This document shows, one piece after another, positions 1-64,000 of a DNA stretch of 64,000 bases. The notes under the pieces were generated by a model that was given only the letters and a program-made list of their open reading frames with translations, did not search any database and was not told where the DNA came from. This DNA comes from Paraspadella gotoi (Eukaryota > Animalia > Chaetognatha), in assembly GCA_051294375.1 (NCBI GenBank), contig CM119267.1, positions 6,472,367-6,536,366 on the forward strand. The letters run 5' to 3'. The position numbers and the translations under genes were made by a program. Position 1 is the first letter of the stretch; each line of letters begins with the position of its first letter.

Positions 1-375
1 TTGACGCAAATCGAGTTGAATATTTGTTCACTTTTTGGCTTTTTGTGGTCATTTTACATATTAATCTTTAGTTTGTTATGTTTAATTTTGTATAAAAAAG
101 GTCAATCAGATTTCCCGATAGTAAAGATCTGGTTAATACAAATAAGAATTAATTAAAATATAGTTTTTTTTTCATTTAATAAATTTTTTTTCGTGTGTTA
201 TTTTAGACCGAGCGGCATCTCGAGGGATTTGAGGTCCACCTGTGAATGAACGGCCACGGATCTCACCTCGTGTTTGTACACAATCCAATCCCGGATTCTT
301 TGGGCGAATTCATTTTCTCTCTCTCTCTCTCTTCTCTCTCCTCTCTCTCTCTCTCCTTCTCCTCTCTCCTCTTCT

Positions 376-408
<33 letters not shown>

Positions 409-640
409 GCCAACTCCATCTCCGGGAGGACCGAGTTTTCGGACTTGGAGAACCAAATTTTTTTTCTGAGTAAATATTTTTCCACGTGGTTTTGATTAGA
501 TTCCATATTCCTTAGCGACGTTAGTAGAGTTTATTAATATTGTTTACATTACGAATAAAAATAAAATATTTTAATACAACGAATTACTAAAGAGATATAT
601 AGAGAATAATTGATGTCAATATCACTGTAGCGCCGTTTGT

Positions 641-712
641 TTCATCATTGTTTCATCATTGTTTCATTGTTTCATCATTGTTTCATCATTGTTTCATCAT
701 TGTTTCATCATT
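641..712. repeat. 11-bp tandem repeat (TGTTTCATCAT)n
   Basis: About 6-7 near-perfect copies read directly. Confidence 0.9.
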
Positions 713-2648
713 GTGGCCGACGTCAGCCCCAAACGACGCCTGCCGACCATCAAATTCCACAAGAATAACAACAACAACAACTACGAAAACATTGTTTCAA
801 ACGAAGTCGCCGCTGCTGATTTCGCCGTTTTTCTCCTCTCTTCTCCGTTCGTCTCTGATTTCAAAACGAAAAAAACAAAANNNNNNNNNNNNNNNNNNNN
901 NNNNNNNNNNNNNNNNNNNNNNNNNNNNNNNNNNNNNNNNNNNNNNNNNNNNNNNNNNNNNNNNNNNNNNNNNNNNNNNNNNNNNNNNNNNNNNNNNNNN
1001 NNNNNNNNNNNNNNNNNNNNNNNNNNNNNNNNNNNNNNNNNNNNNNNNNNNNNNNNNNNNNNNNNNNNNNNNNNNNNNNNNNNNNNNNNNNNNNNNNNNN
1101 NNNNNNNNNNNNNNNNNNNNNNNNNNNNNNNNNNNNNNNNNNNNNNNNNNNNNNNNNNNNNNNNNNNNNNNNNNNNNNNNNNNNNNNNNNNNNNNNNNNN
1201 NNNNNNNNNNNNNNNNNNNNNNNNNNNNNNNNNNNNNNNNNNNNNNNNNNNNNNNNNNNNNNNNNNNNNNNNNNNNNNNNNNNNNNNNNNNNNNNNNNNN
1301 NNNNNNNNNNNNNNNNNNNNNNNNNNNNNNNNNNNNNNNNNNNNNNNNNNNNNNNNNNNNNNNNNNNNNNNNNNNNNNNNNNNNNNNNNNNNNNNNNNNN
1401 NNNNNNNNNNNNAGTCAGCTAACGTGATCGAAACTACAGAGGCACAAACACTATTTGAGGAAAATGTAGCCAAAAAAAATATAAAATAAAATATTACAAC
1501 AATAACAGACACTTTTTTAGCCTAAATAAGGGCCACTGCCCTATTTTAAACTTTGTTTAAACTCTATAACCAGATTTTCTTTTTTTTTTTCTAAAAAAAA
1601 AAGAGCCATATATTCGGTTAATCATAAATTCAAACTTTAAACAAGAAAACAAACATTTTAATCTCCCTAGTCGCGACGCATCAACATTTTTAGAATTTGT
1701 TTATCTTTGTTTCTTTCCTTTTTATCAGAATATGATTGCTCCCCGATGATGAATTTTGAACGCCCCAGTTTTATTCACTGGGGGGGGAGGGAGGCCGAAC
1801 GGGTGGAGTTCGAAAGGTCGAAGGAGTGGGTTGGATGAAAGGGAAAGGGTGGGGGTAATGGAGTTTGGAAGAAGTGGGTGGCGAAGTCGGTCGACGACGA
1901 ATACGGGTCATGCGGCGTTTCCACATTCGCGTCACCGGGCGTCGCTCCCCCGCTGCTCCACTTTTCGAGCCGCTCCAGAAAGATCCCCTCTCCTTTCCTT
2001 CTCGTATTTTTTTTCCCCCAGTAAGACGAGGGACCGCGCCTCGGTTCTCGCTCCCACTAGATGCGATCAATCTTTTCCGATTTAACTTACTAATTACTTT
2101 CTTCGTTGTCATCTTCGCAATTCAGATTTTTCTGCTCCAGTTACATAACGATTTTTTTTTTATTCCGCCCCCCTCCCCCTCTTCGAATTCTTTCTTTTTT
2201 TCTTCGGGGAGCGAATTTATTTGGAGTTTATCTTCGATTCATCCTTTCACCTTTGGCTCCAGACGAACCCCCTTATCTTTCACTCGGCTGCTTCGGTCTA
2301 TAAATAAAACTGCGTCTTCAGTCTCTTTCTTCGGATTTTTTTTTTTGTTGCGAAATTTTATTTGTTTTTTTTTTAAATTCGTTCGTTTATTCATTCATTC
2401 ATTCTTTCAATTATTTTAATTTGTTAAATCATTCGATTATTCATTCGTCTGTCCATTCATCCTTAATCATTCTATAAAACGGATTTCAATTGATAAAATA
2501 ATTCATTTATCTATTCTCATTACGAAACAAGCAATTCATTATTTCAAATTTTGAGATATTTATCAATTCATTGATTTCTTCATTCGTTCATTCATTCGCT
2601 CTTCTTTATCTAAGAATTTTATCACATTTCGCTTTTTCTCTCTTCTCC

Positions 2649-2697
<49 letters not shown>

Positions 2698-4144
2698 GCC
2701 TACACTTTTTCTTCAAGATTTTGGCTAATTTTTTTTTTAAATATTCCTTTCAAGAAGTAAAGAAAAAGTAAAATTTTCAAGAACAAAAGGAAAAAAACAC
2801 GACAGAAACGTTTTGTTTCTTTCTTATCTATCATTTTTGTTTTATTTTTTTATATATAATTTGTGTTTCTTTTTTTCAAGGTTTTTTTTAGTTTTCTTAT
2901 CAAATAATTCCAAATTCCGTGTTTTATTTTTCGGCACTTCCGCCCTCACAGATTTTTGTCCAATGTCGAAGCCTCTCCCATGCTTCTCCTCTCCCATGCT
3001 TTTCCTTCTTTACCATGCTCCTATGACTCTAACTTTACCAGCCATGTCCCGTCTCCAACACTACGGCGACCTGCACCACATCGCCTCCAGCGGGGCCTTC
3101 TTACTTTTTGACTCTCAATTGATTTCAGATTTAGCTCCGCGGCCAATGGATGTATTAACCGTACTTAAATGTCCTCTGTACTATCTACTCGGTACATTAT
3201 CATGCTCCAAATCGCCAGCGCAGTTGGCGAGAAACGCCTGTTTTATTCTTTTTTTTTCTCTCTTTATTTATTTCTAATTATCGAAGCAAATATAAAACCT
3301 AAAAAAAAAAACCACCTTTGCGAATCCCGATGTATCCTCCTCACTAGGCCCCCCATGCTCGTCCTCACCGATCGCGTCTAGTCTTCGACCTTCGACCCAC
3401 CCGTCGCCCCCCCAGGCATCTGGCGTCTCTGCTCGTGGGGAGCTCATATATCTCATCAGGTACTCATCTACTCCTCTTTCTCTTTCGTCTCTCTCTCATG
3501 GTGCTCTCTTCTTCTCTCTTTTTTTTTTTTTTCCTCGAGGCGTCGATTCCTTCCAATCTCAAGATCTCCCCTCCCTAAAAAAAGTTTTAATTAATTCCGA
3601 AGATAAACTAATTTTTGGCGATCATTAATTTTAGATTCGCGCCTCTAGTCTCTTCACGAACCCCGCAACTGTTTTTTTTTTCTTCCTTCGCTTCGCCTTT
3701 TCAGATTTTTTGTAAACTTCTTTTTTTTTTTTGGCTAAAATTTGAAGAAAGAAACCAACGTTTTTTCCGTTTCATATTCTTTTCATTTTCACTTTTTTTT
3801 TATCAATTTTTCGCTGAGATGCCAAACTTTTTGTTCTTTCTTTCTTTATCTCTCTCTCTCTCTCTCTCTCTCTCTTTCGAACGGACTTTTGGACGCCGCA
3901 ACAAAACTTCTTTTGTCTCAACGATTGACGTTTAATTCTTTCTTCGTCTTCTTCTTCCTCCTCCTCCTCCTCCTCCTCCACGTATCTCTCGCTCTTCTTC
4001 CATCTTCCTCTTCCTCCTCCCTCCCTCCCTTCCTCCTCCTCTTCATCCTTCACTTTGTTTTATTTCACTCGTCGTGTTTATTCTTGATTCGGCTCCAAAT
4101 CATAACCGAAAAAGATAAACTTTTTTCGATTCATCTCGAATTTT

Positions 4145-4194
<50 letters not shown>

Positions 4195-4745
4195 CCTCCC
4201 TCCCTCCCACCATGCCTTTAAAAATATTTAAAACTGATTTTTGTCTGAAAAAAGAAAGAAACAAAAAACTAATATTTTTCTTCGAATTTGAAAATCAAAA
4301 CAAAGCTCAGTCGTCGCGAGATATTTTTTCTTTTTAAAAAAAAATTCAATGTTTCTCTTTCTTGATTTTTTTAATATTTCGAGTCTGAATTTAATTTCAT
4401 CGGGATTCCACGATGTAATTTCAGAAAGAAAAAAAATATATTAACCAATAACCATATCATCGAAAATAACCCCAAAAAAAAAGGTTTTCTTAATCTAGTC
4501 TTCTTTTTTTATTTTCAGACGAACGAAATTCTCATCCCCCCCACCAAAAAAAAAAAGACACAACGAAAAAAAAAACGAAGAATGACCGCAGCTTTTTCTT
4601 CCCCTATCGGCGAAACAAGGAGTCTTCGTTCGCCCTAAATAACGAGAGAACAAGGATTACCATTTAAAAAAAAACAACAGAAAACCGCGACTAAATGTGT
4701 TGAGAATTTCCGCGCGAAAAAAAATCTTGGCTTTCGTCCTTCGTT

Positions 4746-7700
4746 ATGGCGTCGCTTCGAAGTTTGTGCGTCGTCGTCTCCGTCGTCGTCGTTCTTAGTC
4801 ACGTGACTTATTCCTCCTCCTCCTCCTCCTCCTGCAATCCGACGCTTCCTCTTCCCGCGTCCGTCCGCGTGGCGCAGACGGCGCCGCCCTCATCCGGCGC
4901 CGCTCCCGACGTCTACATCGGCGGCGTCTTCGCCGTCCACGAGAAGACGGCGTGGCGACATTTTCTGTGCAAGGGCGCCGTGGACCCGCAGGCCGTCCAG
5001 CGGTTGGAGGCGTTTCTCTGGGCCGTGGAGACGCTGGGGACGAGGTGAGAAGACTGTGAAAGGGAAAGATAAGAGCGTTGAACTCAAATTCTCGAAGAAT
5101 CACTGAATCTGTCAACGTCTCCTGTTTGTGACTTGTTTAATAAAAAATAAAACAAATAAAAACCGCTCATCAAAAGAAGCTGGGACTGGATAAAAGGGAA
5201 CGGTGCGATGTGAATAAATGGTTTTAATGTCTTTGGTTGCTTAAATCAAAGCCGTTCTTTTGTCGAGTTTCACTGGTTCTTGCATCTTTAACAATGCTGT
5301 TTGTGTTGTCTTTCAATTTATTAATATAATTTTATATAATAATATGAATAATATAATATAATAATATAATATAATATTATAATCATTTTAAAAAGCATAA
5401 CCCCAATTGACTCAACTTTTCTCCAGGTACCGCAACGACCCTCGACTCATGGACCTTACCTTCGGCGCCATCGCGATCGACTCGTGTTCCGACAGCGATC
5501 ACGTGACCCAACTCTTGTCCGACTACGAATCCTGTCATCGTCGATTCGTCTCTTCTTCGCTTCCGGTGAGATTATGGGACGTGAAATGGCATTATCACTC
5601 GCGAAATGGCATTATGACTTACCAAATGGCATTATGACTTACGAAATGATATTTTGACTTACGAAATGATATTTTGACTTACGAAATTGCATTGCTATGA
5701 CTTACGAAATGGCATTAGGACTTACGAAATGGCAGTTTGACTTCTTAAATGGCATTATGTCTTAGTGTCTTACGGAATGACATGATAAAAGCATGCTGAA
5801 AAGCGGTCGAGTGGTCCCCTCGTTTTCAACCTCTCAAGTAACTTACTCTCTCAAAATAAACTAACCTTTATTTTTCTCACCTCCTCACTCCTCAGTCCTC
5901 CACGCCCTCGGCCGACCCGCGCCGCACTCTGGCCTACGTGGGTCTCGTCGACGACGACGCCGCCGTCCGCGCCGGCGCCTTTCTCGGCCACGTCCACAAA
6001 CCGGCGCTCTCCGTCGGCGCCACCGTCAACGTCCTCGTCGACGACGATCGATTCCCCAACGTCTACAGGATGATGCCGTCCGACAACGAGCAGGTGTGGT
6101 TTGGAGGAAGAGTTTGGGGGGAGAGTGGGAGGTGGAAGAAGGGAAATTAGAGATGGTTGGGGAAGCAGGGAAGAAGGGTGAGGGAGGGAGGAGGAATGAT
6201 GAGAGGAAGATAGATGGGGATAGGAGGAAGATGGGATAGGATAGGAAGATAGGAGGAATATAAGAGAAGGATAGGAATATAAGAGAAGGATAGGATAAGA
6301 TAGGAAGATCGAAAGATAGGAAAATAGGAGGAAGATAGATGGGGATAGTAGGAAGATAGGAGCTGGATAAGAAGATAGGAGGAAGATATATGGGGATGGT
6401 ACTACTATTAGTAGGAAGATAGAAGCAGGATAAGAAGATAGATATAAAAAAACAGGATTGGGAGAAAGTTTGAGATTCGCGGAAATTGGCGAAGGGGCGA
6501 AAAGTCGGGGTTGGGGGGGGCGATATTATTTTAAAATGAGGAAAGAGAGCGAATGTTGTGGTTTGGAAGTATTCACGATGGTTACGATTCGCGTCATTTT
6601 ATTTAATTTATTTTTTAATCGCATATCGATTTTGTGGCCTTCGTTGATGTCTAAAGAGAGAATGTTTGTGGTTTCCGTTTTTTCTGCGGTTTTATTTCAT
6701 TAACGTTTTATTCTGCGGTACAACTCAGTTTTCCGATTGACTATTATCGTCGTCGTTGTTATCGTTCCTCTTTTTCAGGCCCATCTCCTCGTCGAACTCC
6801 TCAAAGGCCTCCGCCCACCGTCCTCCTCCTCCTGGTGGAACTACGTCCACATCGTCTCCACCGACGACCTCGTGGGCGAGAGCGCCACCGAGTCCTTCCT
6901 CCTCCACGCCTCGGAAGAGGGCGTGGTTGTGGCGACGACGCAATCCGCGCCTCCTTCTGCTTCGGACGACGACTTGGATCTCGTCGTCAACAAGTTGAAG
7001 ACGAATCGAGAGGCGAGGGCGGTCGTCGTCTTGGCCAAGCAGGGGACGGCGGCGCCGGGGAATCCAGGTGATGGAAACAGCCGAGAATGCCTAGAGAGAA
7101 TATATGTAGTAGTTTTGATTCAAACGGAAAGGTTTTTCAAAATTTAATTTTTGAGCGCCTTTTAGACATAGTTCAGTATGATATTCACTTTTTAATACTT
7201 TTTATTCTACTTTGAATCATTTCTACCTGTACATTCGCCAGCTGAACATTGACAGACCTTTTTTCAAAATTCAAAATTTCAAGAAACTTTTTTTTATTAC
7301 CAAATCGGCCGTATTTTCGCAGTGTCCCATTTCAACTTAATTACCGAATTAAGTTAGTTTCATTTACACCTTGGTATTCCGGCGGAATTTTTCACACAGA
7401 AAGGAGTCAACTTTAAAATTATCTCTTAACATCGATCCTAACCTCCCGATTCTCCCGATTACCTTACCTTGCCCCCACATTGCTCCACCCTCTTACAGGC
7501 TCCGGTTTCTGCACCCGTCTCCTCCGCGCCGCCCATCGTCAACGGGTCGGGCCCGACTTCACCTTCATCTTCGGCTCCGGATGCGGCCACATCCACCTGG
7601 AGGCCCTCCACGGGCCCGTCAACTCGGAGGCCTTGGGATCTCTGGGACTCGTGTACGACGAAGGGGCTCTCCCCGCCTTCCAGGCTCACTACCGGAGTCT

Positions 7701-10700
7701 TCGCCCGTCGACGCGAAAGCGAATCCTTGGTTCGGAGAATTTTGGGAGCAGACTTTGGGTGCCGCTTGGTGGGCGTGGCACATCCAAGAAACGAGTCGGG
7801 TGAGTTTGAAAATGAGGGACAGAGTGTGAAGAAGATTCCATGGGGGGTTTCTCAGTTTCAGATGAGAACATTGTTTGAGCAGTGCTTAATCTCGACTTAA
7901 TATTAACTCAATCCATATATCAAAAGATAAAAATAGAATAATAACTTTATTAAGTATTCAATATCCAATAATCATTCAAAAACGTGCATCAGAATGACAG
8001 AGCCAAAATGCAGCAGCAGCAGTAGAGCCGATACGCAGCAACAACAGAACCGAGACGCAGCATCAGCAGCAGCAGAGCCGAGACGCAGCAACAGCTCAAA
8101 GCTACATAAAAGCTTAAAATTAATTACCATATTCAAATAATTTCACAAATATCATTTAATACCTGATGGTCTCAGAGGAATCTCCCAAAAATTAAGAATT
8201 TACTCTCCTTTTATATACAAGGCACAATTATTACAACCAATGAGAGGAGAATTCACATTTTAAGAATAAGATCAAAACATCTACTAGTTATTATTAAACC
8301 AATGAGAGACCAGATATTCAAATTCAAGGTGTAAAATTCAACCAATTAGAGACATTAAACAGAACTATTGGAGTCATTCAATTAAACTTTAAACTCAGAT
8401 ATTTGAACCATTAAAAAATAAAAGGTCAGGGCTCAATTCAGATAAAAATCTTTATAAACTCTTTAACAGAGTGTAAGGTTAGATTAGAAAATGAAGGCCG
8501 GAGCGAATCGGCTCTTGGGCTGTGGACTTTCACTGTTAAAGACTTTTTCCTTAAAATAAATCAAAAGCGGAATTAAAGACTCGTTTCAATTTGAATTGTA
8601 AATTTTTTAGAAACAAGTTGTGATGATAGTGAACTTTGAATTAAACAACATTCGCGACATCAAGTTTTAGCAACGAGAGAAAAGAAGATTTGAAAACGAA
8701 AGTTTTTAGTATTTTTAGGAGTTTAACGAAAAATTCGCTTTTGAACAACAATTTATTAAGTTAATAAGGACATGTTTCGACTCTATGTTTCGAGTCTTCA
8801 TCAGCAAGTGAAAATATCAGAGTCACAGATCAAATACAAAGTATTTTTTAGCAACGAGAGAATAACTTATTAATTGATCTGCGACGACCAAAATTTCACA
8901 TTCATATTTTGAATAAGACGAAACAGTGACAACTAACAAGGATCGAAGTTATTTCTTCATTCAGCTGATTGACCTTTTAGAACCATAACAAAGCAAAGAT
9001 ATTTTTTGTCATTATATTACGTCGTATATTTGACTACTGCAATACGAAAATGACAATTAGCCAAAATGTGAGTTTATGAGTTATTGCATGCGATGCCTCT
9101 TGAGCAGGGCATCGTACCGTCTTTGAAGAGTGAGTATTTGGGCGGAACGAACGATGAAAGCTACGAGATACTAAGAAAAAAAATATGCATTATATAAAAT
9201 CAAAGATGCAAACGGACTGTAAAACGGAGCTCATTAAAATTAATGAAAAATTAGTCAATTATTTAAAAAGAATTGAAATGAATTAAAAATCGGTCAGGTG
9301 GAAGTAAAACAGAAAAAAGAAAAATTCGTCATCTAAACTTCGTCCTCAATAAATTTCCTCCCTCAGGCACCCACTCGGCCCCAGCCGCCCCTTGCGACAT
9401 CTCCGACCAATACCTAACGCCGACCCTCTTCCGCCAAGACCCCTTCGTTCCAGCGACGGTCGCCGCCGTCGACGCCGCCGCCTTCGCCGCCGCCGACGCC
9501 GTACGCCGACTCTGTCGCGGCGTCGGCGGCGCCCTCTGCCCCGAAGCGCTCGAGCGGACGGAGGAATTGAAGAGTCTGGTCGCGAAAAAGTTGAAGGAGG
9601 TCGTCGACGAGAGAGCGAAGACGAAGGGCGGGGATGTGTTGAAGGTCGTCAACTTTCAGATGGAGCAAAACAAACACAGGATAAAAAAGGTCAGTTGTTT
9701 TGGTTTTTGTTTTTGCTATGTTTTTTATTGCTTGTTGTTTTTAATGTGACCAGCATGAGTTACGTAACAATTCGTTCACTTAATTTGACAAAAATATTAA
9801 TAAATCAATCAATATTACAATGCCCGTCATCGTCCACCTCCCCTTTCCCCTCAAATAGATCGCCCAGTTTCGTTCCGGCGTCCTCCATTGGATCCCCGAG
9901 GCCTCTCTTCAACTCTACGACTCAGACGGCGCCCCTCGGTCCTACCTTCCCTCGGAGTGCCGCGACGCCGCCTGCGCCGCAGTCGACGGAGGCTCCAGCG
10001 GTTCGTCGACTCTGGAGGAAATCCTCGAGCGCAACCTCGTCGGGGGAGACCTCTGGATCGGAGGAGTGGCGTTGAGAGGGGAGGTGAGTTTTTGGGGTGG
10101 CTTTAAATGGCTAAAGATGGCTAAAGATGGCTAAAGATGGCCATTTAACCAATAACCATACCATAATAACTAGTCTACAGGCACTGCCTTCTTGCCTTAG
10201 TCAACTCTTCAATTTAGTACTACGGTGTCTCCCCTATATAACGAATCGAACAATAACAAAAAGAGCAACTCGAAAACCACAACAATAACCACAACAAACT
10301 CCTTTCCCCCCCCTCTCCTCGACCACAGCTGTGGGTCCTCGTCCTCGCGGGTCTCGCCGCCCTCGGACTCCTCGTCGTCATCTTCATCGAACTCTTCCTC
10401 GTCTGTCGACTCTCCCGTCCGCCTTCCTGCTGCGACGTCGCTCCGCCGCTGCGTCAGGAGCCGCCGGCGCCGCGTTGCTGCGGCGCAGCTCTGGTGCTAG
10501 GCCACGCCCTCCTGGCCGGCATCGCCCTGGTGTTCGGCGTCGACTTGGCGCTCCTGCTGCGTCCGTCTCAGGGGGCGTGTCTCGTCTTCGAGTTCGGATT
10601 CGCCGTCGGGATCGTCGTCTGCTTCGCCGTCGTCCTCGTCAAATTGGGTGAGTAGGTTCGGAACGACCGTGTCCTGTCCGGAACGTTGGAGGTTCGAGGT

Positions 10701-13674
10701 TCGAGGTGTCTCGATGTTAGAGCTTGTTAAGTGGGGGGAAAGTTCGACATGGGTATTATTTATTAAGGCACGACTGTCCAACGTATCCGTAGGACATCCT
10801 TATGACTTCCGTGTGGAGAGAATTGAATTCTCTTCAAAAAGTTTTCTTTCTGACATTGAATCGTGACCAATTAACCAATGATATTTATTTCCCCCTTTTT
10901 TTCGTCAGTGATAATCATTTCTTGGAAATCGTCGTCATCGTCGTCGTCGTCGTCGTCGTCGATCCTGTCTCCGATCTTTCAGTCTCTTCTCTTCTTCTTC
11001 GCCGTCGGAATCCAAATCGTCGTCTCAGTCATGAGATTCGTCTACGCCGCCGCCCCGGCCATGAAGGTTGGTTGGTTGATTGGTTGATTAGCGGGTTCAT
11101 CGACGTGATTGACTGATCTTGCTAAGTGATGGGTAGATTGGTTAGGGAGGAGTCAATTACCAATCAGTAATTGGTCGTGGGAACGTCGGTGATTGATAAA
11201 TAATGGTTTAAATGATTGGTCGAACGATTTTTAAGTTTCGATTGTTTGATTGATAAATTGAAATATTTTGGGTGACGGATATTGTAATTTGGAAAGCATT
11301 TTTTTAAGCTTAAACAATTGAATAGTGAATTCAAATTTCTTCCTTAATTCTATAAGTAATATATTGTGGCGGTATATTCACACCGCCTCACGTCCACCAT
11401 CTTTCAGCCAAATCCATTGGCTCAGAGGGGGAACACACCATCCCAGGCGTAGTGTTCCATCCACAGTCCTAATGACTTCCCTCTGCGTTGGCAAAGCGAG
11501 ACCGTCCTAGGGTAACCGCGCCAGTGACTGGAGGCGTCACTGAGGGTCGGAAGCCCCCAAAGCCAACAGTGAGATGCCCCATCCCAATGGGCATCACAGG
11601 CAACCCGGCTGTTGCCATAATATCATGATTTAAAATAAAATTTTGACTCAATTGATTACCTCGATCTTTTTTTTTTCACCAGGATCGATTGTGGAGTTGG
11701 CATCCGTCGTCTTCGTCGTCCACTTGTCGATTCGACTTCACGGAATTCGCGACGGCTCACGCTTACGTGATGCTCTTGGTTCTGCTCTGTTTTGTTCTCT
11801 CTCTCTATGCGTTTAGAATAGGTGAGTATTGAGAAAAAGAAAGGAAAAGAAAAGAAAAGAAAAGAAAAGAAAAGAAAAGAAAAGAAAAGAAAAGAAAAGA
11901 AAAGAAAAGAAAAGAAAAGACACATCTCAATTTTCACAATATGACGCCCGCCCTTTTCCCCAGAATACAACTACCGCGAATCGGCCTTCATCGCGGCCAC
12001 ATCCGGCCTCAGCGTGGCCGTCTGGGCTGCGTTGGTGGGCGGAGGATTCGCCACCGACAGCCCGCTCGTCCGCGAGGCTTTGATGGGCTACGCGCTGCTG
12101 ACGGAAGGGCTGCTGTTGCTGGGCATCATGGTTCTGCCGAAACTGTGTCGATTGTCGACGCTGCTGTCGTCGGCGCGGCGGCGCCGACGGAAGCGACACG
12201 AGGCGGCGACGGCTGCCGCTGCTGCGGCGGAGAGATTCGACGACGAACTTCCGTCCATTTACGGTCGAATTTCCGGCAGAGGAGCGGAGAGAACCACGTC
12301 GCTGTCCCACGCCGGTGAGGGAAATTGAAATTGAAATAGAAATAAGAATATAAATCCAATTCGGAAGGCAAGATGACATATATGTACTAATTTAAATATA
12401 TATACGAATTAGCGATTTTTAATTTGGTCGTGTCAATTTCATAATTAGCATGTTTTAACCATTTATCATTGCTCAGTGCTCAGCCTTTTCCCTCTTTTTC
12501 TCCCTTCCTCCCCCAACAGCCTACCATCATCCCAACTCCCTCTACGACGCCGTCCTCATTCCCCCAATCCCCTCCTCTTCCTCCTCCTCCCACCACTCCC
12601 TCCATTTCAAAACCCCCTCCCTCCCCCACCTCCTTCCCCGCACGGCGCCGCGATGGGCGTCTCTCGGCGCCGGATTTCCGCGACATCGCACCAACGCTTC
12701 GTCGGCGGCGTCAGACGCGCCGGAGCCGCGGTCCTCGTCGCGGCAGCAGCTCGTGGAGGAGGGCGAGTTCGAGATTCCCAGATCGGGTGAGGAATCGGGA
12801 AGCGGGAAAGGTTGGGGTGGGATTAACTTGCGATTGGTAAGAGGGGGAAAAAAGGAATGTTTTATAAAAATGACAAAAATAGATTATAAATAGAAAAGTG
12901 TGGGGGACAGGCCGGCAACTGGTTCAATTGTAATTTTGTTATGTGGCGAATTTTGTTTTCTTGGTTTGAAATATATGAATTGACTTGACTTTCTATAGGA
13001 CTTGATATGAATCGACTTGTCTTGACTTTTTATATACTTGATGTGACTTGACTTGACCTGTCTTGCTATAGACCCGACGAGATCGATAACAACACAAGTC
13101 ATAAAATTAAATTTACAATTGAATCTGTGAACAAAGTTGGAAATGTTAAAATTATGACGGAGTTTTTAAGTCCTTCCTCCAAAGTCGGCTTCAAATTTAG
13201 TCCAGACATATTTAAGCCTCACACGCTATGTTTTTTTTTAATCGCCCTCTATTTTATGTGGTTTGTCGTTCGTTTTGTGGTCTCTTCTGTGGATTACTAT
13301 TAATTAGATATAAGTTTTTAATTATTGTCTCTCATCGATGATTCATTGACTCATCAATGATCTCGTTTGCTTCTTTTAATTTTCGTTGTCTTTAAAATAA
13401 TTGTAATCATTAGACTCGTTGTCTGATTTTTATTGAAATTGAAACATTTAGTGTCTTTTTTTTCTCTCTTTCTTTTTTTGAGTTGAATTAAATGAGTTTT
13501 TTTTTTTTTTTTGATGAGTCCAATTTCTGATGACCGACGCCAAAGCGATGATTCATTCGAAAAAATGATTCAACTTTTGTATTCAGAACAAAAAAAAACA
13601 GATTATCACATCCTGAGGGGAAGAGATTTTAATCGTTTTTTTGAATCCGCGTTATCTGTACATCATTGAATAGC

Positions 13675-13760
<86 letters not shown>

Positions 13761-13769
13761 CTCTCTCTA

Positions 13770-13816
<47 letters not shown>

Positions 13817-14103
13817 GGTTTTAGTTTGGGTCAGTCGAGTGAAAAATTTATATCTCGTTCGTTCGTTCGTTCTTTCTTTCTTTTCTTCTTTCTTTCTTTC
13901 TTTCTTTTTTCTTTCTTTCTTTCTTTCTTTCTTTCATTCTCTCTCTCTTTCATTCTTTCCCATTTCTCGATGTGAGATCTCATTTCCATTTACTCAACCA
14001 AGAAATCGTTCCACTCTTATAGTTCCATTCCATCGTCTAAATTACGATCAAAGATATCGATTCATAATCTCTAGTCGATCTCCTTTTCTTTATCTCTCTC
14101 TTC

Positions 14104-14155
<52 letters not shown>

Positions 14156-14163
14156 TTCTCTCG

Positions 14164-14239
<76 letters not shown>

Positions 14240-17200
14240 CTCTCTCTCCCTCTCTCCCCCCGTCGTTCTTTATTCATTTCTCCTTAACCGATTTTTTTTT
14301 TCCTGTTCCTCAAACACTTTTTTAATGGAATAATCTAAGGAGCAAATAGGGCTCTTCACTCCTTTTCGCCGCCTCTCGCCTTATTTTCGCGTGCTTTTCA
14401 CTTTCTCTGCAGGAACGGTCTCGGCCTTAACAACCTTCTAAAAAAAAGTACAGTCTGTTCAGTTCGAAACGTTATTAAAGACTAAAATGTGATAAACGAG
14501 AATGAACGACCTCCAGAGAGATTGCAGTAAACGGGGAAGAAGTACGTTCACAGATAAAAAAAAACAAAGCATCATCATTGAATCTGAAACTACGTTAAAC
14601 TTTAATACCCTGATACGGAGAAAGAGCTTTTTTTGCTTTAAAGTTTAAACCGCTCCCCCTGTCTCACAATGCGCAAAGTCGCGCGCGAAGAAAGGAGTCG
14701 ATTGTTTGCTTTAATCCCAGAGTCGCCTCTCCAGTTCCTCCTCCTCCTCCTCCTCCTCCTGTTCCCTCTCTCTCTCCTCCAGGGGATGTTTGCGGATCGT
14801 TAGGGAAAAAATGCGCCCACTTATGGGTGGCATAAAAAGAGCAGAAGTAAAAAAAAAAAAAAAAAAAATAGAAAAATCGATAAGGACGATCAAGTCGGGA
14901 AATTTTTACGAGGGGAAATTCCTTTAAAACTTTTGATAAAACTCATTGAAACGATGGAGTCACTGCCTAAACTGAGAACCGACGGTCTATTATTTTAGGG
15001 ATTAATTTAACGTACTAACTTATATTGTATATCATTAATGCGAATTCGCGATAATCATAAATAGCTGGCCATGAAAAATGATCCTGTCAAAAAGATCGAA
15101 GGTCTTTTAATAAAACCGCACTGATTCACGCGAAAAAAAAAGGGTTATTTATTAATTGTATATGTTGTAAAATGTATTGTACATTAGACATCCCCAGTAT
15201 AAAAAAATCGTCTCCAAAGTTCTCACTCGGGTCGGTTTCCCGTTATTTATAAACTTTAAATAGGTTTTAACTCAAATCTGGAAAAAAAATGTTACCGCGT
15301 ATCAACCCAATGAAGCGTCAAAGTCAATTGGCGCAAAACTCGTGTTGTGAAATTTTTTTTCCCCATAAAATCTAATGATTTTTCCCTTTTGCTAATTTTT
15401 TACTAAAAAAGTGGCTTGTAACTCTTCAAAACTAAGGTAACTATTTATAGAGTTTATTTTGTAAAACAGGACATCTGTGTCAACCGGAAGTAAGGTCCAA
15501 ATAACCGGAAGTAAGTCCAAAAAAACCGGAAGTAGTGTTAAAATAACCTTTAATAAAATAAACGAATAAAAATGATAAAATTTTGGACAAAGGCAATTGA
15601 AAGAAGTGAATATGACTGCAACTCAGGGAGTAGGGAGATACAGTACAATAAATATTATGCAAGGTAAAAGAGAGAGAGAGAGAGACAAAGGGAGAGAGAG
15701 AAAAAGCGAGCGATATAGTTTGTCAACAAAGAGCTGGAAAAGGACAGTTGCTAGAGGTGAAAACAGCTTAAGTTAAGGACAGGAAAAATGGAGAGAAAGT
15801 GAAGGAAAATGAAATAAAGTCATTTAAAATGTAAGCGAAAAATATTTGGATATTTTTAAATTGAATAATGTATAACAATAATAAATTTAATGACTAAAAT
15901 TAAATTATCAATTTAAAAATCTAAAATATTGGAAATGAAACTATGAAATAGTGAAACAGATAGAGAGGATACAATAAGTGAAAAGAAAGTAAAAATTTAA
16001 GATACAAAAAGAGCTCAAAATATAGCTGCCCCCTCGTAGGATAATGGAAAGGCATTGCCGGTTTGGATGAGTCATTGACTGTGAGGAAAGTGATATCTAG
16101 TTGGTTCTGTTTGGATCAGGGAGAAATCCTTTGGGGAAAATGTCTACTCAAATGTCCATTGAGCCTGCTCTACCTGAGAAGAGCCCTCTTCTTACCTGAT
16201 GTTACTTCAGCAGAGGTTGACCTTAATTCACACCACTTAAAGATCTCTCCTTTTTCAGTTCTTTTTGCCATTCTCTCTCTCTCTCTCTCCTCTAAAGAAA
16301 GCCAGAAGCAAATTCGAGTGAGAAGAAATATTTATCTTGCCCTGTTTTTGACGCCGGTCATTTTGGAACACTATTTTTGTAATTTTGTAACAGGATTTTT
16401 AGTTATTTTCGAATCACTTCTGGTTTAACTTTTCTCCTCTGAAAACCGTATTTTTTACAACTTAATATTGCCATGATTTTTTATCATGTTTGGACCATTT
16501 AGGGAATTCAACTTGTTCTTAAAGTTCTTATAGTCAGTCTTGTCAAAACCTCTATTTGGACCGGCGAACACACTAAAACGCCCAGGCACGCAAAGCATGG
16601 AGACTCAACTTTTTTAATGATTAAAAAAAGTTAGAGTATCAAGGTCCTTCGGCATCGTCCCTCCCTCACGCCACGATTAAACGATTTTGTTTTATTATTG
16701 TAAAACAGACCTGTTTTGGCTTTATTTCAAGCCTTCAACAGCGTTAATGTGAATTTGGAACATATTTTGTGTATTAACTCATCTCTCAAAATCTATCCTT
16801 TCAAATTTCTATTTCACTCTCACTAATTATTTAGTAGATTAATTGTTAAATTTCACTAATATCTATCAGTTTAAAACTTTATTATTATGATTATTGTTAT
16901 ACATTGCACAATGTAAAGATTTTTTCACTGTTTCTCTCTCTCTCTCTCTCTTTTTCACCATTTCACTTCTTTTCACAACTTACTCTGTCTGTCCTCTGTG
17001 TTGGAAACTTTGCCCTCTCTCTCTCTGTGTTTATATCTCTTTCTCTCTTCCTTTAGTAAAGGCTTTACACAAAACATTTTCTAAATTCACATTAACGTTA
17101 ATGAAGGCTTGAAATAAAGCCGAAACATGTCTGTTTTACAATAATAAAACAAAATCGTTGTCAAATCCAAATTCAAACTTTCTGTAAAATCGCATTTAAA

Positions 17201-18791
17201 ATTATGTTTAATTTTCAAAGTCAGGGTTTGAATATATTTTGAACCTGAGCTAAATTTCAGCTTATGCCACATATAATACAATGAAAATGATAACCTTATT
17301 CTCATTAACTGAAAGCAAAAAAAAAGCTTAACTGATTAAGGTATTTAAAAACGTTAATAGGCACAAGATACCCTTTTGAGAATCAGTTTTATATCTGCTA
17401 AGAAAAAAATACAAATAAACTTTTTAGATCATTTTTTACAAACCTTCAACTTCTTCTTATGAGCTAAATTTTATATTCTTTTTAAAACTAAAGCTATAGT
17501 TACAAATCCATCAGCTTTATTAAATTCTAAACATGAACAGATATATTTTTTTTAAAAAGAAATTAGTTACTTGAATTTTTTTTTAATTTATAAAAAAGGA
17601 TTAAAAACCTTGTATTTAGTATTATAGTTTTTTAAAGGGCTTTTTTGGGGTTAACTTCATTATTTTTAATGTTAATTTTAATTTAATTTTAAATTTAAAA
17701 TGTAAAACTAGGAATTTTAAAATTTGATGCTAACAAATTGGATACCGCCCGGACTTATTTATATACTCGCTTTCCTCGGCAAAAATAAAAATCATTTGCA
17801 TAATGACTTTAAAAACAGTTTTTTTGAGCTCTTCGAATGCTACTATAAATATTTTTTGGTAAACATTACATTAATTTAGGTGAGGTTCAATTATTTTGTG
17901 GTATTTGGAAATTAGATCTTACTGTAACTTTGAGTTGCATTTAAAATCAAATTTCATCAAAATTATATCAATCAAAACACTTAAATAGGCGGAAAAACCA
18001 TACTTCCGGCTAGGGCCACGCCCTATAATAACAATATATTTTTTCAATTTAGTAAAACAAAACATAGAGGAATAAGCTACTGGTGTATTCAACTAATAAT
18101 GGCTGAAAATCTTTTATATTATGGAATATTAAAACTTTATTTAAAAGATTATTATCATTTTACATCAAATTTTTTTTGCATCAGAGTACTTGTTCCACTT
18201 TGACGCATCGATTGGGTTTATTAGCAAAAACATTTTTAACTTAAACAGACCTTTTAAAATGTATTTAAGAATAAGAAATAATGGGAAACCGGACCGAGTG
18301 AGAACTTAGTATGGGGTTTTACGAGGCTGGGGAACTCTATTGTACATAGTATACAGTTCACGGTCTAGTTCGTACGCTCAACCAAATTTCATTCTCCCTC
18401 ACTAGATTCCATAGAGATCCGCGACGACGACTATTCGGCGCCCATTCTTCGGAGAACGACGCCGCTGCGATCGGCGGCGCCCTTTGCTCCCGCGGCGTCG
18501 CCCGTTGTCGGCGACGGTGACGAGTCGTTTCGATTAGCGAGAGAAGCGGCGCTCTATCCGCGGTTGTCGAGACAGGTAAGGGCGTGGACGATGGGAAAGG
18601 ATCCATCGATTAAATCAATTTAATGAATCAATCTATCTGATGTATCAATATCTCAATCAAATCGATCAATTAATTAATTTTTTTTAAAAGGTGGATGACG
18701 ACTCCGAACTCTCTTTCTCCCCCTCGATGCTTCGTCCTTCATCTTTGCGTCCGCACCGAACAGGCGTGAGAGGTGATTATATATATATCTA

Positions 18792-18890
<99 letters not shown>

Positions 18891-19514
18891 ACTCTCTCTC
18901 TCCCCTTCTCTCTTTCATACAAAGGGATATCTGTTTTATTGCAAGATGATTTAAATTATTTTTTTGAAAATACAATACTTGTTAAAACCGTCTTGGCTGT
19001 ATCTGATTTTCCTTCCAAACATATGATTCATATCATATATATTATATAGAGGCTGTATGTATTCATGCAGTCTGCATGATTTTAATTTTCTTTTTGACAA
19101 CCGAATTTCGTATTTTTTTAATGCTTGCCGCTCGGATGATCTTTTTCCCCCCCATGTCACGTTATCTTTACTGCTATGTCACGTGATCTTAACCGCTATG
19201 TCACGTGATCATTACTGCTATGTCACGTGATCTTTTCCTCTTTGTCACATAATCTTTTCATCCGTTTCGTCCCGTGAACTTTAGCGACGCGCCACATTTA
19301 TCCTACTTTGCCGATTATGTCGTCGTTGTCGTCGTCGTCGTTCGCCATCTTTTCTCGTCCTCTTCCGACGATTCCGTCCGTGCCTTCTTTGAATTCCTTG
19401 ACCGACGCCGGGGCTGGCGGCGGCGTCGATCCGCACGTCGCCGGGCCAGACGGAGGCGGCGCCGGTGGGGAAGATTCGGTGCGACCCACGGCGCCGTCGC
19501 TGAACAGCCTCTGA
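4746..19514 (+). CDS. Class C GPCR, metabotropic glutamate receptor-like (Venus flytrap + 7TM), 15 coding exons
   Basis: GT-AG exons joined by hand in consistent phase: 4746-5044, 5427-5565, 5896-6093, 6779-7067, 7499-7799, 9367-9689, 9859-10083, 10329-10647, 10909-11066, 11683-11821, 11964-12314, 12520-12786, 18406-18575, 18691-18772, 19285-19514. Signal peptide, then mGluR-type motifs DVYIGGVFAVHE, QRLEAFLWAVE, FGAIAIDSC, FPNVYRMMPSDNEQA, WNYVHIVST, NPWFGEFWEQ, LCRGVGGALCP, hydrophobic TM segments and YNYRESAFI. Two apparent 1-nt frameshifts in exon 5. Confidence 0.85.
5583..5790. repeat. ~21-bp minisatellite (GAAATGGCATTATGACTTAC-like) in GPCR intron 2
   Basis: About 9 diverged adjacent units, no unique spacers. 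Confidence 0.85.
7872..8468 (-). mobile_element. Putative solo LTR in GPCR intron 5
   Basis: TGTT...AACA ends. On the minus strand, repeated CCAAT-box units precede TATATAAAA (~8209-8217), with AATAAA (~7946-7951) downstream. No target-site duplication found. Confidence 0.35.
8769..8805 (-). ncRNA. Minimal type I hammerhead ribozyme motif (Penelope-like)
   Basis: Minus strand reads CTGATGA-A-GACTC-gaaacata-GAGTC-GAAA-CAT-GTC: intact core, 5-bp stem II, palindromic ACATGT stem III. Stem I is not paired. Confidence 0.7.
11365..11619 (+). mobile_element. 255-bp LTR-like element with 4-bp TSD carrying a twister ribozyme (copy 1)
   Basis: Starts TGTGGC, ends GCCATA, flanked by ATAT (11361-11364 and 11620-11623). 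Near-identical inverted copy at 55711-55949. Confidence 0.9.
11487..11567 (+). ncRNA. Twister ribozyme, type P5 permutation (copy 1)
   Basis: GTTGGC(P5)-AAA-GCGA(P2)-GA-CCG(T1)-TCCTAGGG(P1)-TAA-CCGC(P2)-GC(T2)-CAGTGAC/GTCACTG(P3)-A-GGG(P4)-T-CGG(T1)-AA-GC(T2)-CCC(P4)-CAAA-GCCAAC(P5). Predicted cleavage between T11513 and A11514. Confidence 0.82.
11843..11920. repeat. (GAAAA)n microsatellite
   Basis: Pure pentamer run read directly. Confidence 0.95.
13676..14256. repeat. Cluster of (CT)n and (TTTC)n microsatellites
   Basis: Read directly. Similar CT tracts at 315-408, 2652-2691, 3849-3875 and 4149-4205. Confidence 0.95.
15178..18346. mobile_element. Degenerate ~3.2-kb non-autonomous element with long terminal inverted repeats, in GPCR intron 12
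   Basis: 15178-15325 (TGTACATTAGACATCCCCAG...AAGTTCTCACTCGGGTCGGTTTCCCGTTATTT...ACCCAATGAAGCGTCAAAGT) is the diverged reverse complement of ~18197-18346. No transposase ORF seen. Confidence 0.65.
16680..17159. repeat. ~78-bp inverted repeat pair, each arm a degenerate hammerhead motif
   Basis: 16680-16757 is the reverse complement of 17083-17159. The + arm reads AACG-TTAATGA-A-GGCTT..AAGCC-GAAA-CAT-GTC-TGTT; the - arm reads AACG-CTGTTGA-A-GGCTT..AAGCC-AAAA-CAG-GTC-TGTT. Confidence 0.75.
18786..18890. repeat. (ATCT)n microsatellite
   Basis: Read directly. Confidence 0.95.
19154..19234. repeat. 22-bp tandem repeat containing GTCACGTGAT
   Basis: About four units of ATGTCACGTGATCTTTACTGCT-like sequence. 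Confidence 0.9.
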
Positions 19515-21174
19515 CGGTCGTCTTTTTATTTTTCGTAATAAACGTGAACGTCGTCGGCGTCGTATTCTTTCTCGTCTCAAACTCAACGTTAGTCTTTTGT
19601 TTATTTTTTTTTTCAAAATATCCGCACTTTTGAAGTTGTTCGCTGTTGTTCAAAGTTTTGTTCTTTTCGTGAGCACCTTGGATCGATTCTCATAAGGTCT
19701 TTTTCGCTGACGTCCGGGATATTTTTGTCTGCTACCGCTGGCAATTTTTTTTTTTCGAACATGTCCCTGAATCCAGACATTCTCTCTTTTCTTTCTCTTT
19801 TTTTTTTTTTTTTTTTAAACTTTTTCGGCCCTAATTTCTCTCTTCAATCATTTTGTTTTTTTTATTCATTCCTATTTTTTCCCTTTCTTTTCTTATTATT
19901 CTTTTATCCATCGCATATGTTATCATTACACTCATCGCTTCAATACCACATTCATTATCGCAAAAATCATAAAATTTAAAATCGGATAAAATTTAATTCT
20001 CAAATTTATCCCTCGCTATCTTTTCCGTTGGTTGTCATCTGAGACGATTTGCATGACAGATCAAAATAAGAGATCTCAAAAACGGAAAAAGCCAGGAATT
20101 GCATGATCAATTGTCTTATGTCCAAAAATATTCACTTGAACTTTCTCGGAATATATTTAAAATGTTTAAGATGTTAAGAAATCAGAATTAATGCACTTTT
20201 AACAACTGAATCGTATATCGACGCAACCATGATTAGATTTACGACAACTATCTAAACCAATGTCTAATTAAATAAAACAAATTTTAATTTCGATTTATGA
20301 TTTGGCACTTTAATGTAAATCGCATTTTCAGTTTACAAACTGTCTTTTTTTCCTCGACTTTTGTCATTTTAAATTATTACAATTTGTCGTTACAGAAGAA
20401 CATCGTCCATTACCTCTCTGACGACCGCCGATTATTCCTCCGTCTACGCCAATAAACCGCCATCTACGTCAAATTCGTCGCCATCTACGTCATCATCTAC
20501 GTCATCGTCCCTTTCCCCCCGGGCTCAACGTCACTTAAATAGTCGCCGTTGATTAAGTGTCGTCCAAAAACTGCGATACCGTCATTCGCATAATTTGATC
20601 TCTCAGCGACATTAAACGAAAATGTGATTCCGCGAAAACATTCTTACTTTATTGTGATGTGTATATATATATTCTGTTTCGATTGGTGATTATGATGAGC
20701 TTTTTTGCATCCAGTTCTAAATTTAGAAACTTTTTTATATTGCGTTTCTTCATCGTAATATAAAATGTTTAGGATTGAATTATGCGTGAATTTAAACTTA
20801 ATTTTCTGAGCTTAGTCCCGCACGAGCAGAGGCCAAACTTTTTTTTTTGACAAGCATTACAATGTTTTTTCTTTGACCGCGTGTTGACCTTATTTTTTGT
20901 TCGCATCGCATTCCTTTCAATTCAATGAGAATAAAATTGCTGCTTTAAAACTTTACGCTTTTAATTTTTTTTATCTTCTCGTTAATTTTAAAGCTATTTT
21001 GGTTTATATTGTACGTTAAAAAATTCTGACAGAAGGCTAAAGCTAGAAATAATGTCAAATTACGTGATTACACACAAAAAATAACAATTTCAAAAAAGAA
21101 AACGATAATTTCAAGGTGAATTTAACTAAAAAAAATATATATTTATATTTGATTTTTATTAATTTAACCGAAAC

Positions 21175-22676
21175 TTTCCCGCTCTCGGCAATCACGAGTC
21201 CTACCCGGCCAGCTCCTTTCCTCCACGCGACTACGACGGGCGTCATTCCATGTCGTGGCTTTACGACAGAGTGGAGACCAGCTGGAGTCAGCTTTACGAC
21301 AGAGTGGAGACCAGCTGGAGTCAGCGTCTCCCGTCGGTTGCGAATTCTTCTAAAACCTTCAGGCGCGGCGCATTTTATTCGACGCCGGTTGTCAAGGGAC
21401 TCCGGGTCGTCTCCATCAACACAAATTACGGCTTCATAAAGAACTGGTGGCTGCNNNNNNNNNNNNNNNNNNNNNNNNNNNNNNNNNNNNNNNNNNNNNN
21501 NNNNNNNNNNNNNNNNNNNNNNNNNNNNNNNNNNNNNNNNNNNNNNNNNNNNNNNNNNNNNNNNNNNNNNNNNNNNNNNNNNNNNNNNNNNNNNNNNNNN
21601 NNNNNNNNNNNNNNNNNNNNNNNNNNNNNNNNNNNNNNNNNNNNNNNNNNNNNNNNNNNNNNNNNNNNNNNNNNNNNNNNNNNNNNNNNNNNNNNNNNNN
21701 NNNNNNNNNNNNNNNNNNNNNNNNNNNNNNNNNNNNNNNNNNNNNNNNNNNNNNNNNNNNNNNNNNNNNNNNNNNNNNNNNNNNNNNNNNNNNNNNNNNN
21801 NNNNNNNNNNNNNNNNNNNNNNNNNNNNNNNNNNNNNNNNNNNNNNNNNNNNNNNNNNNNNNNNNNNNNNNNNNNNNNNNNNNNNNNNNNNNNNNNNNNN
21901 NNNNNNNNNNNNNNNNNNNNNNNNNNNNNNNNNNNNNNNNNNNNNNNNNNNNNNNNNNNNNNNNNNNNNNNNNNNNNNNNNNNNNNNNNNNNNNNNNNNN
22001 NNNNNNNNNNNNNNNNNNNNNNNNNNNNNNNNNNNNNNNNNNNNNNNNNNNNNNNNNNNNNNNNNNNNNNNNNNNNNNNNNNNNNNNNNNNNNNNNNNNN
22101 NNNNNNNNNNNNNNNNNNNNNNNNNNNNNNNNNNNNNNNNNNNNNNNNNNNNNNNNNNNNNNNNNNNNNNNNNNNNNNNNNNNNNNNNNNNNNNNNNNNN
22201 NNNNNNNNNNNNNNNNNNNNNNNNNNNNNNNNNNNAAGTACGCTATAACTGATTTTGCAACTATTACACTCATAGACTTATTCATATGCACTATGCAGCT
22301 ATGCTGCTTCGTTTTTGTTTTAAAACGAAATATTCTTTAGGTTCTCGAGTCGACGACTTACTTTCTCAACCTCACCCTCGCCAACGCGAAATGGCGCGCC
22401 GTCTGGGAATCCGAGTACGCGGCGACGACGGCGTTCAAGGTCTTCTCGTTGCGGCCGCTCGACTGGGACGCCATTCTCCGGCGGATGAGCCACAACGACG
22501 AGACATTTGGCAAATTCGTCCGCTTTTTTATGCGAACCGGGAAGAGCCCGTTTAACAAGATCGAATCGCTTTTCCGGATGGTGACGAGCGACAGTTACGA
22601 ACCGGGGCTTTGCCGGAAGATCTTGCCGGAACTGGGCACTGTGGGCAGTGTTGGCAGGCGAATCGAAAATTATTGA
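21175..22676 (+). CDS. Acid sphingomyelinase (sphingomyelin phosphodiesterase) family, C-terminal half only, gapped
   Basis: 21175-21454 gives FPALGNHESYPASSFPP..SWLYD..RRGAFYSTPVVKGLRVVSINTNY..NWWL. After the N-gap, 22341-22676 gives VLESTTYFLNLTLAN..WESEYAA..SLRPLDWDAILRRM. No 5' exons recognised, so it may be a pseudogene. Confidence 0.8.
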
Positions 22677-24155
22677 AAAATTTGCACTTGATTTTTGTTG
22701 GACAAAATATATGGTAATTATCATTAATAAAAAATTGAATATATAATTCCATTATCAACAGCCCAGGCTTACCGCTTTGGTTAAGGCAAACGTTACTTAA
22801 TACTTATATATTAAATACTAAATACTTATATATTCAAGCTGTTAAATACTTTTCGTAGTATTGACTGTCATTTTGTTTTTTTCTTTTGGCTCTAGAAACA
22901 TGCAAGGTTACCTACTGGGAAAGCAAATTCAAATATAAAACAAATGATCTTTATACTTACTACTTAAGGAATTTTTAATTTCGTTAACTTTCGAAAGAAT
23001 TTGTGAGTTTCAGTATCATATCAGAAATATAGTTGTGGAATAATTAAATTTAAAAAAATAATATATTAGTTTACATACGTGTGCGCCTATAGCGATAATT
23101 ACGAAATCCCAAATAAAACACTTTTTGATTTTCTGTATCAAAGAAAGTAACTCTCGCAGCCTCACCTCGATTAGATTCAGGTTGATCCCAGACGCTCAAC
23201 CAGAACCAATTTCGTATTCAAACGGATCTTTGGCAGGATTCAAGAAAAAGCTTCGAATAAGAATAGAACACTAATAAAAATGTTTGAAAGGCCAGAAAGA
23301 AGATCAAATTCAAATGTCTAAATATAAACGAAAAAAAAACATCAGTTTAAAAACAAAAGATTGAAATCGATTCTTCAAAAAATGAACTTTGCAAAGTTCG
23401 ACTTTCTTTTTTTTTTGTTTTCGGTTAAATTTGATTGCGTTTATTTGTTCCTCTCTCATTTTCTTTCCCTCATTCTCGCGTTCTAAGTCTAACTATTAAA
23501 AGTCTGCACGGCGGGGGCCTCTTTTCGCCCGTTTCTCGCTCTTCGCATTGCTATTTTTCGCTCAGAGTGGCACGGCGGGTANNNNNNNNNNNNNNNNNNN
23601 NNNNNNNNNNNNNNNNNNNNNNNNNNNNNNNNNNNNNNNNNNNNNNNNNNNNNNNNNNNNNNNNNNNNNNNNNNNNNNNNNNNNNNNNNNNNNNNNNNNN
23701 NNNNNNNNNNNNNNNNNNNNNNNNNNNNNNNNNNNNNNNNNNNNNNNNNNNNNNNNNNNNNNNNNNNNNNNNNNNNNNNNNNNNNNNNNNNNNNNNNNNN
23801 NNNNNNNNNNNNNNNNNNNNNNNNNNNNNNNNNNNNNNNNNNNNNNNNNNNNNNNNNNNNNNNNNNNNNNNNNNNNNNNNNNNNNNNNNNNNNNNNNNNN
23901 NNNNNNNNNNNNNNTTTTATCTTCTTTTACTGATTGGAACATACTTGGAGAAAACGGCCAATTTTTGATGGCATCAAATTTCGGTGGAAAGTCCAATGAT
24001 TGAACAAGAAAAAAAAGGATCGTTTAATCTCTTACTAAAACAAATACCTCTGATTTTGGGGCGAAAAAATTATTTATCGGTTCTATTATTTTTTTCTGTT
24101 GAATTTTAAGTGTTTGTAAATCTTTTTCGTTTTCCAGATTTTTTTTTCGCCGAAT

Positions 24156-27100
24156 ATGAACTTTCTACGAAAAGCTTTTCACTCCAACCAAGATGGTAAA
24201 CAAACACTAGTTATGGATTTTTAGTTTCCCTTTTATTTCTAAGCCTTTTTTGAAAAGTGAATTTAAAAGGGGGAATGAGGCATATTTGGGTAAAATTACT
24301 TAATCTTAGGAAAATTATGTCAAAATTGCAAAATTATGAATAAATATATACATTTGAATATTAAGAGAAAGACTTGGTTAAAACGCTGACATTGTTCATG
24401 TTCAGAAGGGTTTTTAATTTTTAAATCCGTTTCTAAATATTTCAGAAATGTGTTTTAGACACGACACAAAATAAAAGTCACCAATTTAAAAGTGTTCAAA
24501 CAGTTATTTATCGTTTTCTGGTCTTACAAAACATTTTGCGACCATTTTATTAAGGAACGTCCGCCTATTAACTGATTTATACCATTTACGTTTTCAACCA
24601 ATTTCGTGTTTTTATATTTATTTTATTATATTTACAGGCCCGTCGCATGATTCCTCCAGTGGAGCTCGAAGCGCTGTCATGACGAAAGAGGAACTGCGTC
24701 AGGTAATTGTTATTTGGGTAAATAATTAAATCTAATCCTTTTAAAATAGTCCTAAATTGAACAAATTTAATTATTTATTGATTAGTAAATGTAATTCAAC
24801 AAATTTGTTGATCAATTTTCAACTTTCTTTACTTGAAATTCTTCTTTCCAGTTACGCGTAATTTTCAAACTAAACCGTAAATAATTTTCGTCGTAAATTA
24901 TTTGACTGGTGAGACTCACGATCCAATATTTTTACTCCCACTTTCGATCTTCCTCTCTCGTAGTCCAACATCCGTATGAGCGGAGAAGTGGCCCACCTTC
25001 AACCGAAGATCGACATTATGACCCAACTCCTAGTCAAACTTCAGAGGGATTACAATCTGTCAAAATCGCACGACCCACTATCGCGATATAACGTTCTCAA
25101 GGTGTTTTGTTAAGATTTAAATTCTAATGTCGTAAACATGGAAGGTAAAACGAGGGAGAAAGAAAAATTGGTATTTATCTGACAAATCACAAAGCTAATT
25201 AACGATTAGGAACCTAATCAGTAATCAGGTTATTTTTTATTGCTTATTATATGAATTTTTTTAAGGACATGATAAAGACTTTCCTCGATGATTGGGAAAG
25301 AAACTCGTTAATTGGGAGTAAGGATAACCGTGGAGCCGTAGGGCTTGTTCAACGTGCCAAGCTGATGGCCAAAACGCAGGAGAAAGTTGCTGACCACAAA
25401 GAAAAATACAGGAGTATGACTTGAATTAATACTTGCTCTTCTGTTCATATCCATATCATTATAGATTTTCAAAAACTAGAAGTTCTCTCAAATAAATAAT
25501 GGTTAAGTGACTGTTAGAGAATATAAAAATGAAAATAAGTTTTAAAATTTAAAGATTATTTTATTACCATAAAAAGTTTGAATTTTTTTTCAATTTTTCA
25601 ATTTTTTTTAATAGATTCCGGGATTTTTTTTTGCTTCTTATGAGCGACGTATATATAGAAATCTCGCTACGCAAAAAATAAATAAAATAAGATACTGTAG
25701 AAAGAATGAGTAGAATAAACGTTATTATATATAATATACATCCTACCACCCCTTAGATCGCCAATCCTCGACCACCCCTAACAACCTTAACCCAATCGCT
25801 AACCGTTTAAAAAAAATATAACCAAAATATTGTTTCCTTTCCTTGTTGTTTACATACGAGTATTATTAAGAAAACAAATTTCGGATATGTTCGGCTTCAA
25901 TGTAAACCTCCCTCAGCGCAAAAAAATTTGTTTTTCTTTATAAACTCGTATGTAAACAAACAATTTATTTTCTACCTCAACATAAAAATAGTAATTAAAA
26001 TAAATTTAAAACAATNNNNNNNNNNNNNNNNNNNNNNNNNTATTCTGATAGAGATTTTAAAAAGTTAGAATAAGGTTATAATACAACTTTTTTTAAATGT
26101 AATAATTATTAAGTAAAAATTTAACAAAACTATAAAATTCAGCCAATGATAAAGATTGATGATTTTTTACAGGTTTTTTCTATTTTTAAACTGCAATTTT
26201 GTCACAAATATTAATAAAAATGTCTTAGTACTAATCTTTCATTTAACTTTTTAAGCTTCTTAAAAATTAATTTTTAAAAAAAAATTTGTATAACTGGTAT
26301 ATATACTAATAAATATTTAAAAGCTTTCAGATGCAGACAATCCCAAGTGAACTAATTCTAGAGAAGTGAGCTATTATAAGATAGAAATCGATGGGATTTA
26401 GTACGGATAATATAAGGACAAAATAACTTTTTATTGATCGAGATATCTAGGAAGTTGTATTAAATAAAGGTGATTCAATTTTTGGCCCGCCTTAGATATA
26501 AGTGTGTACCCAATGTATTAAGAGTTACTGGGTCGAGTTAACTAATCAGGTGAGGATTCTCTAGACTTCGCACGAAACACATGGGTGATTATTAATACTT
26601 ATTTCTGGAAAAATGGGAAACACACAATGTCAAAAAGATATGTGTGATATATGCCAAAAGAAATTAACGAGATAAACAAAGAAAGATATATATTCGAAAT
26701 ATCAAGAAGAAGATTAAGAATTAGAATACAAATTTTTGGACTAAGAAAGTATTGTTAAGATAACGATTAAGCGCACAGACCGAGAGTTTATAAGATTTAT
26801 GAATTCTTATGAGCGACGTTATATATAGAAATCTCGACATACAGCAAGAAAATAAATAAAATGATTACTGGTAAAGGAGAAGAAATGAAAAGAAGAACAT
26901 AAACGTCTAATCTATAATATAATATACATCATACCACCTAACCTTAGATCCTGCCAAATCACTCGGACCTGTAACCCAAAACCTCATAAATACCCCAGAA
27001 CTCACGAGGACTAGAAGGCGACAGATTTAGAAAGAAATATAACCCAAAATATTGTTTTTCCTTTCCTTGTGTTTACGAATGACGGAGATATTATTAAGAA

Positions 27101-28790
27101 GAACAAATTTCGGAGATTTGTCGAGACGATTCAAAATGTAAACGCTCCACGAATCAAGCGCAAAAAAATTTGTTTTCTCTTATAAACTCGTGATGTAAAC
27201 AAACAATTATTTTCTAGCATCAGAAACAGTGAAGAATAGGAATTAAGAGAAGATAAAATATCGTAACAATACTCTCAATTAATGAGACATATACTCTGAT
27301 AACAATGCTTATCTCCTTATTATTTATTATAAAATTTGTATTACTGAACAAAAAAATTTGTATTATTGCGCAAAGTGAGAATCGACGCTAGAGGGAAAAC
27401 AAAATTAAATGGAATAGTAAAGTTACCCAATTTTTCTTTGCAGAACATTCATTTTAAATAAGTCCTCATTTTTAACTTTTTTAATTTTTAAATATTTTTT
27501 TATTTTAAAATATTGTTTTGGTTCTTTCTTTTCGTTGCGTTGGTAGCATTAAAGGAGAAAATATATATATAATCAATATTATAAAAAATATTTGATAAAT
27601 ATTAAAAAATATCTAATTTATAATTTTTTTTAAAAAATCACTTAAAAAAAAAATTATCAATTGCTTTTACAGGAGTTTGCTTTGTTATTTTTTTAAAATC
27701 TAGGTATCCTATAAAATGGTCCATACTTGTACGCATATTCATTATAATAAATTAAAATTTTTCTATCTGGTATAGCCTAGGGGGAAACTAACTCTGTAAG
27801 GTGGTTAAGAAATTTGAATTAAGGCACCTGCTCCAAACGAAAATTTTAAAACATTTTTTTAAAAAATTGAGATAGATAAAATTTTTTATATATATTCCAA
27901 TATATTAATTTTTTAATATTTATTTATAACACTACCGAGAAGCGCTAAAAAATTATATTCTAGGGGATTTTTTATTTTTAAAGATCAGATTCAGGGAGCT
28001 ATGCAAAAAGTTGTTCTAACCAAAGTATAATCCTTTTTTCAATTATTTTGATCATAAGTGTGTTGAAAAATATGAAAAACTATTTATAATCATCATCATT
28101 TTTCGATTATTTTATTACTTTTTCTTAATTTTGACCAAGAAACCAAAAAATTTTTGAAAGTTGTAGTTAAATTTTTTATTAACTTTTATTTGCTCTATCA
28201 GATCATCAAAAAAAGTTAAGATTAAGTTTGATAAAAAATGTTTTATCATTTATATAGTAATATTGTAATTTTAATAGCAACAATAAAAGCATTAAAAATC
28301 GAAACTTTTTTTTAAAATTCTTTTTTTACCTAAAAATAGACTCAAGACTTAAGTTTTGAACCCCCGCCCCTATTTAATTTAATTTCATATGTAGATTTCT
28401 ATAGGAGCAGTAAGCTTTTTTAACAGACAGTACCATTGGGACACACTATTATAAACTGACCTGTATTTAACTTTTCCTTTCTTGTTTCTAGGTTATTCGC
28501 ATGCGGAATTGATAGATGAATACGATTCCTCAAAAAAGAAATTAACCGTCTTAAGACCTTTGAGGAAAAAGCGCCTTCTATAGTGGCGCATCTTGACGAA
28601 GAATATGAAACCTCGAAGCAATTTGACGCCATGAGAGAAGGTTCTTTGATTTATAAAAAAACTTTTATTATAATTAATTTTACTGATAGTTGGACGAATT
28701 GTTAAAATAATAATAATAAATTTTTTTTCGCAGGTACAAAATCTCAAGGACCTAATAAAAAGAGTTATTGCGTTAGTGGATTCTTCGTGA
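24156..28790 (+). CDS. Putative small spliced gene of unknown function (helical/coiled-coil)
   Basis: GT-AG exons 24156-24195, 24638-24702 and 25266-25413 join in phase (MNFLRKAFHSNQDGPSHD..KEELRQDMIKTFLDDWERN..). Exons 28492-28640 and 28734-28790 need indel correction to join. Confidence 0.45.
25612..26014. mobile_element. Partial copy of an arm of the 50776-51668 foldback family, with degraded hammerhead motif
   Basis: Shares GCTTCTTATGAGC..ACGCAAAAA, the CCCTAAC/CCTTAACCC units and TTCGGCTTCAATGTAAACC..TCAGCGCAAAAA with the foldback element. Confidence 0.7.
26041..26330. repeat. Dispersed AT-rich repeat family (other copies ~27950-28210 inverted and ~62600-62860)
   Basis: Shared TCTGATAGAG..AAAAAGTTA..TACAACTTT and downstream blocks in three places. 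Confidence 0.6.
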
Positions 28791-29927
28791 AATTTTCTTC
28801 TCCACAAATATAACTTTTCTACACTTGAATAAAAAAGTGCCATTTACTTTTAATTTTGTTTTAAGTTGTATTTCATTCTGAAATATGTTTCTATTTTGCT
28901 GTTGCTTTTTACAAAATTTTGATTAAACTAAAGAAATTACTGTAAACTTTATATTAGATAGTCAAATCCAGCTAGTTTTTATTTTACATGTCGCTATTAA
29001 ATTCGAAAATTTTCTCTGGATCTAAAAATCACGCTTTTTAATCATAAAAGATTTAAAGGAAATATAAGTTTGCTAATAATGGAGCAGGAAAAAAATATAA
29101 CAGAAAAAGAGCAATGGAATTTTTTTTGTATAGCATTGTTGCCTTCAAAAGAAGGCATACTCGCATACTCGGTTATTTTTAGGCAAATAATTGTAAGATG
29201 CAAAAACTAACTAAAATGAAAAGCTCCAAGTTATAGCTGAATGAAGACTTTCCTCATCATCGTTCGCACCGACGAGAAATTGGACGAAGGCAATCTCTAG
29301 GAGGCCCCGATGAGAAGGGGGCCTGTCTTATGCTGGTTCGGGGCCGCACAGACTCGACTCGGCTCGATTCAGCAGCCAGACTGTGAATCATGGTCGCGCC
29401 CTGCCTTTCATAACCATTCCTACGAACAATCCTTCCAAGCAGTCGCAAGCTGTCCAAGGTTCCCACGCCCGACCGTCGTCGGAAGAGAAAAATTGATCTC
29501 TGCTTGGTTTCCTTCTTGGTCTTTAAGAACCAGAGGGTTTTAAACTGATTGCTGTTGCGACAAATGTTTATTCATCTTGCATGCAACGTCGCCAATTCGT
29601 CGTTTTTAATTTTAAATACCCTTTCTCTACTTCATTGAAACATGGTTATTTAGTAGAAAAAGCGATTCACCTTTAAGATAATGACAGTGATGTACCTGTT
29701 CGAAGATATTCCAAATTCTTAAAACCTTGTGTGTTCCTCTTGCGCATCTCTTCTCCATTCGCATTCTACTATGTTAGCAAAATAAAGATTTTGCCCTCTA
29801 TTTGGGTTCTATCCTGGCTTCCCTAATTTTCTTTTAGTTTTACGTTCGAAACAATTTGCTATGTATTATTATATTTTGTAGGAACCAAATTATTTTAAAA
29901 ATAGCAATTATGTCCTTACAGGTTAAA

Positions 29928-32573
29928 ATGTCCGAAGAAACAGAAGAAGCTAACGACGTGAATAATGATATAAACAAGTCGGATAACGATGGGAAGGAAG
30001 ATCTGTCCCTCGTCATGACCGAAGAACAAATCAATAATGAAGAAACCGAGGCTATTGTCGTTGATCAGAGCAGTTCCTTAGAGGGGGAAAAGCACAATGA
30101 CGAGCACTATGGAGAGAACATTAGCAAGTGTGAAGAGGGTGAAGTAATTGACTTAGAGGGGGAAAAGCACAATGACGAGCACTATGGAGAGAAAATTAGC
30201 AAGTCTGAAGAGGGTGAAGTAATTGAGCTCCGTGCCTCGGCTAACCATGCTTCACCTGCGACCCTATATGCGATTCCTGAAGATATGATGGCTTCTATGT
30301 GCGAGGCTTGGGATCGCAACCCAAATTATTACTGCACGATATGTGAGATTGAATGCGCCACTCACGCCGCTTACAAAAAGCATATCATTGGCGCAAAACA
30401 TAAGAAAAAGGAGGAGAATCCAGCTGCGCAGTTTCTTAAAGGCGGCGAAGATCAAACCACCGCAGTTGAAGTGAACTTAAAGTTGTTGGCCAAACCTGTC
30501 GTCGGGTTAGAATTCATTAAAGAATTTTATCTCGAAGAAGAATTAGTCTACAAATGTTATTTGTGTGAATTGACAACTTTGAACACTTACAATATTGGCG
30601 CTCATTTAATCTCTAACAAACATCGCCGAAAGTTTTTTCAAACGAAACACCGGGATATATGGTCTAAAATAACTGCCGGAGGAAAAAGGAAAGCATCTGT
30701 CAATTGTGAATATTATGCAAGATTTATTGAAGAGACGGAAGGAAGGAAACGCATTGTTCGTTATGATGAAGAAATGACTGAGAACATCGTTTCATTAGAT
30801 GATACGGATTCATTTTTTGATGATGGGCCTCCGCCGAGAATCGACGATGACGGCGTGCGACATTGCAACATTTGCGATATTGACTGCAACTCGGAAAGCA
30901 GTTGGAGATATCACGTTAATGGAGCCAAGCATAAAAAGAAGACAGCAGAGTTTGTGCCAGCAATTCGAAATTTCGATTTCTTGACTGATTCACTGGAGGA
31001 GAGGTTTAAATCTAGTAAAGAGTCTTTAATCGGACTGGAATACGTTGAAGAGTTTCACTTCACCGATCCGACTCACAATGAAGTTCGATACAAATGCCAC
31101 CTTTGCAACATTAGTACCTTAACTTGCGACTCTATCGAAAACCACATAATTAGCAACAGGCATCGACGCCGATACGTGAAGTTGCTTCATTCGGATTTAC
31201 ATAACCAAATTTTGCAAGCGGGTCGCAAAAATTATCAGCAAAAGGTCGTGACGAAAGGGATAGCTGACTTAATCGAGGAACGTTTCGGTCGAAAACGAAT
31301 CGTTAGAATGACGGAGCGTTTGCCTCCGCATATCGTCGAAGCACAAATGATCATAAGGAATTGGAATGATGATTTCATCTCTGGTGTCAGTGACTCTACT
31401 TCAATGCCGCATAATTTAAGCTTTATGGAAGGCTACAACTCCTGCAGCCGTTCTTTGGATACAACGCAATTGAGCGAATCCGAGCTATCGATGAGATCCA
31501 ATGGCAATTTTGATCCACTGAGACGAAGTCCAGATCATCGACGACGCAGTCCAGCTGATCATCGCTCTTGGCGGGATCGTAGCCCTGATTACAACCGACG
31601 CAGCCCCGACGGTCGACGCCGTCGAACCTCAGGCGATCGAAATCGTCGCCACGGAGACGAGAGGCGAAGACGGAGCCCTATACTCAGCCGAGAAGAACTT
31701 CGTCGAATGAGAGACGACAGAGATCGTCTTCGAGTGGAATTAGCGATGTTGAAAGAAGCAAGGCGCGAAGAAGATCGTATCGCCTCTGTCGCCGAAAGAA
31801 CGATTATGACACCAATGGGGGAAATGTTCGAACGTCACGTTTTAAAACATTCCGATCCTTTGCTCCAAAACTCACCACCGTCGTTGCGCTCTATGGCTTA
31901 CGCTCCGTTTGCTCCTCCGTCAACGTCTTCCTCCGCCGCGACTGCCAATTCTTCGAGAGTAGAGAACTTCTCGCCTCCGCAACCGCATGAGCAAGAGCGA
32001 TTCGGGTCTCAAACGTACGAAGAAGGAACGGAGACGCTTGTACCGCCTTTGCAATCTATCGAAGCATTTTGTGATCCAGCCATCAAGGACAGAGATCCCT
32101 GGACCGAAGCGTCTTCTTTACTCAAACGATTCGCCGAGGTTATGTTTTCTATAAAAATATCTCCGTGGCCGCCGAACAGCTTCAGCGACATCGCCAAAGA
32201 CTCTCTTCGTCAAGCTGAATTCGGATGGACTTTCGAGATGGACTCTGACAACACGCAGGTTTATTTGATGGCCGAAGGCGTTCGGTTGTCCTGTGGCATG
32301 GCCTCAATCAGTGAAGTCGCAAAAAACCAAGCCTTTCAAATCTTTGTAGAAAAGTCCCGAGTTTCTGATTATCTCATTTTGGAAGAAATTGGGATGAGCA
32401 GACATTTGCGCATGTTTAGGTCAACTGTGACTGCGCCGCCTGGAGCATTTCGTTACGATCTTCAATGCAAAACTAGGACAGTTGTTTGTTCTCGCATCCC
32501 TCGGTGTCAGTTTTGCAGAGAATCTGGACACATCGAACAATTTTGTTCCGCGAAAACACTCAGCTTTCGATGA
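29928..32573 (+). CDS. Intronless multi-zinc-finger protein (four U1/matrin-type C2H2 fingers, RS/RD-rich region, C-terminal CCHC knuckle)
   Basis: 905-codon ORF; likely ATG at 29928 after an acceptor TTACAG. Motifs YCTICEIEC..HIIGAKHKKK, YKCYLCE..HLISNKHRRK, HCNICDIDC..HVNGAKHKKK, YKCHLCN..HIISNRHRRR, RRRSP repeats and CQFCRESGHIEQFC. Confidence 0.88.
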   Translation: MSEETEEANDVNNDINKSDNDGKEDLSLVMTEEQINNEETEAIVVDQSSSLEGEKHNDEHYGENISKCEEGEVIDLEGEKHNDEHYGEKISKSEEGEVIELRASANHASPATLYAIPEDMMASMCEAWDRNPNYYCTICEIECATHAAYKKHIIGAKHKKKEENPAAQFLKGGEDQTTAVEVNLKLLAKPVVGLEFIKEFYLEEELVYKCYLCELTTLNTYNIGAHLISNKHRRKFFQTKHRDIWSKITAGGKRKASVNCEYYARFIEETEGRKRIVRYDEEMTENIVSLDDTDSFFDDGPPPRIDDDGVRHCNICDIDCNSESSWRYHVNGAKHKKKTAEFVPAIRNFDFLTDSLEERFKSSKESLIGLEYVEEFHFTDPTHNEVRYKCHLCNISTLTCDSIENHIISNRHRRRYVKLLHSDLHNQILQAGRKNYQQKVVTKGIADLIEERFGRKRIVRMTERLPPHIVEAQMIIRNWNDDFISGVSDSTSMPHNLSFMEGYNSCSRSLDTTQLSESELSMRSNGNFDPLRRSPDHRRRSPADHRSWRDRSPDYNRRSPDGRRRRTSGDRNRRHGDERRRRSPILSREELRRMRDDRDRLRVELAMLKEARREEDRIASVAERTIMTPMGEMFERHVLKHSDPLLQNSPPSLRSMAYAPFAPPSTSSSAATANSSRVENFSPPQPHEQERFGSQTYEEGTETLVPPLQSIEAFCDPAIKDRDPWTEASSLLKRFAEVMFSIKISPWPPNSFSDIAKDSLRQAEFGWTFEMDSDNTQVYLMAEGVRLSCGMASISEVAKNQAFQIFVEKSRVSDYLILEEIGMSRHLRMFRSTVTAPPGAFRYDLQCKTRTVVCSRIPRCQFCRESGHIEQFCSAKTLSFR
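30077..30226 (+). repeat. In-frame 75-bp tandem duplication in the zinc-finger gene
   Basis: LEGEKHNDEHYGE(N/K)ISK(C/S)EEGEVI occurs twice; units start at 30077 and 30152. Confidence 0.95.
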
Positions 32574-33000
32574 AAAATCATTGGGTCACTGTTTATTTTA
32601 CTTTAACCGTTAATTTAAATTTCTATATCCACGCTCCTGATACATACATACATACATACTCACATACATACATACATACATCAATTTCATAAGTTTGATT
32701 CTAATTCGCGTTTATTTTTAATTTGTTATAACTTGTGACCAAAAAATAGTTCTTGTTGATAATATTTTTAATAGTGAATTAGCTTTTATATTTAATCGTC
32801 GAAGGGTTTACCTTTTTTCAGTTTTGTCTAGTCTATTTTAGAGACCTATTTATCACTGAAAACTGTTAAGTATATTATATTCAAACGTTTGACAAACAAT
32901 TATTAAGAGTTTCGATGATAAACAAAATTATTTTTGTCTTTCAAATTTACTTAAGGTTTAGAAATTAAAATTATATTTCGTCCATATGCAGGATTAGAAA

Positions 33001-36000
33001 ATGGCTGCAGCCCACGATGTCAGCAGAACTTCTGCTATTCAAAGTACCCCAGTGGAACTTCTTCCGGGTTCCTCGTCTCGACCTTCCTCAATCGACGAAG
33101 ATGGGTCGCCTTCATCGTCGTCATCGTCGTCACCGTCGTCGCTCTCGAGCGCCAACGCTGCGGCGATCGACCCTTTGCCGTCGGCAGAGGCGCCGCGTGA
33201 TCCCGGTGCGAACCGTCTAGCCGAGGAGTCTAACGCTCATCTTGTGTCCGGCGATTCGCGGTTTCCGACCTCTAGCGGCTCTCGTGCCGAAGATGAAGAT
33301 TCTTCGAAAGCAAAGGAGAAAGGAGCTCCGGCTCTGGGTTCGCCCGTCGCTGTCTTTCGGTCGCCCTCTACGCTTCCCACATGCACCGTGAGTCTCAGCA
33401 TGGGGAGCCAGGGTGCGTCTGGCTGCGCCGCCACCTGCACCACGTCGACGGCGTCTGCCTTCGTCTCCGTTACGGGCGCCGAGGTACCAACGGGGCCGTT
33501 GAGTGCTCCGACTCTATCGTCGGTGATATCATCGCTGTCGACGACGACGATCACCAGCGCCTCGTTTACCACCAAGACGACGCCTTTCTCCTCCTTCGGC
33601 GCCGCCTCGATTTCGTCTTCTTCCGCCGGCTTCGGCGCCGCTACCGGTGGTTTGGGTGATCTCGGCGGGGCCTTAGGGCCGACAATGGCGCCAGGTTTAA
33701 TAACGCCACCGATGACGCCGGAGAAGAAAATAAATCACTCCTCGGGCTTCCAACCGACCGGCCTCTTCTCCAGCGTTTCGTCCGTGGTGCATCCTCTTTT
33801 TTCAACTTCACCAACGGCGCCGGCCTTCACTTCCTTCACTGCGTCACCCTCGAGCGCGCCGCTTTTGAAGCCTGTCAGTTGCAACGTTTTTTCGGTTGCC
33901 CAGTCGCCGACCAAGCGGAAAATTGCCGTTCCTGCTTCCAAGTTAGGCTCGGGAAGGAACAGCTTGGCGGGGTCCCCCGGGGGTCGCGCCGGATGTGTCG
34001 CTACAACCTGCTCCTCTTCTCCCGCGGGCTCCGGAGCTGGTGGCGGGTTTCTCTGGCCTGCGGGTGATCCTGCGGCGTCCGGAGCTTCCGCTCGCGGACG
34101 TGGGTGCGAGAAGAATCTTACGCGAGCCTTTGAAGAAGTGACGGAGGATCCGGCAAACGGCAGGCATCAAAATCTGTTTCTACAACTGTCGCAACAGAAC
34201 AATCAGTTGTTCCAAGTCGCCGCCGCCGCCGCTCAAGCCTCCGTCGTTGTTGACAAAGAGGTCCCCGCTACTTCGTCTTTCTTCCCTTCCTCATCTCCGC
34301 CCGCGGACGCGCGCTTCTCCTCCTCCGCGTTTCGGTCGGCCTTCGCTCCGAGCGCAAAGACGGCCGCGCTCAAAAATCTAACCTCGCAACCTTTGACTTA
34401 TTCTTCGGCGTCTCAGATTCGCGGTCCGCCGCCGCCGCCGCCGCCAGTCAGCCACCCACCGCCGCCGCCGGCGCAGAGCCTGGCCACGTTTCAACAGCAG
34501 GCGCAGGCGTTTCAGATGCAGCATCTAAAGAGTTTAGAGGCGCAAAAGATGCAGCAACTTCAACCGCCCGTCAGAGGCGCGCTCGGAATCCCGACCAGCG
34601 TCTCTTGCAACCTGGAGCATCTCAGCTTTCACCCGCCTCCGCCACCTTCAGCTTTCATGACCGTCGGCGGTTCTGCCCCCGCCGACGGCGCGCTGGCTCC
34701 TCCCCAGCTGGCCGCCCATTCTAGTCTCTCTTCGCCGCCAAGTTTTGTCACGAACGCGCGACCCGGGTCGCATCATCATCCCGCAAGTGGCCCCTCCGCT
34801 AGAGTCAACGCAGGAGGTCATCGCATCGCTGACAAGCGCCACCTCGCTTCCGATTCGACGACGGCACGCCATCAAGATGGTTTCCAGTTTCGCCCCCAAC
34901 CATCGACGCGGTCGTACGGTCACGACTCCGACGCCGACGCCAGCGCCTCGGAGGACGACGAGTCCGGCTCCGCCTCCGAATCGACCGTTTCCGGCAGCAA
35001 CACGGGTTCTTCGGCTTCCATGGGCAAAGAGGAAGCGTCTGGGGGCGCGCGCGAGTCGGGCGGCGCCAACGGAAAGTATTGCGATTGCTGTTACTGTGAG
35101 CTTTTCGGCCACAACAATCCGCAACAGGCGCCAACTTCGAAAAACTTCCATGAGATGAGGGACCGCTTGCGTCTTCGCCTCTCAGCCAAAAAGCGCAACT
35201 CCACTGGGATGGATCATCACGACGAGATTCATGCGCCCCCGCTACACGGGCACTCCGGTGACTTCTCCCTGCAAACATCCGGTTGCACTGATACCAAAGA
35301 CCACGTCCAGCACGTACCCGCCGGCCACCAACCGCAAGCGACGAATCAGCCGGCGCATCAACCGTCCGGAGACGCGGCGGCTTTTCATCCAACGCTGCAG
35401 GAGTGGCAAAACTTGAGAGGAAGCAATCACCCCTCGAACGCAGTTCAGCACATCCCGCACCAGCACAATCAAGCGCACGATCAGGGCGAGAATCGAGGAT
35501 TCGCCGACGTGGACCTCTTGGCAAGGGATTCCAACCAAGCTGAAAGGAGCAATCATGGCCAGGGCCTTTGTCAATCTTTTGCCGACTTGCAGGTCAAAGC
35601 CCCAGTCACGGAAGAGTCGACGCAGGTCCTCCCACAAATGGACGTCGATACGCTCGTCAAATTTATCAACGGGGATTTGGAAGAAGAGGCCAAGGCCAGT
35701 CGAAAGGCGGAGAAGAGGCAGAGGCAAAAGCAGAAGAAACAGGAGGAAGCACGGAGGAAGGAGGAGGAAGAGAGGAAACGCCTCGAGGAGGAGAGGCGAA
35801 AGAAGGAAGAAGAAGAGAGGAAAAAGAGAGAGGAAGAGGAGAGGAGAAAGCGAGAGGAAGAGATGGAGCGAAAGAGGGAAGAAGAAAGGAAACGAAAAGC
35901 GGAGGAACAAAGGCGAAAGGAGGAGGAAGAGCGACGAGGAAAGGGAGGAAAGAAAAAGAACAAGAATAAGGGCGCCAACAAAAAGGTCCACGACGAAGAC

Positions 36001-39000
36001 GCCTTCGCCGAAGAGATTTCCCAGTTGGAGAAGCAGATGTCGGAGTTGTTGGCGGCGGCGAAGCGAAAGTCGCCCGCCTCTGATGCGACGTCGTCCGAAG
36101 GCGCGAGAGACGCCAAGCCACCGCCACCCAATCGGGAGCAGCTCGAAAAGGCGAATCAGATTCTCATCATCCGGAACGAAAAGATCAAGGAACCAATGGT
36201 GAGAAGCATGGTGGACGCCGACGCCGAGGAAAAGGCGTTTCTCGGGGACTGGAAAAATACAATGAAGGTTGGTAGTTTACCTTTGTTATCAAAGTCGGGT
36301 TAGTTTTAGTTCATGTAAATATAAAATTGGATGAAGCTGAAAGATTATTATCACAGTCAAAAAAAATCGTGCCACTTCATATCATCCTTTATAAATGACC
36401 CTGTGTACTTTGATTTTTTTTTTTAAGTCAAGTTTTTTTTAAAAACGAAGAGTCTATACGGTTAGGAGCAGCGATTTTTTTTAATGAGTGAAGAAATTTG
36501 ACTGATTTTCTTTTTTCTAATATTTTCTATTCTTTCTCGTTGATTAAATATATAAAAATAAAATTGTACTAGCTGGTCAACTTGATTGACCCACCCTAAA
36601 TAATAATCGGTTATTGAAAAAAGATTCTGATGCTTTGAAATAAAATTCGATTTTCCCATCTTGTTTTAGAACATTCAAGTTTAAAAATTGCTTCATATTG
36701 AAGTAATCCTTTCTTTTTCGTTGTTACTATTAATTAGAGAATTGACAAAGTTTTTGTTTGCAACGAATTTTATTTATAGTTGAACAGACATGTTTCGGCT
36801 TGTTTTACAAGTCTTCATCAAAAAAAAAAAAAAAAAAAATTGCTTCATAAGTCGCAGTATAATAAGGAATTGTATTTTCATTATGGAGAAGTAGTGCAAG
36901 GTAAAAAAAACCTCTGCTTAAGTCATCATCAGTGGAATAGAATTAACAAAAATAAAACAATTTTTTTTAAATAAACAAAAAAAATATTTTTATTCTTTTT
37001 AATTCATGGTGATGTCTCAAAAATATGTCACAATATTTGATGAAAAAATTTTTTTTTGTAATTGTACTTGCACCTCCCCTCCATAATAAAAAATACAATT
37101 CGTCATTGTTTATATTTTTTGTTCATCCTCTAGCAATGTATCATTTTTTGGGTTTTTTTTCCCCTCTTTTTTCTCTTAGGTCGAATGTCGCAATGACGTG
37201 CTAGAAGCCCAAGTTATTAGTGGTTTAAGTGGCGCAGGATTCGTTCCCCGGCGGAAATATAAAGGCAAGTACAAGCATAACTTGGAATATAGGTAAAATA
37301 TATGTTATGTTATGTTGTTACCTTAGTTAAATCAATCCTAAAAAAGTTCATCTCCTTTCGAAAATAAGGATAATTCAATGTAACTTTTTTTTCATTCCTG
37401 ACAGGTCCTGGTCAGGCGCTCGTCCGCAAATCATCAGATGCATCCAGCTCCAATCCGAACGAAATTGTGGAGGCTGTCCTCGACAAGGCCCTTAGTAGCG
37501 GGAAGGCCAAGCGGGAGAAGGCGGCACGAAAGGCGGAGGCCAAAAAGCAGGAGGCCGAAGACAAGACTGGTATCGTCATCGAAAAACTCTACAAATCTTT
37601 GAAGGAGGCCGAAGCTCATGGATTGCTGCAAGGCCTGGGCAAAGAAATGTTGAAAGAGTTTGCCATGGAGATTGCCGCCCCATCCTCTGCCGCCAAAAGA
37701 GGTGGGGAAGCCGCCCAACAACAGTCTGCCAAGCTTCCTTCGTCCGTCGATGTTCCTCACGGCGCGGGCAGAAAAAAGGAAGCCAAATCGACCGGCGCAA
37801 CCGCCGGTGCCGCTTTTAACCAAACGTCTAGTCAGAAACCTCCGGTCGCGAGAAGCACCGTCGCTCACGCGCAAGCCGCCAACGATTCCCTCGCCGGCAC
37901 GGTGTTAGGTGCCAAGGGTCAGCGATTCGCGGGCGCCGTTCCGACGGACACCACGAGGGGCGCGGCTGCCAATACACCGCTCAACCTAACGGGCGACTTG
38001 ACGAGCGGTTTGCTCAAGGGCCTATCGGGTCTCTTGCCCGGACTCGAGCAGACTCTCGACGCAGCCAAGATGATGAAGCCCCAGAGTGGCGACGCTATTC
38101 CCACGTCGAAACCCTACATCCAGTGCAACGGGAACGATTGGGTTGTCGGCACCGAGCGCTTTCCAACGCCCAAAGCGGCGGCGAATCCACTCGCGGCCAA
38201 GCTTGATGCCATGCAGTTGCTAATGGAGCTTAACAAGAAGAACCGTTTCGGCGGCTTCGATATCGAACAGCTGAAGAAAATGAGGCCGGAAACTATGGAG
38301 GCTCTTAAAGTCAACGCCCAAAGACCAACAAACGGAAACGTGGGAGGCGAAAGTCTCGGCGCCGGAAAAAGCGGGACCAACTCTTCCATCGGCATCAACG
38401 GCAGAAGAATCGCGGTACCTGTTAAGAAAGGAACGCAAGCTAAGGCCGCCATGTCAGCAGACCCCGCGTCGGTGGTCGCCACGCCTAACTCCGTAGGATT
38501 TTCGACGCCCCTTCAACCGCCTCAGCCAGGTCCCGCCCCGCCACCGTCACACCTTGCGCCAGCCCCGCAAACGCGATGCCCCACCTCTTCCTCTTCGAAT
38601 CCGAAGAGCTTGAAATCTAACAACAGTAACAGCAACCACAGCAACAGTTCAAAATCCGCCAAGCTCTCCTCTCAAACAGAGTACAGCAAAAACCAGCAAA
38701 ATGCCTCGAGCGCGAAACCCGCTTCACAACCAAAGAGCGGCTCCTCGACCAAATCCTCGGGGTCGGTCAACGGCCACGCCAAGCATAACGGAGGCACGAA
38801 CAATCCCTCAACTTCTTCCGCTAAACCCCAGCAAGCGGCGCCGAACGAGCCGACGACCTCTGCCAAGCAAAAGAATCACAACGCCTCTCAAGCGATGGCG
38901 CCCCCACCCGCCGCCTCTCAACGCTCAGTCTCCGTGGGTCGCGGAACGGCGGCCGCGGCGGCGACCAAAGCCACGTCCTCCTCCGCCTCATCGCTACCCG

Positions 39001-39368
39001 TCCCTCCAAACTCTCCATCGAGGAGCAACAATCGGGGCGGCGGAGGCGGGGCAAGTGGTGGTGGCGCCAATGGGGCCGCCAGCATCGCCTCCGTCGTCGC
39101 TAATCGGCGGAAGCAACGCAAGAAGAACAAGACGACCGACGACGCCGCCTCCATCGACGATATCTTCCTTCCCAAGGATGACAACGAGCTGGAGCTGAAC
39201 GACCTCGACGAATTCGAGAGGGAGTTGGAGACCTTCAAACGGTTCTGCGCCAACTCCACTCCGGCCGTCAAGAAGGAAAAGGTCAACTTTAATCTTAAGG
39301 ACATTTTCGTCGGACAGAATTCGGGCAAAAGCGGTGGCGGAAGCGGAGGAGGGACGCGCGACCTTTAA
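33001..39368 (+). CDS. FAM193A: FAM193 family protein
   Basis: Exons 33001-36267, 37180-37264 (GC donor) and 37405-39368. Motifs YCDCCYCELFGHN..TSKNFHEMRDRLRLRL, DVDTLVKFING followed by a charged coiled coil, and C-terminal IDDIFLPKD..LDEFERELETFKRFC. Confidence 0.88.
36783..36820 (-). ncRNA. 5'-truncated minimal hammerhead motif (Penelope-like remnant) in FAM193 intron 1
   Basis: Minus strand reads (T)TGATGA-A-GACTTG-taaaa-CAAGCC-GAAA-CAT-GTC-TGTT, abutting a long A/T run. Confidence 0.65.
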
Positions 39369-40961
39369 TCCTTGAAAATTGACGGCTTGCAACGAATAAA
39401 GGCGGCTCAGACCCGACATGAGCGTATATTTATGATGCTCGTTTTAATATATTCATTGCTATGTACCAATTTCATATTAAAGAAAAATAATCCGGTGGAT
39501 TTTATTATCAAGCTTCCTAAAAGTTACGTTTTCAATGTTTTTTGAACGTTTTGAATGACGCGTCATTTTTCAAGTTCAAACGTGGTTGACCTTCATTGAC
39601 TCGTATATCTTCATAATACCTTACAATGATACTAATAGTATGCATTGTCTGTAAGTAATTTACGCTTTTTAAACCAAAGTGTGCTTAATTAATGTTGTCC
39701 TTGGTTAATCATGTAGTCTGGCTCATTGCTCATAAAAGAAGACCGCCAAAAAATTGTTTGTACATGCTATGTAATTAATTCTGCCTTTTTATTTCTCGCT
39801 AAAAATCAATAAGTCGGTAATCTCATCGTAAAAGTTTTATATAATTGAAAGACCTAAAAATGAACTATTAAAACATTGTTTGAAAAGGACGGTCGAGCAA
39901 TGTGTGTTTGGAAAGAAAGTATCGTCTCCAGCAATGTTATGTCGCAACGTTGTATAGAGTTTATGCTTTTAGGGTAAAAAAAAACTTATTTGTTGCACGT
40001 CAATTCATGGTAATCGAGTGAATTTTTCATTTTTCATTTCATACTTCAAAAAGTTTCTTTACAGCTAATTATTTTGGTCTTTGCGTCTAATCAATTTACG
40101 TCGGCTAATGGATTTCATATTGAATTTCATTTTTTCGCAGTACTCGGCAATCGGCATGATGGACAATGACGGAGTTTGATCGTTCTGGCTGAAATAATTT
40201 TATTTATACCCAGGTTTTACTTGATAAATGCTAGTTCTTACGTGAAAAAAAACCAATTTGCCGACTTGGTTTGATTCGACGTTTTTGCCATTTTTGCCTT
40301 GCTAGTTTTTAACAGTTTCAGTTAGATAGTTTTATAATTCGCAATTAAAGGCGTTATAGTTTGATTCCTCAAACGTTTTTCCTCCCGTTTATTTTTTTTT
40401 CAAAAGTATATAGTCTAGTACATAGGTATATCGTCAAAATATGATTAAAAATTGTTGAACGAAAAAGTATGTCGCCGAATTATTAAAAAAAAATAAAATA
40501 AATCTGACACCTTAGCACCGCAAAGATGGGAAGTGAGATGATACTGATGATTCCTTATGCTCGCCAACCATCTTGTGTCTCGATGTTTGTCACCGAAACC
40601 TGAGGCAAAAAAAAAAAATGTGATTGGCCGGAATCGGGTATAGTTTTTTTTAATTCGTGCCTTTTCACATACGAAAAACGCGCAAAAGGTTTCTTCGTCG
40701 GCGCGCGGAGGCGCGTCGTCATTTTTACTAACTACTATTTCCTCTAAACGATGACCTTGATGATAGAATCCACCCTCAGTGGACCAGTTGTTTTTTTTTT
40801 TTTAAACGTAGTTTCTCTCGCAATTCTTTTTCCGCAGTCGTCTAGCATTCCTGGAATTACTTAGACTAAAAATGACCTTAATTTTGTGAGGACATTTCCG
40901 GCAAAGTTTGTTAACAAGAAAACTTTAAAAAAAAAAAACAAACTATTTTGTGAAAACAAAA

Positions 40962-43900
40962 ATGTTCAAGTTCATCAAACCTGGCACGCGAGGAGACAGC
41001 GAAGCACGTGTCAAACTGCAGAAAGAACTCTTCGCTTTTCAACGAACCGTCACGCATGGATTTCCGCATCGACCCTCGGCGTTGGCCTTCGATCCGGTGC
41101 TCAGGTAATTAAACTCCGCTTTTGACTGACGATGCTTATCTGTCTCGGCTTCTAATGCTTCTTACTGTGGTGACGTCAGGATCATGGCCATCGGGACCAA
41201 AGAAGGCAGCCTCTGTGTGTACGGACAGCCCGGCGTCGAATTCAGCGTCAATCATGATGACTGCGTCGCCGTCATGCAACTCTTCTTCGTTCCGGGAAAG
41301 GGACGACTCGTCACACTGCTCGAGGACAACACGTTGCATCTCTGGCAGGCGAGTCAACGCCGCTACTCGCCAAACCTTTCATATTCATCGAATTGATTTC
41401 AACAACTGCAACTGTCTCTTCTTCCAGGTGGAAACGAAGAATAACAAATGCTTGCTGACGGAGACGCGGAGTTTTTCTTTGGATCGGCGCCTGACAAAGA
41501 TCTCCGCCTGTTGCCTTCCGCCTGACGGACGACGCCTCTTTCTCGGCACCGAAGGAGGCAACGTCTACGTCCTCGGCCTGAACGACTTCAAGCTCCTCGA
41601 CCAAGTCATCTACCAAGACATCATCGTGCAAAGCCTCGCTTCAGATTGCAAGGTCGAGAGAATCAACGGAAGTTCAGTCGATCTTGGTCGACTCTCTCTC
41701 AATTTCTCTTCTCTCCCCAAGGTTTTGCCAGGCGCGGTGGAATCGATTGAGACTGATCCCTCATCGGAATCTCGTCTCCTAATTGGCTACAACCGGGGAC
41801 TCGTCGTCGTTTGGAGTTGCGAGGAGGGAAGGATGCTCAAACACTTCGTTTCCTCACAGCAACTCGAATCTCTCTCCTGGCACCGAAGCGGATCCAAGTT
41901 TATGTGAGAAAATTGAAGGATTATTTTAAAGATTCATTGCCGAATTTACGCGGCTCGTCTTCTCGCAGGTCGGCTCATAACGATGGCAGCTACACTCTCT
42001 GGAAGATGGATTCGGATAAGGCAAACGCACCTCTGACGCCTTACGGTGAGTACGTTGATATGAAATCTGACTAATGAAGAAGTTACCTTTATGCCGATGT
42101 GCTTGATTATCGTTCTAATCTTTCCTGCGACAGGTCCCTATCCTTGCAAAGCGATTAAAAAACTCGTTTGGTTGAACACGGACCTCGTCGATGACGAAGA
42201 AAACTACGACGATGAAGACGAAGACGAACCAGAGCCGTTGATGCTCTTCAGGTACAAATGAGAGGGAAAGAGACGCGGCTTTTAATTCTCGCTTAATTCC
42301 TCCCTCTCCCCTTAACTTATTCTTCAGCGGAGGAATGCCACGAGCTTCGTACGGAGATCGTCACACCGTCACCGTCAAGAAGGGCGACGACGAACACGTC
42401 GTTTTCGATTTCTCCTCTAGAATCGTCGATTTTTTTCACGTTGGGTGCGAGAAAATAACTAGGGCGATTTTTTTATTTACATATTTATTTATATTTATTT
42501 ATAAAATGTTTTGTTTTAAATTGATCGATCAGCGACGCGGAGAATGGATTGACGACGGCGCTCGTTGTGTTGGCGGAGGAAGAGATCGTCGCCATCGATT
42601 TGCAATCGGAAGGTAAAGTCAAGTTTTGTTTATTTTCGATCATTAGAAATAAACTTCTTTCTTTCTCACCCACCAGGCTGGCCGGTTTTTCGAAGTCCTT
42701 ACCTCTCCTGCATCCACTCGTCTGCCATCACCTGCAGCCAACACGTCGCCGACGTCCCTTCCTCTTTTTGGGACAAACTTCACGCGGCGGGCGAAGGGCA
42801 GCTTCTCTCTTACAGGTTGAGTCGCTCGCGACGGTCCATCTGTCCGTTTGCTAGTCGTTTACTCTTACTCTTTCCCCAATAAATCTTTCCTCAGCTCCCG
42901 CCCCTGGCCCGTCGACGGCGGCCGTAACGTGGCCCCGCCCGAATCGGCGACGACGCCCCGCGACGTGCTAATCACGGGTCACGAGGACGGCACCGTCATG
43001 TTCTGGGAGGCGGGAGGCGTCGCCATGAGGCTCGTCTACAAACTCGGCACCGCCCCCTTTTACAGTGAGCGAAATTGAAAATGGGGTGGGTGGAAAGAGA
43101 GTCTCTCTCAACTGTTCCACTGTAAAGATCCTTACCCAAGAACTTACCGTTTTTTTTACACGCGCATCTTTTCGCTTAAAAGTTACATGAGATCGTTAAG
43201 TACATCCCCCTTCCCCCCGCGCGCGGTAAGGCTGCGGTATCATCTCTCTATATGTGAAAGTCCATCTCTCTCTTAGCATGAAGCAAATTTTTTAAATTGG
43301 GCACAATCGCAATCTTTCTTCTACTACGAAATCACATTGACTTTTTTCACTAATAATATAACGGTGCAACGACACTAACAATGTTTTCCCAAAAGTTTTG
43401 AAAGGTTCCGTGATTCTTCTCCCCAGGCGAAGGAGAGTTACCTCCCGCTGATTCCGAAGAGGACGAATGGCCACCGTTCAGGAAAGTCGGTGAGTTTATA
43501 TTATAAACTTTATAATCGAGAATTATTCTTCATCATCCATAAATCCTGACTCGCCTCCCCAGGCTCTTTCGATCCTTACTCGGACGACCCGAGATTGGGA
43601 GTTCAAAAGATCGTGCTTTGCCCCTTGTCCGGAACTTTGGTCGTAGCCGGGACGGCAGGACAGGTTTGTTTGTTAACTTGTTTATTTGTATGTTTATCGT
43701 CGCCTTTCGTTTTGCCCTTCTTAAAGGTGTTTACCTTTTTTTCTTGCCTCCGACAGATGGCCATACTGAAAATGTCAACGTCCTCGTCGGAAACGACGCC
43801 AAAATCGGGAAACGTGAATATCGTCTCGGATCGAGAGTCGTTCGTGTGGAAGGGTCACAGCGCGCTGACCCCTTCGCCCGAGCCACTCAGCCTCCTCCCC

Positions 43901-46900
43901 GGATTCCAGCCCTCTTGTCTCTTGCAGCTCAGCCCGCCGGCTTCCATCACCGCGCTTGCTTTACACGCTCAAGTAAATCGGTTAATCGGTGAATTACTTA
44001 ACTGTGAGTTGGTTTTAACGTTGCATTTCGTTTTTAGTGGCAGGTCATCGCAGTCGGAACCGCTCACGGCTTTACTTTGTTCGATTACGTCCAGGCGAAG
44101 GAAGTTATAACTAAATGCACGCTGAATCCCAACCACATTTCCGGTAAACATTAAATATTTAAGTTATTGTAAATTTATGTAAACTTCAAAGTCAACGTTT
44201 CACCATTAGCAAATAACGACTCCGCGATGTCCCGACGAAAGTCCTTCAAAAAGTCCCTCAGAGAAAGTTTCCGTCGACTTCGCAAGAGGCGCTCAAAACG
44301 ACGGGGCAGCGGCGATTCGCCCACCCCTGGTCACAAGTCCCCGCCCGCCGAGAAGCGGACTACCTACCCACGAAGCCCGCCCTCGCCCTCGCCAGCAGAC
44401 GCGGTCAAACCCGTGGAGAGGGCGATCGAGGCGCGAGGGTTAGGCGTCACCGAAGACGGTGAGGGGGAAGACGCCGGACATTTCTTCTTTATTTTTATCA
44501 CTTTATCACTTCATAGGGATGGGCTCGATGGTGCGCGTACTTCAATTCGCTCAAACATTCCTGGCGTCCGGCCAATCCCATACGCCCACGCTCTGGGTGG
44601 GGACGAATCAGGGAACTATCTTCGTGTTTCAGGTCTTAACTCTCAAAGACGCTTTTCCTTCGTCTAACTCGTTGTTTTGTTCCGGTTTTTTTTTCGTCGC
44701 TAATAAGTCATTCCGCCTCTTCTTTCAGATTATGCTCCCGGCCGGCAGCAAACGCGACTCCATTCCGGTTCAGTGCCACCTCGGAAAAGAGGTTCAACTT
44801 AAGCACCACGCGCCCGTCATTTCCATCACCATTCTCGATGCGCAAGTACGCGACTTCCCGCTGCTGACTTAATTGCTCCGAGTTCTTTTAAACCTTTGGC
44901 TTTTCTCCCTTAAGCTCAATCCCTTACCCGCGCCGCTCATGGTCGAGAACAATCGCGCCAAGCCCGCGGACATGTCCAGCCACCACAAGGTAAGATGAAA
45001 GGAAAAGTGAATTTAGGCATAGGAATAATATATTGGTTATGAAAAAAGAGTTGGAAACTTAGTTTATTCCACAATACCGAATAGATCAAATAGTAAAAAT
45101 AGAAAAACTCATAAGTTAAAATCTCTTTCAGGTCCTCATCTGTTCGGAGGAGCAGTTCAAAATCTTCACCCTCCCGTCGCTAAAACAATTCAACAAGTTG
45201 AAGTTGACTGCGGTCGACGGCTCGCGGCTGCGGAAGATCAACGTCGTCGAGTTTCGATCCCGCTCCGACAACAGCTACTACGAGCATGCGGTCTGCTGCC
45301 TCACCAATCAAGTCAGTCGATTTTTTTCTGGTCTCTTCTAGTTCTGGGTTACCGAGCTGTGGATTGACATTTTTTCCTCCGCCTTTTTCGTTAGGGCGAA
45401 CTCTGCGTTTTCTCCATCCCTCAACTGCGTCGCCAACTGGCGGCCGACTGCCTTAAGCGCGAGGACATCCTCGGAATCTCCTCCACCCTCTTCACGAAAA
45501 ACGGACAGGTGCGACTAATTTTGGAGGGGTGGTGATGGAATGGTGTTTCGTTACCATGGGAAAATCCCTTTCGTAATTTATTTTCGTTTTTTCTTAGGGT
45601 TTTTATCTTTTGTCTCCGTCCGAGTTTAAGCGGTTTAGTGTTTCGGCGAGGTAAGTCACCCAAAACAATGATTAATTTGAATAATTTGAAAAAAAAAGTT
45701 TTATATTCAACTGACCGAACCAGGAACGTGACAGACGTAAAGTGCGTCTTAGAAATCGCGGAAGAGGCACGACCCAAGTCGACGTCACCGTCCACGCCGC
45801 CGCCGGAACCCACCACGCCAAGCGCGGGATCCGTCGACAACGTCGTGAGTTTTTTTTTAAGGGGTTGAAAACTTAACTTATATTTATTTCTTTTTATTAT
45901 TTTATGCTTTAACGTTATTTCCTTCAGGTCGAAGCCGACGAATCTGACGACGAACGAGACGCAGACGGCGGTGGCGCCGCTGCTTCTGGTAATACCCGTT
46001 TCAAGCCCGAATATTTTCCTCAATTATAAGAACTAAAAAACTAAAACTTGTTTTCAGGCGGTGCCGGCGGCCCCGAGGCCGAAGCTCCTGGAGGATCGGC
46101 GCCAACATCTGATGACCCCGATGCCGGACGCGAAAACGGAGGTGGCAAAGGCTCAGGGGGCGGCAGCGGCAGCAAAGGCGGCGGCAACGGTGGCGGCAAA
46201 GACGCCGATGCGGATCTCGATGATTTCCCGTCGACGCCGCCGACTCAGCGAGTATCTCCGTCTTCGTCCACACCCGTTGGTCACAAGTTAGTACCCTCCA
46301 TCTCCACCCAGAATGCTCTTTTTGCGTTTAGAATCATGTCTCATCTGCCCCTTTATTAACCAATAACCAAAAGTAACCACTAACCATAACCCTTTCCTCG
46401 CTACAGCGCTGTCGCAATCCAAAACGTGTCCTTGTCTTCTTCCTTCAACGCTTCCGCCGCCGACGAAACCCTCGACTCTGTCAGAGATTTCCCTCTCAAC
46501 CTCACTTCGTCCACGGCACAGCCGAGTATGAACTCAAATACTAATTCATTTTATAAAGAGTGTTCGTAAATTACATTGAAAGCTTGCCAGGTTCTGCTAT
46601 GGAAGAGAGATTGAGGCCTTAATCCTCCATAGGCATAGCCTGTCCAAAGTCAAGGGCAAGATGGATTGTTTATTGAAAGAATGAATAATTTTTACAATGG
46701 TCGTACCTATTTCATTGATTCGCGTTACCTTTTTTTTCAGTCAACTCTGATAGGATCACCGAAGAAGAAGCCGACAACGCGGCCAACGAAGCCGCGGGTA
46801 AGCGGGCGAAAATCGGTGAGATTTAAAAAAAAAAAAAAAAAATTCTCTTTTGCTTAAATTTTAAATTCGGAATTTTACTGTTTACTTTAGATCTGGCAAT

Positions 46901-48074
46901 TAGCAACGGACCAGTCGCGGTGACAACCAACTCGCACGACGACGTTTTCTCTTCGGAGCCGGGTCGGCGAGGGGAGTCTCCAACTCCGAACGGCGTCTGC
47001 ATCAGGGTGAGGGGGGGGCTGATAGCCCATTCGATGTTGGGGTTTTGGGTATCGTGGTTCCAACGTAATTCCGATCGTTTTTATTTTTATTTGAACTCAG
47101 GGAGAAGCGATCCCGTCCAGCGTCGCTACCATCGTTTCCGGCCTTACCCTCGCCGAACCTACCGACGGAGACACTTCAGGTTTTTTCTTTCTTGTTTTGA
47201 TAAAACGAGTGTATTGAGGGATTAAGGGGACCCAGTGATAAAAATGATATCNNNNNNNNNNGTTTTATTTTCATCCAATTTACAGAATCATTTTCAAAGA
47301 AAATTTAAATAAAATCAGTCGATACCTTAAATTTTGATTCATTCCTAGTTTTTTTTCTTATAAATTTTTATGATAAAAGCTGAAAATCTTTTTAAAATTA
47401 GATCTTACTCTTTTTTGGAAAAAAAAATTTTAAACTTGAAAAAGATTTTCTTCTTACCGATTTTTTAAAGAAAATTAAGCTGGCTGATTTTATCGAATTT
47501 TTTAACTACTTTCCCAAATGATTATAGAAGAAAAAATTATATGGTCAAAACCAGCTTAAGTTAAAGGGTCAAACGTTATGTTTTCAGCTTTTTACCCCCT
47601 CTGTTCACTTGGTCCCCTTAAGCGAGTACTGCTCCTAAATTCTTTTTTTTCTACCAAAAAAATATTTATTTTACCTAAAATACCTACGATCAAGTCCGAG
47701 CGATTTTCAATTCTTTAGTATGAACTCTTTAGCGAAAACAAAGTTTAGAGTTTGTACTACAACGATTTTTTATTTAACATGTTTATGTTAAATAAAAAAT
47801 CGTTGTAGTACAAACTCTAAACTTTGTTTTCGCTAAAACACCAAAACACAACGAAACGAAAGGAATACCACATTATAGTATGAACTCTGAATTCGTTGCA
47901 TTAGGTTCGGGACGAATTTGACCGCTTATGAGCAGCACACCAAAGAGATTATCGGTTCGATATTTCATTGGTCTTTGTTGTTTTTCGACAGGCGACTCGG
48001 GTTTGTCTTCTGAAACTGCGGTGACTCCCGCGATGGGTCCATCATTGGCGGCAGTGGCCGACGTCGCCGGCTGA
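40962..48074 (+). CDS. lgl: Lethal(2) giant larvae (Lgl) WD40 polarity protein, many short introns
   Basis: [98 protein letters not shown], and the aPKC-site cluster [21 protein letters not shown] (44227-44300). Last exon 47992-48074. Confidence 0.93.
47226..47617. mobile_element. MITE with TTAA target-site duplication (Kolobok/piggyBac-like) in the last lgl intron
   Basis: TTAA-GGGGACCCAGTGA ... TCACTTGGTCCCC-TTAA; contains a 10-N gap. Confidence 0.8.
47728..47837. repeat. Perfect 53-bp-arm palindrome with 4-nt spacer
   Basis: 47728-47780 is the exact reverse complement of 47785-47837. TAGTATGAACTCT is directly repeated at 47716-47728 and 47876-47888. Confidence 0.92.
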
Positions 48075-49676
48075 AAACCCCGACGACGACCTATTCGAGA
48101 AAAGAACTTCGTTTCTTGGACGAACGCTTCGAGAATTCGTTACTGTGCCAATTCGAATCGTTTCTCAGCTTCTCGGGCAGTCGACTCTGTTATAAAAACT
48201 CTCTCCAAAAATTTTTGAAGCCTTTTCATTTAGAAGCCGCCAAAAAATAAAAACTATCTTACCCAGAATTGTAGAACGTAGAATGACCTTACTGTAAGCT
48301 TTACAGAAAACTCCGGTGCGAAAATCTTTCAAAAAGATTTCATCTTTTTTTTACATCTTCGTTTGGTTACTGTAATTTTTTTCCCTTTCAATGCCATCTT
48401 ACTGTAGCACTGACATCTTTTGAAACATCGCCTAAAAATGAGCACTAATTTTTTTCCAGTTGACTTTGGGTTATTTGATCAAATTCATCATGTTCGTGAT
48501 TTTTTTATGCTTTTTATGCTGGTGCCTTAAGTTTTTTGTGAATCCAGGCTTTCTCGATAAAATCAAATGTGCAAAAACGAAATTCTGACTGTACTATTAA
48601 AATTCTTAAAAATATTTTTTGGGGGAATGTCATCTCGGGACAATTTGTACTTAAAAGTTGACAAATCCGTATGTGTCTTCTCTTTCATTGTTGCCCATTA
48701 ATGCCCATCTCACGTTTCTTTCTTCACTCATCTAGTCACCAAGTTCAAATGTAGAAACTTTTCAATTTTACGGTAGCCTTATCTTTTGGGAAAAACTACT
48801 TTTCCGCGCCTTTTTCTCTTCGAATTCTACGCCTTGCCTTTTCAACCGCAAACCGTAGTCGATAGTTTTTATTCGCATCGCAAGGGCAATGCATTTCTAT
48901 ATATTATACTGGGTGGCAAAGAAAGGCGTATTGATAGTTGTTAGGCTTTTTTTTCTTCCGTTTTTACTTAGCGTTTCATCTCTTTTACATTCTACTTCTT
49001 GGTATGAGGAGATCTTATTCTTACCGAGTGGACTTCAACGAATCGGTTCGATTCTAACGGGTATCAGAATTATTATTTCCTGGCTTACGCTTATAACTTC
49101 CAGCTTAATGATCGCCAGTATACTATGTTGTGAAGGCAAAGCCCCTTTAGATTTGTTGTCGTGGTTAGACAAGTACAATGTAATATTAGCCTTTCTACTT
49201 CGCTTATCAAGGTTGAAATAACCATTAATAAATATTACCTAGCTTACCCGAAATTTGACGGGTGAACGAGCAGGTTTGTTGAAGCTTTCACGGTTGTGGT
49301 TTATTTAACGACACTTACCATATCGCTCATACCATATTTTCTTGTTTTGTCAAATGCTGTATTCATTATGAATGAATTCCATCGTTTGTATAATGATTAT
49401 TGGTGTAATCATGTTACAATATATGTATTCTTATCCAGTTTTGAATTTTTTATATCCATTCGTCGCAGATTAAAACTGCCGTAATTTATGATTAGCCAAA
49501 TTCGATTAAATTTAAAAAATAATAAACTTCGGGTAAAATTGTACATTCACTGTTTAAGATCTACCAGTCAGTACGTAATATATAATAATTTTTGTTATGA
49601 AAATGGACAAAGGTTCGTGTAGTTTAAACTTTATAGCGTGTTAATTTAGGAATATCGTATGAATTGTCACCTTTGT

Positions 49677-50375
49677 CTACAGAAGGCTTCATATTATAAA
49701 ATGTGGTACCCCTTTTTTGTGACCAGAATCTGTTCCCACCAAACTACCTGATCAAATTTAATTAAATTTTACATTTAGAGCGCTAATGACTATATAAATG
49801 GAACTATCGAGGGGAATTTTGATATTCAACCCCTGACAAGAGATACAGGGCCCTGGGGGTGGACCCCTGGGGGACCAAAAAATTTTAAAATTTTTTTTTC
49901 ATTTTTCAAAATTTTTTAGTAGCATCAGGTGCATTGGTATTTTAAACATAAGAAAAAACATTTTATAACTAAAATTGATAAATTTGCCATAATTAAGCAT
50001 GGTTGAAGATGCATGGTTCATCGTTTTACTTCCAATTTTCCCAAATTATTCCAAATCTGACTAACTGCTGATATTCATAAAGCTAAAAATTAAGGTAAAT
50101 GAATATTTTTGAGGTAATAAATACGTTTTTGTGGAAGAGTAAACGTCTGTGCAACTGTTCAAAACAAAAATAAAAAAAAAATAAATGGATGACCCCGGGG
50201 GGCCCATATCTCGGCTCAGCGGTCAAATATTGAAATTCGCCTCGATAGTTATATTTGTATTCACATAGGGATCGTTCATTCCAAATTTCAATAAATTTGG
50301 TCCAGTAGTTTTCTCGGAACAAGTTCTAGTCACAAAAGAGGGGTATCTCATTTTATAATATGAAGACTTCTATAG
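49677..50375. mobile_element. MITE/foldback element with ~180-bp diverged terminal inverted repeats
   Basis: CTACAGAAGGCTTCATATTATAAAATG..TTTTGTGACCAGAA mirrors 50316-50375; AACTATCGAGGGGAATTT..GGGCCCTGGGGG (49802-49859) mirrors ~50192-50250. Confidence 0.8.
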
Positions 50376-51134
50376 ATTTACAAGGTGACGCACCGCAACC
50401 CGCCGCGAGAAAAAAATCGTCATTTACAAACCTTTAAAGATTTTTTTTAATCTGAAAGATTTTTGGGGGGTAAAAACCAGTCATATATTTTAATTTTATA
50501 TTGATTGGTTTGATTTCACTTGGCAATGAGCGGAGAAAAGTTGCCATAAAGATTATTTTAAAACATTTCTTTTTTTTTTAATTTTCTGAATATTTTTTTT
50601 AAAAAATGTATGATAAAAATATCTACTGGAAGCTTTTTGAAATTTGAAGAGAATGATATATTTAAGAATATTTTAACATAAAAATAAGCTTAATCAGTTA
50701 AGCATAATTAAGATGATCAAAATTGAAATTAAATATTAAAATATATTTTATCAAATATCTGACCTATTTAAATTATGGCTTATTTTTACATTCGCCGACC
50801 GGGACTTTTTTGCGGTTGGTTATTTTTTTTTCTGCTTCTTATGAGCAACGTATATAAAACTCATTACGCAAAAATAAAAAAAAAATTGGTAAAAGTAAAA
50901 AAACTTTGGTTACTTTTACTTTCGCCGACCGGGGTTAGGGTTGGGTTAGGGTTAAGGGTGGTTTAGGGTTAGGGGTGGTTAGGGTAATTAGGTAATATTT
51001 TTTTAAAATTTTTGTTTAAAAATAAATATTTTTAAATAGTTTTTCAAAAGCCGCCAAAACCGCGGTCGTCGAAAGTAAAATTCAGCCAAAAACTTTTTAT
51101 TACAAATTAGAATTATTAAGAAATATAAATGTTG

Positions 51135-51176
51135 GATATTTTTCGGCTTCAATGTAAAACCTTCATCAGCGCAAAA
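51135..51176 (-). ncRNA. Hammerhead motif, left arm of foldback
   Basis: Minus strand reads TTTTGCG-CTGATGA-A-GGTTT-tacatt-GAAGCC-GAAA-AAT-ATC; stem III diverged. Confidence 0.6.
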
Positions 51177-51270
51177 ACGAATTGATTTGTAAAAAAATAT
51201 TTTTACAGACTTTGAAGTTTAAAGAGAAAGAAAGAATCAGTGAAAATATTTGTTTTATAAATCAATTAAT

Positions 51271-51316
51271 TTTTGCGCTGATGATAGTTTACATTGAAGT
51301 CGAAACATGTCCAAAA
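51271..51316 (+). ncRNA. Hammerhead motif, right arm of foldback
   Basis: TTTTGCG-CTGATGA-TAGTTT-acatt-GAAGTC-GAAA-CAT-GTC-CAAAA; core and palindromic stem III intact, stem II imperfect. Confidence 0.65.
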
Positions 51317-53812
51317 TTTGTTTTTTTAATAAATCTCATTATATATAATAAAAAAATATAAAAATTTGTAGCCAAATTTTACTTTCGCCGACCGCGGTTT
51401 GAGCGTTTTAAACCACCCCTAACTCTAACCCCTGTCAGCGAAAATAAAAACATTTTTGTATTATATTTTTTAAATGGTTAGCAATTGGGTTAAGGTTGGT
51501 TAGGGATTAGGGGTGGTTAAGAATTTATAATAAAAAGCTTTTCTACCCTTACCAGTGTCTTTTTTTACGTAATAAAATTTTTTATTACGTTACTCATAAG
51601 AAGCAAAAAAAAAAAAAAAAAAAAAAACCGACCGCAAAATCCCGGTCGGCGAATGTAAAAATAAGCCAAAAAGACCAAAGAACTTCAGTCTCGCTGAACA
51701 AGGCTATCAAAACAGCAGGACTGCTGACGGGTGAACAGTCTCCAATCCAAAGAGTCTCAGCGTTGACCCGAAAGACTTGTGGGTAACGAAGCGCGCTTCA
51801 GAGAAAGTACTAAGCGTATGAACTGCTGACAGTGGGTACTCCACAAAATAGTGGATAGGACGATGCACCACGGAACATTTCATAAATCAAAGACTTTAGT
51901 TTTCTGAAAGAAGTTACCCTTTATCGCTATCTTTACACTTGTACATGTACCTGCAGGTTCCTATTCATTTGCGTGCTAGTGTTAGTATTACTAATCGTTC
52001 AGTTTCTTTCTAACTCATGCGAGAAAAAAAATTCATAATAGACCAGTAAATATTTAAATTTTTAATTTGTGTCAGTTAAATTTCTCAAGACAGAATTTAT
52101 ACAGAACGACCAGAGGCCAACTTAACATTGTTAGCACAAAAAAATACTATCGTTCTCCCATCTTGTTGAACAATTAAAAATTAATTATCTACTAATGGTT
52201 CTATAATCTTAATATATTAACATAATAATAAAAAGAATGACTTCAATCTCTGAAGGCGTTAAAATGAGATATTAATAATCATCTAAACTTAGGCTAGAAT
52301 AACCCAAGAAGCTAGATGGCTTGATTGTTGGAAAAAAAAAACCGAGGGTACCATACAGATTCACGAGATAATTTGACACGATTATCATAAAGCCATTAAG
52401 CAAGCGACAGTAAGACTCTAGAGAAACAACTACGAAAAGCCACCTTACTCCAAACTCGATGCCAATGGGCTTTATTAATCATCGAAATACATTACTAAAG
52501 TTAAAACTAATTTCTTCGAGGATTTTCCGAAGAAACGGTTCACGGTTATCTGAAAGTCAAATTGAGTCTCGGATTTTTTTTGCCTCATCACTCGATGGCG
52601 AACAAAATCGAGGAAAAGAAATTTGACTAGAAGAATGGACGGGAAAAAAACAGCATGATAGTCATGCAGACGTGACTAGCCGTGAACAGTAATATATCGT
52701 TCGATCTAAGTAACGAAGTCGAGGCGAACAATTTGCATTTAATGGAAAACATTATGAAATACACGTAGAGACAACACCAGAGGCACGAAAAACGAAGATC
52801 AAATTAAATATCATGTTAGGGTGTATCATAATCCTATAAAATTGACCTGTTTTATAATGGAATTTGTAAGTCCTGAATATACATTAAGAATGGAATCTTT
52901 GTTAATATCTTTATAGTTGGATTAAAAGGTGAGTAAAAACCAACCAGACCAACTAGTAGTCTAACACAGTGTCCATAACAGTAGCCCTTTTGTCGTCAGT
53001 AAAATAATAATTAGCAGAAATTGTAATAAAGGTTAGTCTTATTCCACTATGACAATACGTATTTGAGTTGAGCCCTAAAGAGCAGACTTTAATAAGGTGT
53101 AACAATTAGTAAAACCTTTTAAATAATCACTATCGTAGTTAAATATAAAAAACTGATAATGAACAACTCGTCCCACGGAAAAGAAAATAAATCACAAAAT
53201 TGTACTGTGTCGCAATGTATTACATTGTATATATATTATATATATTGTAAATGTTATGCTTGGTGAAAGTTCCGAGTCTTAATTCTTCTAAACACGTTAG
53301 ATGCTGTGCACGACCGCTAAAGACAAGCAATACTGAAGGGTCAAGATTTAAAAAAAAAATCTGAAAAGAAATTGAACTTAAAAGGGGAAAACGTTGTTTG
53401 ACTTGAGCGCGAAATGGCGACAATTTTACTTATTGTCTTATACTAATTCTCTTTCTCAGCCATATTAGAAAACTCGCGCTTTTCAAGATCGTCGACAACA
53501 AATTGATTGAGGCGGGGCGTAAAGTGCAGACATCGCGGCCGAAAACAACGAGCGAAAAAAAAAAATAAGGGCGTAACAGAGATCACGGGAGAATTTTTCG
53601 AGTCGGCGATCTTTTTTTTGTGGGGGGGGGGTCGAAATTTCTTCGGGTTCTCCTCCCCGCATAACTGATTTTTTAAAACTCCCTTATTTAAGGGTTGAGT
53701 GGCGTAATTTTGTTGCCGAAGAATGAAAAAGGCGCGCAGAACAGCGAGGTTAGACGCCCAGACTTGTGTGTGTTGGCAGTTCTCGAGTTGTCCGAAAAAA
53801 AGGGGGCTAATT

Positions 53813-56219
53813 TTATGTGTTGACGTTTGTTCTTTTTCTTACTTCGCTGCTGCTGCTGCTAGGTGCGACGGCGGTGTCGGCGTCATTAGGTTGAGAGTCG
53901 GCGGCTTCTTCTAAAAAAAAGGGGAAGGGAATACTCAGCTCAGCCGAAATAAAAAAAATAGGAGCTCGGCGTTTAATATATTATCAATTCGCTTACCAGT
54001 CTTTGCTTTCTTTCGCTTTTCATAAAGTAAAGTTCCGAGGCCTAGAATTAGCACCTGAAAAAGGAAACGGTTGAAAGGGAAACGCAATCGGCGACATAAA
54101 CATCGCTATTGACATTCCCTCACCTCAATCACAATGCCAATGGCGGGCCAAAGGGCGGCGTATCTGCCCTTGACTCGCAACAGCATGGCTCGGCTTCCCC
54201 GGAGTTGTCCCTCCATTTTGTCCGCGACGCGGACTTTGCAAGTATAGCGGAAACGATCATCCTTCGTGACGCCATCTGGTAGATAGAGATGAGCTAGAGA
54301 GAGGGAAGCCAAATAAAAAAGGCAGAGGCGTACTGGGATCGATGAGCTCGTAGGAGGACTTCCAGACGTCGTCGTGGCCGGCGCCGGGGCTGTCGATTTG
54401 GCGCCACCTAGAGGCGTTTCCCGTTTCTTTGGCGCCTTCCACCTCCGGCGTGATCGACCAAGAAAATTCGGGTTTCGCACCTTCGATTAGACGAATGTGA
54501 CTTACATGGTTAATACCTAACTAAACGGATTTCAAATCGGAGTGAAATGAAAAGTTTTGTTATTACTCTCTACTGACTTAATGAAATTGGTACAACCAAT
54601 ATAATATGATTGATATTTGATAATTTCATTAGCTAAAAAATTCCCTGACGTTAATGTTCCTAAGAAAGTTGCAAATTGAGAATATGTTTATTTTTTTACA
54701 ACTGGTGCGCTTGCCTTACAGCAGCTTTTTTTGTAGAATTTTTCCCCTCTTGATTGAAAATTTAATTTCAAACTCATTATGAAAAAAAATTGAGACGAAT
54801 ATTACAATATTTAGTATTATATCTAGGGAGCATGAAAATATATTCTCATTAATATATTTTAAGGTTTAGTGAGGTAACAGGCTCTTTCCAGATGATTGTT
54901 TTAGAAAAACTATAAAATGTCATTGTGGCTGTGAAAAAGTTTTTGACATTCTGATTGCTCAGACACATACTTTAATGTCGATATTTGTAAAATGAACCTA
55001 AATTTTTTAACATTTTTTTTTTCATAAAAATATACATTAGAACAGTAAGGTGCTATTCAAATGCAAAAATTATCTTTTTTTAAAATTCGACCATGGCATA
55101 AATGAGCACTTAACTAAAAAAACTACTGGGAGTTAAAAAAGAAAAAAAAACACTATAATGAATAATTTCGCCACAGTATTCGATCTTTTCATTTCACTCA
55201 AATTTGAAATCCGCGTAATTTATACCATATAGAGACAGAAACTAAATCCCATTCTTCTATCATCAAGAACCTTCGGAAACGACGAAGGCTTCGCACTCAA
55301 ATTTGACGGCCTCGCCCTCGTTGACCGTGTACGAATCGCGGTGATTCTCTTTATCGTCCAGGATCGCCAGACGCCGAATGAATGGCGGACCTGGACGAGG
55401 GAGAAAAGATCACGAGGACTCCTCAGACTCCTCAGACTCAGAAAGCAGAGTTTTCTCTCGGAGAGGTTCCAGGTTTCTCCTTAGTAAGGAGTCCTTACCC
55501 TTAACGATGTAGGTATTGTCCTTGCAAGTCCACGTGCCAAGGTAATACTGAAACGGGGCTTCTTGATGCAACTTGATAGAAAGAGAGTAGACCTCGTTGC
55601 CCAAATCGTTTTTTTCCTTGATGATTTTGAGGGGGGCGTCGGGATCGTCCGCTTCTGAGATTTCCGAGATCAAAGGACGTGATGAGGGGTAAAGAGAAAT
55701 TTTTTTTTTATATGGCAACAGCCGGGTTGCCTGTGATGCCCATTGGGTTGGCTTTGGGGGCTTCCGACCCTAAGTGACGCCTCCAGTCACTGGCGCGGTT
55801 ACCCTAGGACGGTCTCGCTTTGGCAACGCAGAGGGAAGTCGTTAGGACTATAGATAGAAAACTACGCCTGGGATGGTGTGTTCCCCCTCTGAACCAATAG
55901 ATTTGGCTGAAGGATGGTGGACGTGAGGCGGTGTGAATATACCGCCACATTTACTTCTTTTACTGGACGAATCTTACCGGAGTGCCGCTCGATGTCGAAC
56001 AATTCTCCGTTGGGCTTGTGGTGGATCCAGTTATTATCTTCGCATCTGACAAGAAAATTAAGCGATTTAGGCTTTGAAAGTTCTACAAAAATATTAAATA
56101 AGTACTTACTTCATCGGCGAAGAGGAGGAGTTCAGCAAGAGAATGTATTCGACGCAGGAGACATAAAACGGCAAAATTGCGAGAAAAGCGGCGGAAAAGA
56201 GTTTCTTTGAAGGCGACAT
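53813..56219 (-). CDS. Bsg: Basigin/neuroplastin (CD147) family two-Ig-domain membrane protein
   Basis: Exons 56219-56110, 56045-55978, 55654-55499, 55390-55271, 54480-54334, 54275-54124, 54054-53997 and 53910-53813 join in phase. Signal peptide, two Ig cysteine pairs, diagnostic TM with intramembrane Glu (LRVKGRYAALWPAIGIVIEVLILGLGTLLYEKRKK) and tail EVRKRTNVNT. Confidence 0.9.
55711..55949 (-). mobile_element. 239-bp LTR-like element with 4-bp TSD carrying a twister ribozyme (copy 2)
   Basis: Reverse complement of 11365-11619 with a 16-nt deletion and scattered substitutions; flanked by TTTA (55707-55710 and 55950-55953). Confidence 0.9.
55747..55827 (-). ncRNA. Twister ribozyme, type P5 permutation (copy 2)
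   Basis: Same 81 nt as 11487-11567 except one mismatch in P5 and one at the base of P3. Predicted cleavage between 55801 and 55800. Confidence 0.8.
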
Positions 56220-57434
56220 CTGTCGGAATAGGTGTAAATCACGAAAAAGGGTGTAAACGAGTAAATAATAAAATGAAAGCTACAAAATACGCTATAAAAA
56301 ATAAAGCGCCTTAATTTCGGCAAAAAAAGGAGATTTTATTTGGTTTTCGTTTTAGTTTGGGAAATGAAAACGCAACTAACAGGTGACCTTATAAGTCAAA
56401 CGTTTTTGAAAAGAAGATACAACAATAGCACATCGAATAGCAAATTACATGCATGAGTATAATGGCTATAAATTTTGGTTACAATCTTCGTAAACGAGTA
56501 AACAAGTACCTTGGCCGTCCTTAAAATAAAATTAGAGTCAACAAAAATAATATCTACGCACTTAATTCAAATTTGTTTTGCCTCGGAATAAAATAGAAAA
56601 TATATTTAAAAAATATCCTCTTTTCTTTCGGCCAGAATCGTTTTACTTAAATTTCGAAAAGTAATTAAAAAAAAACATCGAACAACTATGAAACTACATT
56701 TATTATAAATAACTATTAAAAAGGCTCAAATCAGCAACCAAAACAATTGCGAATAAATGAATAATTTGAGCCGAACCCATACAAACATTTTGAAGAAAAC
56801 GAGTAAAGGTAAGCGTAAATCGGAAGAAACCAAATAGAAAAGCGCAATCTACATAGTAGTAAAGAAAATTTTTTTCTTGGGCCACGGATTAAAATAACGG
56901 TAGAGAAAAAAATCACAAAAGGTTATCTTTTTTCGGCGAGCCAACATTCGACACGGTGCTTCTTACCGACTCATTCAACCAATTTGTTAGACATCGGTTT
57001 AAATCTTTGGAAGTAGGATTTAGATTTCAAAGAGAAAATTCATATCAACAAGCATTTAGAAGAGACAACAAAAATCGCAAAGGTTTTTAGCACGAATTTT
57101 AAACATACCATTTTGCAATCAGACTTGCTACAAGTTATCTTTAATCTTTGAATTTGAATCAACTGGCAAGATTTAGATGGAGGGAAGCAACGACTGGCAA
57201 AAAAAAAATTCGGACAACTTTGCATCGTCGTTATTTAGTCGAAAAAACAATTTAAAAAAAATTTTACGATGGTCGCTAAGGAACACGGCGACGAATTTTT
57301 TTGACAAACACAAAGCAAAACCATTCGGTTACGTATTTTTTGGGGTTTTTGTTTTTTAATATAAATCCACAAGCGCACAAAATATTAAGATGGATAGCAA
57401 GTGCGCGCGCATATAATTTGGCACATTTCCAGTC

Positions 57435-60400
57435 TCAACAGTTAACTTCTTCTCCGTCGCCTTCGGCGGCGTCCGTCGTCGCAATAAAACTTAGCCTCGT
57501 GTCACGATCACCTAAAAAAAAAAAACAACCAGTTACATCAATACATTTTTTTTGTCCACCTAAACATGATCGACAATATTATAATAGTTTGGCTTGGTTC
57601 CGTAACACGGACATACCCGATTTAAAATCGGCGGCAGAGGGCGCGGGAGTGTTCTCGACGAAAATATCTTTGCCGGTACTTCTTTCGATTACGATCATTC
57701 CTTTCCTCTCTCTCGAGACGGCAGCGTTGAGGTGGCCGCTGGCCGCCTCGAGATATCTCTGGGCCATCGTCTTGGCGTGACCAAACGGCGGGAGAAAATC
57801 TGAAAAAAGAAAACGAAAATAAATTCTAAATATAAAAAAATGGCTTTTCCTATCTCTCACCTTCGCTTTTCGTCTTCTCGTTCAAAACGTCGGGGGCCTT
57901 TTCGATATCGCTTTGCCATCGAAGATCTCCGTTGATCATCCTCGCCGGTTTCGGCGATGCCTTGGTCGGGACGCAGATCCCGCCGTTTCTTGGGGAAACG
58001 GCGATGTTACCGGCAGAAAGGCCTGAACCCGCGTTTTCCTCGACTCGTGGAGGGGTCATGACCCTCGGCCGGGGCGGCGAGGTCTCGATGCCGACATTCT
58101 CCTTATCAACGACTCCGCCCTTTTCAAAAAACTTAAAGATGTCGTTGATGTTATTCTTCTTTTCGACGTCGTCTTCGTAGGAGGAGACCCGATTTCGGGC
58201 GCGCGGGGAGATATCCGCGTCGCTCTTCGGCGCGGCGGCTTCGCGAGCTTGTTGAAATGGGGCGGCGATGTTACAGGCGGGACTGAGACTGCGGATGAAC
58301 TCTTCCTTTTTGTCGCCGTAGGCCGGCTTTACGAACTCGGATCGAGACATGCGATTCTTGGCATAGAATCCGTCCTCATTCTCCTGGTTTTCAAAGATCT
58401 TCAGCAACGAAGAATTAAGCTTCTTGATCTTCCCCGTGGCCACTTTGGTCTCCACTTCCGCTTCCAGATCCCGGATCGTCTTGTCCTCTTCGCTACCGAC
58501 TACCCCGTTTGGGGGCGAATCGTTTTTTTCTCGGACTTTAGATTGCTGGGCGTTGTTGCGGGGGGAATCGGAGGACGGCTTCCAAGATGGTCTTGGTGCC
58601 GGAGGCGCCTGAGCCTTTGAGACTCGATCGGCATTCACCGGTGCCGCCTTCGTGGACGACGATAAGGCCATCGTCTCGACCTGCTTGGCCCACGTCTCGG
58701 CTTTCTTCACCGGCGTCTCGATCTTCCTCGTCGTAGTCTCGAGATTATCCGCCGTCGCTTCGGGCTCTTTTCTCTGCTCGAAGAAAGAAAGCTGAGACGC
58801 CAGGCTGTTGGCGACGCCGCGCCCTTTTCCCTGCCCACTCTTTCTCTCGGCGTCATTGCATGGAGGTGACGCCAACTCTTTAGTCGGCGACCCCAACTCC
58901 TTAATCGTCGAAGGCGCCTCAGCGTCACAGAATTTCTCAGGAGATTTCTTGACCAACGTCGCCGGCGTCTCCGATGCCGAAAACCGGAAATGGCTTCGTC
59001 GGTTCGTTGCTTCGACTACGCTGTTGGGAAACGGCGTCACCGGTGTCAGCTCCGGCGAGGTGACCGAAAAGAACGCCGTGGACGGGCGGTTCGAGTCCAG
59101 GGGAGAAATAGTTTGATCTCCAAAAACGCTGGCGTCCTCGCCGTCTGCGCCGAGGACGTCAGGCTCGAAGCGCTTGGTGGACTTCAAGGCGGACATGACG
59201 GAATCGCCGAACGAATAATCTTCCTCGCCGGCGGAGGACGACTCGTCGACGCGAATATCGAAGAAGGAATCTCGGGCGGAATAAGTGGACGTCGACTTGA
59301 TGGCGTCCCGTGCCGCAGCAGAGCTCGAGGCGCCGCTCTCCTCCGCCAACCGCCGAAAATCGTCTTCGTTGGAGGCTCGATCCGCGGAAGGAGAAACGAG
59401 CGAAGCGTTGGCCCGCAGCGCGTCGTCGAATGTGAAGTCGTCTTGGGCAGACATCGGGGATAAGTCGGTGGGGCGGCGAGTAATGTCGTTACGACGCGCG
59501 GTCGGGGAAAGAGAAGGAGAGAGAGACGGGGAAGTTTCGGCGAAAGCAGCCATCGAGATTTCAAGGTCGGATTTGAGGGCGGGATCGTCGTAACGAGCCT
59601 TCTCGATCTCGTCCTCGGGTTTCGCCGACTCCCTCGACTCGGGCGACTCAACGGATGCCTCGTCGGGCGACTCGGGTAGAATCGGGTCTCGTCGAACCGT
59701 CGAGAGCAGCGGCGATGTCTTCGTCGGCCCGGCTTCCTCAGCCGGTGAAGGTTGACTCGTCGCTTCTCGGGCTAAGGGGCTTATACCGATTCTGGAGGGA
59801 CAAAGTTTAAAAAATTGAAATCGATCAAAACGATTGAGAATTAGAAACCCAAATCGACAATCACCTGCTTTCCTTTCCGGATGGATTAGTCGTCGACTTT
59901 CCTCCTGAATCTAAAAATAAATGAGAAGAGATTAAAAGTTTTATTAAAACATCCGGATGTACGAGTTTAAAACGGGAAACTCACCGAAAGAGAAATGTAC
60001 GTAGGGTTCGAAGTCAGACGGAGTTTCCGCTTCCATCAAACTCCCAGAATTTTCTTCGCTCTTTTCCTCCAGAGAATCATCCAATTCGCTTTTGTCCTGT
60101 TGATTTTTTAAAAGTGGAATTTAAAACTTAACTTGTACGTAAAGTAAACATAAAATTTTAATGTTTTATGAATGATACTAAAAATGATTTGACCCGGAAA
60201 AAGCATAACATGCTTCGGGTCCACCGAAACGAAGAAAGCCCAAAGCAGCAATTGCAACATCTCTTATTCCCTTATATCTCCCCCCCTTCCGAGAAATTGC
60301 AAACAATCTCTTTACCTCTTTGAAAACATTCTTGAAATTTTTCTTGAGTTGACTCAAAGCTGATCCCGGTTTGGCCTCTTCGTCGTCGTCGGTCGGAGAA

Positions 60401-61721
60401 GGCCGATCATTGGTTTGGGCCTCGTCGTCGTCGTCGTCTTGGTCGTCGTCCGCCGAGACGACGCCTCTGATCGGAGCATCGACGAGATTATCGACGGCGA
60501 CGGCGTCGGGGACACGCTCCACCGGATCCAAGACGATGAATCTTCGACAAGCGTCGTCGTCGTCGCCCTCCTCCTCTGTTACCTCTGCCTTTTCCCCTGC
60601 CAACACTTTATCGTCGACGAGATCCGGCAGAGTCGTGGGAAGGGATTCCACTAAATAATTAGGAGCAAATACGGATTCACTAATTCGATGATTAATTCAC
60701 AAAATCAATAATTCAATTCCATTCATTCCAGAAGAACCCGAATTGCTTGTTTTTGTACCTTCTCTAAACAAATCCTCCTCGCTCTTGGTCAATTCCACGC
60801 TGCCCCTGTGACCGAGAGCCGTTTCTCGGTCCTCGACGGAGGCCGCGGCCGGGTCCGCCGAGAACAGGGGGGCGGCGCGGGGAACGACTTCTCGGGGACT
60901 AGCAACGCCACTGCTGCTGCACGACTGTGTCATGTCGGGGCTGCTGGAAACAGCCATCGCGTGACCGTAGACGTCTGCCGGATCGTCGTTCTCGCTTCGA
61001 GGGGAAAAAGATTTGTCATTGAGGGGGGTTGCAGGGTTAGACGAGAACAATAACAACTTACCTGTGGTGAGACTCGATCATCTCTTGGCTGACGTCGGAA
61101 TTCTCGGCGGTGTTCTCGCTGCACGTGATGTCGGAACTCCCTTCGCTGAAGGTGCGATTCGGACTTCCGACGGAGAGATGCCGACTGGGCCGATAAAAAA
61201 GATTTGCTTTCTCCTTCGTTTCAATTTTTTAAAAAATTATATATTCAAGAAATATTTCTTGAATCCTCACCCTTTCGACGGCGAGGCATTGGCGCAAAAT
61301 GGTTTGTCTCCTTTGGGATTGGAATCTACGACGGCGGCGTTGTCCACGACGCCCGTCATCGCGGCCTCCGAGTCGTCGTCGTCGTCGAAGACGCCGCGCC
61401 CTAGTCTGAGAGTGGAAGAGCATGGAGGGCCTTTGGCGCCGATGACGCCGCGGTCGGCTAAGCGCGAGTAGGCGTCTTCGTTGGAAGTTTCGCTGGCGGA
61501 TATGGTGGAACTGAGAAAGGAGAGGTTTAGAAACAGAATTGTGCGATAGTAATGAAGTCTTAACTGGCGAGATCTCTTTACCTAGCGGGCAATCCAGGAT
61601 CGATGTTGGCGTTGAGGATGTGCGTCGGCGATAGGTCGGCCGAGTCGAGTTCGACCCCGTTGACGTGGCTGCCGTTGCGCAACGTCGTCGTCGGTTCGGT
61701 GCTGAACAAATTCAAATCCAT
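57435..61721 (-). CDS. Large low-complexity (S/P/E/D-rich) uncharacterised protein, multi-exon
   Basis: GC-rich exons bounded by GT-AG, including a ~1.9-kb exon (~57861-59790, 567-aa ORF), 57799-57617 and last exon 57511-57435. Probable ATG at 61721; internal exon joins not all verified. Confidence 0.7.
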
Positions 61722-63622
61722 GTCGATCACAAAGGTTGTTTTTAGTTGAGTGTGAGATTCGTAAAATCGGAAAATGAGTAGGAACACGCGGTTGTAAAAG
61801 CAAAAAATCTTGGCGAGTATAATTTAGGTCAGTTTCGGCTGAGAAAAGCGAAATCGAAAACGGCGAGTTGATGGCGAGTTAGGAGATCTTAAGAACTAAG
61901 GCGCGGGTTTTTTTGTTTTTTTGGTTAGTTCTTTGTTTTAGTATAAATAGATATAATTGGAATGCACGACGTCCAATGAAAGGAAGCTTGACGGACGATT
62001 TCTAAATGGAATACAGTTCTTATTACAATAATAGCTTGAAAAAAGAAAAGGTAGTAAATTATTTTAATTTTGTCGTTGGTAAAGGACAGTACAATGACGA
62101 TGGAACAAAGTCAGGACTGTAGTGTTAAGAGAGCGAATGTGTCGGGCTCATAACTGAAGCGACTGATTCAAATTTCATTAGGAAACGTAAAACGGGAGAA
62201 AAAAGACATAGAAAAAATTTTAGAGACTAAAAACGAATACATATTTGGGCTCTTTATTAAAAAAAACATTACTGTGACCTTAGGAATCGATCTGCCGTAA
62301 AAAGAGGGGGGGGCAGAGAGGGGAGGAGGGGTGGGGAGAGGGATAGAGATAAAAATAAGAATAAGAAAAAGCACGACAACTTAGCTTCAGAAAAAAAACA
62401 TTGAGAATCAGGTAATATTAGCGGTAGCCGACCGAATTCAAATTTTAATAAGAACAGCATTAAACTAATCCATTATTGGTATTAATTATTGTGTTAAAAT
62501 ATTTTTTGGCAAAAATGTTCCAAACCATGAGTAATTCGCTAATTAATATTATTATATCGTATATAATGTCAAAAATTTTTGGGGGATATTTTAATTTTTT
62601 TAATTGATTCTGATAGAGCTTAAAAAGTTAAGCAAAAAATATAATTACAACTTTTTAAAATTTTGATGTTTTATTATTAAAAATTAGTAAAAACTGCTAA
62701 AATCATCGTATGATGATGATTCTTTAAGGTTTTTCCCAATTTTAACCCACTTATCATCAAAATATTGAAAAAAGAATTATACTTTGTGCAGATAACTTTT
62801 TATAAGCTATTTGAATCTGCTTTTAAAAATACAAAATTCAAAAAAATTTTTTTGACATTTCCTATCTATAAATAAATATTAAAAAATTAATTACTAATGC
62901 TTCTAGACATTTTAGAAAATTTGGGTCCATTGAAAGTTTTCTCAGAAATGTATGAAGTTTCATTTGGAAAGGTTCCCAAATCAAACTTCTGACCCACCCC
63001 ATTGACGAAGTTTGGCTCTAGTAATATGAATGTTTTTGTAACATTGCTTAGAAAATTTTAAACAAGATCTTTCATTTATCATAGTGAATTATGTTAAAAA
63101 TACCCATTTCAGTCAAGGTACGAGCCTCGAGGAATAACGAAATTATTTGTTTATTTATACGTATACAACGCTTAGAATTTTGGTACATTCACTGTCCTTA
63201 AATCCTGCTTAACTACATCCACCACAAACGATTTCATGACCGACTACATATAGTGGTATAACCGTACAACTTTCTTTGAACTAGTACAAAATAAAATTAC
63301 ATTTACTTTGTTAATTACATACTAGGCTTCATTATAATTGAAATAATAGAATTAATTATAATTGAAATAGTTTTGTAAGGGATCCCAGAGGTTGGATTAT
63401 TTTAAATGTTCGCTATATAGGTAACAAATGTAACATTAAAACAAACCGAAGAAATTGCCTCCAATAAAATTATAAATGAACGAATTTCGAAAGCGACTTG
63501 CAGTCGAGAGGATGATGTTTTTTCCCCCCCCCCCGTTTCTTTTTCTTGCACTCGCATTCACAATATAAAAATTGAAAATCTGAGTCCAATTTTAAATTTC
63601 AACGGGCGAGAGGCGCGGAAAT

Positions 63623-63947
<325 letters not shown>

Positions 63948-64000
63948 CTGCAAAAAAGATCGGAGCGATAACTTTGGCTTCGCGCTGCGAATGAGAAATG

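Follow-up and report, generated by a model that had tools for sequence, protein, structure and literature searches.

The window, that is the whole 64 kb stretch of DNA analysed here, carries two copies of a short repeat (A and B), copy A within an intron of a host gene and copy B in what appears to be another. The gene around copy A is class C GPCR-like, its upstream exon at 10329-10646 giving a match to 7tm_3 (E 7.6e-4) that lies below Pfam's cut-off; the intron around copy B is predicted from the sequence only. The window is animal DNA: at 43550-43669 it encodes 40 residues like those of lethal(2) giant larvae proteins from arthropods, molluscs and deuterostomes (71-92% identity among the best 120 of 167 matches), and FAM193 and zinc-finger ORFs are also found. 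Pfam gave no retroelement domain in the six long ORFs of the window. The features of the two sites are as follows:

11067..11682, plus strand: host intron with copy A in sense orientation; GT/AG ends, in-frame flanking exons
11361..11364, plus strand: left 4-bp target duplication of copy A (ATAT)
11365..11619, plus strand: element copy A, likely a solo LTR; 255 nt, TG..TA ends; contig depth goes up at 11365 and down at 11619
11368..11387, plus strand: predicted 5' terminal hairpin
11418..11429, plus strand: tRNA-like A box (TRGCY..GG, motif from Kojima 2024); changed in copy B
11454..11462, plus strand: tRNA-like B box (GTTC.A..C); decayed in copy B
11573-95 and 11599-616, plus strand: two 3' hairpins, the first partly deleted in copy B
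11620..11623, plus strand: right 4-bp target duplication of copy A (ATAT)
55655..55977, minus strand: predicted host intron of a minus-strand gene, with copy B in sense orientation; GT/AG ends
55707..55710, minus strand: 3' copy of the 4-bp target duplication of copy B (TAAA, element strand)
55711..55949, minus strand: element copy B, 239 nt, more decayed than copy A
55950..55953, minus strand: 5' copy of the 4-bp target duplication of copy B

A preliminary description of this DNA had reported two copies with identical termini, each with its own 4-bp target duplication (TSD), and both BLAST and a comparison of the flanks bore this out. The copies are 89.8% alike, counting a 16-nt deletion in copy B, and share a TGTGGC start and a GCCATA end; BLAST found no third copy in the 64 kb. 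A 4-bp TSD was seen in both (ATAT/ATAT around copy A; TAAA/TAAA around copy B on the element strand, i.e. TTTA on the plus strand), the chance of two local 4-mers being equal amounting to 0.008-0.011 at the A site and 0.005-0.006 at the B site. Besides the deletion, the decay of copy B affects the A and B boxes, one P5 pair and one P3 pair of the fold presented below. The repeat was also said to hold no ORF and many hairpins, in agreement with our frame scan, which gave no real ORF (the longest stop-free frame has 65 codons, and one ATG-started frame has 49 aa), and with the predicted fold of the element, which beat 200/200 shuffles (z -3.3). Its GC content is 58%, versus 23-24% in the flanks.

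Part of the element is present in 12 of the 16 listed public runs, from five studies, and contigs from six of the 16 were aligned to the window. In the DNA run X1, 9068 contigs lie on the element, and the summed contig depth, which does not equal copy number, goes from 210 in the flank to 1.6-2.8 million exactly within 11365-11619. Loose ends of these contigs cluster at 11361-65 and 11619-23, with flanks that are AT-rich and unlike each other. Junction contigs (at least 133 on the left and at least 201 on the right) show hundreds of insertions; thousands are likely in the genome, and the family is abundant and probably recently mobile. Such sharp ends, common to hundreds of flanks, support the earlier claim of a mobile element with fixed ends and a 4-bp TSD.

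Contigs also bear on the history of site A. A 517-nt contig of run X1 matches 10975-11360 exactly, ends before the element with 94 letters remaining, and has the same depth as the right flank of copy A (209.9), implying an empty allele. A contig of run X9 (11038-11389), with no differences, spans the filled junction. An insertion polymorphism, with empty and filled alleles, is implied at this site. In X9, which we guess to be RNA, depth is 38-135 on exons vs 4-17 in the intron. For the element relative to the intron, the depth ratio in X9 (about 2,500-8,700) is no higher than in the DNA run X1 (about 7,600-12,400), and the 3'-heavy profile of X9 was set aside because contigs show neither ends, strand nor level. 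Run X13 gave no contigs at the site and run X15 an exon piece only, neither of which was taken as absence.

LTR-like ends and tRNA-like boxes

The repeat had been read as a solo LTR, and this gains support from one PBS-like contig and from PPT-like letters. In the sole contig of run X10 (organism B), the element can be followed to 11620 with 2 differences in 192 nt; two bases beyond the element end the contig reads TGG, and 11 of the 13 first letters of the tRNA-Trp primer site are matched (reference site from Fig S2 of Kojima, in the available part of PMC10886601). This PBS-like sequence is known from that one contig, which has a depth of 6 and carries another organism label. On the other side, the consensus of the letters before 11365 is rich in purines, and its end is the same in X1 and X9, as a common PPT would give; agreement on these majority letters is only 0.40 and 0.47.

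Inside the element, the A and B boxes each carry one mismatch to Kojima's motifs. The B box follows the A box at 24 nt, a spacing some 8 nt shorter than in tRNA, and the combined pattern occurs in 420 of 100,000 shuffles (p about 0.004, post hoc); ARAGORN called no tRNA in the element. As far as the available text goes, animal Helenus TRIMs (TRIMp3) carry tRNA boxes within their LTRs and show 4-bp TSDs and PBSs of the Gypsy type (Kojima 2024, PMC10886601), and TG..TA ends are found among published Helenus LTRs (PMC10886601). From the PBS-like contig, the PPT-like letters and this likeness to Helenus, the ends of the element are most likely those of an LTR, and the repeat is likely to be the solo LTR of a small non-coding Helenus-type TRIM. 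The preliminary description had proposed an animal retrozyme-like element: the mobile element and a twister-type core beyond chance hold up, yet the tRNA-like boxes had been overlooked, and these make animal Helenus TRIMs as close kin as plant retrozymes.

It is very unlikely that the repeat has a non-LTR origin, either as a DNA transposon of the MITE kind, whose inverted ends would be short and imperfect, or as a tRNA-headed SINE with a twister. Its termini are complementary at 5/6 positions, but complementarity ends after 6 nt, and there is no A-tail. Both copies in the window are single units with no internal region assembled, which would suit such an origin; the 4-bp TSD at both sites, the position of the tRNA boxes (53 nt inside, not at the 5' end) and the PBS-like sequence behind the 3' end in one contig argue against it.

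A twister-type pattern and its palindromic P1

Set against the element table of PMC8501958, as far as that source was available, positions 11487-11567 hold all core parts of a twister, in P5-opened order and with a P3 hairpin:

11487..11567, plus strand: predicted P5-type twister with P3 hairpin, copy A
11487-92/11562-67, plus strand: P5
11496-99/11516-19, plus strand: P2, 3 pairs and one C11516.A11499 mismatch
G11500 and A11501, plus strand: GA ahead of T1
11502-04/11548-50, plus strand: pseudoknot T1, 3 bp
11505..11512, plus strand: P1 position, 2-bp stem and palindromic tetraloop, a self-complementary 8-mer
11513-15, plus strand: UAA motif
11513..11514, plus strand: predicted cleavage site U/A, at the position in the twister consensus tabulated in PMC8501958 (available part)
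11520-21/11553-54, plus strand: pseudoknot T2, 2 bp
11522-28/11536-42, plus strand: P3
11544-46/11555-57, plus strand: P4
11547-54, plus strand: loop L4, U-NNN-AA-GC, closed by P4
55747..55827, minus strand: twister fold of copy B, with no difference from copy A in the catalytic residues or in T1, T2, P2 and P4

These internal 81 nt had previously been fitted to the twister fold, and every feature, including the C-A mismatch in P2, lies where it had been placed. The core of that fit stands; what it overlooked is that P1 is reduced to 2 bp and a palindrome. T1 and T2 are wholly Watson-Crick in both copies. A P5-type descriptor that allows one P2 mismatch matches only copies A and B in the 64 kb and was met by 1 of 100,000 dinucleotide shuffles, and a relaxed descriptor gave no further match in the window. 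That the likeness to a twister arose by chance in a GC-rich, hairpin-rich repeat is, given these counts, extremely unlikely, although the descriptor permitted the P2 mismatch and no curated covariance model matched. Indeed, the check by Rfam's twister-P5 model that had been suggested gave no match at the gathering score, and neither did any other Rfam family in the window. The best twister score was that of twister-P1, 15.9 bits vs a gathering score of 67.2; twister-P5 is not in the Rfam output, from which clan filtering would hide a weaker P5 match, and copy B has no twister match at E 10. Weak Rfam matches to mir-1994, opuB, JPX_2, SNORD53 and AsdA were discarded as chance. Among viral contigs, none matched the family pattern and four matched a looser one, all failing T1; five metagenome contigs matched the pattern, none of them like the element beyond it.

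Sequence variation within the family was assessed from the X1 variants listed. Those with a frequency of at least 3% spare all 65 positions that are paired or catalytic; they affect 4 of the 16 positions in loops and 14 of the 122 that lie upstream (Fisher test on copies that are not independent; core vs loop p 0.001, core vs upstream p 0.003). With variants of at least 1.5%, again among those listed, the core has 6/65 vs 17/122 upstream (p 0.48), and the decay that enters the core at this level consists of C>T and G>A. The last 52 nt at the 3' end of the element are as invariant as the twister core, and the C.A in P2 is without any listed variant. No compensatory change in T1, T2, P2, P3 or P5 was found among the variants listed, which are unphased and belong to one young family; where the preliminary description looked to covariation of T1, P2, P3 and P5 among copies, we see conservation only.

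The palindrome at the P1 position is predicted to behave very differently alone and in pairs. As a hairpin, 11505-12 costs +2.7 kcal/mol, and the P1 pairing probability of the monomer is 0; as an 8-bp self-duplex, possible only between two copies, it reaches -11.0 kcal/mol, the strongest value of the 248 8-mers in the element. Transversions are seen at the two adjacent bases in its centre (2.2% and 3.2%), and a single decayed contig, aligned by eye, appears to carry both changes, so that the palindrome is retained; a third variant (2.4%) breaks it. In a nested model, which leaves pseudoknots uncounted, P2 and P4 have pairing probabilities of at most 0.04 and the monomer favours by 10.1 kcal/mol a fold in which neither the cleavage site nor the T1 strand is accessible. 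In a strand-swapped dimer the nested-fold penalty per ribozyme drops from 10.1 to 5.0 kcal/mol, pseudoknots being likewise uncounted. On the basis of such modelling, the stunted palindromic P1 suggests that two LTRs may be cut as a pair. Amphibian hammerheads with a palindromic tetraloop act as dimers, according to the accessible part of PMC7229834. P1 is dispensable in other twisters, as reported in the available part of PMC11662667, and a dimer may therefore not be needed.

We consider the twister fold real as a pattern, and its ribozyme activity putative. When tested, about 94% of natural twister candidates cleaved (McKinley et al. 2024, PMC11662667, available part), in a set that comprised type-P1 twisters only, whereas copy A is P5-opened. 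These type-P1 twisters tolerate flaws in P1 and P2, but not changes in the pseudoknots or in catalytic residues (same source). Alternatively, the repeat could be a Helenus-like solo LTR in which the twister fold is an inactive relic or purely structural, for example captured from an RTE or a SINE and now blocked. We judge this unlikely. An Rfam score far under the cut-off, the fixed C.A in P2, the 2-bp P1, a competing fold that the nested model favours by about 10 kcal/mol and the lack of visible covariation would all fit a relic, but no common variant touches the catalytic G and A or either pseudoknot, all of which are intact, the high rate of cleavage among tested candidates includes some with P1 and P2 flaws, and a hammerhead, recognised by eye in the portion of the published sequences available, occupies the same slot in wasp Helenus.

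A possible replication cycle

Our preferred reading, to which we assign a probability of roughly 0.5, is that the 255-nt repeat is the solo LTR of a Helenus-type TRIM, in which the twister would cut once per LTR and the resulting unit-length RNA would become a circle, to be copied by a helper of the Gypsy type. Transcription by Pol III would begin near 11411, driven by the A and B boxes, and would run on through the element, there being no T4 run in copy A. The two LTRs of a transcript could pair via the palindrome 11505-12, lending each other P1, and the paired LTRs are predicted to be cut at U11513/A11514. A lone copy would be mostly in the blocked fold, so that host introns with sense copies would be spared. 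RNA cut twice would lack the terminal repeat needed for strand transfer, and ligation into a circle would thus be required; in the accessible text of PMC4918200, the loss of the terminal repeat after a double cut is given as the reason to assume that plant retrozymes have a circular template. By analogy, the circle would be primed by tRNA-Trp, reverse-transcribed and integrated by a Gypsy element with a 4-bp duplication. The ends, the duplications, the abundance and the fold pattern are observed, and we infer the remaining steps.

A different use of an active twister in a solo LTR would be as a 3'-end former: only the 3' LTR would cut, replacing a T-run terminator, and no circle would arise. 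The RNA would be linear, with R at about 11411-11513, allowing ordinary strand transfer in a normal U3-R-U5 layout. The lack of a T4 run in copy A fits such a role, since many animal Helenus LTRs, inspected by eye in the available part of PMC10886601, show a stretch rich in T directly after the B box. We hold it to be rather unlikely, because both LTRs are identical and a symmetric dimer would present both sites, and because plant LTR retrozymes are cut at both ribozymes and accumulate circles (Cervera et al. 2016, PMC4918200, as far as available).

Returning to the circular reading, no prior twister in an LTR was found in the searched literature, whose coverage left most subscription journals and bioRxiv supplements outside; within it, the statement in the preliminary description that a twister replacing the hammerhead in an LTR was an undescribed combination met with no counterexample. 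Twisters are widespread, and the only published retroelement role found there for them is 5' processing of RTE-type non-LTR elements (PMC8501958, available part). The portions of the literature searched locate hammerheads in the LTRs of plants and in tandem repeats of animals, and describe Helenus without ribozymes. On this reading the element would join two known kinds, a Helenus TRIM and an LTR retrozyme. If the fold cuts, LTR retrotransposition by way of circles would be known from animals too and from a second class of ribozyme, some Helenus families would be retrozymes, and a twister dependent on dimers would be a new mode for this ribozyme.

A broader proposal, which we regard as doubtful but worth stating, is that animals possess LTR retrozymes of their own that are driven by Pol III. 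These would form a Helenus lineage primed by tRNA-Trp, with a slot in which the ribozyme can be exchanged, and the twister would be an obligate dimer that releases a replicating RNA circle. In detail, and just as tentatively, the slot would hold a hammerhead in gall wasps and a twister here, active only once the two LTRs of a full-length transcript have come together, so that the many solo copies in introns would be harmless.

Comparison with known systems

The nearest Helenus elements in the available part of the published data are Helenus-2_SyJa and -2_SyUm of Synergus wasps, with a 277-nt LTR, a TG start, a 4-bp TSD and a tRNA-Trp PBS. Our element, a probable LTR of similar size, has in common with them that it is non-coding, and also the TG start and the 4-bp TSD; its candidate tRNA-like A and B boxes and putative tRNA-Trp-type PBS would be further points of likeness. 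By eye, the tRNA part in the LTRs of both wasp elements (DataS1, accessible part) is directly followed by what looks like a type III hammerhead, with three helices, a 12-nt loop-loop complement and no T-run. The available text of PMC10886601 has the word 'twister' 0 times and 'ribozyme' only in the title of a reference, and leaves the wasp hammerhead unmentioned. The element differs from the wasp Helenus in having a predicted twister, not a hammerhead, boxes that are more degenerate and closer together, and a TA end; neither a full-length copy with two LTRs nor a helper element was seen in the window or among the contigs. Two ribozyme classes in one Helenus slot argue that cleavage would be the function. 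In the accessible part of Kojima's supplement, six 10-mers from the twister loops have 0 occurrences, a count in which line breaks could hide a match, and by eye no twister was seen in its animal Helenus LTRs. The same data gave no sign that the twisters known from zebrafish and Nasonia lie in Helenus LTRs of these species, as we had supposed.

Among twisters, the element shares with Rfam family RF03160 the UAA site, the GA before T1, the pseudoknots, L4, P3, P4 and, but for the C.A mismatch, P2. It differs in being P5-opened, in its long P3, and in a P1 that is stunted and palindromic. The 5' twister variants of Perere-3/RTE (Liu et al. 2021, PMC8501958, available part) resemble it as twisters of a retrotransposon with a weak P1. 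Unlike it, they belong to coding non-LTR elements, have a P1-type fold completed by the target site, and give a single 5' cut with no LTR.

Plant LTR retrozymes (PMC4918200, PMC7761336), as described in the available parts of these sources, have in common with the element, as we read it, a ribozyme within an LTR of about 250-400 nt and a 4-bp TSD, and also solo LTRs, a blocked ribozyme conformation and a predicted loss of R after double cleavage. They differ in their plant hosts, a type III hammerhead and a tRNA-Met PBS, and no tRNA-like boxes are described for them there. Circles are demonstrated for plant retrozymes (PMC4918200); for the element they are predicted. No hammerhead core was found near copies A or B; with a twister in its place, the element would be retrozyme-like in its working, but not a retrozyme by the original definition.

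Finally, animal non-LTR retrozymes (PMC7229834; bioRxiv 10.64898/2026.07.22.740005; available parts) differ from the element in being tandem repeats without LTR, PBS or PPT, with a type I hammerhead and a link to Penelope. Like the element, they have an animal host and a weak helix with a palindromic tetraloop, and their hammerheads work as a dimer.

Genes and open frames

Copy A, the 255-nt element copy with a predicted twister fold, lies in a multi-exon class C GPCR-like gene, one exon of which (10329-10646) matches 7tm_3 with an E value of 7.6e-4, under Pfam's cut-off.

7353-11822 (+), class C GPCR-like gene, host of copy A
29838-32573 (+), single open frame, 911 codons
32998-39368 (+), FAM193-family gene
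about 41100-44700 (+), lethal(2) giant larvae gene

The 911-codon frame encodes dsRNA-binding-type C2H2 fingers, with an internal duplication of 25 residues at 30077-30226 and a CCHC-like knuckle at the C-terminal end.

Other repeats and palindromes

The window also holds MITE-like units, with terminal inverted repeats of 94-185 nt, and AT-rich dispersed repeat pairs, which are diverged (72-76% identity).

5573-5784, tandem minisatellite, 20-nt unit
15178-15324 / 18197-18346, AT-rich pair
16680-17159, MITE-like unit
25635-25998 / 26804-27246, AT-rich pair
27904-28222 / 62588-62891, AT-rich pair
47728-47837, perfect 53-bp palindrome, 4-nt spacer
49676-50376, MITE-like unit
50773-51671, MITE-like unit

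Relatives of the element and published Helenus LTRs

When window positions 11365-11621 were compared with public sequencing runs, X10, which is labelled as another organism, contained an element copy that is near-identical, with 2 differences over 192 nt; X11, a biofilm metagenome, contained related copies in which the loop of stem P3 is shorter. These copies may reflect a close relative, a mixed sample or transfer.

Turning to animal Helenus TRIMs, PMC10886601 (Kojima 2024) does not mention a type III hammerhead-like motif in the wasp LTRs Helenus-2_SyJa-LTR and Helenus-2_SyUm-LTR; read by eye in part 9 of its supplement DataS1, both sequences carry such a motif behind the tRNA-like part.
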